From positions 32,001 to 96,000 of the IMG/VR virus record IMGVR_UViG_3300028800_000062: 64,000 nucleotides of DNA; one strand, written 5' to 3'. Made by a program: the position numbers and the translations under genes. Position 1 is the stretch's first letter, and every line of letters begins with the position of its first letter. The stretch is from a virus. The notes below the pieces were generated by a model that was given only the letters and a program-made list of their open reading frames with translations, ran no database searches and was not told the DNA's origin. Of this stretch, positions 1-64,000 are shown one piece after another.

Positions 1-948
1 ACCTTCTGTGGACCGGGCAAGTCATTCCCGGTTCCCGACTGCGCGCACGTCACCGCGGCCCGCCGGTTGATTGGCAAAGCCAAGGTCAGCGAAGACGTCA
101 AGAAGCGCATTCTTTCCTGCGTGGCGGGCAAGGCCAAATCCATGTCCTGCTCCGCAGAAGAGAAGAAGGACCGGATCACCGACAACCCGGCATTCAAAAC
201 GCTCACCGACCACTGGGTGGATGGGCCGGACGACGGCAAGAAGCCGTTTACGCACTCCGCACAGATGTTGCAGCATATCGATGACACCCACATGGTGCAT
301 GAGGGTCTCGAAGAGCATGAACGGCCGCACTTCCGGGAGGCTCTCTACTGCCTGCAGAACCTGTGGTCCGCCAGCGGCTCGATCGATCATATCAAGCAGC
401 ACATCGCCAATCGGGGCGAAACCATTATTCCGGCCAAGGATCTCGAACAGCTGCATGAGGCCATCGGCCGCTATGAGCTGGACCTGAAAGAGCAGAAGGC
501 AGAGATTGACCTGCTCACTCAGGCGCAGAAGGCCATCATCACCGACTCCAAGCAGAACATCGCGCGGATCGTGGTATTGAGCAGCATGCTGCTGAAGGAA
601 CAAGGTTTTGAGGGACTGGACACCGCCCAAATCCAAACTGAGATTGATGCCCGGTCCAAGCGTAGTCTGGACAGCCTGAAAGATTCCCTGGACGATCTGC
701 AGAAGAAGCTCCAGGGTGATCCGGCGCCCTCCGGTAAGAAACAGGATGATGTTCCGGTCCGGCAGGTCAGTGACAAGGCCCAAGTAGCGGATCCGCCCGT
801 CACCACCGAAGCCCCCTCTCAGGACAGCGAGACTGAGGAACCCCAGGTGAACGCGAATATGCTGCGAGCCCTTTCCCCGCGTGAACGCACCCGCGTAATG
901 CTCCGGGAAAGATCCCGCCGGCTGAAACAGTCGCTGGGAACGAACTAA
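1..948 (+). CDS. Prohead scaffold/protease-associated protein, C-terminal part (5' truncated by window)
   Basis: Frame is open from base 1 (TFCGPGKSFPVPDCAHVTAARRLIGKAK...), followed by a long coiled coil; lies two genes upstream of the capsid gene. Function inferred from position and coiled coil. Confidence 0.6.
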   Translation, partial: TFCGPGKSFPVPDCAHVTAARRLIGKAKVSEDVKKRILSCVAGKAKSMSCSAEEKKDRITDNPAFKTLTDHWVDGPDDGKKPFTHSAQMLQHIDDTHMVHEGLEEHERPHFREALYCLQNLWSASGSIDHIKQHIANRGETIIPAKDLEQLHEAIGRYELDLKEQKAEIDLLTQAQKAIITDSKQNIARIVVLSSMLLKEQGFEGLDTAQIQTEIDARSKRSLDSLKDSLDDLQKKLQGDPAPSGKKQDDVPVRQVSDKAQVADPPVTTEAPSQDSETEEPQVNANMLRALSPRERTRVMLRERSRRLKQSLGTN

Positions 949-971
949 CAGTTAGTTAGGAGATAAGAGTT

Positions 972-2141
972 ATGTTTGACGTCAACAATCAATATACCGG
1001 GACATTCTTCGGTAAGGACCGTATCGGCTTTACCACCCCGGATGCCGAGGGTAGCGAAATCCTGCGCCCGTTTCTTCCGGTTCCCTACCCGGCCCCCTGG
1101 CTGCCCATCCGTCGGCGTGACGAAGGTCATCCGGTAGGCGCCGGCGTGGTTCTGAGTTCGAACTATGTGGTGGGTCTCGATTCTTCGGGAGCTCTGATTC
1201 CGGCCGGACTGCGTAGCGGTCCTACCGGCAACGGCGGCCCTGCCCAGTATCTGCAATACGGCCCCGACGATGTAGGGTTCACCTATAACCCCATCACCGG
1301 TGTGCCGGTGGCTTCCGCCACGGAAACGGCTTTGATCGCCTGCGCTTCGGACGCTAGCACTTCCGCTGGCATCACGGTCAACGGGATCGTTTTTACAGGC
1401 GCCCAGGTGACTGCGGCGCTGGCCTGCACGCTGGTCGCTGGCGGCATCTCCCGCCCGATCGGCTATGTCATCCGGAACGTCTTCCAATTCCTGGGCGGCG
1501 TTAATGTCACCAGCACCACCGGTGGCATGCAGTACACCATCGACAGCATGAACCCGGCCAAGGCCCGCGTGACCAACTACATGCACGAGCCCGGCACCGC
1601 CGTACAGACCTCCGCAGTGTTGCGCATGCCCTGGATTGGGGCTACGCCCAGCACCCTGCAGACTCTGGCCACTGCGGCCGGCTTGAGCACCTCGCAATAC
1701 CAACAGGACGCCTGGTCGCAGAGCTTCCTGCATATGTGCGGTACCAAGGGTGCCAGCGTCGGACAGTTCTTCCCCGGCTGCTCGGTAGTTCCTGGGGACC
1801 AGAACGGCGCCGCGGATTCCGGTCACTTCATTCCGTACGATTCGACCAAGCACAGCTTCGATCAGATCTGCGGCCGCGTGATCGGCGTGGAAAGCATGTA
1901 CCCCATTCACGGATATGCGGACCGCGTACGCACCCAGTTTGACCGCGCGCAGAACTTCGTCGGGCCTTTCACCGAATCGCATCCGACGCAGATGATGATG
2001 GGCGGCAGCGCCACCAAGGGTCTGGACTATCAGATCAACATTTCGACCAAGGGTCTGTTGCGCTCCTTGCTGCTCGCCGGTGTTACCAACATTCCGGCGG
2101 AAGCGGCCACGTATGCCTGGATCGCATTCCGTTCGGTGTAA
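972..2141 (+). CDS. Head structural/decoration-like protein
   Basis: 389 aa, strong SD (aggag) at about 958, Gly/Thr-rich beta character, located between scaffold and capsid genes. Confidence 0.55.
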   Translation: MFDVNNQYTGTFFGKDRIGFTTPDAEGSEILRPFLPVPYPAPWLPIRRRDEGHPVGAGVVLSSNYVVGLDSSGALIPAGLRSGPTGNGGPAQYLQYGPDDVGFTYNPITGVPVASATETALIACASDASTSAGITVNGIVFTGAQVTAALACTLVAGGISRPIGYVIRNVFQFLGGVNVTSTTGGMQYTIDSMNPAKARVTNYMHEPGTAVQTSAVLRMPWIGATPSTLQTLATAAGLSTSQYQQDAWSQSFLHMCGTKGASVGQFFPGCSVVPGDQNGAADSGHFIPYDSTKHSFDQICGRVIGVESMYPIHGYADRVRTQFDRAQNFVGPFTESHPTQMMMGGSATKGLDYQINISTKGLLRSLLLAGVTNIPAEAATYAWIAFRSV

Positions 2142-2149
2142 CTAACCAT

Positions 2150-2365
2150 ATGATGACTCTCCGATCTGCGGTGATTAAAGGCCGTGCCCGCTTTACTCCG
2201 GATGGACTGCGCTGCGCGAATCCCCGGGAAGCGGACGAAGAGCGGTTGTGCAACAAGTTGATCTGCAAGCCAAATGATGCAGGTCAGACGGCCGGCAAGT
2301 TTCGTTGCGATCGCTGCAAGCAGGACATTGAAGTTGCTTTGGTCCTGCCGCGGCGCGTAGCTTAG
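2150..2365 (+). CDS. Mu Com-like zinc-finger protein (putative translational regulator)
   Basis: 71 aa with RC..(insertion)..CNKLI...FRCDRC, matching the Com-family pattern RCxxCNKLL...KCPRC; immediately upstream of the capsid gene. Confidence 0.6.
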   Translation: MMTLRSAVIKGRARFTPDGLRCANPREADEERLCNKLICKPNDAGQTAGKFRCDRCKQDIEVALVLPRRVA

Positions 2366-2390
2366 AGCAGTATTCAAACTAGAGGCTCAG

Positions 2391-2431
2391 TGGAAGCCCT
2401 AAGTCCTTTTCAAAGGAGTTAGGTACTTCCA
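2391..2431 (+). promoter_or_regulatory. SD-sequestering hairpin at the capsid translation start
   Basis: tggaag/cttcca, cctaa/ttagg and tcctt/aagga pair around a ttca loop, burying the SD (aaggag) and the A of ATG 2431. Confidence 0.7.
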
Positions 2432-3792
2432 TGGGTAAAAAAGCAGTCAAGAAAACGCAAGATTGGGCCGTCCAGCTGGACAAAGATGACCTGATTAACT
2501 TAAACCTGCTCGATACGGTCTTCCGTACCAACGGATTCGATCCGGACGGCGAGCACATGATCATGAAGGACGCGATGGATGTTCCCAACGCCGCGTTCCT
2601 GATTCCGCGTGTGCTAACCCAATTCGTGCAGGAAGGTGTGGAACCCCTGCTAGTCGGTGCCAACCTGTTGCAGCGGATTGAGTACATCCCCGGTATGCAG
2701 ACGGTCTTCCCGGCCATCGATGTGTTGAACGCGCGAGAAGTGGGCGACGGCATGGGCCTCCCCATCTTCAACATCAACATCGGCGGCGGCCAGACTTACG
2801 GCGTGTCCGTCAAACGGCACGGCCTGATGCTGCGCATCGCGGAGCGCTTTGTTGACCAGAGTTCCTACCCGTGGCTCAACTGGTGGGTCAAGCTCGCTGG
2901 TCAAGCCCTGGCGCGCCACAAGGAAGAGTACATCTTCAACTGGATCACCTCTTTGGGCACGTTGGTCTTCGATAACTCCACCGCCGCCCGCACCACCAAC
3001 GGCGCCGGTCTGACCACCAGTGGCCAGGCGCAACCTATCAAGGGCGTCACCACCGGCCGCAACATCATGGGTGTTTTCAACGGCTCCATGACCATGGACG
3101 ACGTCTATGATCTGTACGCCACCACGCTGACTCAGGGCTTCATTCCCGACACCCTGTTAGTGCACCCAATGACCTATCTCATGTGGGTCAAGGACCCGGT
3201 TATGAGAGAATTTGCAATCCAAGCCGGCGGTGGAAACTTCTTCCAGGCCTTTACAGGCAACGCTGCGGCTAAGGCATTCGAAGGGCAGTACAACTTCTTC
3301 GGCCTCGGCCAGGGTCTTGGACAAACCGGTAAGTTCGAAAACGGTACGCAGCTCGGCACCGGGCAGACCGGGACCGCACAGGGACTGCCGCAAAACCAGA
3401 CCTCCGCTCCCACGCTGCTCAACTATTTGGGCCTCAACTTCACCATCCTGGTGTCGCCGTTTGTGCGCTTCGACCCGCTCGGCCGCAATACGGACATCAT
3501 GCTGTTTGACCGCCGCAACCTGGGCGCCCTGATCGTCGACGAAGATCCGCACGTCAACTCATTCAACGATCCGCACTACAACCTCCGCAACATCGGTGTG
3601 GAGGAGACGTACGGCTTCGGCATTTTGAATGAAGGACAGGCCATCACCGTAGCCAAGAACGTGGCCATCCGCCCGAACGAGTTTGTCCTGCCGGCCCGCG
3701 CCGTGATGAATATCAGCGAAGCAGGCAGCACGTTCCAACAGCTCAGCACCATCAACCAGTTCGGTACCAATCCGACCTCGGTATTGTCGTAA
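2431..3792 (+). CDS. Major capsid protein (HK97-fold, large-phage type)
   Basis: 453 aa; segments LIPRVLTQFVQEGVEP, KRHGLMLRIAERF, GQALARHKEE, PDTLLVHP, EETYGFGILNEGQAI are typical of large-phage capsid proteins; strong SD and downstream terminator. Confidence 0.9.
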   Translation: MGKKAVKKTQDWAVQLDKDDLINLNLLDTVFRTNGFDPDGEHMIMKDAMDVPNAAFLIPRVLTQFVQEGVEPLLVGANLLQRIEYIPGMQTVFPAIDVLNAREVGDGMGLPIFNINIGGGQTYGVSVKRHGLMLRIAERFVDQSSYPWLNWWVKLAGQALARHKEEYIFNWITSLGTLVFDNSTAARTTNGAGLTTSGQAQPIKGVTTGRNIMGVFNGSMTMDDVYDLYATTLTQGFIPDTLLVHPMTYLMWVKDPVMREFAIQAGGGNFFQAFTGNAAAKAFEGQYNFFGLGQGLGQTGKFENGTQLGTGQTGTAQGLPQNQTSAPTLLNYLGLNFTILVSPFVRFDPLGRNTDIMLFDRRNLGALIVDEDPHVNSFNDPHYNLRNIGVEETYGFGILNEGQAITVAKNVAIRPNEFVLPARAVMNISEAGSTFQQLSTINQFGTNPTSVLS

Positions 3793-3800
3793 TCCTACCA

Positions 3801-3843
3801 CGGAGGCGGCGGTTTAGCGACTGCCGCCTCCGGTTCACTTTTC
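3801..3843 (+). terminator. Intrinsic terminator after the capsid gene
   Basis: 13-bp stem cggaggcggcggt/actgccgcctccg followed by gttcactttt. Confidence 0.8.
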
Positions 3844-3853
3844 GAATATCCAT

Positions 3854-4363
3854 ATGGCGAAGATCATTGAGTTTCCCCATCCCGCGGCGCCTGATTATAA
3901 CGGCCGCGTGGTCATGCTCGACCGTGCCAAGGCTAATCGCTTTCAGTGCCGTGGCTTGAATTTAGGCATGCGCAACCAGATGGCCGTCGTGCCGTCCGAC
4001 GCCTCTATGCCCATGATCCGGAAAGCCATCGAGGATGGCATCCTGATCGATCTCACGGAACACCCGGAGATCTGGGAACAGGCTAAAGCCAAAGAGTTGG
4101 CCGTCGACGAAAGCGATGTAGGCAAGAAGTCTTTCACTGCTACCCGCCAGTTCTTCCGGGATCTAGGTATTGATCCAGATCCTGAAGCCTCCGGCGATGA
4201 GATGGTCTGCTACTGCACGGCGGACGCCGATGAACAAAAGCGGATCGAACAAGCCATACCTAAGGCGCTGCAACCGGCGGTAGCCGGCCAGCCCGTCCAA
4301 CTACCCTCAGGTCTGTTTGTGCCACCGGGAATGGACAATCCGGATAAATACCTGCTGCGATGA
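3854..4363 (+). CDS. Hypothetical head-associated protein
   Basis: 169-aa ORF directly after the capsid gene; ATGA overlap with the next gene. Confidence 0.6.
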   Translation: MAKIIEFPHPAAPDYNGRVVMLDRAKANRFQCRGLNLGMRNQMAVVPSDASMPMIRKAIEDGILIDLTEHPEIWEQAKAKELAVDESDVGKKSFTATRQFFRDLGIDPDPEASGDEMVCYCTADADEQKRIEQAIPKALQPAVAGQPVQLPSGLFVPPGMDNPDKYLLR

Positions 4364-5274
4364 GTGCCCCTCTCATTCAATCCACAGCGCCGGCGCCCGG
4401 CGAAACGGATGTGGTGCTCGGCCGCGCCATCATCATCCTGTTTGACCAACCCGTCAATCCTCAGTCCCTGAGCAGCGCTACGTTTTCTCTGCAGGGCCCT
4501 GGACAAACCGCTATTGTGGCCTCCGACGGCAGCATCATCTCGGACGTCACTGCGCCTACCGGGCGCGAATACATCACCGGAACCTTCACCTTCCCCGCCC
4601 CCGGACCTACGGATACTTTCCTCCAGAACCAGCAACTGATCTTCACTCCAGCGGCCACCCTGCGAGCCGGAGTCATTTACACGGTCCTGCTGGTGGGTGC
4701 GACCTCCGTCCTGGCGACCACTTACATCAAGAACCCGGCCGGCGAGGCCATGGCGGAAAGTTACAAGTTCACTTTCACTACCGGCACCATTAATGAGAGC
4801 GTCACTCCGCCTACGTCGCCGGTTGCTCAACTCAATCCCTGGGAACTTCCGGTTCTCGATCCATCCCAGATTCAAGTGTCTCCTAAGGCTGCGATCGGCA
4901 ACAACCTGAGTACGGTCACACTGACCTTCCCCGCCCCCATCGATCCGAATTCCTTCAGCCCCAGCGATCTACTGGTCGCACTCGAGCCGCTGCTGGGCGA
5001 TCCATCCATTATTGTCGATCCTGCAAGCGCTTCTATCAACATTGCCGGGAACACCATGACAATTACGATCAGTACGCCTGTGAATCCCCCAGTGAACACA
5101 TCCACTGGTCGGACTCCGGTATCGATCTACGGTATTCAGCCACCCACCACCGGCGACTGGCTGCAGGGAGATTCGGTTGTCAACACCATTCCTGTATCCG
5201 GCGGCAATATCGGCTGGATCTGCGTAGCCGGAGGTAACCCGGGCACTTGGGAACCTTACGGCATCATAGGGTGA
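4360..5274 (+). CDS. Ig-like (Big_5-type) virion protein with C-terminal GxPGTW module
   Basis: N-terminal pattern PAPGETDV...IIILFDQPVNPQSL...LIFTPAATLRAGVIYTVLL...YKFTFTT; C-terminus PTTGDWLQGD...GWICVAGGNPGTW. No signal peptide. Confidence 0.7.
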   Translation: MSAPLIQSTAPAPGETDVVLGRAIIILFDQPVNPQSLSSATFSLQGPGQTAIVASDGSIISDVTAPTGREYITGTFTFPAPGPTDTFLQNQQLIFTPAATLRAGVIYTVLLVGATSVLATTYIKNPAGEAMAESYKFTFTTGTINESVTPPTSPVAQLNPWELPVLDPSQIQVSPKAAIGNNLSTVTLTFPAPIDPNSFSPSDLLVALEPLLGDPSIIVDPASASINIAGNTMTITISTPVNPPVNTSTGRTPVSIYGIQPPTTGDWLQGDSVVNTIPVSGGNIGWICVAGGNPGTWEPYGIIG

Positions 5275-5279
5275 CTTTC

Positions 5280-8200
5280 ATGCGAATCTCCTTGGCCGCT
5301 TTAGTACTGATGCTCGCGAGTCTTCCCGGTCAAGCCCAGGTTCCCGCGGGCGGAGCTCTTACAGGCAACTTCCCTCGGCCGCACCTGGCCCCAGTGCAGA
5401 CGGATGTGCTTACTTTCCAGGGCAACCTGACATTTACCGGAAGCCTGGATGCCTCCGCGAGTCTGAATACCAAGCCAATCCAGATCGGCTCGGTGTTGCC
5501 GCCTACACCTTGCAGTCCCTGGTCCTGGTTTATTCTGACCACCGGCGTGCCAGGCCAGAACTTGTACGAATGCACTCTTAGCGGCACATGGCTCGAAGTA
5601 CTAGGTATCGGGGGTGGCAATGGTAATGTTCCGTTCGGCGGAACTGCTGCGCAGGTGCTGCGCGGCGACCTTACCTGGTTAACTCTAAACAGCGATGCCG
5701 TTCCGGAAGGAACGACAAACCTGTATTTCAGCCAGGCGCGCGCCATTGCCGCGTTATCCGGTTTGTATCAGGCTCCCATCTTAGGAGCTCCATCTACCTG
5801 GCCTACTTTGGCGACCGTCAGTTCCACGGGAAGTTACAACGACCTCTTGAACAAGCCGACGATCCCCGCCGGCCAGGTCAACGCCGACTGGAATGCAGTA
5901 TCAGGCCTGGCGGCAATTGCAAACAAGCCTACGGTTCCCGGTAACACTTCGCAGCTTCCGGAGAGCGGCAATCTTTACTTCACCAATGCCCGCGCGGTCG
6001 CAGCCATGAGTGGGCTCTATCAGACGCCTATCTCCAATGCGCCAGGTGTCTGGCCAAGTTTCGCCGCCGTGGCCATAAGCGGCGCATATTCCAGTCTGTC
6101 CGGACTGCCCACCATCCCGGCCGCACAGATCAATGCCGATTGGAATGCCAGTTCCGGCCTGTCTCAGATCCTCAACAAACCGACGATTCCCACTACCACC
6201 AGCCAGATCAGTGAAGGGACGAACCAATACTTCACTCCAGCCCGTGTTGTTTCGGCGATGGCCGGCTTGTATCAATCGCCTATCTCCGGTGCTCCAGGGA
6301 CCTGGCCTGGTTTCGCGGCCGTCGCCACAAGCGGAAGCTACGTGGACTTAAGCAATAAGCCCACAATCCCCGCAGCTCAGGTAAACAGCGATTGGAGCGC
6401 AGTCAGCGGGCTCGCGCAGATCCTGAATAAGCCGACGATCCCGACGAACACTTCACAGATCACCGAGAATGGCAACCTTTACTTCACCCCAGCGCGCGTA
6501 CTGTCTGCGATGTCTGGACTGTACCAGGCGCCCATTACCGGCGCTCCCGGGACGTGGCCAGGCTTCGCCGCGGTGGCAACGTCTGGCAGTTACGCCGACT
6601 TGTCGAACAAACCAACGCTGGTAACTCTCGGCGGATTCGCCAACCCAATGTCCGCGGCCGGCGACTTCATCGTAGGAGGCGCCGGAGGCGTACCGCAAAG
6701 ACTGGCCGCTCCGGCCAACGGTACCTACTGTCCGAACTGGTCTACCGGGGTAGTCACTTGGATCGCCTGCCCGGGAAGCGGCGGCGGAATATCTTCGATC
6801 ACAATGACCGTTCCCTCCGGATTTGGTATCGCCGGCTCGCCGCTGACTGCAAATGGCACGCTGGCCATTTCCTTGGCCTCTCAGTCCGGCAGCTATGCAC
6901 TCATAGCGCCGACCGCAGGTGGTGTTCCTACCTGGCGCGCACTCGTACCCGCAGATATACCGATGCTGAACCAGTCTACTTCTGGAAACGCGGCCACCGT
7001 CACCAACGGCCTATATTCCAACGGAACTTACAACGACCCGTTGTGGCTGACGCTGACCTGGGCCGGCGGAAGGATCACGGGCATCCCGTCCTTCGCAGCT
7101 GTGGCCACGACTGGCGCATATTCGAGCCTATCCGGTTTGCCTACGATCCCAGCCGCCCAGGTCAACTCTGACTGGAACGCAATTTCCGGACTGGCTCAGA
7201 TCCTGAATAAGCCGACGATCCCATCCAATACGTCACAGATCACCGAAAGCGGCAATCTATACTTCACCAATGCCCGCGTACTGACGGCCATGTCCGGCTT
7301 GTACCAAGCCCCGATCTCTGGAGCTCCCGGCACCTGGCCTAGCTTTGCGGCCGTGGCCACATCCGGTAGTTATGCGGATCTCAGCAGCAAACCTACCTTG
7401 ATATCGCTGGGCGGCTTCGCAGATCCGATGACCACAATCGGTGACTTCATCGTGGCCGGCGCGTCCGGCGTACCGCAACGCTTGGCGGCTCCTACAAATG
7501 GAACGTATTGTCCGAACTGGGCGACCGGCGTGGTGACCTGGACTTCCTGTCCAGCAGGCATTTCTTCAATTACGTTTACCGTTCCTTCAGGATTCAGCGC
7601 GTCCGGGTCTCCCCTGACCGCGAATGGCACACTGGGCTTTTCCCTTGCCAGCCAGGGCAACAGCTATGTGCTGATAGCTCCTACGGCGGGGGGTGTCCCT
7701 ACCTGGCGTGCTCTGGCACTCACCGACATTCCCACCACGCTGACGGGCATCACCTTGGATTCGGTAACGCCTACGACATTCGGTTACTTGGATGCCACCT
7801 CCAGCATTCAGACCCAACTGAACGGCAAACAGAACACCATCAGCGGCGCCCCGGGAACGTGGCCTACTCTCGGAACCGCCGCCGCACAGAACACGGGAAC
7901 ATCCGGAGCAACCCTTGGGTTACTGAACGGAACGTTGACCTTCTCGGGCGCGAATAATTACGGTACGCCGGCCAGTATCAACTTAGCGAATGCGACCTTC
8001 CCCACGCTCAACCAATCGACCAGCGGCAACGCCGCCACGGCTACCAGCATTGCCGCCGGGGCAGTGGGGGCTATCCCATATCAGTCCGCAGCAAGCACCA
8101 CGGTATTCCTGCCCGGCAATGTCGCCGCAACCGATCAGGTAATGGTGAGCCACGGCACCGGCGCCGCCGCGCAAGCCCCTACGCTCAGTAACGCTCCCGC

Positions 8201-8828
8201 CCTTTCTATTACCAGTATGACTGGCACGCTCCCCGCAGCACTCGAACCGGCCCATACAGGCGATATGCATAATACCGCGGGCAGCCTGGTGACTGTAGTA
8301 GCAGCCATTAACGGCGTCACGGTGTCGGGTAGCGCGACGGCCGGCAAGATTCTCAACGCCACAAGCGGCATCGCCGCGGCCTGGACGGCAACGCAGACGC
8401 TCGGGGCATCCGGCACTCTCGGTTCGCTGACGATGGGGAACGCCACCAGCGGTTTACTTACCTTGCAGCCTGTGACGGGGGCTCTCGGCACGGTCACGAT
8501 GTCGATCCCAGTGCCTGTTGGCGGATCTACCCTGACGCAGACCATTGCTAACGTCCAATTGGCGCTGCCTACCGTGGCGGTGGCCGGCAACGCGTGCAGC
8601 GCGAGTGCTACGACCGCTACGGCAACAGGTGCCGCCACTACTGATACCACAGCAATCACTTATGCCTCTGATCCAACCGCCGTGACTGGATACGGCGCAG
8701 GAACGAACGGTGGCATCACGATCCGGCCTTGGATCACAGCAAACACCATCAACGTGAAGTTGTGCAATGAGACGGGGACGAGTATTACACCAGGGCCTCT
8801 GACCATCAACCTGAGGGTCACACGATGA
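5280..8828 (+). CDS. Repeat-rich tail-fibre-like protein with signal peptide
   Basis: Likely start ATG 5280 (MRISLAALVLMLASLPGQA-Q); multiple copies of an approximately 90-aa unit QVNSDWNAxSGLAQILNKPTIP...EGxNLYFT...FAAVATSGSYxDL, motifs common in phage fibres. Confidence 0.75.
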   Translation: MRISLAALVLMLASLPGQAQVPAGGALTGNFPRPHLAPVQTDVLTFQGNLTFTGSLDASASLNTKPIQIGSVLPPTPCSPWSWFILTTGVPGQNLYECTLSGTWLEVLGIGGGNGNVPFGGTAAQVLRGDLTWLTLNSDAVPEGTTNLYFSQARAIAALSGLYQAPILGAPSTWPTLATVSSTGSYNDLLNKPTIPAGQVNADWNAVSGLAAIANKPTVPGNTSQLPESGNLYFTNARAVAAMSGLYQTPISNAPGVWPSFAAVAISGAYSSLSGLPTIPAAQINADWNASSGLSQILNKPTIPTTTSQISEGTNQYFTPARVVSAMAGLYQSPISGAPGTWPGFAAVATSGSYVDLSNKPTIPAAQVNSDWSAVSGLAQILNKPTIPTNTSQITENGNLYFTPARVLSAMSGLYQAPITGAPGTWPGFAAVATSGSYADLSNKPTLVTLGGFANPMSAAGDFIVGGAGGVPQRLAAPANGTYCPNWSTGVVTWIACPGSGGGISSITMTVPSGFGIAGSPLTANGTLAISLASQSGSYALIAPTAGGVPTWRALVPADIPMLNQSTSGNAATVTNGLYSNGTYNDPLWLTLTWAGGRITGIPSFAAVATTGAYSSLSGLPTIPAAQVNSDWNAISGLAQILNKPTIPSNTSQITESGNLYFTNARVLTAMSGLYQAPISGAPGTWPSFAAVATSGSYADLSSKPTLISLGGFADPMTTIGDFIVAGASGVPQRLAAPTNGTYCPNWATGVVTWTSCPAGISSITFTVPSGFSASGSPLTANGTLGFSLASQGNSYVLIAPTAGGVPTWRALALTDIPTTLTGITLDSVTPTTFGYLDATSSIQTQLNGKQNTISGAPGTWPTLGTAAAQNTGTSGATLGLLNGTLTFSGANNYGTPASINLANATFPTLNQSTSGNAATATSIAAGAVGAIPYQSAASTTVFLPGNVAATDQVMVSHGTGAAAQAPTLSNAPALSITSMTGTLPAALEPAHTGDMHNTAGSLVTVVAAINGVTVSGSATAGKILNATSGIAAAWTATQTLGASGTLGSLTMGNATSGLLTLQPVTGALGTVTMSIPVPVGGSTLTQTIANVQLALPTVAVAGNACSASATTATATGAATTDTTAITYASDPTAVTGYGAGTNGGITIRPWITANTINVKLCNETGTSITPGPLTINLRVTR
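5690..7740 (+). repeat. Degenerate internal repeats (approx. 270-nt units plus a duplicated approx. 330-nt block)
   Basis: Five NLYF/NQYF...SGxY units, and the block PMxxxGDFIV...GTYCPNW...PTWRAL occurs twice; homologous copies in genes at 48233 and 55346. Confidence 0.8.
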
Positions 8829-10819
8829 CGCGGATGATTCTACTGTTCGCGTTGGCTGTGGGTCTGCAGGCTCAGCAGCTTCCCTTTGGAAGCTTCACAC
8901 ATGTCAGCTTGACGGGAGGGGGCGGCGGAAATAGCGCATCCTTGCAATACGCCTACCAGACTGCACAGTCGGGAGGCACTGCCTCATCTCCCGCCATGGC
9001 GTTCCCTGTTACTACGGGGCATACCTTCGTTGGGTTCGTGTGGTTCTACAACAACGTTACACTCTCAACCATCACTACTTCTAAGGGTGACACCTGCACA
9101 ACGGTTCCATCGAGTGCCATTAACACCAGCGTTTTCACCCAGGAGGTTTTCTATTGCCTGACTGTCGCCGGCGGTTCCGGGTACACGGCCACGGCCACGT
9201 TCAGTGGCTCAAGTAGTTACAGCGCCATCTACCTGGCGGAGTACGGTGGAATCACGGGTGTAGACGTTGCGGCGCACAACAATGGGCCCAATGGGGCAAC
9301 GATGGCCCTGGCTTCGGCACTGACGCCTACTGTTGCCGGCGATCTGGTATTTGCTGCAGGCATCATATACGGGAGTGGGAACAGCTATACCCCGGCTGCC
9401 AACTTTGCGTTGCATATGCCAACTTTTGGTGGCAGCGGGGGCGCCTCGGATTTCACAGGTATTGAAGATTCAATGCAGGGCTCAGCCTCTCCGGTAACGG
9501 CGTTATTCACTACGGATGGGACCGGAGAATGGGGAGCGTCGGTAGTCGCCTTTAAGACCCAAACCTGGACCAACGCCATCCCGTATATCAGCAGTTCTGT
9601 AGGGTACCTAAACTCGAATGCGCTCACATCTCATACCACGGGTACGGTCAACAACACAGGGGCGTCGGCCATGCTGGTGTTCATCGGGACGCACAACCCC
9701 TGGAACAGTCTAGCTGTATCGATCTCTGGGGTAACTGACACAGCCGGTAATACGTGGACGCCTCTTGCAGGTCCAACACTTTTCACCGGGGCAAGTTGGC
9801 CTCTCTTAGGTGCTATCTACTATTGCACCAGCCCGAAGACCGCGACCAACGATGCGGTGACCGTCTCTCTGACCAACCCAGCCCCTATGGTTTTGGATGT
9901 CTATGCCCTCACTGGAAGCTCCGGCCTCCCCGTGACCTCCACCATTAACAGCCCAGCAGCAGGAACCGGCTCTACATCTCCAACGGCCGGTCCTATAACC
10001 GTCCCCGCCAACACCCTACTGATAGCGTGGGAGAAGAACGAGACAGCCGTAACATCAGCGACCACCGGGGCCGGGTTCGAGAAACTGTGGGGAGATCAAA
10101 GCGGTTACTTGACGCCCGAGTTTGCTTTCACCGCGACCGGAGGGTCCTTTAGTTCGGCATTCAACTTGTCGGGTTCTACAGGGTGGCAATCAGCCATCGT
10201 TGGATTGTCAGCAAGTACTACGCTTCCCACCTTTGACAATTCGGTAGCAGCGACAGGTGTCAATGCCACCACCATATCGGCCACCTTCACGGTCGCGGCG
10301 AATGCTACTGTCTTGTGTGCAATCGGCAACAATGTCCACGAGGTGCCGTCTGGGGTGTCCGATGGGACCAACGCTTATATCCCCACGGATGACGAGAGCT
10401 TATCTGGCAGTGCCGGAACTCTAACCATCTGGATGTACAAGTACACCGGAGCTGGCGGGTCGAAGACCATAACCGCCACGTCCTCTGCCGGGACCACCGG
10501 AGCAGCAATGGCTTGTGAGTCGTGGACAAACCTCACAGGTGGATGGGATCAAACTGCGGATGGTAACTCCGGGGGCGCGGTAGGCCCAACTGGCACGACG
10601 GCACACGCTAACGAAGTCGTATTTACTGCCGCTGCGCAGACGAGTTCAAGCCCATATACCGCGTGCTCTCCTGGAGCGATCCGCGCCACCTCTACTTATG
10701 CCGCAGGGCCAATGACTGTCTCCATCTGCGACTTGGTAGTATCCACTATCGGAACTGAAAGTACCGTCTGGACGGCGGACCATTCAAACGCGGCGTACAT
10801 CCTGGAGACGTTCTTCTAA
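8825..10819 (+). CDS. Secreted-type beta-rich adhesin/fibre-associated protein with three related domains
   Basis: Signal peptide MTRMILLFALAVGLQA-Q; three Ser/Thr-rich domains each with a variant of S(G/T)(V/I)(T/S)DxxNxW/Y; ATGA-coupled to the upstream gene. Confidence 0.6.
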   Translation: MTRMILLFALAVGLQAQQLPFGSFTHVSLTGGGGGNSASLQYAYQTAQSGGTASSPAMAFPVTTGHTFVGFVWFYNNVTLSTITTSKGDTCTTVPSSAINTSVFTQEVFYCLTVAGGSGYTATATFSGSSSYSAIYLAEYGGITGVDVAAHNNGPNGATMALASALTPTVAGDLVFAAGIIYGSGNSYTPAANFALHMPTFGGSGGASDFTGIEDSMQGSASPVTALFTTDGTGEWGASVVAFKTQTWTNAIPYISSSVGYLNSNALTSHTTGTVNNTGASAMLVFIGTHNPWNSLAVSISGVTDTAGNTWTPLAGPTLFTGASWPLLGAIYYCTSPKTATNDAVTVSLTNPAPMVLDVYALTGSSGLPVTSTINSPAAGTGSTSPTAGPITVPANTLLIAWEKNETAVTSATTGAGFEKLWGDQSGYLTPEFAFTATGGSFSSAFNLSGSTGWQSAIVGLSASTTLPTFDNSVAATGVNATTISATFTVAANATVLCAIGNNVHEVPSGVSDGTNAYIPTDDESLSGSAGTLTIWMYKYTGAGGSKTITATSSAGTTGAAMACESWTNLTGGWDQTADGNSGGAVGPTGTTAHANEVVFTAAAQTSSSPYTACSPGAIRATSTYAAGPMTVSICDLVVSTIGTESTVWTADHSNAAYILETFF

Positions 10820-10865
10820 AGCTCATGCAACATAGTTTAGTTACCGAACAGGAAGAGGACACTTA

Positions 10866-11717
10866 ATGTATTATCCGGGGGATTTGATCCCATTCTTGCT
10901 TTCATTGACGCACGTCGACGGCAGCGCAGTTAATGTTACCACGCCGCCTCAGGTTTCTGTATTGAATACCTTCGACAACACGCCACAGGTGCTCGCGCCG
11001 GTCAACCAAACCAGTTTGGCGATGTCTCTGGTGCCAGGTACGGACGGATTATACAAACTGCTGTGGAATACAGCCGGAATTGTCAACGGAACTTACCTGG
11101 TTCTGGTGAGCTATGTAGCCGACGGCAGCACCATCACCGGACGTCTGCTCAGTCAAGTCCAACTGGGTGATACCCGCATTGCCGGCATCGTCGCGCAGGA
11201 TGCCACAGTAGCCAAGGATGTCACGGTGGCCAAAGACGCCACAGTGATGCATCTGGCCGACTTTGTGCAGCCTATCAACGATCCGGCGATCCAGGATATC
11301 CGCGGTCGGATTCAAGCCCTGCCTGTTTCCGGTGTGGCAGATGCCGCGACTCTCGCAGCTGTACAACAAGCCGTCAACGATTGCCACGATGCACAGCTGG
11401 GGTCCTGGACCGTGGACAAGACCGGCAACACCATGAGCCTGTACCGGCTCGACGGAACCCTGCTTCAGCAATTCTCGCTGTCCAACACTACCACGCTGGC
11501 CGCGCGTACAGCTCTGGTCATGGGACTGATCTCTTCTTCACCAGGCGGCCGCCTACCGGCCTCTGTGTATGGCACCGCGGCTCCCACGGCCGGCACCTGG
11601 ATCCAAGGCGACACGATCGTCAATCTGAATCCAGTGGCTGGCGGCTACGTGGGCTGGATTTGCGTGGTCGGCGGGACTCCAGGCACCTGGTCAACTTACG
11701 GAATCATCGGCAGTTAA
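10866..11717 (+). CDS. Virion protein with C-terminal GTPGTW module
   Basis: 283 aa, SD gagg; C-terminus APTAGTWIQGD...GWICVVGGTPGTWSTYGIIG closely matches that of 4360..5274. No signal peptide. Confidence 0.65.
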   Translation: MYYPGDLIPFLLSLTHVDGSAVNVTTPPQVSVLNTFDNTPQVLAPVNQTSLAMSLVPGTDGLYKLLWNTAGIVNGTYLVLVSYVADGSTITGRLLSQVQLGDTRIAGIVAQDATVAKDVTVAKDATVMHLADFVQPINDPAIQDIRGRIQALPVSGVADAATLAAVQQAVNDCHDAQLGSWTVDKTGNTMSLYRLDGTLLQQFSLSNTTTLAARTALVMGLISSSPGGRLPASVYGTAAPTAGTWIQGDTIVNLNPVAGGYVGWICVVGGTPGTWSTYGIIGS

Positions 11718-11734
11718 GTTTTGTGGAGTAGAGT

Positions 11735-14380
11735 ATGGCTGCGATCTTCGACGCCTCGTCGTATTTCACCAAACGCCAGTCGGACTTGCGCTACATGCAG
11801 GGTCCGCTGACGTCGCAGGAGATCACCGCGGCTTTGGGCGCCGGCAGCAACGGAAATCCATCGAACTATATTCCCGGCGGTATGATTGCTCCCGCTACGA
11901 TTCAAGCGTCCTCCATGGCTTCCGGCGCCATGGCTTTAGCCTTGTCTCTGGGAGGCCTTTCGGCCGTAACCATCATTCCGCCCTCCACCGCTAATACACT
12001 GCTGGCCTCCAGCATTTCGCTCGCAGGCAACCCCTACGTCCCGGGATCGGTAGTCTACTGGACTCCCACCGACGGCACGACGCTGGGCACCACCTCCAGT
12101 CTTTATACCGCGACCCAGAATAAGACTGGTGCGTCCATCACCATCAACTTCCCGTTCACCACTTCGACGCCTACGATCGTGCCAGTCAACGGCTTCTACT
12201 GGTCGAATACCGTTCCGGCCGCCAACATTACCGGCCTGCTGACCACGGCGCAGCTCGGCGCCAATATCGTGGGCACGGCGCAACTGGCGCAGAACATCAA
12301 ACCGAACACAGTGGTCAGTTCCCTGCCGACCATCACTGGCAATCCGGCGAACTATAACCCAGGTGACACCATCACCTTAATGGTTTCCGGCCAGGCACCG
12401 GTACTCTATCAGCTGGACAACAACAGTCAGTGGCGCATCATGATCACCCAAGGGCAGACTGCCACGCTGTCGACGACGGCCCTGACTGCCAGTTGGCTTA
12501 CCGCCGGCGCGATCTCCGCAGGTGCTATCAAAGCCAGCCAGATCGATGTCACGAGCTTACTGGTCACCGGCAATGCCGCCCTCACCAATGTTCTCAGTTT
12601 GACCATCACGGCCAATGTCATCACGGCGGCGTCCCTGGCCGTCAATTCCGTTACAGCCAACAGTATCAGCGCGAATGCTGTGGTTGCCGGCAAGATCGCC
12701 GCCAACGCCGTTACTGCGGGGACCATTGCAGCCGGCGCAGTATCCACTCAGAATCTGATCGTCGGGAACTGGTCTTGTCTGATGGAGGATCCTACCTTCG
12801 AGATCGAAGGGACTACACCCGGCAGCTATCCCAATTTAGGTTTCGTCTCGTATCCGGCGGGCACATATCCTTGGTGGGAAGACGGCCTAGGTCTGAAGGT
12901 GTGGGCAGGGTGGGGCCGTGGTGGGACTTACGGTGCACTCAAAGCGCATGGATCGAGTTTCAGCGGATGGCCCACCACCAGCTCGGCAAACATGCGGAAC
13001 CGGATGGTCTTCGCGGTCAAGGACGGTGACCAACTATATATCGAAGGCTGGGCCCTGCAAAATACCAACACCAATGCCTCGGCTGTCGCGCAAATGGACA
13101 TTTCATTCTTCACTGATCAAGCCAGCGCGCAACGTGCCACCTCCACTGACGGAGCCGTCACAAACCTGGTGTCGAACACTATAGCTCTCGAATGGGGAGT
13201 GTCTGGAACCAATACTGTCGTGCTGGTAGGAACAGGCACCTCACAAGCCGCCGGAGTCTGGTGCTTTGCTAGCAATGTGATCACGGTTCCCACCAATGCG
13301 CGCTGGGCCTTCGTGTCGCTGAGCGTGCAGGGGCAAACTTCCGGCGCCTGGGCAATGGACGACCTCTTTGTCATCTCGGCTACACCTTCGGCCTACATCA
13401 CTTCACTCAACGCCGCGGTGATTAACACGGGAACTTTGGCTGCCGACCGGATTGGTGCAGGCACATTAAACTGCACGAACCTATATGTCTCCAACATCAA
13501 CGGCCACGCCGGTCCATTTAACCTCACCGGGGGCATTCCAGGTTCAACCATTACCAGTCAGAGCATTACCAATACACAGATCGCCAACGCAACCATCACC
13601 AGCGCTCAGATCGCGAATGCAACGATCACCAACGCACAGATCGCTAACGCGACCATCACCAGTGCTCAGATCGCCAACGCAGCAATCACCTCGGCCAACA
13701 TCGCGAGCCTTAACGCGTCAGTCATCAACAGCGGAACTCTCACTGTAGGCGGGAATGTTTCTGCCAATGCGCCTGGATATATCCTAGCGTTGGACATCAG
13801 CAATAATCCGGTTGCCTGGATGGGAGTGTACGGTGGTTACTCAGGTTTGTGGGCTCAGAACGCCTATATAGGAGGAGCCAGTGCTGCGGTTGCCCCTATT
13901 GTAGGTTCCGCGGCAGGCGTGCATATTACAGGGGCAAGCATAGTCAACACCAGCTCGGATTCACACGGTACCTATACGGTGAATATTGATTCTGTTAATG
14001 GGATCAAACTAACCAACACTTCAGACGGCTCCTACAACCAGCAACAAAGCTGGGGTATGATGGGTTACACAATACATGGTCCTTCTGATCAGTATTCGCC
14101 GGCCTTTACTCCTTGCAACTATCTCTTAAGTGGAGCCACTCTGCAGCTACAAGTTTCTGATGCTTCTGCGGTTGCATCATTATCTATCTACCAAACTCAA
14201 GTTGCACGACATCCTGTGGAGTCACGCGGAACGTTATCACTAAGTTCCTCTACAACTGGTAATACCCTGCTTTTGAACCCAGATTGGATTGCGGTCAATG
14301 GGTCCAATGCGTTCACCGGGTCATTCTTGGACCAGGGCGGAACATCACACAGTGTAGTAAACGGTTTGATTATGAATTGA
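11735..14380 (+). CDS. Tail fibre-like protein with ITxAQIANA repeats and a putative carbohydrate-binding domain
   Basis: VTANSISANAVVAGKIAANAVTAGTI and ITSAQIANAT repeats typical of phage fibres; central DPTFE...ITVPTNARWAFV...WAMDDL jelly-roll-like segment. No signal peptide. Confidence 0.7.
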   Translation: MAAIFDASSYFTKRQSDLRYMQGPLTSQEITAALGAGSNGNPSNYIPGGMIAPATIQASSMASGAMALALSLGGLSAVTIIPPSTANTLLASSISLAGNPYVPGSVVYWTPTDGTTLGTTSSLYTATQNKTGASITINFPFTTSTPTIVPVNGFYWSNTVPAANITGLLTTAQLGANIVGTAQLAQNIKPNTVVSSLPTITGNPANYNPGDTITLMVSGQAPVLYQLDNNSQWRIMITQGQTATLSTTALTASWLTAGAISAGAIKASQIDVTSLLVTGNAALTNVLSLTITANVITAASLAVNSVTANSISANAVVAGKIAANAVTAGTIAAGAVSTQNLIVGNWSCLMEDPTFEIEGTTPGSYPNLGFVSYPAGTYPWWEDGLGLKVWAGWGRGGTYGALKAHGSSFSGWPTTSSANMRNRMVFAVKDGDQLYIEGWALQNTNTNASAVAQMDISFFTDQASAQRATSTDGAVTNLVSNTIALEWGVSGTNTVVLVGTGTSQAAGVWCFASNVITVPTNARWAFVSLSVQGQTSGAWAMDDLFVISATPSAYITSLNAAVINTGTLAADRIGAGTLNCTNLYVSNINGHAGPFNLTGGIPGSTITSQSITNTQIANATITSAQIANATITNAQIANATITSAQIANAAITSANIASLNASVINSGTLTVGGNVSANAPGYILALDISNNPVAWMGVYGGYSGLWAQNAYIGGASAAVAPIVGSAAGVHITGASIVNTSSDSHGTYTVNIDSVNGIKLTNTSDGSYNQQQSWGMMGYTIHGPSDQYSPAFTPCNYLLSGATLQLQVSDASAVASLSIYQTQVARHPVESRGTLSLSSSTTGNTLLLNPDWIAVNGSNAFTGSFLDQGGTSHSVVNGLIMN
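13565..13710 (+). repeat. 30-nt degenerate tandem repeat (about 5 copies)
   Basis: Encodes ITNTQIANAT ITSAQIANAT ITNAQIANAT ITSAQIANAA ITSANIASL. Confidence 0.85.
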
Positions 14381-14408
14381 CCTAGAACAGCCGAAAGGAA
14401 ATCTCATC

Positions 14409-14750
14409 ATGAACAACAACGAGAAGATCAACGAACCTACGGATCTACGATATGAATTGACGGAGGAACAGAACCAGGTCTATGCCGTCATGACCAACAA
14501 GGTCGTCAAGGCCAATTCCGAGATGGAACTGGCCCAGCGCGTATTTCTGATGCAGAAACAGGCGTTCGATAGCATCAATGAGGATTGCAACCTGTTCCTC
14601 AGCTATGTGATCCAAAGTCAGAAACTGCCCAAAGCAGATGGCGGTTACTCGCCGCAACAGTTTGCGCCCGGCCGGTTTGCGTTAACCGGCAAAGCAATTG
14701 TGGCCGCTCCCGCAGTTCCGCCGTCGGCTGACGATACTAACAAAGAATAG
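14409..14750 (+). CDS. Hypothetical protein (possible fibre assembly chaperone)
   Basis: 113 aa, SD aagga, helical, directly after the fibre gene. Confidence 0.5.
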   Translation: MNNNEKINEPTDLRYELTEEQNQVYAVMTNKVVKANSEMELAQRVFLMQKQAFDSINEDCNLFLSYVIQSQKLPKADGGYSPQQFAPGRFALTGKAIVAAPAVPPSADDTNKE

Positions 14751-15344
14751 ATGCTGCCGCTTGGCACAACCCGCTCGATCGACTTCCGCCTGGCGGATGC
14801 CAGCGAGAATCCCGTTACCGGCCGTACGTTGGTACCGTGGAGCACCACGCCGCCGGCCAACGTGGTGATGATCCAGGCGTTTCTGCGCAACAACCAGGCC
14901 TGTACCGACACCCTTTCCCTACAAGATTACGGCAACGGGCTGTATACCGTTTCCTATCTGCCGACCGCCGCCGGCCACGATCTGCTGGTGCTTTACGACC
15001 AGGCTCTGGATATACGGGTCATGGACAGTGAAGACATCATGCCGACCGACTTTGCCATCGGCGGCGGTACTGCAGGCATCCTACTCAACCAGGATTACGG
15101 CGGCACAGATGCACTGCGGGCCACCGGGCTGAGCGATGATCCGACGACTTATCAATTGCTGGTGTTCCTGGCCTCCGACTGGCTGGGCAACCGGCGGGAC
15201 AATGCCAATGCGGTAGGAATTACCGGCCTCGATAGCAACGGGCGCTGGCTCAGCGGCATCTTCGTGGGCGCCGGCGTTTATATCATCGTCGTGCGCAAGC
15301 CGACGCAGACATACGTGATCGCTTACAGCTTGAGCGTGGAGTAA
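14751..15344 (+). CDS. Hypothetical virion protein
   Basis: 197 aa, beta-sandwich-like (DYGNGLYTVSYLPTAAG); abuts the previous stop. Confidence 0.55.
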   Translation: MLPLGTTRSIDFRLADASENPVTGRTLVPWSTTPPANVVMIQAFLRNNQACTDTLSLQDYGNGLYTVSYLPTAAGHDLLVLYDQALDIRVMDSEDIMPTDFAIGGGTAGILLNQDYGGTDALRATGLSDDPTTYQLLVFLASDWLGNRRDNANAVGITGLDSNGRWLSGIFVGAGVYIIVVRKPTQTYVIAYSLSVE

Positions 15345-15348
15345 ATCG

Positions 15349-16098
15349 ATGCAGAACACTGTGGTCCATATCACATTGCCTAAGGGACTGGCCTTAACCA
15401 ACGGAGCTACCCTGGCGGACGATACCGACTTCATGGTCCTGGGAACCGTGAGCCCATGGTATTCCTCAGTGGACCAGGTCCGCCTCGAGGGCGGCATCTA
15501 TCTCACCAAGATCAGCGATTTGACCATTGCCTGCCAGATTTGGCAAGCGTCCCTGGATATCGATGTGATGTCGGCGGTGCCTCCGCCGGCGCCCGTCGAC
15601 GGAACTTCGACTTCCGACTACGGTTACCGGATCTACAACAATTACACGCATGCGCGCAACCAGTGGGTATCGCAACGCTCCGCGCTGGACATCATCACCA
15701 AGGCGTTCGACATTTCCGGGGTGCGAGGTTCGAAGACTCTGGGCAACTTCTCGGTAATGCGTATGGCGTTCGGCCGCGACGAAGGTCTGCCACGCGTCAT
15801 GAGCGAAATGAAGGAAGAGATCAATAAGTGGCGCATCGTGCTGCAATCCGGGGGCACGGTAGCCTACGGCGGACATGCCCGGCCCGCCATGGCGTCCAAG
15901 AGCTACTTCGACCGCGCGGACCAGATCCCCGGGCGGCTGTGGATGACTACCGGTATGGGGGCAGCACATAAGACTCCGGCAGGCCTCGGCTCCGCCGGCA
16001 AACCGGTGAAGTTCGGGTCTCCCACTTTCATTGATTTCCGGGTGGGACGCCAGTTCGGCAATTACATCAACCTATTCCCGACCGTAATCTGGTCTTAA
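15349..16098 (+). CDS. Putative head-tail adaptor/neck protein
   Basis: 249 aa with SKTLGNFSV motif; first of three genes preceding the sheath. Confidence 0.55.
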   Translation: MQNTVVHITLPKGLALTNGATLADDTDFMVLGTVSPWYSSVDQVRLEGGIYLTKISDLTIACQIWQASLDIDVMSAVPPPAPVDGTSTSDYGYRIYNNYTHARNQWVSQRSALDIITKAFDISGVRGSKTLGNFSVMRMAFGRDEGLPRVMSEMKEEINKWRIVLQSGGTVAYGGHARPAMASKSYFDRADQIPGRLWMTTGMGAAHKTPAGLGSAGKPVKFGSPTFIDFRVGRQFGNYINLFPTVIWS

Positions 16099-16101
16099 CT
16101 T

Positions 16102-16647
16102 ATGAACTTCTACCCAGAACCTCAAACCTTCGATTTGCGAGATGAGTTTCACGATTCTCTATTTGGAACTCTAATCGAGCCGGGCATCGGGCAGGCCGTG
16201 CTGCTGCGCCGGTTGCGGGATCAGGTGTGCGTCTGCTGGGACGGCATTACCGGGTCGGCCGATGCCGCCTGCCGGTACTGTGGCGGGGAGGGTTATTTGT
16301 GGGAGGAAGATCTCAAGATCTGCTACATGGCGCGCAACTTCGGAGGCGTGCAGAATCCCTCTAACGTCATCTCCAATCAACAGAATACGGCGAAATGGGG
16401 GATCAGCGACGAGAACCGCGCCATTGCCTATTTCGAGTACTCTGTCTTTCCCAACTACGAACGTTATCTCATTCCACAGCATCCGTCTTACGACAAGCTC
16501 TACGAGTTGAAGGTGGACGATAACGGAAACCTGGTACAGCCTTGGGTGCGTACGGCGAAGTGGAGTATGAAGTCGGTCACCCCACACCGCGGCGACCGGG
16601 GCGCGATCGCCATGTTTGAGTGCGGCCTGGAGAAAGTCACCCTGTAG
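16102..16647 (+). CDS. Putative head-closure/neck protein with Zn-binding motif
   Basis: CVC...CRYCGGEGY motif; position between adaptor and tail completion genes. Confidence 0.6.
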   Translation: MNFYPEPQTFDLRDEFHDSLFGTLIEPGIGQAVLLRRLRDQVCVCWDGITGSADAACRYCGGEGYLWEEDLKICYMARNFGGVQNPSNVISNQQNTAKWGISDENRAIAYFEYSVFPNYERYLIPQHPSYDKLYELKVDDNGNLVQPWVRTAKWSMKSVTPHRGDRGAIAMFECGLEKVTL

Positions 16648-16659
16648 CGGAAAGCCTTC

Positions 16660-16677
16660 CTATACTAGCAAAGGGTG
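16660..16677 (+). promoter_or_regulatory. CTATACTAGCAA promoter-like motif (copy 1)
   Basis: ctatactagcaaagggtg, 17/18 identical to 45311..45328; intergenic, directly before an in-frame GTG. Confidence 0.55.
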
Positions 16678-17342
16678 TGACAGGTGAAATATTGATTGGG
16701 GGTACGGCTGCTTTTGCGGTGCCGCCCAAGATGTCCAGTCGAGCGCCCCTGGACCACTTATCACTGTATCAGGCATTTGTCGACTGTTTCAGCCTGGCAG
16801 CCCAGACCTTGGAGTGGCCTTCCCAGAACCAGCCCAAGTTGGTGGAGGAGTATCCGGCGCAGCGCGAGGGTGAGTTTGACACGAGTTTCGACATTATCCT
16901 GATGAGCCTGGCGGGCAGCCATGTATCGTCCACCAGCAACAGACGAGACCAGCGGCCCAAGGGAATTGAGGAAGTTTCCCGCATCCCCTACCCGGGGTTA
17001 ACGGGATACCTGCAGGTGCGCAGCAAGTGGGAGGAGGACGTTCAGGTACGTTTCGACGTGCTGTCCAAGTCCAACCGCAAAGCCAATGAGTTGGCTATGT
17101 GGTGGCATCGCACCCTGGTGGTGTACGCGCAAAGCCTGAAGTTCTTTATGGCGCGCGGCGTGAACGATTTCCGGTTCGCTGAACGGCTGGCGGACCAGAC
17201 AACAAAGGAATATGGCCAGACATTGTACTGCAGGCCGCTGCTTTATACGTTGCGGCTGGAACTGGACATCCTGACCAAGTGCAAGACCTTGGACCAGATT
17301 AATATGCGTCTGGGATCCTCCAAGATTGAAATCGACGGTTAG
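16677..17342 (+). CDS. Putative tail completion/terminator protein
   Basis: Immediately upstream of the sheath; VRFDVLSKSNRKANELA...RPLLYTLRLE pattern. Start uncertain (GTG 16677 preferred over 16620). Confidence 0.55.
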   Translation: MTGEILIGGTAAFAVPPKMSSRAPLDHLSLYQAFVDCFSLAAQTLEWPSQNQPKLVEEYPAQREGEFDTSFDIILMSLAGSHVSSTSNRRDQRPKGIEEVSRIPYPGLTGYLQVRSKWEEDVQVRFDVLSKSNRKANELAMWWHRTLVVYAQSLKFFMARGVNDFRFAERLADQTTKEYGQTLYCRPLLYTLRLELDILTKCKTLDQINMRLGSSKIEIDG

Positions 17343-17366
17343 AAGCCGCACTCGAATGGGAGATCG

Positions 17367-19268
17367 GTGGAAATGAGTTACAACTACCTACCTGGAATGC
17401 AGGTTATCACCAACGACGGCGGCTTGTACAAGAGAACAAACCCCGTTACAAAGAGTGTTCTGGTGTTCGGTACTTCCGGCCAGGGCATCGCCGACCAGGC
17501 TTATCAGGTTCTCGACCAGAACCAGGCAGCCTTGGAATACGGATTTGCCGGCACTTTGATCCGAGGCATGTCGGAGTCTGCGGCCGGCGGCAGCGACAAT
17601 CTGTACCTGTACCGTATCGGTACCGCGCCCGCCGTTCTTAAAGGTGTCGGAACCTCCACGGCCACAACCGCCAATCTGGGCCTGTCCCTGTCCTTCGGCG
17701 ACCGGGACGTGGACACCGCTACCAAGTACACCATGTATTATGCGGCCGGCATCCTCTATGTGTGGAACAACGGCCAGTTGGTGTATGCCAATGACACCGG
17801 CGTGCAGGTAGTCGATACCGGCGACGTCACGGTGACCATGTTGGACGTCACCATGCCTACCGGCGGCGCCGCCATCGGTACGGCTAAGACTTTGGCCGGT
17901 TCAGTGGCCATCGGTCAGGCGCCTACGGCGGCTGTAACGGATACGCATGACACGGCTCCCGTCTACACTGACGCCATCACAGGGCTGAACCTGACTACCC
18001 GTCAGTTGTATATCGCCCTCGAGAAAGCCATGGACATCATGGCTGGCTTCGTGGTGCAACAGGTCTATATTCCCAATACCGTGTTGGACGCGCCGAACGT
18101 GGCGTTCTACGTGTCTTCGGATCCTACCACCACGCAGCACAATCCGGCGACCAATCCCAATGCGCTCGACTGGCTCAAGACCACTACCGACGCGGTGGGT
18201 AACGAGACCTACCGGTGGGCCAGTGAACTGGTGGATTCCAACGGGCAGATTGTCACTGCGCACACCGCTTGGACTTCCGGCAGCGCCCGCCAGGCGGACG
18301 GCTTCTATGAGGTCAACTTCGGCTATCAGCTGGCCCGGTATTGTTCTCAGGCCAGCGAGACGCAGCAAGGTAACGGCGTATGCGTCGGCTTCATCGGCAT
18401 GAACGGACCGGCCGCGAGTTCCTCTGGTCTGCTGAACTTTTCCACAGTCAACGTGCGCTCCTGGCTGGGCGCCCTGCCGACTTACGATCCTAATAGCGGC
18501 ACAGTGCTCGCTTCTGGCAAAGGCGTACTGGGCAACCCGTATATGGCAGGCTGCGGTTCGGCGCAATTGAACCTGCTGTGCATCGACAAGGCCACCGGCC
18601 GCAGCAAGGGTTTCTTTGAGAATTTGGCTGAAGAGTATGACGGCGGCGCTTCGCTCGATGAGAACCAAATGCCCATCGATATCGGGGCCTACCTGGTGGT
18701 TTGCGGAGACTGGGCCAGCTTGACCAATTCTTACGGCTCAGGCTACGTGGGCAACATCGCCGGCCTGGTGTGCGGATTTGTAGCGCAGCTCGATGAGAAG
18801 GAAAGCACCACCAACAAGCCGGTGAAGGCGGTAGCTCAGCTGTACCATCCGACTCTGCCGCAACTAGACGCTGCTGCCGAAGTGGGCATCCATCTTCTGC
18901 GGTATCGCAGCACCGTGGACCTGCCCCGACTGGATCACGGGCAAACGGCGGCCACTTTGAATTCGGACTTCTGCGAAATCGTGCGGGTGCGGATCAAAGG
19001 TAAGGTCATCGTTGAGGTTTTCGACGCTGCAGATCCTTTCATTGGCAGCTCTTCGACCGATGGTATGCAACTGTTGAGTCTCCAAACGGCGCTCAACAGC
19101 CGCCTCAGCGTGTTACGCAAAGCGGGTTATATCGGCGCCAACTTCAGCATCTCCATCCAAGCCACGCAGGCACAGATGACTGCTGGACAATGCGACCTGT
19201 ATCTCACGTATTACAGCCCCGACGAAGTCAAGAAGATTACGGTTCACGTCGGCCTGTCACGGCAGTAA
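17367..19268 (+). CDS. Contractile tail sheath protein
   Basis: 633 aa; N-terminal YLPGMQV..DGGL...SVLVFGTS, LYRIG; C-terminal ESTTNK, IVRVRI...DPFIG, EVKKITVHVGL; followed by the tube gene. Start could be ATG 17373. Confidence 0.88.
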   Translation: MEMSYNYLPGMQVITNDGGLYKRTNPVTKSVLVFGTSGQGIADQAYQVLDQNQAALEYGFAGTLIRGMSESAAGGSDNLYLYRIGTAPAVLKGVGTSTATTANLGLSLSFGDRDVDTATKYTMYYAAGILYVWNNGQLVYANDTGVQVVDTGDVTVTMLDVTMPTGGAAIGTAKTLAGSVAIGQAPTAAVTDTHDTAPVYTDAITGLNLTTRQLYIALEKAMDIMAGFVVQQVYIPNTVLDAPNVAFYVSSDPTTTQHNPATNPNALDWLKTTTDAVGNETYRWASELVDSNGQIVTAHTAWTSGSARQADGFYEVNFGYQLARYCSQASETQQGNGVCVGFIGMNGPAASSSGLLNFSTVNVRSWLGALPTYDPNSGTVLASGKGVLGNPYMAGCGSAQLNLLCIDKATGRSKGFFENLAEEYDGGASLDENQMPIDIGAYLVVCGDWASLTNSYGSGYVGNIAGLVCGFVAQLDEKESTTNKPVKAVAQLYHPTLPQLDAAAEVGIHLLRYRSTVDLPRLDHGQTAATLNSDFCEIVRVRIKGKVIVEVFDAADPFIGSSSTDGMQLLSLQTALNSRLSVLRKAGYIGANFSISIQATQAQMTAGQCDLYLTYYSPDEVKKITVHVGLSRQ

Positions 19269-19279
19269 GTACGGTCTTT

Positions 19280-19320
19280 CCGGTCCGGGTGGAGGCAGCA
19301 ATCGTGCCCGCCCGGACTGG
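19280..19320 (+). promoter_or_regulatory. Strong intergenic hairpin between sheath and tube genes
   Basis: ccggtccgggtgg/ccgcccggactgg 13-bp stem with G-U pairs; no U-tract, so stabiliser, processing site or weak terminator. Confidence 0.5.
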
Positions 19321-19387
19321 TCCTGCCTAGCGTAATCTTGGCACAACTTTCATTCGCGAGGCCCTTAGGTCCGTTAAGGAGACTCAA

Positions 19388-20089
19388 ATGTCAACGACTC
19401 CAGGTCTAACGGATGCCATCGCGAACAGCACCAACAACACATTTTCCGGCAGCGACATCCGTGCATACATAGGCCCTGTCCCGTTCGGACAGATGCAGGC
19501 GATTTCTTATTCCATCAGCCGGGAAAAAGCTCCCGTCTATACCATGGGCAGCCCGGATCCTCGCAGCTTCTCGCGCAACAAGCGCGGTATCGCAGGCTCG
19601 CTGGTATGGATCCTGTTTGACCGGCACGCTCTGCTGGCTCTGGCCGCACAGCTTAGCGGTACCTTCCTCGCTAACCGCGATGACGTGAATCCGACATTCC
19701 TGTCGCCGATCGCGCCGAGCGGAGGTTATGTTTCGCCGCAGGTGTTCAATACCACGCTGGTGCGCAACGACGGTACTTTGCCGGCCGCAGTAGGCAGCGC
19801 CGCCGCCGCGCAACCCCTTCAGGATATGTCCCTGGCCGCTAACTTCAAAGTGGTGTCTGCACCCTGGTATTCGGATCAGATCCTGCCGTTTGATGTCACC
19901 ATGTCCGGCGTGAATGAGTATGGCGCCGCGATGGGGATGAAGATCTTCGGTGTCGAAATCCTGAATGAAGGCTACGGGGTGTCCGTGGATGACACGGTGA
20001 GTGAGATGCAGGCTACCTTCGTGGCCCGTTCCATCGAGCCGTGGCAGGCAGTGGCTACCAACCTGAACAGCTCATCCTGTCTGGTCTAA
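19388..20089 (+). CDS. Tail tube protein (major)
   Basis: FSGSDI...QAISYSISREKAPVYTMG...FSRNKRGIAGSL...DQILPFDV...GVEILNEG..SVDD; directly follows the sheath; strong SD. Confidence 0.8.
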   Translation: MSTTPGLTDAIANSTNNTFSGSDIRAYIGPVPFGQMQAISYSISREKAPVYTMGSPDPRSFSRNKRGIAGSLVWILFDRHALLALAAQLSGTFLANRDDVNPTFLSPIAPSGGYVSPQVFNTTLVRNDGTLPAAVGSAAAAQPLQDMSLAANFKVVSAPWYSDQILPFDVTMSGVNEYGAAMGMKIFGVEILNEGYGVSVDDTVSEMQATFVARSIEPWQAVATNLNSSSCLV

Positions 20090-20116
20090 TCCTACCGGCT
20101 GGACTGAAAGGCGCGC

Positions 20117-21001
20117 ATGTCCTACACTAATCCGCCGGATCTGTTGACCGGGGGTTTGGGCGCCAGCGGCAATCCGTTAGACCCCGGCGGATCGCTGCCG
20201 GCTCCGTCTCAAATCCTCACCAACGGCCTGACGCCTCCATCTCCGACCCTCGAGGTCGGTCCCATGGAGAGCACCGGCCGGGACTTGAGTTCCAGCAGCA
20301 GCAGCCAGAGCCAATCTTCCGCACCGGCATCCGCCCCGTATTCCTCCTCTCCCTCGTCCGCCGACGCCGGTGTGCTGGGAGCCGCCCAGGCTCCCGCCTC
20401 CGGCACCAAACTCACCGACACCGCCATTGCCCAGATCGAGTCCGGCCAATATGTGTTCAGCGGCGCGGATATGAGGGCGTACCTGGAGCTGCCCGGCAAT
20501 AAGCTCCGGCAGCTGATCGAACTCACCACCGTTACGGTCTCCGTGCATCGCGAGAAGGCTCCCGTCAGGGCCTGTGGGTATATCGGAGCCAAAGGCTATG
20601 CCCGCGGCCGGCGGACGCTGGCCGGCACCATCATTCTCACGCAGTTCCAGGCCGACTTTATGCTGCGCTTTCTGGGGCAGACCAATGATAAGGATGAGAG
20701 CAAGGACACCCAGATCCTGAAAGTGGACCAGCTGCCGCCCTTCAATCTTTATCTCTATTTTGGCGACGAGTATGGCTGCCAGAGTTACCGGCACATCCTG
20801 GGCGTGGATATCGTCACGGATGGAACGGTGCATAGCGCACAGGATCTCTACAGCGAGCGGACTCTTTCTTATGTGGCCTCCGACTTTACGCCACTGCTCC
20901 CCATCAGCGCCGCCAGCACCGCGACGCCGACGGATCAGCGCCTGGCCGGAGCCGAGAAGACTCCCAAAGAAGCGGTGAATTCCACCATCACGTTCATTTG
21001 A
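20117..21001 (+). CDS. Tail tube-like paralogue (tube initiator/baseplate-proximal)
   Basis: FSGADM...TVSVHREKAPVRACG...RGRRTLAGT...DQLPPF aligns motif-by-motif with the tube protein; low-complexity N-terminus. Confidence 0.7.
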   Translation: MSYTNPPDLLTGGLGASGNPLDPGGSLPAPSQILTNGLTPPSPTLEVGPMESTGRDLSSSSSSQSQSSAPASAPYSSSPSSADAGVLGAAQAPASGTKLTDTAIAQIESGQYVFSGADMRAYLELPGNKLRQLIELTTVTVSVHREKAPVRACGYIGAKGYARGRRTLAGTIILTQFQADFMLRFLGQTNDKDESKDTQILKVDQLPPFNLYLYFGDEYGCQSYRHILGVDIVTDGTVHSAQDLYSERTLSYVASDFTPLLPISAASTATPTDQRLAGAEKTPKEAVNSTITFI

Positions 21002-21007
21002 TTCCTA

Positions 21008-22297
21008 ATGCCCAACGCCTCGGTTAATGTCAACGTCATCTCCGCCAGCACAGGTCAACCGGTGCAATCCGCGATCTATGTCAACGGGAGCTACACCTCC
21101 AATCTTGGTGCAGCGTCGCTGGCGGTGCAGGTCCCACAAGGGCAGACGACCGAAGTCAAGGCAGTCCCGATTAACAGCGACGGCAGCAAGGATAACTCCC
21201 GCGCAGCTACGCGGATACTGTCGGACCAGGATTCTAATGCTACGATCACGGTTCCCGACAGCCTTCCCAGCCCGGCAACCCTGACGCTCGAGGCGCCGGC
21301 CAACAGTAGCGGCGTATCCGTTTCCCTGGCCGGGCCTCCGGATTCAAACGGTAATCCTATCTCCCAGCAAGGTACCACGGACGACAACGGGCAGTTGACC
21401 TTCGCGAATCTACCGGCGGGAGACTATACCTACTCCGCATCCCATCCTGCTTACCAGGACCTGTCCCAGCAACCGATCTCCCTGGCCGCCGGCCAAACTG
21501 CCACCGCGGGCATGCCGATGGTGGCCAAGACCAGCCCGCAGGCGATCGGCGGCAGTTTACCGGTCTCCGATAACGGCGCCAATGCTTCTTCGAACACCGC
21601 ACTGGCCGGCCTGGCCGACGCGCAGTCGCAGGACGCGGCCTTCGACCAGGTCTATTCGAACACTTCCTGGGACACCTACTTTACCTCCGCCCAGTGCCGG
21701 GTCTATATAGGCGACTTGTTCATCGACGAGCTGCAGGCCATCCAGTATTCAGCGCCCAACAACATCATTCCCGTGCATGGATACGCCAGCCGCTTCGCCG
21801 ACGCCTGGGCCGACGGCAAGAGTTTGATTCAGGGCCAGCTGATTCTTAACTACGTCTCTGAGACGTACATGTACACGGTACTGGCCAACTACCGCAGGTT
21901 TCTGGTCTCGCAGTCGGTCCCGAGCGCGGCCGCGGATGCCACCAGTCAGAGTGCCCAGCAGCTCGGCAACGCCTTGAAAGCCCGTAAGTATCTGTTGGCC
22001 TCCAGTGAGGATGCCGATACTACCGCCATCGACAGCACCATTCAGACCCTGGTGCAGGACCCGGCCACGGTGCAGCAGCATAAACAGAATCAGCAGGGTC
22101 GTGGCCCGGGCTCCATTTATATCAACGCCATCTACCAACCCATCGCTTTTGACATCCGGGTGGAGATCGGGTCAGGGTCTTCGCGCACCTATAGGCAACT
22201 AGAAAAGTGCAGGCTGACCGGCAACGACCAGATCATCGACCAGTCCGGCAACGTGATCGCGGACGTCTACAGTTTCCTCGCCCGCCGGCTGCGTTAA
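21008..22297 (+). CDS. Tube-like paralogue with N-terminal beta-sandwich (carboxypeptidase-regulatory-like) domains
   Basis: TTDDNGQLTFANLPAGDYTYSASHPAY; C-terminal YFTSAQCRVYIG...IPVHGYAS...GKSLIQGQLILN...YSFLAR tube-like domain. Confidence 0.6.
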   Translation: MPNASVNVNVISASTGQPVQSAIYVNGSYTSNLGAASLAVQVPQGQTTEVKAVPINSDGSKDNSRAATRILSDQDSNATITVPDSLPSPATLTLEAPANSSGVSVSLAGPPDSNGNPISQQGTTDDNGQLTFANLPAGDYTYSASHPAYQDLSQQPISLAAGQTATAGMPMVAKTSPQAIGGSLPVSDNGANASSNTALAGLADAQSQDAAFDQVYSNTSWDTYFTSAQCRVYIGDLFIDELQAIQYSAPNNIIPVHGYASRFADAWADGKSLIQGQLILNYVSETYMYTVLANYRRFLVSQSVPSAAADATSQSAQQLGNALKARKYLLASSEDADTTAIDSTIQTLVQDPATVQQHKQNQQGRGPGSIYINAIYQPIAFDIRVEIGSGSSRTYRQLEKCRLTGNDQIIDQSGNVIADVYSFLARRLR

Positions 22298-22315
22298 CGA
22301 ATAGGAGTAACGCTT

Positions 22316-22471
22316 ATGGATCCTAGAATTGCAGTAGCTTGCGTAGTAGCGGCCCTGTTTCTGACCGGCGTAGGCTATACCGTGGAAGGCGTCAAGCGCG
22401 CCGCGCACCACGTCTCCAAAGCCGGCCATGCCGTGGTCCACGTTTTGCACCATCCTAAACCCCGTTCTTGA
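22316..22471 (+). CDS. Small membrane protein with His-rich tail (not in ORF track)
   Basis: SD aggag at 22303; MDPRIAVACVVAALFLTGVGYTVEGVKRAAHHVSKAGHAVVHVLHHPKPRS, 51 aa. Confidence 0.65.
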   Translation: MDPRIAVACVVAALFLTGVGYTVEGVKRAAHHVSKAGHAVVHVLHHPKPRS

Positions 22472-22496
22472 CATCTAACACACTGTTAGTTATACT
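22468..22496 (+). promoter_or_regulatory. Sigma70-type promoter with palindromic spacer
   Basis: TTGACA (22468-22473), 17-nt spacer, TATACT (22491-22496); spacer contains ctaaca-cac-tgttag. Confidence 0.75.
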
Positions 22497-22506
22497 GAGG
22501 AGAGAT

Positions 22507-23274
22507 ATGGTATTCCATCTTGGCAAACTACCCAAGAAGCACGATCGGCTGCGGCGCACCCTGTGCCTGGCCAAATATACCCAGCAGTTGGCCCCGCCGC
22601 CGGCCGCGGTGGATTATTCCGCCATTTCCGACCTCGGCGTGATGCTGAACGCCACGCTGGGATGTTGTGTGTGCGCCGGTTACGGGCACAGCGTCCAGCA
22701 GTGGAACCAACTGGCCGGACATGCTTTCATTCCAAGCGATCCCATGGTGGAGGCCAGCTACGAGGCCATCGGCGGATACAATCCCGCGCAGACGGCGTCC
22801 GACGGTTCGAACCCCACCGACCAGGGCTGCAATATGCTGGACGCCTGCAAATACTGGCGCAGCACAGGCATGGGAGGCCACAAGATCGATGCCTTTGTTT
22901 CGCTCGGCGAAAGCACTCCTATCAGCCAGCTTCTGCTCAAGCAGTCGATCGCCCTGTTCGGTAATAGCTACCTGGGCTTCAGTATGCCCCAGAGCTGCCA
23001 GGAACAGGCCATCTGGGATGTGATTCCGGATCCCGGCGACGGGTCGACCGAACCTGGTTCCTGGGGCGGCCACTGCGTTTTAGCGGTAGCCTACGACGAC
23101 ACGCATCTCACGGTAGTCACCTGGGGCCAGCTGCTGAAGGTCACCTGGGCGTTTGTGGATAAATACCTCGAAGAGGCGTACGGGCTGTACAGCGAAGACT
23201 GGATGGTTGCCAGCGGCCTCTCCGTATCAGGATTCGACAAGGATACTTTGTTGGCGGATGTGCAGGCTCTCTGA
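22507..23274 (+). CDS. Papain-like (C1-type) cysteine peptidase
   Basis: Start ATG 22507 (MVFHLGK); LGCCVCA catalytic Cys, WGGHCV catalytic His, VTWG in place of NSWG. Confidence 0.7.
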   Translation: MVFHLGKLPKKHDRLRRTLCLAKYTQQLAPPPAAVDYSAISDLGVMLNATLGCCVCAGYGHSVQQWNQLAGHAFIPSDPMVEASYEAIGGYNPAQTASDGSNPTDQGCNMLDACKYWRSTGMGGHKIDAFVSLGESTPISQLLLKQSIALFGNSYLGFSMPQSCQEQAIWDVIPDPGDGSTEPGSWGGHCVLAVAYDDTHLTVVTWGQLLKVTWAFVDKYLEEAYGLYSEDWMVASGLSVSGFDKDTLLADVQAL

Positions 23275-23311
23275 TCGCCGACCGTTACAACGAAACACAA
23301 AGGAGTAAGTC

Positions 23312-23725
23312 ATGTCCACTGAAGGTCAAGAACCGTTCGATCCCATGAAAATACTGGCCGATATTCCCAACGCGCCTACCAAAGCGCATATCGACTCCTG
23401 GAAGGCACAGGTACCAAACGGCATCATCCGGGTATTCCCCGCCTCGGGAAAACGGGTGTTCTTCTTACGCGGCATCACCGGACTGGAGATGCGCAAGATG
23501 CAGGAGAAGATCCTACCCGGCGCCCCTAATCCGGAACAGGAGTTCCAACTGCTGGCGCTCGAGGCCGCCTGTGTGTGGACCAACCTCACCGCGGACCATA
23601 AGCTCACCGCGGAGTATCTGCGCACCGCGACCGCCGGCCTGCCTTTCACGCTGTGGGCCATTGTGGAGTCGCTGTCGGACTTCATTCCGCCGCAACAGCT
23701 GTATGAGATGACCTTCGATCTGTAA
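23312..23725 (+). CDS. Putative tail assembly chaperone
   Basis: 137 aa, SD aaggag; IDSWKAQ...FFLRGITGLE...AGLPFTL; position between tube genes and the giant tail genes. Confidence 0.55.
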   Translation: MSTEGQEPFDPMKILADIPNAPTKAHIDSWKAQVPNGIIRVFPASGKRVFFLRGITGLEMRKMQEKILPGAPNPEQEFQLLALEAACVWTNLTADHKLTAEYLRTATAGLPFTLWAIVESLSDFIPPQQLYEMTFDL

Positions 23726-23742
23726 GTTCGCCGCGGCGCATC

Positions 23743-24324
23743 ATGCGTACTCCAGTTCAAGTCGGCACCTGGCCTGTATTGGGTCTGGATGGGAATGGCA
23801 AGCCCGTTCCCGGTCCTTCCATGGTCGTGGCCTGGCGCCGGCTGAGCTGGAAAGAGTACGACTACTTCCGCGTCCTGCAGGAAGATCCCAAGATACTCTA
23901 CGCGGAGGTTTACGAGAAGTGCCTGGTACGGGGACCTTCCTTGGAAAAGGCGCCCGCCGGCATCGTATTCCATATTGGCAAGCAGGAGTTAGAGACTTGC
24001 CCTTTCTCAGGCCGGTTTGACAGTATTTCCAAAGAGCTTGAAAAGGCCCGCACGCAGGTTCAGGGAAGCTGGCTGCTGACGGCGCAGGCTCTGATTGCCT
24101 GCACGCTGCACTATTCCCTGGACGAAGTAGCCACTTGGCCGGCCGACCTGTTTTTCCAGCGCGTAGCCCTGGCCGAACAATTAGCTGGGAAGCCTCTTGA
24201 TCCGGCTGACCCCAAGAACCCTCCGCAGGCGCCTAGCCGGCGGAAACGAGGACCTTCGAATCCCGCCACTACTCCCCGGGCTCCCCAGTCTGGGGATAAC
24301 CAACAATTTACCTTCACACGGTAA
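23743..24324 (+). CDS. Putative second tail assembly chaperone
   Basis: WRRLSWKEY...APAGIV... resembles the preceding protein; follows it directly. Confidence 0.5.
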   Translation: MRTPVQVGTWPVLGLDGNGKPVPGPSMVVAWRRLSWKEYDYFRVLQEDPKILYAEVYEKCLVRGPSLEKAPAGIVFHIGKQELETCPFSGRFDSISKELEKARTQVQGSWLLTAQALIACTLHYSLDEVATWPADLFFQRVALAEQLAGKPLDPADPKNPPQAPSRRKRGPSNPATTPRAPQSGDNQQFTFTR

Positions 24325-24339
24325 TAGGAGAAACAACGA

Positions 24340-24894
24340 ATGAAGACATGCAAAGTACTTTTGAGCGGGATGATCGGTCTGTTATTGTTTGTTTGCGCGC
24401 TAAGTGCGCAGGTACGCCCGGGAGCTAGTATGCCCTACGGCTTCATCGGCAACTGGGCGCCGCCCGCCAGCTATGGAGTGTTACTCTCGCCGCGCATCAC
24501 GGTAGTGCAGGCAAATTGGCCGGCCGGCATCCTTACTGGGGTGTCCGCCTATCCGCAGTTTGCGTCCACCGTAGGCCAGCAGATTGGTGCCTCGTTCTTC
24601 CCGTGGGGCACATATATGTGTCCGGCCGGACTCACCAGCGGGGCGAACGGATGCGGTTATTTGGGCAATCCGTATGATCCCACAGGTCAAAGCAGTGGCA
24701 AGTACGGCAAGCCTGTAATTGTGGCCGCGCAAGTAACAGCCGCGGACAACTGGCAGCAAACGATTTCGAATCCTTTGGTGGCCGTCGCGCCTCCGTCGAA
24801 TGCCGTACCTTCTACCGCTGCGTTGTTAAGCCAAGCGGTAGCCGCCCTGCAGCAAGCGATTACGCTGCTGAATAAGGTGGCCGCCCAACAGTAG
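24340..24894 (+). CDS. Signal-peptide protein with C-terminal coiled coil
   Basis: MKTCKVLLSGMIGLLLFVCALSA-Q; Cys pair CPAGLTSGANGC; SD aggag. Confidence 0.6.
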   Translation: MKTCKVLLSGMIGLLLFVCALSAQVRPGASMPYGFIGNWAPPASYGVLLSPRITVVQANWPAGILTGVSAYPQFASTVGQQIGASFFPWGTYMCPAGLTSGANGCGYLGNPYDPTGQSSGKYGKPVIVAAQVTAADNWQQTISNPLVAVAPPSNAVPSTAALLSQAVAALQQAITLLNKVAAQQ

Positions 24895-24900
24895 GTCTGT

Positions 24901-25128
24901 ATGAACGGACTACTCCGTTTTCTGTCGAACAACTGGCCAGTGCTGAGTTTGTTTGCGCTGGCCTTTGTAGTTACCCTGCCGAAAGATCCACCTGCCTCGC
25001 TGCGACAGACGCCGCGGTGGTTCTACAGCTGGATACGAGAGGGCCTTATGACTTTCGTATCCTTCCGCACTCCGTCCAGTGCGGCGAAAGAAACTTCCCC
25101 AAAAGTAACAGGAGAACCTCAAATATGA
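24901..25128 (+). CDS. Small membrane protein (holin-like candidate)
   Basis: 75 aa with one hydrophobic helix and a charged C-terminus. Confidence 0.45.
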   Translation: MNGLLRFLSNNWPVLSLFALAFVVTLPKDPPASLRQTPRWFYSWIREGLMTFVSFRTPSSAAKETSPKVTGEPQI

Positions 25129-25364
25129 CGCCAGCCCCCAGTTTAGCCGATGCTCTTGCGCAGGTCGAAACCATGCAAGCTGCACTGTCCAACGCAGATG
25201 GTGCTTTGGATCAGGCCAACCAGAAACTAGCGGCAGCCCAATCTGCCCAACAAACCGCAGCGTCGGCCGACACGGATGCTATCAATTCCGCCAACAGCGC
25301 TATCGACGTGGCCATTGACGTTTTGACTGCCACCAAGCGACCGGTCCCGACGCCCGCTCAGTAA
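25125..25364 (+). CDS. Small Ala-rich coiled-coil protein
   Basis: SD ggag at 25111, ATG 25125 overlapping the previous stop (ATGA); 79 aa. Confidence 0.55.
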   Translation: MTPAPSLADALAQVETMQAALSNADGALDQANQKLAAAQSAQQTAASADTDAINSANSAIDVAIDVLTATKRPVPTPAQ

Positions 25365-25374
25365 CTGAACCCAG

Positions 25375-28300
25375 GTGCATCAATTCCCCAGTCCCGACAA
25401 GATCCATTTCTTCGATGTCGAGACTGGGGGTTTGCCCGAACATCGTGCGTTCAATTTCTCCCTTCCAGAGTTTCAGAAGTGGTCCGCCCTCAAAGGCGAC
25501 GCGTATTACAAACACCCCTACGCCACCTTCCATGCCAACAGTCCGCTCCTGCAGTTATACGCTACAGGCTTGCCGCACTTTGATCCCGCCAAAGAAGACA
25601 GACTCCAGCATTTAACCCAAGGCACCGCTCCACATTCCAGTCTGATCCGCTTGCCGGATAAACCCTGGACTGTTGAGAACGGCGATAAGGTTCCGCTGCT
25701 GATCAGCGACTGGGCCCGCGACAACGGCCTGGTGAAGGCTTCGCAAAGCGCCCAGCGCAGCGAAGAGGAAACCCTGCGTCTCTTCTTCGAGGATCTGGAA
25801 GCCAAGTTGGCTCTTGGAGAGCCGGTCAACTTAGGTGGCTGGAACGTTGGTTACGATCTAAGTGCGATCGAGCGCGCCACGCGCCGGTACGCTTCGCTAG
25901 AACCCTACCAGGGTTGGCTGGGTCGCCAGATCTCCGCCGGCCAGGTCCGTGTGGTAGAGGGTTTTGATGTATTCGGCGACACCATTCTCAAATATGCTGA
26001 GCACAACGCCGAGTTCGCCAAAAGCAACTTGCGCATGTTCCCTTCCGGAAAGGTCGCCAGCAATCTGGAAGAGTTGCGTAAGGTCCCAGGATGGAAACTG
26101 GGAAACATCATTGATGCAATTGGCGGCTCGGAAGCTTTTCATATCAGTGCGGAAGCTGCCAAGTTCCATGGCGCCTTCTTCGATACTCAGATTACAGCGT
26201 CGGCCTACACCCGCTTGTGGGAGGCGCAGGCATCCGTTCGCGAGATTCAGCCTGGTGAGGATTTCGCCGCGGCGTTCCGCCAGGCCTTTACCGAGGCCGG
26301 CCTACACCCGGCTTCCGTCTCTTCGGAAGACTGGATGTCGCGCATCTTCCAGCGTTCCGGTTGGCAGCGAGAGTTCCAGCGGGCATCTAAGGAGGGAGCG
26401 CGCGATGCCGGCTTAGCTTTTGAAGCGGTCCGGTCTCCCAGTAAGGTTCTGATTGGTGCGGCGGTCTTGGGCGGTATGGCGATCGCCACCAACCTGGCGT
26501 TTGGCAAACGCAAGGACCGCCAGACTCAGATCACAGGCCTTGACGACCTGGGTTTGGCTGCTGAACAACGGCATGCGTTGACCCCCTTCGGTTCCGGCTG
26601 GCAGGGACTGGACGATCCTTCTCCGGTCAATCTGAGCACCCTGGCAATAGCCGGAGGCACCTACGGTGCCTTCCGCTACTACACCCGCAACTATCCGCGG
26701 TCCGCCGTCAAGGTCTTTAGCGCGGCGGAGCGCCGCTTCCCGCGGCAGACTCTGAATTACTTCGGCTTCTCCCAGTTTGCGTCTAGTTTTCTGCCCACAA
26801 AACTGGACGTAGAGGCCGCACAGCTAGTCAATAACGGCAGTCTCACCGCATTAGGAGAACACTTCCAGAGACTGCTCGGCGCCGATCTGAATCTCGCGCA
26901 ATTGGCCACGGAAGGTCTGCATTTCGAACGCACCGGAAAGTCTGCGTACATGCACCTGGCCGGCACTGATCGCAGTGTCCGGTTCCTGGGCTACGATCCG
27001 GCGACTCAGAAAAGCGGTAGCCGTTGGGCAGGTGCTTCGGCCCGCTGGAAAGCTCCGATAAACGAACCGGATCGCTATCTTCCCAACGTAGTAGCAGGCG
27101 ACACCTGGGCAGCCCGTTGGAAGTCTTCCTGGAAACAACACGTCCTCAGCCAGACCCCTATCAATCCCAAGTACGGCGTCGAAGCCGAGGGACTCCGTTT
27201 CCAACCCGTCTTTGCGGAACAAGAAGGCCATCTTCTGGCGAACCTGCACCAGAAGGTAGGCATCACGGCGCTCGAACTGGCCGAACAACCGCAGAAGCTG
27301 TTTGCGCGCATCGGACTGGGTCTCAAGAATAACTCATGGAATTCCGCCGGAGGTCTGGTAGGGAAGTTGCTGCTCAAGCGCGCCCTACCGATCGCCGCCG
27401 GCCTGGGTGCTTTGGATTATGCCGACTACCTGACCGGCCACCGGCTTTCCGCCGGCGTCCTGGGAATCGGACCCAAGGCTAATGTAGCCCGGGCTGAACT
27501 CACCGATCGTGTCCCTGGAGCCCGGCGCACAACAGACTGGTATCAGCGTCATATCCCCGGATCCCAGTGGGGTCCGCTGGCACTCCCGCTGACAGGCATG
27601 GTCACCGGCGAGCTGGTCGAGATGGGCTACGAGGCCCTGACCGGCATCAAGCTGGCGGGCAAGGCCAGTAAGTTCGGACGAAAAGCCGGCCTGCTGGCCA
27701 TGCTGCCTTTCATCCCTGGCATGCTGGGCAGCCGCAAGAGCGCGCGGGAGCTGCGCGACATCTACTCAGGCGAGCAACCGGTTCCGGTCCGCAGCGGCAG
27801 GTGGTGGTGGCTCAACCAGACTCCCTGGGGAGGCGGCCGCATTACAGGCTATCGGCCGCACTGGTATGCCCGGATGAAGAGTCGCCCGGAGCGCGTGGCA
27901 CTGTACGGCTCGGAGAAGGAATACTGGAGGCATCATCCTGTCCTGCACCCTCTGAACTGGCTGAAGAACCCTTATCAGCTAGAGGAAGCCACCTATCAAG
28001 ACCGGCCGTACCCGATTACCTCGCCGGCCTTCTCCAATATTCCGCTCATCGGTCCGGTACTAGCTGCGACTCTGGGGCGCCTGGTCAAACCGCCCAAACG
28101 CATGCATGAGTCGGAATGGAACGGGGACGACTACACTCTATTCAGTCCGCGTGTGGAACCCAGAGGGCCCGCCGGCCTTGCGCCCGCACATCCGCGGGAA
28201 GAGTTCGGTTTGAGCGATGTGGTCAACCGGCAGACCGAACAAGCTGCTGAGTTCACCGGCCTATCCGGCTTCCTGGCCAAGACCGTCCTCAACAAGGCCC

Positions 28301-30336
28301 GAAACAACACCGGCTTTGGCCAGACGGTCTACTTCGAAGGCAGTCGGCAGTTGACCAGCTGGTCACGCAAGTACTATGACGAGCAGGTAGGCGCCGGCAT
28401 GGGCCCGGACGTAGGCCTGGACAGCACTGCAGAATACTCGGAGCCCTTCCGCAGGTTTATCCAACGGGACCTGAAAACCCTGCAGGCAAACGAGATTCGC
28501 AACCAGATGCCGCACTGGCTGCCGGGCGACGATTACATGACGGACTTCCGCACCGGGGATCCGTATACGAAGGTGGATAGCGGCGCTTCCCGCCTGCCAG
28601 GCCCAGGTTACGAGGCTCTGCATCCGGAACTGAAGGGTGTTCCCTTCGAACAGTATCCGGATCTCGAACGCTACAAGATTCTCTCCGATGTAGCACCCTG
28701 GAGCAAGGAGTGGTTCATCTACAACACCAAGTTGAATGCAGCCACCATGCAGGATCCGGAGAGGCGCATCGCCTATGAACAGGTCCGCGACCGCGCCCAG
28801 GCAATCAAGGATTCATCCGAAGAGTTCCAGCATCGGCGCTTCTCAGCTCCCGTCGAACGCCTGACAGGGGTGGTCAAGCGCGCCACGCCGGCGGGTATCG
28901 AGATGGAGGACGGCCGCCACGTCCAACTAAGCGCCTTGGGCATGCGCATGTCAGACCTCTCTTCCCTGGCCCTTGGCGAGAAGAATAACCTGACCCGGCA
29001 GCAGGCGGCCGCGGAAGCCGAGCAGAGACAACAGCGTCTCCTCGAACGACTGTCTGCACTGAATGGACAGAGCATTGAGATGGTGGTTCCTCAAGGCACC
29101 GGGGAACACACCCTGCGCAGCCGCGCGGTGGTCCTGGTAGACGGGCATAACCTGAACCGGGAACTGATCAAAGCCGGACTGGCTCGCGAGGATCCCAACC
29201 TGGCCGGCGCGGAATATCAGGAGATGAGCGGCCCGCTGGGAAAAACCCTGGGGCGACTGGGAGAGGCGGCCTCTTTTATGGGAGACCAGGCGGCCATCAA
29301 CCCGATGCGCTGGACCTGGGGTCATGAGCAGAACAAGTTCTGGGGTAGTCGCGAACCCCTTGAAAAGTATACTTACAACGAACTGTACGGCGCCCGCATG
29401 CAGCATTGGGAGACGCCTTTGAAGAGTTTCGCCAAGCCCTGGCTGAGGTCCCTGTCGCACAAGTTGACCAATAAGGTCGTGGCTCCCCAGCAAGTGCAGG
29501 AACGACGGGACTTTGATATGCTTACCGACGTCCTAGAATACCTGCGCGCCACTACCCGCGGATATACTAACAAGAAGAGCAGGACAGCTATCGGAGCTGA
29601 TGTACTGGCGGACCCCGCCTATCTCCGATCCACACTTTCCGGGCGGGATAAGTACTACTTTCCAGAGTTCCTGCGGGAGACCCGGGACGAGGAACGCAGT
29701 AAGATCCTCGAGGCCGTGCCGGAAGATTTCGCACGCATCCTGCAAGGACAGTGGGTCAAGCAGGATATCGAAGTAGCCCGCGCCGCACATCAGCCGGTGC
29801 CTGAGAAAGTGACCGAAGGCGGTCGCCTACTAACCATGGATGATCTGCAGGCCTATCAAAAGGCCGAGAAGAGTCACGAAACCAAGTTGGACTACGGAAA
29901 CTGGCTGCGTTCGCGCGAAATCGCCGGCTTCTTCTCCCGGAAGAACGTCCGGTTGCCGGAGGATCCGGATTCCCCCGTGTACGCCGAGAACATTGATTAC
30001 GAGGATGTCAAAGCCAAGATCATTCAGGAAGAAGGCCTAGACTACCACGATTTCAATATCTTCGACGACCGCGCGGCGACACTGTGGCGCAAACCTTACC
30101 TGGACGGCGCCGTACGGGAACTGACTGAGGGGAACAACAAATCCGTGGAAGACCTACGCCAGGCTGTGGAGAATATGATGCTGGCCGGCGGATCTAAGGA
30201 GTCGGAAGTGCGGATCACGTCCCTCAGTTCCCGCAAGCAGCGCCAGAACCTGAAAATACGAGTGGAAGAACAACCGGATGAAGACATCCTGCGGGATGTG
30301 CGTCGGAATCCGGAGGCTTACCTGAATCAGAACTAG
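25375..30336 (+). CDS. Giant tape-measure-position/ejected protein with N-terminal DEDDh 3'-5' exonuclease, membrane helices and degenerate SNase-like domain
   Basis: FFDVETGGL, GGWNVGYD, FHGAFFDT (ExoI/II/III); several hydrophobic Gly/Ala helices; VLVDGHNLNRELIKAGLA resembles the thermonuclease C-terminus. Confidence 0.7.
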   Translation: MHQFPSPDKIHFFDVETGGLPEHRAFNFSLPEFQKWSALKGDAYYKHPYATFHANSPLLQLYATGLPHFDPAKEDRLQHLTQGTAPHSSLIRLPDKPWTVENGDKVPLLISDWARDNGLVKASQSAQRSEEETLRLFFEDLEAKLALGEPVNLGGWNVGYDLSAIERATRRYASLEPYQGWLGRQISAGQVRVVEGFDVFGDTILKYAEHNAEFAKSNLRMFPSGKVASNLEELRKVPGWKLGNIIDAIGGSEAFHISAEAAKFHGAFFDTQITASAYTRLWEAQASVREIQPGEDFAAAFRQAFTEAGLHPASVSSEDWMSRIFQRSGWQREFQRASKEGARDAGLAFEAVRSPSKVLIGAAVLGGMAIATNLAFGKRKDRQTQITGLDDLGLAAEQRHALTPFGSGWQGLDDPSPVNLSTLAIAGGTYGAFRYYTRNYPRSAVKVFSAAERRFPRQTLNYFGFSQFASSFLPTKLDVEAAQLVNNGSLTALGEHFQRLLGADLNLAQLATEGLHFERTGKSAYMHLAGTDRSVRFLGYDPATQKSGSRWAGASARWKAPINEPDRYLPNVVAGDTWAARWKSSWKQHVLSQTPINPKYGVEAEGLRFQPVFAEQEGHLLANLHQKVGITALELAEQPQKLFARIGLGLKNNSWNSAGGLVGKLLLKRALPIAAGLGALDYADYLTGHRLSAGVLGIGPKANVARAELTDRVPGARRTTDWYQRHIPGSQWGPLALPLTGMVTGELVEMGYEALTGIKLAGKASKFGRKAGLLAMLPFIPGMLGSRKSARELRDIYSGEQPVPVRSGRWWWLNQTPWGGGRITGYRPHWYARMKSRPERVALYGSEKEYWRHHPVLHPLNWLKNPYQLEEATYQDRPYPITSPAFSNIPLIGPVLAATLGRLVKPPKRMHESEWNGDDYTLFSPRVEPRGPAGLAPAHPREEFGLSDVVNRQTEQAAEFTGLSGFLAKTVLNKARNNTGFGQTVYFEGSRQLTSWSRKYYDEQVGAGMGPDVGLDSTAEYSEPFRRFIQRDLKTLQANEIRNQMPHWLPGDDYMTDFRTGDPYTKVDSGASRLPGPGYEALHPELKGVPFEQYPDLERYKILSDVAPWSKEWFIYNTKLNAATMQDPERRIAYEQVRDRAQAIKDSSEEFQHRRFSAPVERLTGVVKRATPAGIEMEDGRHVQLSALGMRMSDLSSLALGEKNNLTRQQAAAEAEQRQQRLLERLSALNGQSIEMVVPQGTGEHTLRSRAVVLVDGHNLNRELIKAGLAREDPNLAGAEYQEMSGPLGKTLGRLGEAASFMGDQAAINPMRWTWGHEQNKFWGSREPLEKYTYNELYGARMQHWETPLKSFAKPWLRSLSHKLTNKVVAPQQVQERRDFDMLTDVLEYLRATTRGYTNKKSRTAIGADVLADPAYLRSTLSGRDKYYFPEFLRETRDEERSKILEAVPEDFARILQGQWVKQDIEVARAAHQPVPEKVTEGGRLLTMDDLQAYQKAEKSHETKLDYGNWLRSREIAGFFSRKNVRLPEDPDSPVYAENIDYEDVKAKIIQEEGLDYHDFNIFDDRAATLWRKPYLDGAVRELTEGNNKSVEDLRQAVENMMLAGGSKESEVRITSLSSRKQRQNLKIRVEEQPDEDILRDVRRNPEAYLNQN

Positions 30337-30353
30337 TCTTGGAGATTATTCCT

Positions 30354-33299
30354 ATGTATAAGACGTTTCTTTTGATGATCTTCACCACTATTTCGGTCTT
30401 TGCCCAGTGCCCGGCAGGCACGGTGAATGTAAAACTGCTGCCAGGCTTCTGGGCTTGCGTGCCTTCCGGATCTGTAGGGTCAAAGTCGACACCTCCTCCA
30501 GTAATACCTCCCGCGTCCATGACTTCCGCGGCTGATGCCGCCTACTTGTCCAAAGGCAACAACGCTGTCGTACGAACGGTGCAGTCTAAACTGTCGGATA
30601 TCTATAATCTTGCGGATTACGGTGGGGTCTGTGACGGAACGACGGACAACACTGCGGCTTTCTCCAATGCGATCGCGGCCGTGGTGGCAACCGGCGGTGG
30701 TCAACTGCAGCTTCCGTCCGGAACTTGTATGAGCGGAACGATCAACCTGCCGGAAGGTGTGGCATTTGCAATGGTAGGCCAGGGCGTGGACGCAACGACG
30801 ATCAAGTTGAAGAACGGCGTGAACGCAGACCTGATTACGCAGGCGGACTTCGGTGCTTTGACAGGGTCGGACACCGCGGTTGGATTATTCCGCGTGAAGT
30901 TGTCGGCAATGACGCTGGACGGTAACAAAACACACCAAGCCGGCACGTCCTGGGTACTGCGGACCTACGGGCACGGCAACTATTGGTCGGACCTGGTGAT
31001 CCAGAACGGATTGACCGGAGGTAGATATAGCGAGTGGGCTTTGGACGCGTCGTTCTCAGCGCCGGCTAACGATCTGGAAGACTCATACACCAACGTGAAG
31101 ACGATCTTCAATGGAGTCACGCAGGCACTCTCGACCGTAACACTCACGTTTAACGCCACTTATGGGAGTGGTTACACGCACTTCATCACGATCGGTGCGA
31201 ACACGTACTCATACATTCAGCAATTGAACGACACCTCGGCGACAATCGCCCAGGCGTTATTGAGCTTGATCACTGATCGGAACGCAACGGCTACGGCGAG
31301 TGGACAGACTGCGATTGTGCTGACGGCCGCGGCAAACAGTGGCGCAACGGTGAGCGTATCGGCTTCAGACGGTAATGCAGGTGGTAGTCTGATCGAGAGT
31401 CAGTCCGGGGACGGGTTTCTGTTTCGCGGACCGCATGACTCGGTGTTTCAGGACTTCATCAGTTACGGCAACACAGGATGGGGCCTGCACAACCAGACCA
31501 GCTCGACTTATAACGGCGGAGGTCTGCACTTCTCCCATCTCAATGTTTACATGAATACGCTGGGCGGCGCTTACAACGAAGACGGAATGGTGTGCAATGA
31601 TTGTGCGCTGACCACGGCGACAGGACTGGGGCACTTGATCGCGCAGTATTCCGGATCTACTACGATCACGGCGGGAACCTGGGCCGGGCCTGTCGGGTTT
31701 GAGTGCCGGAACGCGTCGGACAGTTTGCAGGGGATTGTGGTGAACACTACAGTGGATGGAATGTTCCTCAACGGCTGCGAATACTCGCGTATCGACGTGA
31801 CTACTTTTCAGACCAATAGCCCAATGTTCCGAGTGAAGTCGTCGGCAACTAATAACACCATCATAGTGAACGGAGAGAGCACCGCAAGCACTGTGTTGTT
31901 CGATCCGTCAGGGTTAAGTGCCTTTCCCGCTACCAACTGCGTGCAGGTCAACGTCCATGGTCCGGCCGGATCCATGGCGCACAAGTATTATCAGCCCTGC
32001 ATAGACTCAGCTCTCCAAATCGATAATACTAATCAGTTTGTAGGTGTCAATGTAACTCCCATTTATGCACTGGATGTCCAGCCGCCGCAGCCCTCGAGCA
32101 TCACGTACGGCTTTTCAACAACCTGCACCGGATGTGCGACCGGTTACACGCACTTCATTACCGTAGGTAGCAGCACTTACACCCATATACAAGCGGGTGG
32201 GGACACTTCGGCGGGAATTGCCGCGGCGCTGTGCGCCTCGATCACGACGGCGCCGGACACGAACGCCACCTGCACGGTCAATAACAACTTTGTGATTCTG
32301 ACGGCGGCGAACAATAATCGCACGTATGTGGCGCTGAATGCATCCGACCAGGATGGGGTGGCAAACCTGTTCGAGAACCTAAGTGGCTATTCAACACCGG
32401 TTCGTGTTTCCAACCCGGCCCAGAATGCGGCATTGCTACTGGAACAACAGGGATCCACAAACTATCTGATTTCCGCGCAGGCAAACCTGACTAGTCCGGC
32501 ACAACTGCAATTGCAAGGTCCATCGAGTTCCGCGTTGCAGACCTTTAACATCCTGGGCAAGAACATTGGGTTCTACAATCAGGATGCCTCTAACGCCTGG
32601 TTGTCGGTGATGATCCAGGGTGGTTTGAACCAGGGAACCAACCCGTATTTGACGGTGCAAAGCAAGGCAGGCGCGGTGCAGTTCCAGATTACGTCGACAG
32701 GAGCGCTGCTCGCTAACACAAACGTCACCAGCCCCCAGTTCTGTATTCAGTCTAGTTGTATTAGCGCGTGGACCGCCGCGCAGATCACTAATGCCTTGGA
32801 TTCTACCCAGACTTATGCTAACCCTGCCTGGTTAACAGGTGTGACCTTCGGCGGCACGGTCCTGGGTTCCACCGGCGGCACGATTTATAACAGCGCCGGC
32901 ACGGGGGATTCCTTACTGGTATTGAGAAGCAGTTCCAGTCAGGCCGCGGACGGAAAGGGAATTCTGCAGATCCAGAATAGCGCGGGAAGTAAGATCGCAC
33001 AGATCAATTATGACGGAGGGTACTGGGAAGGTGACGGGACTAATTACAAATTCGCTTTCCAGACTTCTACTCTTGGACTGTCGAGCGATGCGGTATTTGC
33101 ATTCAAGAACGCGAACAATGCCTTTTCCGGAGCCTATGATTTAGGCTTCGTCCGAGGCACCGTAGGTGTGCTCAAGATCACGAACGGATCCAGCGGATAC
33201 GGGGCGGTCGATGCTTCAGGGTATAGTGCCTCTGGAGTGGCCGGAGTAACGTCCACAACCTGCACGCAGTGGACAAACGGTCTGTGCACTCACAATTAA
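30354..33299 (+). CDS. Tailspike-like pectate-lyase-fold (beta-helix) protein with signal peptide
   Basis: MYKTFLLMIFTTISVFA-Q; RTVQSKLSDIYNLADYGGVCDGTTDNTAAFSNAI...GGGQLQLPSGT is the typical beta-helix entry motif; two inserted GYTHFITxG repeats. Confidence 0.75.
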   Translation: MYKTFLLMIFTTISVFAQCPAGTVNVKLLPGFWACVPSGSVGSKSTPPPVIPPASMTSAADAAYLSKGNNAVVRTVQSKLSDIYNLADYGGVCDGTTDNTAAFSNAIAAVVATGGGQLQLPSGTCMSGTINLPEGVAFAMVGQGVDATTIKLKNGVNADLITQADFGALTGSDTAVGLFRVKLSAMTLDGNKTHQAGTSWVLRTYGHGNYWSDLVIQNGLTGGRYSEWALDASFSAPANDLEDSYTNVKTIFNGVTQALSTVTLTFNATYGSGYTHFITIGANTYSYIQQLNDTSATIAQALLSLITDRNATATASGQTAIVLTAAANSGATVSVSASDGNAGGSLIESQSGDGFLFRGPHDSVFQDFISYGNTGWGLHNQTSSTYNGGGLHFSHLNVYMNTLGGAYNEDGMVCNDCALTTATGLGHLIAQYSGSTTITAGTWAGPVGFECRNASDSLQGIVVNTTVDGMFLNGCEYSRIDVTTFQTNSPMFRVKSSATNNTIIVNGESTASTVLFDPSGLSAFPATNCVQVNVHGPAGSMAHKYYQPCIDSALQIDNTNQFVGVNVTPIYALDVQPPQPSSITYGFSTTCTGCATGYTHFITVGSSTYTHIQAGGDTSAGIAAALCASITTAPDTNATCTVNNNFVILTAANNNRTYVALNASDQDGVANLFENLSGYSTPVRVSNPAQNAALLLEQQGSTNYLISAQANLTSPAQLQLQGPSSSALQTFNILGKNIGFYNQDASNAWLSVMIQGGLNQGTNPYLTVQSKAGAVQFQITSTGALLANTNVTSPQFCIQSSCISAWTAAQITNALDSTQTYANPAWLTGVTFGGTVLGSTGGTIYNSAGTGDSLLVLRSSSSQAADGKGILQIQNSAGSKIAQINYDGGYWEGDGTNYKFAFQTSTLGLSSDAVFAFKNANNAFSGAYDLGFVRGTVGVLKITNGSSGYGAVDASGYSASGVAGVTSTTCTQWTNGLCTHN

Positions 33300-33312
33300 G
33301 GAGTAGTCTTCA

Positions 33313-34722
33313 ATGAAGAACCTAGCCATACTGACCATGATCTTTGCAGGCGTCGCCTCCGCGCAATCTGCAGGCACCGCCTCCACGCAATGTCCTGCAG
33401 GCTCCAAACTGGTTGAGGTCCTGCGAGGCAGTTGGCAATGTACACCTCAGGCAAGCAGCGGAAAGAGCGCCAGCGCGCTTCCGGCAGCCCTTCCAACTTC
33501 TGTCATATTGGCTTCACGTACCAGCGCCACGGGATATGAACTCGCGGCCTGGGGAGATTCGTTGATTGCGGGCGGAGCTAATCAGACTGGATTGCAAGGA
33601 CCGCTGGCTACGCTACTGGGCCGGCCCGTCTATAACGGAGGCGTAGGGGGACAGACTTGTGCGCAGATCTCAGCCCGTATGCTGGCGGCAACAGACAAGA
33701 AGGGTCGCTTTGTTATTATATGGGCGGGCGTTAATGACTCCGGCAACAATTTCGCCACGGTGCCTGCTTGTATTGCCGGCATGGTTGCTTCCCTGGAGCA
33801 GCCTACCCGGTTCCTGGTAATCTCCCTGCTGCCGAACTCCGCCTGGGTCGGTACTTCCGCATTCACAGCCATGCAGGCCACAAATGCGGCTTTGAAGGCA
33901 GCCTATCCAAACAACTATTACGACGCGCTCGGGTACTTGCTCACGCAAGGCACCGGGACCGGACAGGACCAAATCGATGCGGCGGGTGGAATGACTCCGA
34001 CTTCGCTTCGCGCCGATGCCATCCATCCAACTACCGCGACCAATGTTCTATTGGCAAACCAGGTCGCCGCTTGGATTATAGCGCAGGATACACTGCAACT
34101 AGGCGCCGTACCGGTGTCCTCGATCAGCGACATCTTTGCCTCTCCGCCGGCACTGGGCGGAAATGTTCCACAGTCCGCCACACATACTCGCATGAACGTA
34201 CTCTCAGGTGGAACCTGGGACTACGGCACAGACCCCGCTACCGGCGGTACCGGGACCGGAATCGCGATCGGAACCAACATCGTCCCGGCGTATCACACAC
34301 TCACACTGGCGAGCAATTTGCTGGCTATGGGTGCCGGCGGCTTTACTCCGACAGACCCTATCGATATCCGGTCTTTCGGCGTGATCTCGATCGGTCAATC
34401 GAGCGGGTATGCCAACGTACTCAGCGCAGGACCCGGCAACACCATCCTAAAAGGCGCGGCCATCTACTTACAGGCTCCGGCCGGGACCAATATGCTTGGC
34501 ATCGGAACCGTCCGAGTATGCGTTGGACAGTCCTCGTGCTCAGTATCAGGCACAGGTCAGTTTGCCAACAAGGGAAACACGATTCGCTTTGCTGATGCGG
34601 CGCGCACGCCGGCCAGCAGTTCGGAAGCCTGCAATGCCGGCGAAGCATTCTTCGACGCCACATATTTGTACGTGTGCACGGCTACGAACACGATCAAACG
34701 CCTGACATTGACTGCTTTCTAA
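33313..34722 (+). CDS. SGNH/GDSL esterase with signal peptide and fibre-type C-terminal module
   Basis: Blocks WGDSL, NGGVGG, WAGVND, DAIHP; C-terminus PASSSEACNAGEAFFDATYLYVCTATNTIKR. Confidence 0.8.
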   Translation: MKNLAILTMIFAGVASAQSAGTASTQCPAGSKLVEVLRGSWQCTPQASSGKSASALPAALPTSVILASRTSATGYELAAWGDSLIAGGANQTGLQGPLATLLGRPVYNGGVGGQTCAQISARMLAATDKKGRFVIIWAGVNDSGNNFATVPACIAGMVASLEQPTRFLVISLLPNSAWVGTSAFTAMQATNAALKAAYPNNYYDALGYLLTQGTGTGQDQIDAAGGMTPTSLRADAIHPTTATNVLLANQVAAWIIAQDTLQLGAVPVSSISDIFASPPALGGNVPQSATHTRMNVLSGGTWDYGTDPATGGTGTGIAIGTNIVPAYHTLTLASNLLAMGAGGFTPTDPIDIRSFGVISIGQSSGYANVLSAGPGNTILKGAAIYLQAPAGTNMLGIGTVRVCVGQSSCSVSGTGQFANKGNTIRFADAARTPASSSEACNAGEAFFDATYLYVCTATNTIKRLTLTAF

Positions 34723-34728
34723 AGTGTA

Positions 34729-37700
34729 ATGAATCCTCTATCTCAAGCCTTTCGAGCACTCGGACCGCGGGCAGCGACTGCGGCGGGTGCTCTAGCTGTG
34801 GCAGCTCCCTGGTTCCTCAAGAATGACGACCGGGGCTACCTGCAGACGGCGGCCTTCACCACTCCCCTGATCGCCGCCGGTTTCACGGCTCTTCCCGGGG
34901 CCATGTCCGGTGTCTGGAATATGTCTACAGAGATCGGACAACTCTGGAGCAACCGCGCCTTCCTGGGACAGGATTATCCGCAACTTCTGAAGGGCTATCG
35001 CCGGCAGGGAACTAGTGTGCGGCGGTCCATGCATAAATATGTGCAGGCTCAGGGACAAGACTGGTACGCATCCATCCGACCTACCCAGGAAGACTGGTCC
35101 GGCCAGGCATTCGATCTTCTCGGCAAATACCGCAACCAGGCGAAAGAACTGCGGCAGTCAGTGCACGGCCGCGGCGCCGGCGTCAGCGCGCGGGAGTTTC
35201 GGCCGCAGATCGAGCAGGATCTCAAGCATCGCATTCTATTGTCGCGGACTGTAGAAGAGGCCCGCATGGCGGGACTGACTCCGGAGAAGGCCGCGGAAAG
35301 AAGCCACCTGTTACAACCCAAACTGCGGTCCTGGGACCAGATTGAGCAAGTAGTCAAGGAGCACAGTGGGAACCAGGACTTCCTGCGGACTTTCGCCCGG
35401 CGCGCGCAGCGACTCGACGACTTGAACCTGGGCAAGCGGGTCTCCGGGGCGCAACTGCTAAAAACCAGTACCTACGAACGCCAGAACCTAGGTTTTGCAA
35501 TCATGCAGGCGCGCCAGGCCGAGAACGGCCATTTGCTGAAACGTCTGCAACTGGCGGAAGAAGCCATTCACAACAAGTGGATCCAGAAGGCGGATGTCAT
35601 TTATCAGGGCGAACAAGCGATAGGCCTGGAGCTGTTCAACCACCGGGGAAGATCTTTCAATTTGCCTCTGATTGGGAGTCAGGACAAGGTCGTCTCGATG
35701 GGGCCGGGGTGGAATCACCGAGGAACGTTTGCGCAGCTGTGGGATGAGAAGGGTATCCGTCTACCCGATATATCCGTGCTTGAAAACCTCAGCGATTGGA
35801 AGGACGCCAAACAGGCGGCCGTTTCCAGTTTCCAGTGGGGAGGTATCACCGATCGCACCGATACTGTCGATGCCGCCCTGCACGAGGACTTGAAAGGTAG
35901 CGTATCTCCTAAGTGGGCCCTGGCAGAGCGCAGCCTACGCGCCAATCCGGATCCGTTCGGAACGCACGCCGGTGGCAAGCGCTGGAAAGACCTGACAGAC
36001 GCCGAGAAGCACGCGGCGGAGATGTCCGCCATGGAGAAATACGATCTGACCAAGGTGGGCGGCGAGGGCGGCATCGCTTTCGGCAAGCTTGAGTCCCGCC
36101 TGGCGGAAGGCAATTCCATCGGTTTAGTGCCCTCGCCCACTCATCAGGATCCCGGTTACCGGTCATTCTCCAAGGACTTTTATATCGACCCGGAGAGTAT
36201 CAAAGACCTGGATAAGCCGCACCTCAGCTCGACGTTCTTCAAAGAGCAGCTGGGTGTCGAAGCTGGTGAAATGCCGGAGTTTTCCGCCCGATTCGGCGAG
36301 ATCACGCCGCAGGTCAAGTCCATGTACGGGGACATTCCGGCGGAGGCCGAGCGTGCGGCGCAGGAGGCCGTCAAAGAAGACCGCAGGTTCCTGTTGCAGG
36401 CCAAACGCGCGCATATCGATCACTTGCAAGACCTGGTGGAGAAGGGCAAGGGCGTAATCCGGCATCCCCAGGCGAGCAAAGATGTGATCGGAGATATCCA
36501 GCGGGACATCGAGCATTACAATCATCAGATCCGTTCTCTGAAGTCCAAGAAGTTGTCCCAACTGGAGATGCGCCAGCAGTTCGGAGCCACTCGGGAGTAC
36601 CTGGAGTTCCAGGGTGAACTGCAGAATAAGTTGCGTACAGCATTGGGTCCAGAGTATGAGACTCATCTGACAGGCTCCCTGCTCAAGCACATTCAGCGAG
36701 GAGCGGAAGCCACGGAAGCTGAGCGGGTTCTCGCAGGCCAGGTATCCCAACGCGTCCTGCGTGAATTGGTTGCAGATCCGCTGAATATCATTGCCGCCCG
36801 CGGTTACCAGACGCTAGGTGAAACGATCTTCAATACCGGCGATCGGCTGAGCGGCGTGAAGGGCATGCTAGACCGTAAGTTGAGTCTGTCAGAACTGTGG
36901 CAGGAGAAGGGCGCCGCCTTGCAACAGGGGGATGTCATTGGATTTGATGAGCATGGCAAACCCATCGCGGCGCGTACCGAGAGTGTGGTGCAGGACGTGG
37001 TTGGCAACGATGTTATCCTGCGCGAGCGCTTCGGCATTGCAGGCGCTAAGGGTGAAGGTCCTGGGGCTAAGGGTCTGTTCCACTCCGCCATTTATAACAA
37101 AGAGGACCTGCTCCCCAGACAGGTCCGGTTGAACAACCTGGTAACCGAGTTAACAGGTGTAGGTGGAGTTATTCCGGAACAGGTAGAAGGCCTGGCACTG
37201 GCTGAGTACTCCGCGTTCAAGACCAAGAATCCGATGGCCGATCTGCTCGAAGTCTCCGTGGATATTGCGGAACAACTGGTCAAAGGAAAGCATCTCAAAT
37301 CCGAACAGTTCCTGCAGGATTTGCAGAACAATCACTTCATCTATCGTAACGGCCGGTACGAGGAACAGTTTGCGGACGTATACCAGATGAGCCGGCAGGA
37401 TGCGGCACAGCGTTATTACGACCTGAGCAAGAAGGCGGAACATTATCTTGACGACGTGGGCAATGAGTCCGGTCACTTCGTGCTGGACGCCTTCCAACGC
37501 ACCACGGCTGCACAGCAACGGGCCGGACGCCAGACCGATTCACTTTCTCAATGGGTCTTTAAGAACTACCGGCAAGGCGCGGTTCGACTGTGGGATCACA
37601 CCCGCTTGAACCGCCCGGCACAAACCGGAGTCACCTATGACATGCTCTACGAAATGCAGCGCGCCGGGCATACCGAGGGAATGCGTGACATCTTCGAGAA

Positions 37701-39906
37701 CATCAGGTATCCGCAGGGCGATCCGGCTATGGCGCGCGAAGTCCAGAATTATCTGGCCGCCGGCGACTATGTGAACAAGCCCATAGGCGCAGCCTTGCAG
37801 CTCGATGAGATCGAGAATCTGGACTACCGCCTGTCGACGATAGAATCCCGCATGGGCAAAAGCGTCTTCAACCCGGAGTTTGCGCCCAATAACCTGTCGA
37901 TAGACCTGGGTGGCGTGCTGAAGGAAGTCAAACTGGGCGGCGAATCCGTCAATCTTCGTTACCTGCCGAAACTGGGGATGGACGCCTACAAAGGCGGCGC
38001 CAACGCTTATGGTTCCGGAGAGTGGGCGGCCAGTGAGCTCGAGCACGGTATGCATGACGCTTTGTCGGCTGCCGCCGGCATCGACTGGGCCAATCCGGAA
38101 TCGCATCAGATGAACAACCTGCGCACTAAAGTCTCCGAATACATGGAGAAGCTTTCTACTGAGTTAGGAGGAAAGGACGGTGTGCTGCGCGCGGATATGA
38201 CGCATCGCGCTGGAATCTACGGCGTAGCGGCGGAGCGTTCCAGCAGCGTAGGGGGCACGGCGCCATTCGAGATGAGCATTCCGAAGAGTATGGCCGAGGG
38301 CATCGAAGACCAGGCCCTGCGCACGGACGTTCTGAGCGGTAACGGGTACGCGGCTCTATTCCGCGATCCCAACTCCGCGGCTATGTATATGCGCGTGCGG
38401 GTAGATCCCACGGCCCATCTTGATCCGAACGAGTTCGGCATTCACTCCAGGGTGCGATCCGCCTTCCAGATGGACCATGACAAGGATTGGATGAAAGCAC
38501 TGTTTGTAACCAAGCAGGGCGCCCTTGAAGAAGCCCGGAAGGCAATTACAGATCAAGCCAGTCCTCAGTGGCAGAACCTGTTGGCCGCTGAGATGTTTCA
38601 AGGTACCGAGAATCCGCAGAATATCACCGGCCGGGCCTTTGCCGCCGAGGCGGAAGAGAAGGGTTGGAGCGGAGCCGGCAACTATCTGGACAACCTGCGC
38701 AAGGGATTATCGGATAGTGTGGAGGCCTCCAGGGCCCAGAGTTTCCGGGCGCGCTTATTCCACGGGTACACCGGTCATTTCTCGAACATGACGACCCGGC
38801 TGCAACTGATGTTGGCGAACAGCCCGGACTTGCTACCCGGGGACCGGGATTATTCAGCCTTCTCTTCCCTGTTATTCGATGTCAGGCAAACAGCTATTTC
38901 CGCTGGCAAGGGGAAGATGGGTGTGGGCGCGGAGCCTCTCGCAGTGCTGGCGAATCTGAATAAGTCGATCAATCAGGGCGAGGCAGGGTTGGATCTGTTT
39001 CAGCAGTCCATGAGTATGGTTGCTCGCGGCACGGGATTCACCGGTATCTACGACCAGGCCGCCGCGGATGTTACAGGTGTGGGTCTGGAAGAGGCCCGCA
39101 ACATTCTGGGAAACGAGAGTTTGCAGTTTGGGGATGAGGCCAATAACCTACTGCTATGGACCAAGGGCGGGCACGGCCGGGAAAGCATGCGGAAGCTGCT
39201 GGCGAGTCCCAATAACCTGAAGGCCAAACGCCTGACATCGTACCTGACCAGGGGTGAAATCAGCGTAGATGATGCGCTGGAGATGTCCCAGATACGGGAC
39301 ATGTCCCCGGAGATGATTGGCGGCATTCTGAAACAGCGTTCCTCTTCCGGAGTCCTGCATAGCATGGCGGAATCCGTTGCCGGAGAATCGGGCGGCCGGA
39401 TGTCCGATCGGGTCTCCCGCACGCTGGGCATGCTCAATGAAGGTGCCCGGGAAGGCTGGTCTTCCGCAGGCAAGACTCTGAAGCCGGCGGGCAAAGTGTT
39501 GGCCGCTGGGTTGGGATTAGCGGCGATCGCAGGCGTCATGACCGCGACCGCATCCAGCAACAAATACCGGCCGGAAGAAGAAATAGGAGTGAACGACCAG
39601 ATCCCCGGTGAGCCGGTTGCAGGATCTCGGGCGAGTGTCAATCCGAAACGCACGGAACAACCTGCGCGACCCTCCCCGCGGACCATCGTGGCGGCCAATA
39701 TGCGGCATGCGGTTGACCTTGAGATCCGTGCGAAGACTCCGGACCACGCCTCCTCCGTGGAAATGGCCAAGAATATCCAGCGGTTTACCGATACCGGCGG
39801 CGTTTCGAATGTGACCGTACAGCACTCCGGCGGCTGGCAGAAGAGCGCCAGCAAGTTACGCATGCAGGAACGGATTCGGGAAGAGTTAGATAAGCACCAA
39901 AGTTAG
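34729..39906 (+). CDS. Giant virion protein, candidate single-chain two-barrel RNA polymerase
   Basis: GAKGEGPGAKGL (aa 772-783, beta-like lysine pair); LFRDP (R1212) followed 37 aa later by QMDHDKD (D1249/D1251/D1253, beta'-like); hydrophobic helices at both ends. Confidence 0.6.
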   Translation: MNPLSQAFRALGPRAATAAGALAVAAPWFLKNDDRGYLQTAAFTTPLIAAGFTALPGAMSGVWNMSTEIGQLWSNRAFLGQDYPQLLKGYRRQGTSVRRSMHKYVQAQGQDWYASIRPTQEDWSGQAFDLLGKYRNQAKELRQSVHGRGAGVSAREFRPQIEQDLKHRILLSRTVEEARMAGLTPEKAAERSHLLQPKLRSWDQIEQVVKEHSGNQDFLRTFARRAQRLDDLNLGKRVSGAQLLKTSTYERQNLGFAIMQARQAENGHLLKRLQLAEEAIHNKWIQKADVIYQGEQAIGLELFNHRGRSFNLPLIGSQDKVVSMGPGWNHRGTFAQLWDEKGIRLPDISVLENLSDWKDAKQAAVSSFQWGGITDRTDTVDAALHEDLKGSVSPKWALAERSLRANPDPFGTHAGGKRWKDLTDAEKHAAEMSAMEKYDLTKVGGEGGIAFGKLESRLAEGNSIGLVPSPTHQDPGYRSFSKDFYIDPESIKDLDKPHLSSTFFKEQLGVEAGEMPEFSARFGEITPQVKSMYGDIPAEAERAAQEAVKEDRRFLLQAKRAHIDHLQDLVEKGKGVIRHPQASKDVIGDIQRDIEHYNHQIRSLKSKKLSQLEMRQQFGATREYLEFQGELQNKLRTALGPEYETHLTGSLLKHIQRGAEATEAERVLAGQVSQRVLRELVADPLNIIAARGYQTLGETIFNTGDRLSGVKGMLDRKLSLSELWQEKGAALQQGDVIGFDEHGKPIAARTESVVQDVVGNDVILRERFGIAGAKGEGPGAKGLFHSAIYNKEDLLPRQVRLNNLVTELTGVGGVIPEQVEGLALAEYSAFKTKNPMADLLEVSVDIAEQLVKGKHLKSEQFLQDLQNNHFIYRNGRYEEQFADVYQMSRQDAAQRYYDLSKKAEHYLDDVGNESGHFVLDAFQRTTAAQQRAGRQTDSLSQWVFKNYRQGAVRLWDHTRLNRPAQTGVTYDMLYEMQRAGHTEGMRDIFENIRYPQGDPAMAREVQNYLAAGDYVNKPIGAALQLDEIENLDYRLSTIESRMGKSVFNPEFAPNNLSIDLGGVLKEVKLGGESVNLRYLPKLGMDAYKGGANAYGSGEWAASELEHGMHDALSAAAGIDWANPESHQMNNLRTKVSEYMEKLSTELGGKDGVLRADMTHRAGIYGVAAERSSSVGGTAPFEMSIPKSMAEGIEDQALRTDVLSGNGYAALFRDPNSAAMYMRVRVDPTAHLDPNEFGIHSRVRSAFQMDHDKDWMKALFVTKQGALEEARKAITDQASPQWQNLLAAEMFQGTENPQNITGRAFAAEAEEKGWSGAGNYLDNLRKGLSDSVEASRAQSFRARLFHGYTGHFSNMTTRLQLMLANSPDLLPGDRDYSAFSSLLFDVRQTAISAGKGKMGVGAEPLAVLANLNKSINQGEAGLDLFQQSMSMVARGTGFTGIYDQAAADVTGVGLEEARNILGNESLQFGDEANNLLLWTKGGHGRESMRKLLASPNNLKAKRLTSYLTRGEISVDDALEMSQIRDMSPEMIGGILKQRSSSGVLHSMAESVAGESGGRMSDRVSRTLGMLNEGAREGWSSAGKTLKPAGKVLAAGLGLAAIAGVMTATASSNKYRPEEEIGVNDQIPGEPVAGSRASVNPKRTEQPARPSPRTIVAANMRHAVDLEIRAKTPDHASSVEMAKNIQRFTDTGGVSNVTVQHSGGWQKSASKLRMQERIREELDKHQS

Positions 39907-39919
39907 TGAGTTCACCATT

Positions 39920-42900
39920 ATGAGCCTTTTACTGAGTGACACGCCCGGAGAAAACGACGGCGGCTATTTCCGCATTGGCGATGTGATCTTAAGGATTCCA
40001 CCGGAGTCCATATCCACCAACAAGGTCACGGATAACGAAGAGGTGTCTACCTTACGTGCCAAGTACCCCATGTACGTCAAAGATGGTCATTCGCGCTGGG
40101 ATGTGACTGTGACCTGGAAGGCTTTGGTCACTAACGACGGAGGCACTCCGGATTACACTCAGTGGGTTTCGCTGCAGCGGATTCTGGCCATGTTCAAAGC
40201 CGCACCGTTTGTGCAGGTGGAGAGCGGGCACCTTCGGCAACTGGTGATGGCGGATCCTGAATTAGACCGGGCCGACCGGACTGCCCGCATGGCTTTCGCG
40301 TTGCGCCAGCTTCGAGTGGACACTCTCCCTGATATTCCACAGGGTCTACAGTGCACCCTGACTATGAGCTGGTTCAATTACCTGCCCTATTCGACGGATT
40401 TCGGATATTTAGACCCCAATGGCCAGCCGGAAGACGCCACCCAATACACCCAGTTCACCGACTATATCGATACCTGGTTGAGCGAGAACCTGCAGGGGCC
40501 TCCGGATCCATTTGACGGCCGGCCGGATCTCTCGAAGAAGTTCGGCTATCCGGACCTATCATTGTGGAACCAGCAAACCCCCGGTACAGTAAAGTTGCAT
40601 TGGCGCCAGTATTGTGTGGTTCCTATCGACGACCAGACCGCACCATCAGCTTCAGCTCCAGCGGCGCCTTCTCAGCCAACCGGTATTCCCAGCTCCAAAC
40701 TGTCTTCCGGACCTGCTGATATTCGTGCGAAGATCACCCAGGCGGCACAAGCCCAGGGAGTGGATCCGGCGTTGGCCCTCGCTGTTGCCTACCACGAGAG
40801 CCGCTTCAATCCCACCGCCAAGAATCCGAACAGCAGCGCTTATGGGGTATTTCAAATCATTCCCCGCTGGCATCCGGAGATCAATCAGTATCCCAACAAA
40901 GGCGTGCAGGACGTCGACTCCAACATTCAGGTGGGAGTTGGGTATTTGAAACAGTGCCTCAACCACTACAACGGAAACCAGAAAGAAGCCTTGTGGGCCT
41001 ACAACCAGGGAGAGGGCGCTGTAGATAACTTCCTGCGCGGTAAGACCTCCGCTTTACCCAATGGGACCGTTCAGTATGCGGACGCCGTCCTGCAGATGGC
41101 CTACCAGGGAACTCCCCAAGTAAAGAGCACGCCGGTGGCGGATGCATCGCCGCTGAAGTCTGCGGCACCTGTACAGGCGGCCGCGCCCAGCACGGATACT
41201 TGGCCGGAGCCGGTAGAAACCAAGGTTAACAACCTGATTGCTAAGGGCTGGTGGGCAGATCACAACACGGAGCGGGCCGTATTCCTGTACAAACCGCATC
41301 AGATCGAGTTTCAGGATGAGGAACACGGCGGCGGTCCCAACCTGGATTGCTGTTACCCGGTACAGATATCCGTGGTATTCGTCAACAAGATTGCCGTGCA
41401 GCCGCTGCGCGGTTATCAGTATCCGGTGATGCAACACCTGGGCCCGGCCGGGACTATGATTTCGGTAGGATTTCTCTCCAACGCCCTGCCGGCGGGCGAT
41501 TCCGAACCGGTACACTCCGGGCCGGCTAAGATGGCAGGCATGTGCTCTGCACTCGAAGATCAGTTCCATAGGCTGCAGGGGGAGTGGCGCTCGATTTATG
41601 CTATCCACCGCATGCAGGCTGTGATCGTCGAGAACCAGGTTCTGAACGCGCTGGGTATCTACGGCACCCTGGTCAACAACTTCAATAGTGAGACGCTGCC
41701 AGAGTCGGCTTCCCTGGCGCAGGCGGCCCTGAGCCTGGTGCAGTACGAGAATGTATTCGAGGAGATCGGATCTTATAGGGTCAACGGGCTAACAGGGGCC
41801 AGTGCAGCCGTGTTGAACCAGATCATGACCGACGGCACCTTGGCCACGGCCAGCAAGGGTCCCGGGGGCGATGCTTATAAACCGCTGACGCAGTATCAGT
41901 CCGATAAGCAATCGCAAAATCCCGCGCCGGTGATGCAGATGATGCAGGACAGCCGCTATCAGACACCGGTAGTTCCCATGCCGGTAAAGCTGACTGCCGA
42001 TCAGCAGCAGACGCTGGTTCAGGCCATTGCTTCGAACAAAACTCAGGCGTCCGCGAGCACCGCGGCAGACTCCACCCTGGTTGCCCAGAACATGGCAGGC
42101 GTGCCTACTTTCAACGCTTCAGGCACCAGTCTGACAGGCGGAGGGATTACGCAGGTGGATCCGGAGCTGGCCTCCCGCATTCAGTCCGGGTCTTTCTCAT
42201 ATAACGATTACTTCCAGTTTGTCCATTCGCCGGGGCTCTCCGGCAATGCGTCGATCCAGTCCCTCAATCAGAGCGTCAATCAGGTCATTGCCAACCAGGT
42301 GCCCGCCGACCAGGCGCCCATGACCAAGCTATACCAGTCGGTATTCGACTATCAGAGTAAGTACAACGCTGCCTTTGTGGCGGCCGTAGGTCAGATGCAG
42401 TTCGATCCAACAACTGCCAGTAAATTCACCAACGCGGTAAATCCCAACGGACCCGGAAGTGACGATGCGAATAAGAACCACGGATCCTACCGGGACCTGG
42501 GGCTGAAGACCCTGTCGCTGGGGAACGGACTGGACTTCAATCCAGGATACTATTTCACCAATAACGAGAAGAAGCAACGTCAGGCCTTGCGCGATCAGTT
42601 GACATACGCCGTGTCGGCTTCCAATGCTGCGCTGAGTTATTTCAACAAGGCGACCTCCAATGCCTCCTCGGCGCCGGCTGACAATTCGATACAAAACAGC
42701 GATTCGCAGAATCCCGCCGCGATGAACGTCAATACGGAGATGATTCTGGAGCGCACGGTGACCCCTTTCAAGTCCATGAAGCGGGCCTTTCCGACCTTCA
42801 AGCTGTTTCTGGTGGAAGAAGACAACACCGGACCTTTCTTCATGTTCGACAACTTCTACTGCTACTCCTCAGTGCTGAACATGGAAATCATCCGTTACCA

Positions 42901-45307
42901 GGACAAGCCGGATATGGCCGTGATTCAACTGACCAACCTGGCGAATCTACTATCGCACAAAGTGTTCGATTCGAGTGCGTCCGGCAAGCAGGAATACAAT
43001 TTGTCTAATCTGCAGGATGTACCTGGAAGCAGTGTAGGAGGGCCGGTAACCGGAGGCATGGGCGGCGCGGTGCAGGCGCGTAAGACGCCCGCCGGAGTGG
43101 TGCTTGAACAGGAAAAGATCCTGAATCTGTCCAAAGGCTATAATGCACAGGTGAAGGACGTCCCGCTGCAGTACTACCCCCTGCAGACTGGGGCCAAGAT
43201 CCAGATCCGCATGGGTTACACCAACAACCCGGATTTGCTCTATCCAGTATTCACTGGAAAAGTAACTCAGATCGAAGGCGAAGACATCCTGACCATCACC
43301 GCCCAGAGCTTCATGCTGGAGTTGATGGATAAGGATCACAATGAGCTGCGCAGCGACGGGTACTTTAATCTGAGCACGGTTTCCGAGACCATCCGCAACT
43401 GGGGCGTGCCTACGAAAGGGGCGGCCTACGGGGGTTGGACTTTCCTGCGGGATTCCGGAACTGCAGGGTGTGTCATGTCAGACGTGCTGAAGTGCAGCGG
43501 AGCCCGGCACTTTGGACACTGGCAGGTAAACCCGGTGCAGAAGAATACGCCGTTCATGCGCGGTTTCGGCTGGATTGAGTTGACGGCCGCGGCCGCCGGC
43601 GCCCTGGGCGCTTCCAAGATCCAGTCCGTAACGCAAGCCTTGCAGGACCGGAGAGATGAGAATATCCTCATTAACCAGCTGATCAGTACGGACGGCACCG
43701 TAGCCCAGCAGCGCATCAAGCGCGCCGATCAGTTTGAGAAGCCGGCGGAGATCTTCGCCTCGGTCTATGGGATTCCAGACGATCCTGAGATCACTCCCTG
43801 GACGATCCTGAGAGACATTTCCCGCCGATACCCGGAGTATCGTCTGCTGGAGCGGCCCTACGGGTTCCCCTACGGTTGCGACGGAACCCTGGTCTTTGCG
43901 CATCCGAACGACCTGTATATCACGCGTCCCAAGATGGCCAACAGCGCTGAAGCTACGGCCATGAACATCACCAATAACGGCAAGTTTGAAGATTGGTTCA
44001 CACCCGTGCAGCGCGCCAAGATAGTAGCCCTGCCCGGCATGAGCGACCTGGCCGCCGATGCCGCCCGTTATATTCTGATGAATGTCACCAACCCGTCCGG
44101 CAGTAAAGCCCCGGCCACGTCCAACCGGTATACGTCGGCGGAGCGTCTCGGGGAACAGACTGCCAGTTGGATCGATCAGGGAGGGTTGACCACTTTCAAT
44201 GCTATTTTGAACGGATATGCCGACTATGCCGCACAGAAGACGGCATTGTCTAAAGTGGTCCAGATCTTCGAGTTCGGCCTCGGCGACCTGCAGGGGCATG
44301 CTAATGACCTGCGCATGACGGTGAGAGCCATTCAGAACGACGCGATCAGCCACATCAACCTGCCGGCGGATCGGCAGAACAGCACAGCCTCGGACCCGTC
44401 TTCGCCCGCCTACCTGCAACCTGTGCGCAAATGGCACGTGATCAGCACCGACAATATCATCCACAACGGCATCACCATCAACGAGCAGATCTTCAACGCG
44501 GTGCGCATCAACAAGGACATTATCAAGGCCAATATTAACATTCCGGACTACTACACCCGGGTGCTCGACTGCAATAAGCTGATCATCGAGCCGGACCGTA
44601 ACCTGGGGGTTGCGGGAGGTCCCGGAACGCTCGAACGGGCCTACGCTCAGAGTTTCCTGCGCGAAGAGGTCGGTAAGATGTACCGGGGAGAGCTGGTAAT
44701 CACCGGCGTGCCGGAAATGGATCCGGGCGACGGGATTATGCTGTTGGATTCCACCACAGGTACCGCGGGCCCACTTGAGATCGAAAGCGTGATCCATTCC
44801 TTCGATCAAGAAATGGGGTATATCACGGTGGTCCGGCCGCGGGCCATGGTGGTGACTAATGAAGCCACCACGCTTGGCATTATTGCGGCCTTCAACAATC
44901 TGAACTTGTTTCAAGAGCTGGGCGCATTGGGACGGGACCTCTCTTCAACACCTCAGGCTGCTGCAGCCACTGCGGTAGGCGCCACAGCCGCTGTAACCAC
45001 AGCTGGTCTGGCGGTCTCCACAGCTGTGGCTGCGGGTGTATCGTTGACCGGCGTGGGATTGGCGGTGGTGGTCGGCATGTTGTTGACCTACGTCGTGTTG
45101 GCCGACATGAAGCAGGAATCTCTGCCGCTCATCGTGGCGCCGCTAAACCGTTATGGACGTCCCTGGGTGGGAGGCCTGAATGGATGGGCTCTCACGGATC
45201 TGCACACCTACGTGGAGAAGCGTTTCCAACAGTTCTGGAACTTCGAGATCGCGCCCACTTTGCAGGGATTCAAGAACCTCAAAGGCATCGTCGACAGCTA
45301 CACCTAG
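39920..45307 (+). CDS. Baseplate hub/tail-associated lysin with SLT lytic transglycosylase domain
   Basis: GVDPALALAVAYHESRFNP..A..SSAYGVFQI...NIQVGVGYL...ALWAYNQG; hub-like segments IQIRMGY...VFTGKV and MYRGELVITGVPEMDPGD...IESVIHSF; C-terminal hydrophobic helices. Confidence 0.8.
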   Translation: MSLLLSDTPGENDGGYFRIGDVILRIPPESISTNKVTDNEEVSTLRAKYPMYVKDGHSRWDVTVTWKALVTNDGGTPDYTQWVSLQRILAMFKAAPFVQVESGHLRQLVMADPELDRADRTARMAFALRQLRVDTLPDIPQGLQCTLTMSWFNYLPYSTDFGYLDPNGQPEDATQYTQFTDYIDTWLSENLQGPPDPFDGRPDLSKKFGYPDLSLWNQQTPGTVKLHWRQYCVVPIDDQTAPSASAPAAPSQPTGIPSSKLSSGPADIRAKITQAAQAQGVDPALALAVAYHESRFNPTAKNPNSSAYGVFQIIPRWHPEINQYPNKGVQDVDSNIQVGVGYLKQCLNHYNGNQKEALWAYNQGEGAVDNFLRGKTSALPNGTVQYADAVLQMAYQGTPQVKSTPVADASPLKSAAPVQAAAPSTDTWPEPVETKVNNLIAKGWWADHNTERAVFLYKPHQIEFQDEEHGGGPNLDCCYPVQISVVFVNKIAVQPLRGYQYPVMQHLGPAGTMISVGFLSNALPAGDSEPVHSGPAKMAGMCSALEDQFHRLQGEWRSIYAIHRMQAVIVENQVLNALGIYGTLVNNFNSETLPESASLAQAALSLVQYENVFEEIGSYRVNGLTGASAAVLNQIMTDGTLATASKGPGGDAYKPLTQYQSDKQSQNPAPVMQMMQDSRYQTPVVPMPVKLTADQQQTLVQAIASNKTQASASTAADSTLVAQNMAGVPTFNASGTSLTGGGITQVDPELASRIQSGSFSYNDYFQFVHSPGLSGNASIQSLNQSVNQVIANQVPADQAPMTKLYQSVFDYQSKYNAAFVAAVGQMQFDPTTASKFTNAVNPNGPGSDDANKNHGSYRDLGLKTLSLGNGLDFNPGYYFTNNEKKQRQALRDQLTYAVSASNAALSYFNKATSNASSAPADNSIQNSDSQNPAAMNVNTEMILERTVTPFKSMKRAFPTFKLFLVEEDNTGPFFMFDNFYCYSSVLNMEIIRYQDKPDMAVIQLTNLANLLSHKVFDSSASGKQEYNLSNLQDVPGSSVGGPVTGGMGGAVQARKTPAGVVLEQEKILNLSKGYNAQVKDVPLQYYPLQTGAKIQIRMGYTNNPDLLYPVFTGKVTQIEGEDILTITAQSFMLELMDKDHNELRSDGYFNLSTVSETIRNWGVPTKGAAYGGWTFLRDSGTAGCVMSDVLKCSGARHFGHWQVNPVQKNTPFMRGFGWIELTAAAAGALGASKIQSVTQALQDRRDENILINQLISTDGTVAQQRIKRADQFEKPAEIFASVYGIPDDPEITPWTILRDISRRYPEYRLLERPYGFPYGCDGTLVFAHPNDLYITRPKMANSAEATAMNITNNGKFEDWFTPVQRAKIVALPGMSDLAADAARYILMNVTNPSGSKAPATSNRYTSAERLGEQTASWIDQGGLTTFNAILNGYADYAAQKTALSKVVQIFEFGLGDLQGHANDLRMTVRAIQNDAISHINLPADRQNSTASDPSSPAYLQPVRKWHVISTDNIIHNGITINEQIFNAVRINKDIIKANINIPDYYTRVLDCNKLIIEPDRNLGVAGGPGTLERAYAQSFLREEVGKMYRGELVITGVPEMDPGDGIMLLDSTTGTAGPLEIESVIHSFDQEMGYITVVRPRAMVVTNEATTLGIIAAFNNLNLFQELGALGRDLSSTPQAAAATAVGATAAVTTAGLAVSTAVAAGVSLTGVGLAVVVGMLLTYVVLADMKQESLPLIVAPLNRYGRPWVGGLNGWALTDLHTYVEKRFQQFWNFEIAPTLQGFKNLKGIVDSYT

Positions 45308-45310
45308 TAG

Positions 45311-45328
45311 CTATACTAGCAATGGGTG
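45311..45328 (+). promoter_or_regulatory. CTATACTAGCAA promoter-like motif (copy 2)
   Basis: ctatactagcaatgggtg in the 22-nt gap before GTG 45330. Confidence 0.55.
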
Positions 45329-45329
45329 A

Positions 45330-45920
45330 GTGCCCAAGCCGGAGCTTTCCACATTCAAGGCTGTAATCTCACCCTGTTCGACGTGTACGAACTATAATAC
45401 CGACGCCTCTACGGGTCTGCCGCTGTGTCCTCGGAGATTCTGGCTCGAGCAGAAGAAGGCCGCCGACGCTGGCGGGAACTGCGCGACGCCTCCAGACTAC
45501 CTGCTGGAGTCCGGGACGGAGCAACAGGACCAATATTCCAACCCGGTTTATTCCCAGAACACCAGCAGTGTGATTGTCTGGGTGGCGGCCCTGTTTGAGA
45601 ACTTGCAGACCCTGCAGTCCGATGGCAGCCCTCTGACTGGCAGCATTCTGGATCCCGGGTTCGACACCAAATATATCCGCTGCCGGGACCTTCCGGTGCA
45701 TCCGGACGAGAGCTGGGCAGGCATGATCCACCGCGGGACTTGGAAGGAAATGGACCAGTTGATCGTGCATCCCATGTCTACCGAGAACCAGCAACAGAGC
45801 GGTGTTTTGAACGACAGCCCCTCCGACCTGCAGTTTGGCGGCGTGGCGCGTAAGACGAACTTTGCCTTTAACTTCAATCTGGTGTCGCCCACCAGCGACA
45901 GGATTTGCTCCGGAACCTAA
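45330..45920 (+). CDS. Hypothetical baseplate-region protein
   Basis: 196 aa with N-terminal CxxC...C. Confidence 0.55.
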   Translation: MPKPELSTFKAVISPCSTCTNYNTDASTGLPLCPRRFWLEQKKAADAGGNCATPPDYLLESGTEQQDQYSNPVYSQNTSSVIVWVAALFENLQTLQSDGSPLTGSILDPGFDTKYIRCRDLPVHPDESWAGMIHRGTWKEMDQLIVHPMSTENQQQSGVLNDSPSDLQFGGVARKTNFAFNFNLVSPTSDRICSGT

Positions 45921-45924
45921 AGCC

Positions 45925-46287
45925 ATGCTGGTACCCCGCAATAGTAATGTGGATCTCATTACACCCGCCAACACGCCGCGCCTTTTGCACGCTGGCGAGG
46001 AGTGGTTGGGCTCAGACTACCCGCATGTACTCGTCCAGGACAGTTCGCTGCGGTTGATGGGCAGCCTGACCAAAGGCGTTTCGATAGACCCGGACTTTGG
46101 AGTCACACTACAAGGCCCTGTCAGCATTCCGGAGTCGCCGGATCACATCCAGATCTCGACTTACTGGGCCATGAACCCCATGTTGCTAGCCTCCATCGGA
46201 TCGAGCGCCTGTATGCCCATACCTCCGCTGGTACCCAATACCCCGGCCGTCTTGGACGGCAGCTCGGATATGGGAGGGTTGTTTTGA
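45925..46287 (+). CDS. Hypothetical baseplate protein (possibly spike-like)
   Basis: ATG 45925, four nt after the previous stop; short beta-strand periodicity. Confidence 0.45.
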   Translation: MLVPRNSNVDLITPANTPRLLHAGEEWLGSDYPHVLVQDSSLRLMGSLTKGVSIDPDFGVTLQGPVSIPESPDHIQISTYWAMNPMLLASIGSSACMPIPPLVPNTPAVLDGSSDMGGLF

Positions 46288-46448
46288 GCACTTGCACCAA
46301 CTCGTGCAAACTGCGTGAAGCCCAGCAACAGAAGGACAGTGCGTGTCCTTGCAGGACCTGCCCTTACTTGTTGGAGATGCTTTCCCGCTTGGATCTATAT
46401 GCGGCCGCGAATGTGGTCCGTGAGGCTGTCAAGCATAGCAACGATTGA
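46284..46448 (+). CDS. Small Cys-rich hypothetical protein
   Basis: TTG overlapping the previous stop; STCTNSCKL...CPCRTCPY; fills the gap to 46456. Confidence 0.4.
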   Translation: MSTCTNSCKLREAQQQKDSACPCRTCPYLLEMLSRLDLYAAANVVREAVKHSND

Positions 46449-46455
46449 GGAGAAG

Positions 46456-46998
46456 ATGATGCGTTTTCTATTAGTTGGAATCGTAGGTCTGCTGTTCGCT
46501 TTTAGCGTAATGGCGGCGCCGGCGCAGCCTCCGGCTGTAGTGGCTGTGTACGGTTATGATGCCAGCAACAATCTGCTCTACATCTGCCAGGCGTCGCAGC
46601 TAGGCACACCTGCGCTCACTTGGGCCATAGGCGGTCAGTTGAGCAGCCTGGCAGTTACTGCCAACGTGGCTACCGCCACTTTCTCTTCGGCGCCCGGCTT
46701 ATACCCTGGAGCTTTGTTGAACGTGGTGGGAGCCGGATCTCTGAACGGCTATTATCCCGTTAGTACCGTCAGTGGAAGCACGGTCACCTTTTCCACTCCA
46801 GCTGTGACATCTGGGACATACTCTTACGCCGGAGTGCAGATTGTCAGTTCCGCACCCCTGCTTACGGCACCCGTCTGGAGTATCCAGAAGTTCACGTGGT
46901 CTGCCACCGGACTACTGCAGACCAGTTATTGGGTGACGCTTCCTTTAAGCGATGGCATTTATGCCACCCAGCCCTGTACCAACGCGCTGTTGTATTGA
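46456..46998 (+). CDS. Signal-peptide beta-rich protein
   Basis: SD gaggag, MMRFLLVGIVGLLFAFSVMA; N- and C-terminal Cys. Confidence 0.6.
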   Translation: MMRFLLVGIVGLLFAFSVMAAPAQPPAVVAVYGYDASNNLLYICQASQLGTPALTWAIGGQLSSLAVTANVATATFSSAPGLYPGALLNVVGAGSLNGYYPVSTVSGSTVTFSTPAVTSGTYSYAGVQIVSSAPLLTAPVWSIQKFTWSATGLLQTSYWVTLPLSDGIYATQPCTNALLY

Positions 46999-47007
46999 GA
47001 GGTGGCT

Positions 47008-47772
47008 ATGCGAACAGTTCTTATCTTTCTAGCGGTATGTGGTGCAGCATTTGCGCAGTGCGGTCCGAACGGCAAAGCAATCCCTAATCCGTTCGGCTCT
47101 ACGCCGGCTCTCATCTGCACCGGTGTCAGTTCCACCGCGGGGAGCGGCAGTCCATTCGTCATGGGGACGGTCTACTCCGGAGCTGCTACTTTCGGCGCTT
47201 CCATTCCGGACGGTGTTTGTTCCACCACGTCCTATACGGCATCCGGCCTGGTGGCTGGCACGACTTTAGTCGGCAACTGGGCCAATGCGCCCGCGGGAAC
47301 CTTTGGAACGGTGTCCTCATCCACCAACACTGTCAATGTCAACCTGTGCAACTTGTCGGGCGGGAGTCTGACTCCGTCTTTTTCCATGAGCGTGGTGACA
47401 GCATCAAGTGCCAGCGGGGTGGTCACTCCTTCGCCCTATACCTCCGTAACAGACGCTTCTCCGGTGTCCTGGAATCTCGGCAGCGCCATCGTGACCAATG
47501 CATCGATTACCTTGAGTCACACCACCGGCACGCGCGCCCTCAATCTATCGAACGCGGTAGCAGGAGGCCTGTACACTCTGGTGGTTACAGAGGATGCCAC
47601 AGGCGGCGCCGCTTTAACCGGAGGCACCGGTTGCACCTGGGTTATTCAAGGTGGCACCGGGAACCACATCTTTCCCCTCACCACCACAGCGTCCGCCAAG
47701 AACCTGATCACGGTGAACTTCGACGGCACTAGTTGCTGGACAACGGTAAGGGCCGGCTTCACCGGAATGTAA
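47008..47772 (+). CDS. Signal-peptide fibre-tip-like protein
   Basis: MRTVLIFLAVCGAAFA-Q; IPDGVC...NLCN domain shared with 48233; C-terminal YTLVVTEDATGG...NFDGTSCW fibre domain. Confidence 0.65.
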   Translation: MRTVLIFLAVCGAAFAQCGPNGKAIPNPFGSTPALICTGVSSTAGSGSPFVMGTVYSGAATFGASIPDGVCSTTSYTASGLVAGTTLVGNWANAPAGTFGTVSSSTNTVNVNLCNLSGGSLTPSFSMSVVTASSASGVVTPSPYTSVTDASPVSWNLGSAIVTNASITLSHTTGTRALNLSNAVAGGLYTLVVTEDATGGAALTGGTGCTWVIQGGTGNHIFPLTTTASAKNLITVNFDGTSCWTTVRAGFTGM

Positions 47773-47783
47773 AGGCTGAGAGA

Positions 47784-48236
47784 ATGCTAGAAGACTTCGG
47801 TTGGACCTCACGCGGCGGTTTGATGCTGGACGGCTCAGGCGATATTGCCATGACCGCGGTTGATGGCGCAGATAGTCTGATTTCCATGGTGCGCACCCGG
47901 GTCAAGGCGGAATTACGCGCCTGGAAGCTGTATACCATCGGAGCCGATCTGCAGAACCGGGTGGGTGATCTGATGGGACCGGAACTGGAGATTGCCATCC
48001 AGCGCCAGGTAACGCGCGCTCTCACCGCGGATAATCTATTGCCTGCCGGCTCATTCCAGGTACAGACCCTACCGGACCTCAACCGGATGTATGTGCTGGT
48101 ATATATCGGACAGACTCTGATTACCAGCGTGACTTTGAGTCAGCCGCAAACGTCCCCATCCACAACTTCCATGGCGGTCAACACGCCGATTCCCGGCAGC
48201 GCTATTCCAGGCGTCGCCATCCCAGGACTCTCATGA
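47784..48236 (+). CDS. Baseplate wedge protein, gp25-like
   Basis: DFGWTSRGGLMLDGSGDIAM...RVKAELRAWKLYTIGADL; downstream of the hub; C-terminal IPG repeats. Confidence 0.6.
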   Translation: MLEDFGWTSRGGLMLDGSGDIAMTAVDGADSLISMVRTRVKAELRAWKLYTIGADLQNRVGDLMGPELEIAIQRQVTRALTADNLLPAGSFQVQTLPDLNRMYVLVYIGQTLITSVTLSQPQTSPSTTSMAVNTPIPGSAIPGVAIPGLS

Positions 48237-51200
48237 AACGATTCTTCGGTCTTCTTATCCTGTGTGCCGCCGGACTGCATGGACAGCCTAAATATCCAGC
48301 CGCTGTGGTTTCCGGCGTGGACTTGCCCACTCTCACCAATAATGTGCAGACCTACCTGACGTCCGCGGCGAGTTCGACGGATACCACACTACAGGTGCTG
48401 TCAACCGCTGCGTTTAACCTTCCGGCCGACGGGTCCCTGGTAGTGAACTCGGATAACGAGTTCATTCATGTCTGCAGTAAAACTACGACTACTCTCACAG
48501 TATGCATAGGCGGACGCGGTTATGACAACAGTGCCGCTACCGCGCATGTGGCGTACCGCGTGGTGAAGGAAATCATCGTAGCCCGATCCATCAACCAGCT
48601 GAATTCTGAGGTGACGTCAATCGAGACTGCCCTGGGGCCGAATCTGTCCAATGTCCAGGGGTTATTTCAGACGTGGCTCGCTTTGAATGGTGGAAGTGGT
48701 GGCGGTGCTTTCGTCCAGACCAATTCTGACTGGAACGCATCTACAGGCGTAGCACAGATCCTGAATAAGCCGACCATTCCCTCCAATACCTCGCAGATCA
48801 CCGAGAGCGGCAACCTGTATTTCACCAATGCCCGCGTCCTGGCGGCCATGTCCGGTCTATATCAATCACCGATCAACGGCGCGCCTGGCACCTGGCCCAG
48901 CCTCGCCTCCGTGGCAACATCGGGCAGTTACAATGACCTGGCCAATAAGCCCACGCTGTCCTCGCTCGGGGGTCTCACTAATCCTATGACCACGGCGGGT
49001 GATTTCCTGGTTGGAGGGGCCAGCGGCGCTCCACTTCGAGTAGCAGTTCCCGGTAACGGCACCTGGTGCCCGAACTGGTCTTCTGGGACCGTCACCTGGA
49101 TTACCTGTCCCGGCGCCGGCGGATCCGGAATTACATCCATTTCAATGACGGTTCCTTCCGGGTTCTCCGTAGCCGGCTCACCTCTCACGGCCAACGGCAC
49201 TCTGGCCATTACCTTGGCCAGCCAGACAGCAAAGTACGTACTGATTGCACCGTCCAGCAATGGAGTACCGACCTGGAGAGCGCTCACAGCCGGGGACATT
49301 CCCGCTTTAGCCTATCAGGCAACAATTACAGGAGCACCGGGCACCTGGCCTAGTTTTGCAGCAGTGGCCACGTCAGGAAGCTACACAGACCTGTCGAACA
49401 AGCCGACTATTCCAGCTTCCCAGATCAACTCCGATTGGAATGCCAGTTCCGGCCTGGCCCAGATCCTGAACAAACCAACCATTCCCGCGGCACAGGTCAA
49501 CTCCGACTGGAACGCTGCCTCAGGGCTGGCCCAGATTCTGAATAAGCCGAGCATGTACACGACGATTTATAGCACAGGGTTGTCCATGCCCCAGCGGACG
49601 TCCATCAACCTGATCGCGGGTACTAATATGACGGTGGGCTGTGTGGATAACTCCGGAGCCGCCCGTACGGATTGCACGTTCTCTTCAAGTGGAGGGGGCG
49701 GCACAGGCGGGTCTTCCGGAACCTATACAGGCACTGTCACCTTCGGAACGATTCCGGATGGTGACTGCGCTATCTCTACCTATTCCGCTGGCGGTATGGC
49801 GGCCGGTTCCAGCTTGACTGCGAACTGGGCCAACGCGCCTTCGGGAACGATCGGACAGGCCTGGGGCGATACCAACCTGATCTACGTGGATCTCTGTAAC
49901 TTCTCCGGGGCGGCCATCACTCCGGCATTCTCCCTGACCGCGTCTGTAGGCGGAGGCTCCGGCAGCGGCGCTGGTATGTCATCCCAACTGGGCGACCTGG
50001 CTACCGTCCGTAGTACCGGTTCCGTGTTGACTATAGGCGCCAGCTGCACTTCCAGCGTGCCTTGCAACGTACGCTTCGGAACCACCAGTTATTCGATCAC
50101 CACACAGGCTACGGTCACTTTGGGCGGCAGCACGTTAGGAACAGTCTTCATCTACCTCACCCCTAGTGGAACGCTTACGGCGGGGAGCTCGGGTCCGAGC
50201 CTGACCTGCTCTTCCGGCTGCCTGGTGGCCACTGGGGTTACAGGTTTCCCGACCAGTGCGTTGCCGATTGCCTCCTGGACTACTTCGGCGCCAGGCGTAT
50301 GGGATACGGCCGGCGGCGCAGACTTCCGGGCCTTCCTGAGCGTTGCCCCCAGTCTGGCGAACAACGCTGGTATTACACTCACCGGCAGCAGTTCCGGTTA
50401 CACGATTGGCACCGATAATTCGATCGTTCCTTTCAAGTATTCGGGCATCGCCGCACCTGGAACAGTGACCGGCAACTTATCGGGTGACTTTTATAATGAC
50501 ACGGTCAACCACAACCTGTATGTCTGTAATGCAGCATTCGGCACGTCCGCGCCGGCCTGCACTTCCGTAACAGCCGGACAATGGATGCTGGTCAATGGGT
50601 CAGGCGGTAGCAGCTACACGTTCCGCAACAATCTTGTGAATACCTCGGGCACGGTGGACTTCACGCCGGTGGATGCCAGCGTCATGGATGCCATGGATGA
50701 TTTCCTACCTTCGAAGAACAGTAATGGCGCGATAGGAACTCTGCATTGGGGGGTGTCCACATTAGGTACCTCTTGCGGCAGTAACATGGTGGCCAGCCAG
50801 TCTAATCATCCGGGTATCTTCCAGATCGTGAGCGGCAGCACTCCAGGTGATGGCTGTTCTTTAACCCTGTCGGACAACACCGAAGGTGCTCTTTATCCTT
50901 TCATCAACTTCGGGTCCGCCGCCGGACTGTCCTGGGAAATCCAGGCCATAGTGCAGACTGACGTCAGTGGAGTAGGGAACGCGAAGTACTTGGTGGGTTT
51001 CAGTGATAGCCAATCAACCTACCACCCGGCCAGCGGTAATGACATTGCAATTCGGTATGACCATTCCGGCGGAGGGTGCGTTTCGAATGAAAGCACCACC
51101 ACTTGGGTTTACGAAGTTAGTGTTGGCGGAACTAAGACGTGCGTGAATAGCGGTGTTGCGATTGCTTCGAACACCTGGTATCACCTGCGCATATACTCCA

Positions 51201-51370
51201 CCGCGCCAGGCACTATTCAGTTTCAGATCAACGGAGCGAACGCTGGCAGCATTGCAACGGCTCCCACGGCTAACATGGCGCCCCAGTTCCTCACCACGAG
51301 TACAGGCGGCTCTCAGGAGTCATTGTTTGTGGACTGGTGGGCCATGAAGATTCAAGGGTTGACTCGATGA
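48233..51370 (+). CDS. Modular tail-fibre-like protein with signal peptide
   Basis: MKRFFGLLILCAAGLHG-Q; NSDWNA..GLAQILNKP repeats shared with 5280; C-terminal lectin-like domain (NTWYHLRI...QFQING...LFVDW). Confidence 0.75.
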   Translation: MKRFFGLLILCAAGLHGQPKYPAAVVSGVDLPTLTNNVQTYLTSAASSTDTTLQVLSTAAFNLPADGSLVVNSDNEFIHVCSKTTTTLTVCIGGRGYDNSAATAHVAYRVVKEIIVARSINQLNSEVTSIETALGPNLSNVQGLFQTWLALNGGSGGGAFVQTNSDWNASTGVAQILNKPTIPSNTSQITESGNLYFTNARVLAAMSGLYQSPINGAPGTWPSLASVATSGSYNDLANKPTLSSLGGLTNPMTTAGDFLVGGASGAPLRVAVPGNGTWCPNWSSGTVTWITCPGAGGSGITSISMTVPSGFSVAGSPLTANGTLAITLASQTAKYVLIAPSSNGVPTWRALTAGDIPALAYQATITGAPGTWPSFAAVATSGSYTDLSNKPTIPASQINSDWNASSGLAQILNKPTIPAAQVNSDWNAASGLAQILNKPSMYTTIYSTGLSMPQRTSINLIAGTNMTVGCVDNSGAARTDCTFSSSGGGGTGGSSGTYTGTVTFGTIPDGDCAISTYSAGGMAAGSSLTANWANAPSGTIGQAWGDTNLIYVDLCNFSGAAITPAFSLTASVGGGSGSGAGMSSQLGDLATVRSTGSVLTIGASCTSSVPCNVRFGTTSYSITTQATVTLGGSTLGTVFIYLTPSGTLTAGSSGPSLTCSSGCLVATGVTGFPTSALPIASWTTSAPGVWDTAGGADFRAFLSVAPSLANNAGITLTGSSSGYTIGTDNSIVPFKYSGIAAPGTVTGNLSGDFYNDTVNHNLYVCNAAFGTSAPACTSVTAGQWMLVNGSGGSSYTFRNNLVNTSGTVDFTPVDASVMDAMDDFLPSKNSNGAIGTLHWGVSTLGTSCGSNMVASQSNHPGIFQIVSGSTPGDGCSLTLSDNTEGALYPFINFGSAAGLSWEIQAIVQTDVSGVGNAKYLVGFSDSQSTYHPASGNDIAIRYDHSGGGCVSNESTTTWVYEVSVGGTKTCVNSGVAIASNTWYHLRIYSTAPGTIQFQINGANAGSIATAPTANMAPQFLTTSTGGSQESLFVDWWAMKIQGLTR

Positions 51371-54300
51371 AGATTCTCGTCCTACTCACGATTTGTGCTT
51401 GTTCCGGGTGGGCTGCCATCACCGGTTTTCAGGTGCAGGGTACCACGTCCACCCAGGTTCTGGTCTCTTATAAAGCGCCGGATGCCAATGCGTGCACGAT
51501 TCAAGTTAGTCAGAGCGCGAGTCTGACGCCGCTGGCACTCGATGTGGACCCTGCCACGTTTGCGAATTCCAATCTCGATCTGAGCCGGCCTAGCACCGTG
51601 ACTAGTGGAATGTCCAGAACGTTGCTGATCGGCCAACGCACGGTGCAATATGCGACCGCTGGGACATACTCAGGTGTCCGGCACTTTTCCCGCGCACTCC
51701 AGGCTTATACGCCTTACTTCGGAATGATTACCTGTCCCTCCACCGGGGATACGTACAACTTCACGTTTTCCACCGGCAACATTCCGCTGGGCATGTCCTA
51801 CGGGGATCCGTTACCGGCCGATCCCGCCGATCCGGGAAATCAACCCTGGCCGGAGGCGGTGGGAGGCTTGTCCCCGGAATCCTTCATCGACCCTTTTACC
51901 GGAACCTATCTCACGCGCCTGGGCCTGCGTTCGAATAACTTCGGGTATTGGGGCAGCTTTCCATTCGGATCAGCCTTTAATCAGGGTCAGTTTCCATGCG
52001 ACAGCGCGGGGCCGTGGACCAACCCCTGCGGCACGATCGTGACCGGAGGCGCCGGCAGCGTGACCGTACTCAATAGCCAGGCGCCCCTCATCATCCGGCC
52101 GCCGCTCGCCGGAGGCAATGCCTTCAATGGAGGGTATGGGTCCAACAATTACGGCAGCATGTGGACACTCGATCAGTTTGCGGTTTCTCTGACCGGGCTG
52201 GGCAGCTCGACCACTTCCGCATTCCGTGTCCTGGATGTCTGTCTGTCACTTAACGGCGGCGCTTCCTGCGCCAACTCCGCACAGCAGATCACCATGGGCC
52301 AGACCAGCAGCGTGCAGAAGGCCGGCCAGTACAACACCACGCAGTATGGAGTCATTCCCTGGTTGCTTGATACCAAGCCCAGACTGAACGTACAGGAGGC
52401 CTCGCCACACTCAGGAGCGGCTACCGTGAGCGGGAATACCGTCACCTGGGTTTCCGGCAACCTGTTCAGTCTTTATTGGGTGACGGGCGGTAATGGCACG
52501 GTCCGGCTATCGACTGTCTCAAGCAGCGACGCCTGCGCCACACCTCCCAATACCACCAGTTCGACGGAATACACCATCCTGGGTATGCCCGATGGAAATC
52601 ACCTGACGGTGTCCGGAACTCCTCCCGCGGGCAGTGTGTACTGGTGTGCTGACAATTTCGCTGTCATGGTGTGGCGCGATCAGGCGCCCTCCGACGGAAG
52701 CAGTATCACGCTCACGGCCGCTTCCATGGCCGCCATCGAGAGCACTTCTCCCACTTATCCGGATAACGGCGCGGACCACGCCTGCTTCAACAAGCTGGTG
52801 CAGGGTGGATACTTCTGCCTCTATGGCGGCCTTTACTGGATCAATCCTCAGACAGGTGCCTCTGCCTACTACGGTTACATGACGGCCCCGTCCAACAACC
52901 AGAGCGGGCAGGCGATCACTAATCCGTGGCATACCATAGGCATCATCCCAGCCAGTGAGTCAGCCAACATCGATCAATCGCAGAATGTCCTGACGTTTTA
53001 CACTACCGCGATCGATCCGACGAGTGCCACCGCACTGGTGATTCAAGGGGTATTCAATCCCACGACGATCGCAACTCCGGCGGCGCCTTACGTCAACGGG
53101 AGTCAGATTGGCAGCGCCAATGTGATCGGAAGCACGGCCTATTCCGTCACCTACAACAACGGTCTGACCTTTTCCAATCTCACGCCGCAGGTCAGTTTGA
53201 ATCAAGGAATTGTGGCTCAGATGGCCACACTCGACCCGACCTTCAAGGTCTCCCAGATAGGGTCGCCGTGGAATTGTCAAGCCTACGGGTTCTCAGGATC
53301 CCTCTTCTATTTAGGATGCTACACGAGTTATGAAGATGGTCCTGGTTGGATTCTGGCCTTCTCTCCAGGGGACGGCAATCCAGCGCATGCCGGCCAAGCC
53401 GGAGGGCCTCAGATTGTAGGGGCGATCAGCACTTTCAACACGCCCAGCAATGCGCCGGTTACCCCCGGGTATGTGGGGATGTACGGCCATGGCCTGCACG
53501 CTGTGGTGGAAGCCGACAGTGGCTGGGTGCAGGTCAACACGCACTTCCTGCAGCCGATCAACACCAGCAACAACACGTTGCCGGCAACCGGGGTGGATTG
53601 CTCTACCTACGGCCTGGCCAGCGGAAAGCAATGCACACTGCTGAACATCAACAGTTATACGCATGCTTCGGTGACCAGCTATGAGCCTTATTATGCATCG
53701 CCTTCCACTCCATTCACCGGAGCTCCCGGGGAAACCCGCACAGCACAGATCGGGGATACTGCCTGCGTGGCAGTCAGTACGTCGGGGAGCTGCAGCTATA
53801 CCAGCTCTCAGGAATTGCTGACGCTGGTAGCGAAGAACTATCAGGGAGTGCAGGGCGCCTGGGTCTTTCAGCGCAACGGCTACGGTGTAGAGAAGGCGAT
53901 CGCTACTGGGCCTATCACCCTCTGGTGGGCCGCGATCGCTGCGAACATGCCTCCCGGCAGCGCTGCGGCAGGATCTTTCAGTGTCTACTGGAACCCGGTG
54001 ACGGGTTGCGCCGGCTCGCCCGATCCGCACGGCAATTGTATGACGACCGATACCAATGAGACGGCCGGACACGGAGAATGGCGCAATGGCGGTGAAGCGG
54101 TGACTACCAACGTGCCGGACTGGTCGGTACCCATTATGGGTTGGGGCAGTGTATATCAAACCACTCTGGGAAATGTGCCCGGCATCCTCAGCTTGAACCC
54201 GACCAACGTGACACCTGATGTGACTCCCGGCATAAACTACGTGAACGACGAGCCTCCCTTTGCTGGAGTGTATGGTCATCCTTTCGGCTTCGACGCCGGC

Positions 54301-55329
54301 AGTCACCCGAATGCGCCGGGAAACCTGGCTCCAGCCAACGAGCAGATCCGCGCATTCGACAACGTCCCTCTACAGGGCGGCCAGAATGAACCGACCTGGG
54401 TGAGTATTTCCGGGCAACTCTATACCGCGGCGCCGGCATCCAATCTGGACGCTGACGATCCTTTTGGTTACGGATCCATTATAGCCATGAACCGTAAATT
54501 GTATGCCCAGGGAGCCAGCTGTGGACCCCATCCGCTGACGGATATAAGCGGACCGGCATCGAGTATTTCGACCTCTACTGCCAGCTCCTACACTTATTGC
54601 TTCGCGCGCACCGCGGGCGAATGTTATTCCGGTAGTTCGGTGGGTCAAGTCTATGTGAACTGCCCGGGAGTGACAGCAGTTACCTGTCAAGGTTCTGGGA
54701 TTCACGGCGGGGCGCCCTTCGGGGCCGGTGCGGATATTTGCCTGGGCAATATCAACAATACGGCCAATGCGGTCCGTCAGTTCACATTGGACCGGACGGA
54801 CATGGCCGGATTGCGCAGCCGCACCGTGGTTGCCGCCACGGCGCGCACCCGCATGGTGTACGGGTTCGAGAACAATGAGTTAGTGCCGGACAACTCCTGG
54901 CTGTTGTACCGCTCGGATTGGCTGGACTTTCAGCGCGCGGAGATGTGGGCGGCTAAGCTGCCGCCGTATCCGCCTGTCGATTCGGTGACGCGCAATACCT
55001 TCGTGCCTGTGACGGTCAGCCTGAGACCGGCTGCCGGCCTGCAGGTCAACAACGCCATCGTCGAGTTTGGGTATCAGGAATATGGGAATACGCTGCTCAA
55101 CTGTACTACGCGTAACGATATCTGCGTGTCCGCATCGAACGTCAGGATTTCCGGTACGCAACCGTTTTCCTTCATCTCTGAAAACCCGGCCGGGTTGGCC
55201 TGCGCCACCGGCTGCACTCTCGTGATTCCGGCCCTTTCGCAGAGAGTCCTGTATTACCGGGTCGTGTATCGTAGTCTAACTAACAGTGTGTTGTACACGG
55301 GTCCACTGACGTCAGTGGTGGTTCCGTAA
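51367..55329 (+). CDS. Large Cys-rich secreted-type beta protein (adhesin or enzyme, unknown)
   Basis: Start ATG 51367 (MKILVLLTICACSGWA); about 1320 aa, many closely spaced Cys pairs, ATGA-coupled. Confidence 0.65.
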   Translation: MKILVLLTICACSGWAAITGFQVQGTTSTQVLVSYKAPDANACTIQVSQSASLTPLALDVDPATFANSNLDLSRPSTVTSGMSRTLLIGQRTVQYATAGTYSGVRHFSRALQAYTPYFGMITCPSTGDTYNFTFSTGNIPLGMSYGDPLPADPADPGNQPWPEAVGGLSPESFIDPFTGTYLTRLGLRSNNFGYWGSFPFGSAFNQGQFPCDSAGPWTNPCGTIVTGGAGSVTVLNSQAPLIIRPPLAGGNAFNGGYGSNNYGSMWTLDQFAVSLTGLGSSTTSAFRVLDVCLSLNGGASCANSAQQITMGQTSSVQKAGQYNTTQYGVIPWLLDTKPRLNVQEASPHSGAATVSGNTVTWVSGNLFSLYWVTGGNGTVRLSTVSSSDACATPPNTTSSTEYTILGMPDGNHLTVSGTPPAGSVYWCADNFAVMVWRDQAPSDGSSITLTAASMAAIESTSPTYPDNGADHACFNKLVQGGYFCLYGGLYWINPQTGASAYYGYMTAPSNNQSGQAITNPWHTIGIIPASESANIDQSQNVLTFYTTAIDPTSATALVIQGVFNPTTIATPAAPYVNGSQIGSANVIGSTAYSVTYNNGLTFSNLTPQVSLNQGIVAQMATLDPTFKVSQIGSPWNCQAYGFSGSLFYLGCYTSYEDGPGWILAFSPGDGNPAHAGQAGGPQIVGAISTFNTPSNAPVTPGYVGMYGHGLHAVVEADSGWVQVNTHFLQPINTSNNTLPATGVDCSTYGLASGKQCTLLNINSYTHASVTSYEPYYASPSTPFTGAPGETRTAQIGDTACVAVSTSGSCSYTSSQELLTLVAKNYQGVQGAWVFQRNGYGVEKAIATGPITLWWAAIAANMPPGSAAAGSFSVYWNPVTGCAGSPDPHGNCMTTDTNETAGHGEWRNGGEAVTTNVPDWSVPIMGWGSVYQTTLGNVPGILSLNPTNVTPDVTPGINYVNDEPPFAGVYGHPFGFDAGSHPNAPGNLAPANEQIRAFDNVPLQGGQNEPTWVSISGQLYTAAPASNLDADDPFGYGSIIAMNRKLYAQGASCGPHPLTDISGPASSISTSTASSYTYCFARTAGECYSGSSVGQVYVNCPGVTAVTCQGSGIHGGAPFGAGADICLGNINNTANAVRQFTLDRTDMAGLRSRTVVAATARTRMVYGFENNELVPDNSWLLYRSDWLDFQRAEMWAAKLPPYPPVDSVTRNTFVPVTVSLRPAAGLQVNNAIVEFGYQEYGNTLLNCTTRNDICVSASNVRISGTQPFSFISENPAGLACATGCTLVIPALSQRVLYYRVVYRSLTNSVLYTGPLTSVVVP

Positions 55330-55345
55330 TAGGACTGAGATCTCT

Positions 55346-57049
55346 ATGATTACCAAAAGGTTGATTGCTTTCGTGCTGCTGGCTGGCGGGTTGTTCGGCC
55401 AACAGCCGATCAAGAGAAACATGATCTGCGTGGCGGCCAGCGGGTCGGGCACTGCTTATGCCTGTAACATCGCATCGGCTCCTTCTGCGTATACCCTGAG
55501 TGAACGTTATCTGTTCAAAGCGGATGTGGCCAACACCGGCGCTGCGACTATTTCCTTCAACGGTATTGGCGCAGTACCGATCGTGAAGCTGGTGGGTGGG
55601 GTCGCCACCAATCTGGCCGCCGGGGATATCCAACTCGGCGAATGGGTTAGTGTGATCTATGACAACACCGGCAGTCCGGTAATGCAGAAGCAGTCCATTC
55701 CGCAGGTTGTCGCGGACTGGAATGCCGCTTCCGGGCTGGCGCAAATCCTCAACAAGCCTACTATCCCAACCGGCGCTCCCAGCACCTGGCCCAGCTTCGC
55801 TGGTGTGGCAACATCCGGTAGCTACTCCGACTTGTCGAACAAGCCGACTGTGCCTGCAGCAGCGAGCACCACACCTGTAATGAATGGAACCGCAGCGATT
55901 GGATCCGCGGCAACCTACGCGAAAGCCGATCACGTTCACCCTACTGATACTTCCAGGCAGGCCACCATCACCGGAGCTCCCGGGACCTGGCCTAGTGCCT
56001 TTGCACCGGTTGCTCCCACGGTATCGACGCTGGGCGGAATCAACGCAAAGGATTGTTCCGTAGGTGGCCAGGTCATGCAGAAAGTCAACACGGATGGCAG
56101 TGTGACCTGTGTCAACCAAACTGGCGGAGGAATGGCCGACCCTGGTTCAAACGGCCTGTTGAAGCGCACGGGCATCAACACTACAGCAGTCGCTATAGAC
56201 GGACTGGGTGGCGATTACGTGTCGGCCGCCTCGGTCAATAACGGCACTTTGCCCATGAGCATTCTGAGCCTGCTGGTGGCCAATGGCATCACTGCCACCG
56301 GTAACATTTACGCCAACAGCACCAGTCTCGTAGCAGGTTGTGTGGTGCTCTCCGATTCCAACGCGGTGCACGATATGGGACTGTGCGCCCCGAGTTCCGG
56401 ATATTCAGGTTTCCTGAATCTTCCCACCGCCGCCGGCACTCTCAATCAGTTTCTGCTCAGTGACGGGAACGGGGGGCTCGTGTTCTCAGGCACGGCTCCG
56501 GCGGGAGCTGTAGTAGGTACCACGGACGCCCAGAACCTGAGCAATAAGGTCATCGATGGAGTGTCTGCGACCACGATGGCGTTCATGGATGCGACGTCTT
56601 CCATCCAGACCCAGTTGAATACCAAGTTCGCTACGGCGAATGCCGCCGCGGCTGCCACTCTAGGAGTTCCGATACCGCTAGGCTGTTCGGGATCGTCCAC
56701 CGCTAATACAACCGGGGGTGTCACTTACCTCTGGCCCTCCGGAGGTACTTATAGCTGTGCTAGCGGCACAGCGCCTGTAGGCATCATGGGTATCCCGATG
56801 CCCTACAACTGCACAGTCAAGTCGATGTATGTCAAAGTCAGCGCAGCCCCTGCCACAGGCAGCGATGCGGTAACGTTGTACCACAACGGCACAGCGAGCG
56901 CAGTGACTTGTTCTATAGGCCCGGGTCTCTCTTGTAATGACACGGCGCACAGCAGCGTGTTTTCCGCAGGTGACACTCTGGCGGTCGGTGTGGCTGTGCA
57001 GGCGTCGGATGCCATTGCAAATATCCGAGTTGGGGTTTCCTGCCAATGA
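55346..57049 (+). CDS. Tail-fibre-like protein with signal peptide
   Basis: MITKRLIAFVLLAGGLFG-Q; FKADVANTGAATISFNGIGAVPIVK, ADWNAASGLAQILNKP, YAKADHVHP and DATSSIQTQLN are common fibre motifs. Confidence 0.75.
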   Translation: MITKRLIAFVLLAGGLFGQQPIKRNMICVAASGSGTAYACNIASAPSAYTLSERYLFKADVANTGAATISFNGIGAVPIVKLVGGVATNLAAGDIQLGEWVSVIYDNTGSPVMQKQSIPQVVADWNAASGLAQILNKPTIPTGAPSTWPSFAGVATSGSYSDLSNKPTVPAAASTTPVMNGTAAIGSAATYAKADHVHPTDTSRQATITGAPGTWPSAFAPVAPTVSTLGGINAKDCSVGGQVMQKVNTDGSVTCVNQTGGGMADPGSNGLLKRTGINTTAVAIDGLGGDYVSAASVNNGTLPMSILSLLVANGITATGNIYANSTSLVAGCVVLSDSNAVHDMGLCAPSSGYSGFLNLPTAAGTLNQFLLSDGNGGLVFSGTAPAGAVVGTTDAQNLSNKVIDGVSATTMAFMDATSSIQTQLNTKFATANAAAAATLGVPIPLGCSGSSTANTTGGVTYLWPSGGTYSCASGTAPVGIMGIPMPYNCTVKSMYVKVSAAPATGSDAVTLYHNGTASAVTCSIGPGLSCNDTAHSSVFSAGDTLAVGVAVQASDAIANIRVGVSCQ

Positions 57050-58677
57050 GACGTCTCCTGTGGTTAGTCTTGCTGGTCGCGCCAGTCTTCGCGCAGACTT
57101 GCAATATTCTGACACCGAGCAACTGTAAGGACACTGGTTCGCCGGTTGGTTTTACCGGCAACCAGGCCTGCTCGGCGACGGACTTACTGCCTGGCGGAGC
57201 TTGCCAGAACGGCCTGTATGCCCAGTCTCCCACACTGAAGTCCTTCGTGACCGGTTTGTCTACTTCTTTGCCGGCATTGACGAGTTGGGCCGCGGCACAG
57301 CCGGCCAAGCCGCCAATCTATTTCTCAGGCGAACTGGTGCCGCTGTCCATGAATTACGTCAACCTGGATTCGCACTCCTGCGGAGGTTCCGGGGTGACCA
57401 AGTCCCTCAGTCCCTGCCCCTGGAACAATTACCTGAATGCCAACGCCTGGACGGATAAGCTGGTCAACGCACCACCATCCGGTGTGGGCTTGAACTCGCT
57501 GGATATCAATATCTGGACCAGCCCTCTGTTTACCTCGTCAACCTACGCGGCCGCCTGCACGAGTTATATCGCTGCAGGTGGCGGCAACATCTGTTCTTCG
57601 ATCGTGGCCAGCGTGACGGCCAACAGTCCGCAGGGTGCCTGTACGCAATGCACCGCCTCCAATATCGCCTGGTGGGCGCGCGGACTGACCACCTACCAGA
57701 ATGCGATCGCGCATATCAAGGCTAAGGCAGGTGTGCGGCTCCGGCTGGCACCAATGATCAATGGCGATACGCTGCTGGCCTGCAACATGAATCAGGGAGT
57801 TGGCAACTGGACCGCTCAACAGTTGCAGGATTGTATGATTCCCGCCGAAATCGCCATGGCAGCCTTGTGGAGTGTGGATGATCTTTCCATCTGGCACGAA
57901 CCTTGTGGCGTGGCCAAGCTGGTAATGAACGGCGGGACAGGTGGTTGTGTGCCGGCTGTTAGCGACCTGCACGCTATGATCACGATGGCTATCCCGCTAC
58001 TGAATGCCGCTTCCATCAACCCCAATATTCAGTTGGGTGCAGGTGTGACCGCGGGTGATATCGGAGGCATTCCGTATAATGCCAGCAATTCCGGCAACTA
58101 CTGGTCGGACTGGTTCACGATCCCTGGATTGAACTTCCAAGGTATCGACGCTTATCCTATTTCTAGTCAGCCGAGCAGCAACTACTTCACTTATACGATC
58201 AACGTCTTCACCATGATGACCCAGGACGCAATCGCGCATGGCAAGAAAGTATGGGACAGCGAGTCGGCGCCGCCGAGATGGGAAACCACAAATGCGTCGA
58301 TCGGTGCCGGTGAAAGCTCCGCTTACCTGGGGTGCGGCGATCAGGAGTGGTATAACGACGGAACCGGGCCGGCCTGGCTGCTCGCCTATACGTCTTATGG
58401 GCGGGCCGTAGGGCTAACCGGCTTCAGTCTGTTCGGTACGGAGATGTGGCTCGTCCAATCGACGGATCCAAACAATAACCACTGCAGTTCGAGCGGGGAT
58501 GGAACTCCGGGGCAATTCGACCAGTGGGCTCTCAATGCAGCGATCACCAATGCTCCGCTCTCCCCTTTGGGAACAGTGATGGGTCAAATCACATCGGATA
58601 ATTCCACGGATACGGTGCCGGGAGTCTCTTTGACAGGTAGGGCACGGCTGACCGGCCGCGCGAGATTAGGACGGTAA
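57046..58677 (+). CDS. Secreted-type putative glycoside hydrolase (clan GH-A-like TIM barrel)
   Basis: MRRLLWLVLLVAPVFA-Q; SIWHEP (acid/base-like), GIDAYP, KKVWDSES (nucleophile-like); Cys-rich. Confidence 0.5.
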   Translation: MRRLLWLVLLVAPVFAQTCNILTPSNCKDTGSPVGFTGNQACSATDLLPGGACQNGLYAQSPTLKSFVTGLSTSLPALTSWAAAQPAKPPIYFSGELVPLSMNYVNLDSHSCGGSGVTKSLSPCPWNNYLNANAWTDKLVNAPPSGVGLNSLDINIWTSPLFTSSTYAAACTSYIAAGGGNICSSIVASVTANSPQGACTQCTASNIAWWARGLTTYQNAIAHIKAKAGVRLRLAPMINGDTLLACNMNQGVGNWTAQQLQDCMIPAEIAMAALWSVDDLSIWHEPCGVAKLVMNGGTGGCVPAVSDLHAMITMAIPLLNAASINPNIQLGAGVTAGDIGGIPYNASNSGNYWSDWFTIPGLNFQGIDAYPISSQPSSNYFTYTINVFTMMTQDAIAHGKKVWDSESAPPRWETTNASIGAGESSAYLGCGDQEWYNDGTGPAWLLAYTSYGRAVGLTGFSLFGTEMWLVQSTDPNNNHCSSSGDGTPGQFDQWALNAAITNAPLSPLGTVMGQITSDNSTDTVPGVSLTGRARLTGRARLGR

Positions 58678-58689
58678 GCGAGGATCCCT

Positions 58690-58935
58690 ATGTTTCAGTC
58701 TTTTAGCGATGTACAAACGGCTGTGGATGCACTGACTGCGCGGGTCAATGCTCTCGATGGGCAGAATCTCCCGAATCCGTCCACAGCCGCCATCAATGTG
58801 TTGCAGGCTAATGTTGCCGGCGCTCAGGAGACCATCAATCAGCTGGTGCTCACCCTGGATTCCCAATTACAGGACCTGCAGACCACAGTCAATAACCTGC
58901 AACTGGCGGTGAACCGGCTCAACGGCATATCATGA
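58690..58935 (+). CDS. Small coiled-coil protein
   Basis: 81 aa with heptad pattern; SD gagga. Confidence 0.65.
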   Translation: MFQSFSDVQTAVDALTARVNALDGQNLPNPSTAAINVLQANVAGAQETINQLVLTLDSQLQDLQTTVNNLQLAVNRLNGIS

Positions 58936-59111
58936 TTCTGAATCTGACTGAATCGGAGATCGAGGTGTTGTGGTGGGCGGTTGGAAACAGCCGCCGCGTC
59001 CTGCATCCGGATCCGGCCACTAATGTGACCTGTCAATGTTCTTGTTGTACGGCTTTTCGCAGAGTGGATGAGCGCTTCCGGGACGTGGTCGCCAACCGGC
59101 ACCGCGTCTAA
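58932..59111 (+). CDS. Small hypothetical protein with CxCxCC (not in ORF track)
   Basis: ATGA-coupled; MILNLTESEIEVLWWAVGNSRRVLHPDPATNVTCQCSCCTAFRRVDERFRDVVANRHRV, 59 aa; stop overlaps the convergent gene's stop. Confidence 0.5.
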   Translation: MILNLTESEIEVLWWAVGNSRRVLHPDPATNVTCQCSCCTAFRRVDERFRDVVANRHRV

Positions 59112-59827
59112 CGGAAGGCTCCCGCGGCGGCGGCGCCGGTGAGCATGCCGGCCGCGGTCGGGGCAATGGCGCCGGTGATGGATAACGGGATCCGAAGCCA
59201 GTTGGGAAGAGGCTTGGTAGCGATCGCCAGGTTCGTCATCATGTGTTCCGTAGCCTGGCTGGCCTTGGCGCTGGCATCCGTGGTAATGGCCACGTTGTGA
59301 CCGATGTCCTTCCAGGTGACTAGCATACTTGGCAGTGCGCGCTGAAAGTCCCGGCTGGATTCGGCCAGCTCGCCGGCGGTGACTTTTGAGGCCGCCACCA
59401 GTCCCAGCAGCTGCGGATGCAGATCCTTGATGGTCTTATCCGTATCAAGCACCGTCTGATCCAGGTGCGCGGTGATCGCTCCGGCGTTCTGGAGTACCGG
59501 CTGCAGATCGGTGCGCAGCCCATGCACTTCGCCTACCGCAGTATCCACACGTTCGAGACCTTCCTGAATACTGACATGCGCGGTATCCACACCGTGGCGG
59601 ATCTCAGTCTGGGACGCGAAACGCAGATCCGTGAGCTGCCCGTGCACTTCCTTCAGTAATTCTCCGCGTGTACGATCGAGCTGTGCATTGATCAAGGACC
59701 GGGTCTTGTCCGATTCCCTCTGGGCCACGCCGAACTGAGCTTTGACCAGCGCGCGGGCGTCCAGGAGCAGCAGGCACAGACAGATGGTAACGGCGACAGC
59801 GCAGCCGGCGTAGATGTATTTACCCAT
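59108..59827 (-). CDS. Membrane-anchored coiled-coil protein
   Basis: N-terminal TM helix, long helical body, hydrophobic C-terminus (spanin-like topology is possible but unproven). Confidence 0.55.
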   Translation of the reverse strand: MGKYIYAGCAVAVTICLCLLLLDARALVKAQFGVAQRESDKTRSLINAQLDRTRGELLKEVHGQLTDLRFASQTEIRHGVDTAHVSIQEGLERVDTAVGEVHGLRTDLQPVLQNAGAITAHLDQTVLDTDKTIKDLHPQLLGLVAASKVTAGELAESSRDFQRALPSMLVTWKDIGHNVAITTDASAKASQATEHMMTNLAIATKPLPNWLRIPLSITGAIAPTAAGMLTGAAAAGAFR

Positions 59828-60410
59828 GGAGAAAAGCTCCTTCTTTGCCTAGATATTGGCGAGCGTTCAGCAGGCTGCGCGACATTTCCTGCGCGGCGGC
59901 CTGGCGCATCGTCCAGGCGGGCTCGCTATCCACGTAATCGCCTCCGGTCTGCAGCCTGGTCATGTTCCGGCCGGCGTCGGCGGCATACTGCATCGCTTTG
60001 CCAACAGAGGCCTGCAACATCGGATCGAGAACAAAGCCTCCCACCAGGCCTCCCAGGCCGCCTCCTAAAGCCGTGCCGATGGCCATACCGAGGAAGGGCG
60101 TGGCGCCGGCAGCAAATGCGGACAGTTTGTGGCGATGGGGTGCTTGTGCCGCGCTGAATAGCGCGATCGGTAAACCGAAAGTGAGATAACCGCCCAGCAG
60201 GGAACCGCCCGCTAATTTGCCAGCGTCGTTCAGGTGCGGTCCAGCTTCCTTGATACCTGCCCAAGCCGTGGCTCCGCGCTTTCCCCGCTCGGCAAACATG
60301 GCGGGGATGATTCCCTGCCGGGAAACCAGGTTTCCCCAGTTGCCGGGCCACAGCATCCGGGCCATGTCATCGACTTGCCCGCCTACTATCGGAACTCCGA
60401 ATATGTTCAT
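59820..60410 (-). CDS. Glycine-zipper membrane-type protein
   Basis: GMAIGTALGGGLGGLVGGF; coupled to neighbouring genes. Confidence 0.6.
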   Translation of the reverse strand: MNIFGVPIVGGQVDDMARMLWPGNWGNLVSRQGIIPAMFAERGKRGATAWAGIKEAGPHLNDAGKLAGGSLLGGYLTFGLPIALFSAAQAPHRHKLSAFAAGATPFLGMAIGTALGGGLGGLVGGFVLDPMLQASVGKAMQYAADAGRNMTRLQTGGDYVDSEPAWTMRQAAAQEMSRSLLNARQYLGKEGAFLHG

Positions 60411-60868
60411 CAGGCAGCCTTGGCGTATCCCATCAGGCGGTCTTTGGCGCCCTTCGGGTCTTTAACGATCTGGTGTTCCCAGAGAAGCATCAGGTGGTAA
60501 CCGGCGTTGGTCAGGAAAGTAAACCGTCGCGCATCCCGCCGGCGCCAGCGCAATTGTTGCTTGGTCAGACTCGAAGTTGGGTTACATACCGGGCAGCTGT
60601 GCCAATAACAGCCCTGGACTTCCAGTACGGTTTGTGGCGGCAGGAAGAAGTCCACGTGCGTCCTGGAGATGGCATGCTCCGACTTATAGGGGATGCCCAG
60701 TTCCAGCAGCCAGCCTTCGACGATCGCCTCGATTCCGGATTGCTTGTGTACCTTGCGCTGAATTGTGTGCCAGGAGTGTCCCCGGCGGGCTTTGGCCTTA
60801 GCCGAGACCACCAGGCGCAGCTTGCGTTTGCGCGCGGGAGGTTTAGTCCCTTTGCACTTCCGGGCCAT
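60410..60868 (-). CDS. Vsr/DUF559-like PD-(D/E)xK endonuclease
   Basis: SGIEAIV...VDFFL...VLEVQGCYWHSCP...RDARR...GYHLMLLWE. Confidence 0.8.
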   Translation of the reverse strand: MARKCKGTKPPARKRKLRLVVSAKAKARRGHSWHTIQRKVHKQSGIEAIVEGWLLELGIPYKSEHAISRTHVDFFLPPQTVLEVQGCYWHSCPVCNPTSSLTKQQLRWRRRDARRFTFLTNAGYHLMLLWEHQIVKDPKGAKDRLMGYAKAA

Positions 60869-61674
60869 TAGAGCGCCCGAGCAAGTACGTGTAGGATCCC
60901 CGTCGGCGCGGTTGTGTCTGTGATCAGGTTTACGGTCAATCCTGAACCGTTCGCCAGTTTGACGAAGTCGCCGACCACGACGGCATCGAAAGTAGCTGGA
61001 GTGCCGTGACCTGTGGGCGTATCCGCGTCCACCGGGATCTCGATGCTGAACGTGGGGGTGTAATTATTGTCAGCAAAAGGCGGTGAGAACAGCACGGTGA
61101 CCGGATTGATGCCGGCCGGTAGGGCGGTGAACGGGAGAGACAGGCCACGGAAGTTACTGGCCGCCAGGGTAGCGCTCGAAACGCTGGCCGCCATGCTGTT
61201 CAACGTGGTCTGAATACTCAGTACGGAGTTCTGCAGCGCCTGCACGGAGTTCTGCAGGTTGTTCTGGTTGGTGGTGGCCAGGCGGGTCTGCAGGGCCAGA
61301 ATCTGGGCATTGACGCTGTCCATGGAGGCACTGAGGGATTGCTGCGCGTTGGAGAGCGAGGACAGTACATCCGACACCAGGTAGAAGTTGCCGTTCTGGT
61401 CGTGAAACAACGGACTGTCGATACTGCGGCTGGCGTAGGCGGTGGACCCGTCGAGTCCGGAAGCCGCGGCAGTCGGCAGGGCATTAATCACCGGCAGGAT
61501 CTGTTCATTAACCAGGTTGCAGATCTCCGCCAGGTCGTTCAGGACTTCTTCCTGGAAGGCGTTGAAATCGGAACTGGAGGGGGATCCGTTCAGCGGAACT
61601 TTGGCCACCACGGTGGTCAGCTCTACGGTGGGCAGATCAAGGTTCGTATTCATTGGTAAAAGGTACCCTTTCAC
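60868..61674 (-). CDS. Coiled-coil virion/fibre-like protein
   Basis: GSPSSSDFNAFQEEVLNDL N-terminus, central coiled coil, C-terminal beta domain (FSPPFADNNY). Confidence 0.55.
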   Translation of the reverse strand: MKGYLLPMNTNLDLPTVELTTVVAKVPLNGSPSSSDFNAFQEEVLNDLAEICNLVNEQILPVINALPTAAASGLDGSTAYASRSIDSPLFHDQNGNFYLVSDVLSSLSNAQQSLSASMDSVNAQILALQTRLATTNQNNLQNSVQALQNSVLSIQTTLNSMAASVSSATLAASNFRGLSLPFTALPAGINPVTVLFSPPFADNNYTPTFSIEIPVDADTPTGHGTPATFDAVVVGDFVKLANGSGLTVNLITDTTAPTGILHVLARAL

Positions 61675-61689
61675 CAGTTGTTAGTATAG
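61672..61689 (-). promoter_or_regulatory. CTATACTAACAA promoter-like motif (copy 3)
   Basis: Minus strand reads ctatactaacaactggtg, ending in the GTG start of the 61674 gene. Confidence 0.5.
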
Positions 61690-61696
61690 GTGCGGA

Positions 61697-62962
61697 TCAA
61701 TAAACGTTCTCGAGATAAGCACCCGTAAAGATGGGGGTTAATGCCCGGTTGGCACTGGACAACTGCACTCGCAGAGTGGCTGGAACCTGCGCCGGACCTT
61801 GGACGTAGATTACCTGGAACGTGCGGCCGCTTTCGTTCGAGAAGTCCCCGTTGATGATGGGCACGCGGAGCAGCTGCCATTGCAGGTTGACTTCCTGTAC
61901 ACCGACGTACTCGTGCGTCAGTCCCGGCTGCAGCTGTGTAGGATCCAGCCCGTAAGCCACGTTCATGTATTCGTTGGCTGCTACATCCAACACATCGAGA
62001 GAGCTCGGGTATATTGAGGCAGGCAGCATGTAGGGATTCTGGCTGCCAGTGGGGCATAGAACCCAGCTGGTGTTGATCTGAGTGTTCTGTGCCACATCCG
62101 TAACTCCCGGCAAAGACAGGATGTCGTCGGGATTGACCTTTTGTGGCAATTGGTCGCCCAGGGTCAGATAGTAGTTTAGGCCGGCGGGCGCCCGGAAGCG
62201 CACCTGGCTGGTAACCGGCGCGATCATCACCGGCTTGCTCACGAATTCCGAATACAGCTGGTAATCGACGATGTACACGTTCAGGTTCGACAAGCCGAAA
62301 GTGAAAGCGGTTCCGCTCAGAGTATCCGGATGCGTTGGCGTGATCTCCACCCGAAGATACTGAAAAGATTGGTTATTGAACCAGGCATTGACCCTGGATC
62401 CATTCTGCGAAACGCCGGCCGCCGCTTCCCAGGTGACTCCGGTCTGGCTGCCGTAGACCTGGATGACAGGGGTTCCAGGAGGCATGGTGGCGTCAAATAC
62501 CAGCAGCGTAAGGGCCTGCGCATTATAAAGCTGGAGTTCGAAGATGCCGGTGGGCATGGAGTCGTCGGTCAGGCTGACCTGGTACATGTCGCCGAACTGG
62601 TTCACCGTGCCGGTAGCCGAGGAAAAGACCGTCGACTTGATATTAGCCTCCACCAGGGTCGTCGATTCACGCAGAGTGACCGCCTGGCTGTCCGCCCGCA
62701 CCGCGGCGCTGGTCAGGGTCTGGTCAATATCCAGAAAGTCGCTGGTGATGAACCGGCAGGCGATATCCGGCGAGAGCAGTCGCACGGCCCGTTGCCGGCG
62801 GGAGGTCAGCGCATTGAAATCCTGCTCGAAGCGAAACAGGGTGTCCTGCTGAACCTGCGCCATGGCCGCCAGCACTTGGCTGCCGGTGTTCTGCAGTGCA
62901 GACAGCAGCCCCATCAGCTGGCTGGCGGATGACGCCGTGTTATCGCTCAAGTTGGTAGACAT
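61697..62962 (-). CDS. Putative baseplate/virion structural protein
   Basis: 421 aa, N-terminal helix then beta-rich domains; TAATG coupling with the upstream gene. Confidence 0.55.
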   Translation of the reverse strand: MSTNLSDNTASSASQLMGLLSALQNTGSQVLAAMAQVQQDTLFRFEQDFNALTSRRQRAVRLLSPDIACRFITSDFLDIDQTLTSAAVRADSQAVTLRESTTLVEANIKSTVFSSATGTVNQFGDMYQVSLTDDSMPTGIFELQLYNAQALTLLVFDATMPPGTPVIQVYGSQTGVTWEAAAGVSQNGSRVNAWFNNQSFQYLRVEITPTHPDTLSGTAFTFGLSNLNVYIVDYQLYSEFVSKPVMIAPVTSQVRFRAPAGLNYYLTLGDQLPQKVNPDDILSLPGVTDVAQNTQINTSWVLCPTGSQNPYMLPASIYPSSLDVLDVAANEYMNVAYGLDPTQLQPGLTHEYVGVQEVNLQWQLLRVPIINGDFSNESGRTFQVIYVQGPAQVPATLRVQLSSANRALTPIFTGAYLENVY

Positions 62963-64000
62963 TAGAATGTTCTCCTGAAACTGACTTGGTACAGCCGGGG
63001 CGTGTAATATCCTTTGCGAGCCACCAGGCCGGCATTGGCTAAAGCGGAGGTCTGGTAGCAGATCAGCACGTTGGGCATGCCTTCCGAGCTGGAGAAGGTC
63101 AGCGTATTGCCGTTGAACTGATAGACATCCGGACCCAGCAGAGCGTTGCTCTGGTAAACGGTCAGGGTATTGGGAAGCGGCGTCTCCTGCAATACCAAAG
63201 ACCGGGTGTCGTTGCTGGGCGGGTTCTGCGGCTGGATGTTGATCTTGATGCTGCGCTGCAGGATGTTATTGCCCATATCTAGCGTGGCGATGTTGTTGAT
63301 CTGGAACCAGCCGGTGGTCGCCGGATCCGCGCCTGGGTCATTGATGGGCGAGGCGGCTTGCGCAAAGTTGGCGTCCAGCCTCTGCAGCATAGCGCGGTAC
63401 CAGCAGGTGGTTGCACCAAGATCGATCTCTTGGCCCGGCACAAGCCCCTGGAAGCTGAGCCCGTCATAACTGATTTGATGGGTAATCGAAGTCAACTGGT
63501 CGGCCTGGTGTGAAACGGCATCGAAGTTGACCATTCCCAAGCTGTCAAAGGTGATCGGATCGGTTTGTACTGAAGCTGTGGTGTCGTAGGTGCGTGCGGA
63601 GAAATAGATGTTGCGCAGGGAGATCTGATTGGCGCCGGTTTGGTCCTCGAGCACCAGGCGTAATTGCGAGACATGCCGCGGATCGAAGTCCAGTGTGACA
63701 TCTCCGGAAAACTTGTTGGAGCTGCCATCGAGAGACAAGTCTTCCGCCTGCAGTTCGGCGCGCAGGTCTTCGATGAGCACTCCGTCCGGCGACGAGACCA
63801 ACTTGTTCAGATAAATTCCCTGATAGCTGTTGAGTTCAATGGTGATCCGGTTCAGGATCGTCGGCGTGGCAAAGGTGAAGAACAGTTCCAGCAGGGATCC
63901 ATTCCAGGTCACGTAGGTGGTCAGATCTCCATCCAGCAGGTCGCTAAGGTTGCCGGTCAGTGTCCCCGTATCGCAGTTCACACCCAGGACCACCGTGGAG
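62962..64000 (-). CDS. Putative baseplate/virion structural protein (probably 5' truncated by window)
   Basis: LLDGDLTTYVTW discoidin-like start; C-terminal TPRLYQVSF similar to the neighbour's TPIFTGAYL; ORF runs to the window edge. Confidence 0.55.
   Translation of the reverse strand, partial: STVVLGVNCDTGTLTGNLSDLLDGDLTTYVTWNGSLLELFFTFATPTILNRITIELNSYQGIYLNKLVSSPDGVLIEDLRAELQAEDLSLDGSSNKFSGDVTLDFDPRHVSQLRLVLEDQTGANQISLRNIYFSARTYDTTASVQTDPITFDSLGMVNFDAVSHQADQLTSITHQISYDGLSFQGLVPGQEIDLGATTCWYRAMLQRLDANFAQAASPINDPGADPATTGWFQINNIATLDMGNNILQRSIKINIQPQNPPSNDTRSLVLQETPLPNTLTVYQSNALLGPDVYQFNGNTLTFSSSEGMPNVLICYQTSALANAGLVARKGYYTPRLYQVSFRRTF

Follow-up and report, generated by a model that had tools for sequence, protein, structure and literature searches.

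The open frame at 34729-39906 (+) in the window analysed here, a stretch of 64,000 nucleotides from the viral record IMGVR_UViG_3300028800_000062 (about 68% complete), raises the question of what a protein with RNA polymerase-like motifs is doing in the middle of a phage tail module. The initial annotation read its 1725-aa product (P0001) as a divergent fused beta/beta' RNA polymerase, packaged in the particle and ejected, on the strength of three strings, all of which lie where it placed them: GAKGEGPGAKG, with K774 at nt 37048-37050 and K781 at nt 37069-37071; YAALFRDP, with R1212 at nt 38362 and R1212-x-P1214 spanning 38362-38370; and QMDHDKDW (nt 38467-38490), with D1249-H-D1251-K-D1253 at 38473-38487. 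R1212-x-P1214 stands 37 residues before D1249, within the 20-100 residues ahead of the Asp loop in which an [RK]-x-P motif is sought in a published RNA polymerase filter (PMC10770324). As a regular expression, [RK]xP-x(20-100)-DxDxD is weak alone, one other protein of the genome matching it by chance. The parts of P0001 are as follows.

34729..39906, + strand: whole open reading frame of P0001, 1725 aa, RNA polymerase-like protein with two barrels in one chain, at the tape-measure position
34729..35433, + strand: N-terminal Ala/Gly-rich hydrophobic motif NDxRGYxxTAxxTTPxI, then long helices (aa 1-235)
35476..36168, + strand: alpha/beta domain, from the model (aa 250-480)
36307..36813, + strand: long helical hairpins preceding the polymerase core (aa 527-695)
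36814..37203, + strand: beta-like barrel region with G697, E698 and the Lys pair (aa 696-825)
37204..38196, + strand: connector, with a beta'/Rpb1 N-terminal-like part from about aa 1010 and the motif GKxGxLR (aa 826-1156)
38197..38508, + strand: beta'-like double-psi beta-barrel with R-x-P and DHDKD (aa 1157-1260)
38719..38910, + strand: bridge-helix-like helix, then RQxPISAxK (aa 1331-1394)
39496..39552, + strand: hydrophobic transmembrane-type helix (aa 1590-1608, Kyte-Doolittle 1.91)
39562..39903, + strand: conserved C-terminal part, RPEE..PGEP..NPPR..DLEV..SNVTVNY (aa 1612-1725)

P0001 belongs to a family of about 60 metagenomic homologue clusters at 50% identity, none of them annotated. 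Across 45 full-length homologues of 20-35% identity (mean column identity 22%), only 13 of the 1725 positions are invariant, and five of these 13 are R1212, P1214, D1249, D1251 and D1253, so that the motifs lie beyond chance; the Lys pair K774 and K781 is kept in 44 of the 45. The remaining landmarks of the core are held similarly: G697 is invariant and E698 kept in 43/45, G1148, K1149 and R1154 of GKxGxLR are invariant or nearly so, the bridge-helix-like helix (33 residues, aa 1331-1363), in the stretch past the beta' barrel where a bridge helix and trigger loop would be expected, conserves R1342, G1349, S1352 and N1353, and Q1387 and K1394 of RQxPISAxK are invariant. The Lys of the Asp loop, which the initial annotation considered an unusual replacement of Gly, proves to be the commonest residue at its position (K 19, G 11, L 7 of 45) and recurs in the DDDKD loop of the AR9 non-virion RNA polymerase (supplement of PMC10770324); its oddity was thus overstated. 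Judged by its invariant nucleotide-addition residues, P0001 would be catalytically competent.

The AlphaFold2 model of aa 641-1460 (pLDDT 91.6, pTM 0.88) places both motifs in predicted beta-barrels; of the two, it is the beta'-side barrel that itself matches isolated double-psi beta-barrels (model 521-620, Z 8.7, rmsd 2.2 A, 86 aa), with the Asp loop between the helix and strand of the barrel at model 517-620, while K774 and K781 sit on a predicted beta-hairpin (model E133-136 and E141-146). Foldseek against the PDB returns 412 matches at E<=0.001, and all 50 of the matches listed are beta'/Rpb1-type largest subunits, one of them the beta'-like subunit of phage AR9. With VIA-align the core model matches Pol I A190 at Z 11.7, QDE-1 at Z 11.1 (rmsd 4.0 A, 281 aa, model 56-775), P74-26 gp62 at Z 9.2, plant RDR2 at Z 8.0, P23-45 gp96 at Z 7.1-7.4 (253-269 aa, model 53-786), and the non-virion beta' pieces of AR9 and phiKZ at Z 9.4 and 9.1. 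The single-chain enzymes QDE-1, gp62 and gp96 align over both barrels in identical order; these both-barrel alignments, like those of fused Rpb2_6+Rpb1_2 clusters, begin at model 51-56, and Rpb1-chain alignments reach model 792-797, the core spanning aa ~696-1433. A possible sandwich-barrel-hybrid insert lies at aa 711-769 (weak match, Z 6.3). The model supports a two-barrel RNA polymerase fold for P0001, and the fused beta/beta' reading of the initial annotation fits its nearest ESM Atlas clusters, which carry PF00562 and PF00623 (Rpb2_6+Rpb1_2) in one chain (TM 0.47 over 486 aa; 0.46/0.54 for a viral cluster). The two findings named at the outset as refuting the polymerase reading, Asp/Lys residues that vary among homologues and motifs outside predicted double-psi beta-barrels, were both looked for and neither was made. 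Two other identities were considered and set aside: a structural protein that has the motif by chance, against which fold and conservation argue, and membership of the T7-like single-subunit RNA polymerases, which have a different fold class.

By sequence, none of Pfam, PHROGs and BLAST recognises the family. P0001 hits no Pfam family at E<=0.1, PF05183, PF00562 and PF00623 included, no PHROGs family, and no PDB sequence significantly with phmmer; with the family profile the best RNA polymerase match in the PDB has an E of 1.4, and gp96 (8h2m, 8h2n) has none at E<=10. Neither tblastn of P0001 and P0036 nor megablast of 12 kb finds a match in 50,697 phage records, the PF00562 and PF00623 profiles find none in the whole viral record, and PF00940 finds none there either, though with its control silent everywhere this last search carries no information. 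The IMG/VR scan yields a single relative, at 71%, for P0001 and no match with subgroup A3. P0001 stands for a new sequence family, without earlier annotation, in a setting that is also new, a contractile tail, and suggests that giant tail genes and 'hypothetical tape measures' of other phages may hide polymerases.

Outside the core, the protein has features of a different kind. In the N-terminal motif, R35 and P46 are kept in at least 90% of homologues, and in the alpha/beta domain (aa 250-480) most 10-residue blocks reach about 90 pLDDT or above, with a dip at 371-390; fold searches with the modelled N-terminal 700 aa (pLDDT 79.5) return generic helical hairpins alone, at Z <8. The initial annotation had membrane helices at both termini. 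The C-terminal one stands, being present in about 38 of the 45 homologues, while the N-terminal hydrophobic segments are weak (Kyte-Doolittle 1.28). The part that follows the C-terminal helix, aa 1612-1725, is better conserved in the family than any other non-catalytic part (19 columns at >=80%) and is proposed to contact the hub or the envelope; used as a lone query in a search for ordinary tape measures, the C-terminal 151 aa return family members only.

The surroundings of the gene are those of a myovirus tail operon, as first annotated: the sheath gene lies at 17367-19268 and is followed by tube paralogues at 19388-22297. The elements nearest to it, and a repeated motif, are these.

16660..16671, + strand: CTATACTAGCAA motif, upstream of the sheath gene
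25375..30336, + strand: upstream giant, gp145 homologue, 1653 aa, one transmembrane-like helix, no Cys
30339..34722, + strand: two signal-peptide, Cys-containing fibre/enzyme genes, of 986 aa and of 469 aa with a GDSL lipase domain
39920..45307, + strand: downstream giant, hub homologue, 1795 aa, C-terminal transmembrane helices
45311..45322, + strand: second exact copy of CTATACTAGCAA, 4 nt past the stop codon of the hub gene

The upstream giant is homologous to 0305phi8-36 gp145 (E 3e-32) and to ME3 gp035, and is possibly an exonuclease; the downstream giant, with an SLT lytic transglycosylase domain at aa 272-373, is homologous to the 0305phi8-36 hub gp147 (E 1e-10) and to ME3 gp037. Because its flanking giants are homologues of gp145 and gp147, P0001 occupies the slot of gp146, the "tape measure" of 0305phi8-36, which bears out the tape-measure-like position noted at the outset; gp145 and gp146 are virion proteins by mass spectrometry according to the annotation of their database record. 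The gene lies 6 and 13 nt from those on either side and, on each of the related contigs examined, keeps a fixed place between the two structural giants, the trio being kept on three independent metagenome contigs. The 986-aa and 469-aa genes form an insert that separates the gp145-like gene from that of P0001; of the related contigs, L002 has no such insert, L001 and L003 carry other small genes in its place, and beside P0002 there are several genes, a GDSL one among them. The two copies of CTATACTAGCAA at 16660 and 45311 bracket the block from sheath to hub, with the P0001 gene inside (5 matches in all, against 0.18 expected); between 24 and 44 kb, sigma-70-type promoters and terminators are no more frequent than chance predicts. 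Tape measure proteins are encoded between the tail chaperones and the baseplate hub, are long, helical and fast-evolving with hydrophobic segments, and set the tail length by their own. No other candidate for one is seen in the tail module, and P0001 resembles them in position, in its hydrophobic helix and in diverging faster than its neighbour genes (24-33% against 35-49% identity); about half of it, however, is a globular polymerase core.

Taken as a whole, P0001 is probably a competent single-chain fused beta/beta'-type RNA polymerase in a 0305phi8-36-type tape-measure slot, packaged, ejected, and transcribing the first genes, a reading that we favour without holding it firmly. The fold apart, its steps would run as follows. 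P0001 would be made late, together with the tail genes, and built into the particle alongside the gp145-like and SLT/hub giants; its presence in the virion would carry over from gp146 by position only. Sheath contraction would expel it, the SLT giant would cut the cell wall, and the hydrophobic helices that all three giants carry would enter the membrane. Against this reading stand the missing sequence link to any known RNA polymerase and the size of the core: at ~90 kDa it cannot pass a tail tube when folded, so P0001 would have to travel unfolded. A conserved transmembrane helix and C-terminal domain would be unexpected in a soluble polymerase but fit an ejected, envelope-anchored protein, whose polymerase core (aa ~696-1433) would lie on the cytoplasmic side, tethered by the C-terminal helix. 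Probably carried in and injected in this way to start phage transcription, P0001 would transcribe the first genes of the entering DNA without the host polymerase, and may help to pull that DNA in; the analysis shows the fold, the conserved catalytic residues, the conserved synteny and the slot, and from there we infer activity, packaging, ejection, membrane topology and the early-gene role. Such a family would widen the known phage routes to independence from host transcription. The first genes may include a second polymerase candidate, YonO/QDE-1-like, of 990 aa (genome 10431-13403, -), with RdRP/PF05183-type look-alikes, which orf99 of 0305phi8-36 has too (PMC2147016); the candidate has no match in the ME3 and 0305phi8-36 records, and none in the one 46-kb fragment searched for its co-occurrence with P0001 relatives. 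More tentatively, the tape measure may have been replaced by, or turned into, a membrane-anchored RNA polymerase, which in a trans-envelope complex with the gp145-like and SLT/hub giants would couple tail length, wall cutting, DNA entry and first transcription. The lineage meant here, one of large contractile-tailed phages, comprises the present phage together with its relatives from metagenomes and, probably, Acinetobacter phage ME3.

Other readings distribute the same evidence differently. An active polymerase might be encoded in the tail operon yet stay out of the particle, acting late or in the middle phase as a non-virion enzyme or being made for the next round; this is unlikely, although one structural relative, MaMV-DC ORF65 (RTP...DADGD), has its gene away from the tail module, since the P0001 gene is fixed between structural giants, is co-organised in the manner of late genes with sheath, tube and hub, and conserves a transmembrane helix and C-terminal domain, and since the 990-aa candidate already fits a non-virion role. 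No more probable is a protein that is primarily a tape measure or ejection protein, with its polymerase core serving as a motor that grips and pulls DNA, or as an anchor, at genome entry. The gp146 slot without another tape-measure candidate, the tape-measure-like divergence, the long helices before and after the core and the hydrophobic helices of all three giants speak for it; the full, invariant set of nucleotide-addition residues argues for real RNA synthesis, with which the pulling of DNA is in any case compatible, genome entry in T7 being driven by transcription.

Two further readings touch the chemistry of the core itself. That it uses another template or makes another product, as a QDE-1-like RNA-dependent RNA polymerase, a primase-like enzyme or a PolD-like DNA polymerase, would accord with QDE-1 (Z 11.1) and plant RDR2 (Z 8.0) being among the better both-barrel matches, and PMC9508822 describes dual activities for QDE-1; but most of the neighbours, and the nearest, belong to DNA-dependent beta'/Rpb1 chains or to clusters in which Rpb2_6 and Rpb1_2 are fused, PolD is not among the matches listed, and a dsDNA phage obviously needs a DNA-dependent enzyme, so that we consider this quite improbable. 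Least probable of all, and hardly to be expected, is a catalytically dead polymerase fossil kept as a structural scaffold: the extreme sequence divergence from all known RNA polymerases would suit it, but a scaffold would not keep exactly the catalytic residues that are kept here, R-x-P and D-x-D-x-D as five of 13 invariant columns and the Lys pair almost throughout.

Among known systems, a packaged polymerase in the tape-measure slot most resembles P23-45 gp96, a virion two-barrel RNA polymerase fused to a tape measure (PMC10770324; PDB 8h2m, 8h2n), with enzymes of its type also in the Thermus phages P74-26, G20c and TSP4 (PMC10770324); in the literature searched, P23-45 and its close relatives are the only instances of such a fusion, and P0001 suggests the same idea in a separate family of large contractile-tailed 0305phi8-36-type phages. 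Both have a single-chain two-barrel polymerase that either is the tail tape measure or takes its place, a membrane segment within the polymerase protein, and a second two-barrel RNA polymerase candidate elsewhere in the genome. The match is structural, without detectable sequence similarity, and the differences are many: the tail of P23-45 is described as long and non-contractile, whereas that of the P0001 phage is contractile; the polymerase forms the N-terminal 1100 of 5002 aa in gp96 and the centre of 1725 aa in P0001; the Asp loop is DFDGD in gp96 and DHDKD in P0001; gp96 is clamp-less, whereas P0001 has there a connector of ~330 aa with a beta' N-terminal-like part; and, in contrast to gp96, no metallopeptidase domain is found in P0001 by Pfam or PHROGs. 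The nearest structural clusters to P0001 are not gp96/gp64 but cellular-type fused beta/beta' chains. These PF00562+PF00623 clusters, from bacteria and phages, are its best overall shape matches (TM 0.46-0.54 over 458-486 aa, both barrels covered) and share its barrel order, beta-like and then beta'-like; they differ in being Pfam-recognisable, at 700-1000 aa, and in having no reported tail-module context, transmembrane helix or conserved C-terminal domain. P0001 would extend the family tree of polymerases by a compact enzyme of the fused beta/beta' type, ~800 residues long.

With the clade of QDE-1, YonO and the crAss-like phi14:2 gp66, P0001 shares the presence of both barrels in one chain, and gp66 is likewise virion-delivered, inside a large protein (PMC10770324). 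P0001 nevertheless lacks a PF05183 signal, and the QDE-1 match reflects the shared superfamily core; gp66 is not among the matches listed for the model, and a sandwich-barrel-hybrid insert, possible in P0001, is according to PMC7824862 missing from this clade. The enzymes of phiKZ and AR9 are also phage-encoded, beta/beta'-like and from large myoviruses, and the AR9 non-virion enzyme shares D-x-D-K-D with P0001, but they consist of several polypeptides, are Pfam-detectable and lie outside the tail module.

Two proteins share the slot of P0001 between gp145-like and gp147-like genes. 0305phi8-36 gp146 (2537 aa) has no DxDxD, no transmembrane-like helix and no detectable similarity to P0001, whereas ME3 gp036 (1603 aa) carries R-E-P...DHDQD and matches P0001 weakly but collinearly at the Asp loop, the next helix and the C-terminal hydrophobic helix. 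Profile comparison by hhalign of the P0001 family with ME3 gp036 (probability 0.3) and with gp146 gives values below 1% for both, and the family HMM matches nothing significantly in the ME3 and 0305phi8-36 records and in their three giant proteins. In structure, a BFVD piece of a length that would correspond to half of gp036 matches the P0001 model at E 5.8e-5. ME3 gp036 is likely to be a distant counterpart of P0001, and points to a cultured phage in which delivery by the virion, tethering to the membrane and a coupling of DNA entry to transcription could be studied directly.

The reading frame at 34729-39906 (plus strand) is open throughout and encodes a 1725-aa product, P0001, in a linear IMG/VR virus record of 146.7 kb with an estimated completeness of 68% (CheckV), whose bases 32001-96000 make up the window. 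The motifs from which the initial annotation proposed a two-barrel RNA polymerase lie where it placed them: GAKGEGPGAKG (K774, K781), YAALFRDP (R1212 at nt 38362) and QMDHDKDW (nt 38467-38490). P0001 is encoded in a plus-strand series of genes that opens with the tail sheath and runs on through three tube-type paralogues, and intergenic gaps of 6 and 13 nt set its gene off from the adjoining ones:

17367-19268, plus strand: tail sheath gene
19388-22297, plus strand: three tandem tube-type paralogues
25375-30336, plus strand: 1653-aa protein, gp145-like, upstream of P0001
30339-33299: 986-aa fibre-like protein, signal-peptide-like N-terminus, Cys-containing
33313-34722: 469-aa protein, GDSL lipase domain, tail-fibre PHROG matches, signal-peptide-like N-terminus, Cys-containing
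39920-45307, plus strand: 1795-aa protein, SLT lytic transglycosylase domain, gp147-like, downstream of P0001

The tandem paralogues match PHROG 9206, labelled 'major head protein'; since the record notes of Bacillus phage 0305phi8-36 assign this family to the tail tube and a tube paralogue, the label is probably misleading here.

P0001 has no sequence match in Pfam, PHROG or PDB, and no relatives among 50,697 phage records. Searched exhaustively with HMMER, 1.84 billion cluster representatives yield 61 relatives, mostly of 1500-1700 aa, to which a word-index search adds P0002 (68% identical, on a 204-kb contig). Across 45 aligned full-length members (mean column identity 22%) just 13 positions never vary, and R1212, P1214, D1249, D1251 and D1253 make up five of these; G697, G1148 and R1154 are kept in 45/45 members, and K774, K781, K1149 and E698 in 43-44, so that the lysines, arginine and aspartates of the proposed active site are conserved. 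In consensus form the family motifs are G-x-K-x-D-x-x-G-x-K-G-L and R-[HQ]-P-x-S...A-D-x-D-x-D. We take G697-E698 to resemble the beta 'E-D' site of RNAP, and G1148-K1149...R1154 presumably resembles the beta' 'GKR...R' strand. Position 4 of the Asp loop is variable (K in 19 of the 45 members, G in 11, L in 7, others in the rest); Lys is thus the family norm and not, as had been claimed, an unusual replacement of Gly, and the AR9 non-virion RNAP, with DDDKD, has Lys at the same loop position (PMC10770324 supplement).

The AlphaFold2 model of aa 641-1460 (model residue 1 is aa 641; 62 aligned sequences) has a mean pLDDT of 91.6 and a pTM of 0.88. It gives 412 Foldseek matches in the PDB at E<=0.001, and the 50 matches listed are all largest RNAP subunits (bacterial beta', Pol II Rpb1, the AR9 non-virion enzyme). 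VIA-align, a search independent of Foldseek, returns multisubunit enzymes (Pol I A190, Z 11.7; Pol II Rpb1, Z 11.3; vaccinia, Z 10.9; archaeal A', Z 10.6) and aligns single-chain two-barrel enzymes across both barrels with their order conserved: QDE-1 (Z 11.1, rmsd 4.0 A, 281 aa, model 56-775), P74-26 gp62 (Z 9.2), maize RDR2 (Z 8.0) and P23-45 gp96 (Z 7.4 and 7.1, model 53-790). Model residues 521-620 match isolated double-psi barrels (Z 8.7, rmsd 2.2 A, 86 aa), in line with the beta'-side one of the two barrels that the polymerase reading called for. The closest ESM Atlas clusters carry PF00562 (Rpb2_6) and PF00623 (Rpb1_2) in one protein (one such cluster: TM 0.47, 486 aa, model 51-724; a viral cluster: 0.46/0.54), which fits the proposed beta/beta' fusion. 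In the predicted model the K774/K781 pair lies on a beta-hairpin, R1212 at a strand end, and the Asp loop between a helix and the following strand; a conserved 33-residue helix (aa 1331-1363) comes next, in a bridge-helix-like position. Model residues 71-129 weakly resemble sandwich-barrel-hybrid domains (Z 6.3); if real, this would be a cellular-type 'flap-like' insert, given as absent from the YonO/RdRP clade (PMC7824862).

Outside the core, a second model (aa 1-700, pLDDT 79.5) predicts long helices at aa 1-235, a confident alpha/beta domain at aa 250-480 and helical hairpins at aa 527-695; fold searches with it gave no informative match. Of the terminal membrane helices that had been proposed, the C-terminal one holds (aa 1590-1608, Kyte-Doolittle 1.91, in about 38 of 45 members), whereas the N-terminal hydrophobic segments are weak. 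Outside the catalytic parts, conservation in the family peaks in the final 115 residues (19 columns at >=80%); searched alone, the C-terminal region matches family members only.

Both flanking giants have homologues in known phages: the 1653-aa protein in 0305phi8-36 gp145 (E 3e-32; several collinear segments) and gp035 of Acinetobacter phage ME3, the 1795-aa protein in 0305phi8-36 gp147 (T4 gp27-type hub) and ME3 gp037. In 0305phi8-36 the chaperonins are followed by gp145, then by gp146 ('hypothetical tape measure protein') and then by gp147 (PMC2147016 and record), and the record notes state that mass spectrometry detected gp145 and gp146 in virions; by the homology of its neighbours P0001 thus sits in the gp146 slot, as its annotated tape-measure-like position had implied. 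The trio is kept on three independent metagenome contigs, where the neighbours are 35-49% identical to those of the window and the polymerase only 24-33%. Each giant has a TM-like helix, and Cys is absent from the first two. The P0001 family shows no similarity to gp146, which also lacks a DxDxD.

Near its start, the N-terminus of the 1653-aa protein (25375-26334) carries IHFFDVETGGLPE, similar to the ExoI motif of DEDD 3'-5' exonucleases, and its nearest named Atlas clusters are RNase_T-type exonucleases (score 0.91, 151 shared features), a family carried by only 19-29% of cluster members; with no PDB or Pfam match, an exonuclease identity is a lead only.

In sequence and predicted model, P0001 carries the tested defining features of the two-barrel RNAP superfamily, and sequence-based membership fails for all named families tried (PF00562/PF00623, PF05183, gp96). 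We consider it fairly likely that P0001 is an active single-chain fused beta/beta'-type RNAP that is packaged, ejected, membrane-tethered and early-transcribing. It would be incorporated in the particle at the tape-measure position, and contraction would expel it along with both flanking giants; anchored to the inner membrane through its C-terminal helix, it would there transcribe the incoming DNA's first genes. The same scheme has been proposed for P23-45 gp96 (PMC10770324). For P0001 the analysis shows the fold, the conservation of the residues and the slot; activity, packaging, ejection, topology and target genes are inferred.

A polymerase that is not packaged is an unlikely alternative. 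About equally unlikely is a protein serving chiefly as ruler or DNA-pulling motor, although the slot is that of a tape measure and the tail module has no other suitable long ORF for a ruler. An enzyme with a different template or product, a reading favoured by the QDE-1 and RDR2 alignments, is less probable still, and a dead polymerase fossil, set beside the invariant aspartates, is the least credible of all.

We rate the separate family and the contractile-tail setting as new, because named-family membership fails and the literature searched does not describe any polymerase for the gp146 slot in the 0305phi8-36-type lineage; what is already known is a two-barrel RNAP of the virion type linked to the tape measure. 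For 0305phi8-36, PMC7824862 gives only a YonO-like enzyme, the virus survey in PMC10770324 includes neither ME3 nor Microcystis phages, and a 2026 jumbo-phage review does not mention a polymerase in this slot.

In ME3, gp036 (L006:13173-17984, plus strand, 1603 aa) occupies the slot equal to that of P0001 and carries R-E-P...DHDQD; its Asp loop, next helix and C-terminal hydrophobic helix are collinear with the P0001 family, but non-significantly. BFVD A0A172Q021_2 (802 aa, half of 1603), taken as its model, matches the P0001 core at E 5.8e-5. A second ME3 protein (798 aa, BFVD A0A172Q0S6) also matches structurally (E 9e-4). Judging by these models, ME3 appears to carry two RNAP-like proteins, one in the tape-measure slot; both are unannotated, and neither is included in the two-RNAP survey of PMC10770324. 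Further BFVD neighbours include an uncultured siphovirus protein named 'minor tail protein' and ORF65(L) of Microcystis phage MaMV-DC (L011:1225-6258, minus strand, 1677 aa, unannotated; E 2.7e-7, TMq 0.34). The latter has RTP...DADGD and a K...KG pair, lies outside the tail module, and is probably a single-chain two-barrel RNAP that has gone unrecognised in this cultured cyanophage.

One further ORF of the genome that encodes P0001 lies outside the window:

L004:10431-13403 (genome 10431-13403), minus strand: 990-aa ORF

It carries R-Q-P...A-D-W-D-D and has no Pfam match and no similarity to P0001. Its look-alikes in the ESM Atlas (language-model and structure) are phage clusters with PF05183 RdRP (scores 0.92-0.93), and it is therefore comparable to the YonO-like orf99 of 0305phi8-36 (PMC2147016, PMC7824862). 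As a lead rather than proof, this makes the ORF a candidate for a second polymerase, non-virion and YonO/QDE-1-like; if it holds, the layout would be the two-polymerase one of P23-45 (gp96 virion, gp64 non-virion).

The 986-aa and 469-aa genes interrupt the trio ahead of the polymerase gene, and the insert at this site varies: none in metagenome contig L002, a Trypsin_2 gene in contig L003 and, in the P0002 contig, several genes with a GDSL one among them. A repeated motif is strongly over-represented (5 matches vs 0.18 expected):

16660-16671, plus strand: CTATACTARCAA, exact copy
45311-45322, plus strand: CTATACTARCAA, exact copy
61678-61689, minus strand: CTATACTARCAA, copy
14732 and 29562: CTATACTARCAA, one-mismatch copies

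The motif may act as a late promoter specific to the phage and might be recognised by a phage polymerase; its plus-strand copies at 16660 and 45311 stand on either side of the sheath-to-hub block, an arrangement consistent with one late transcription unit.
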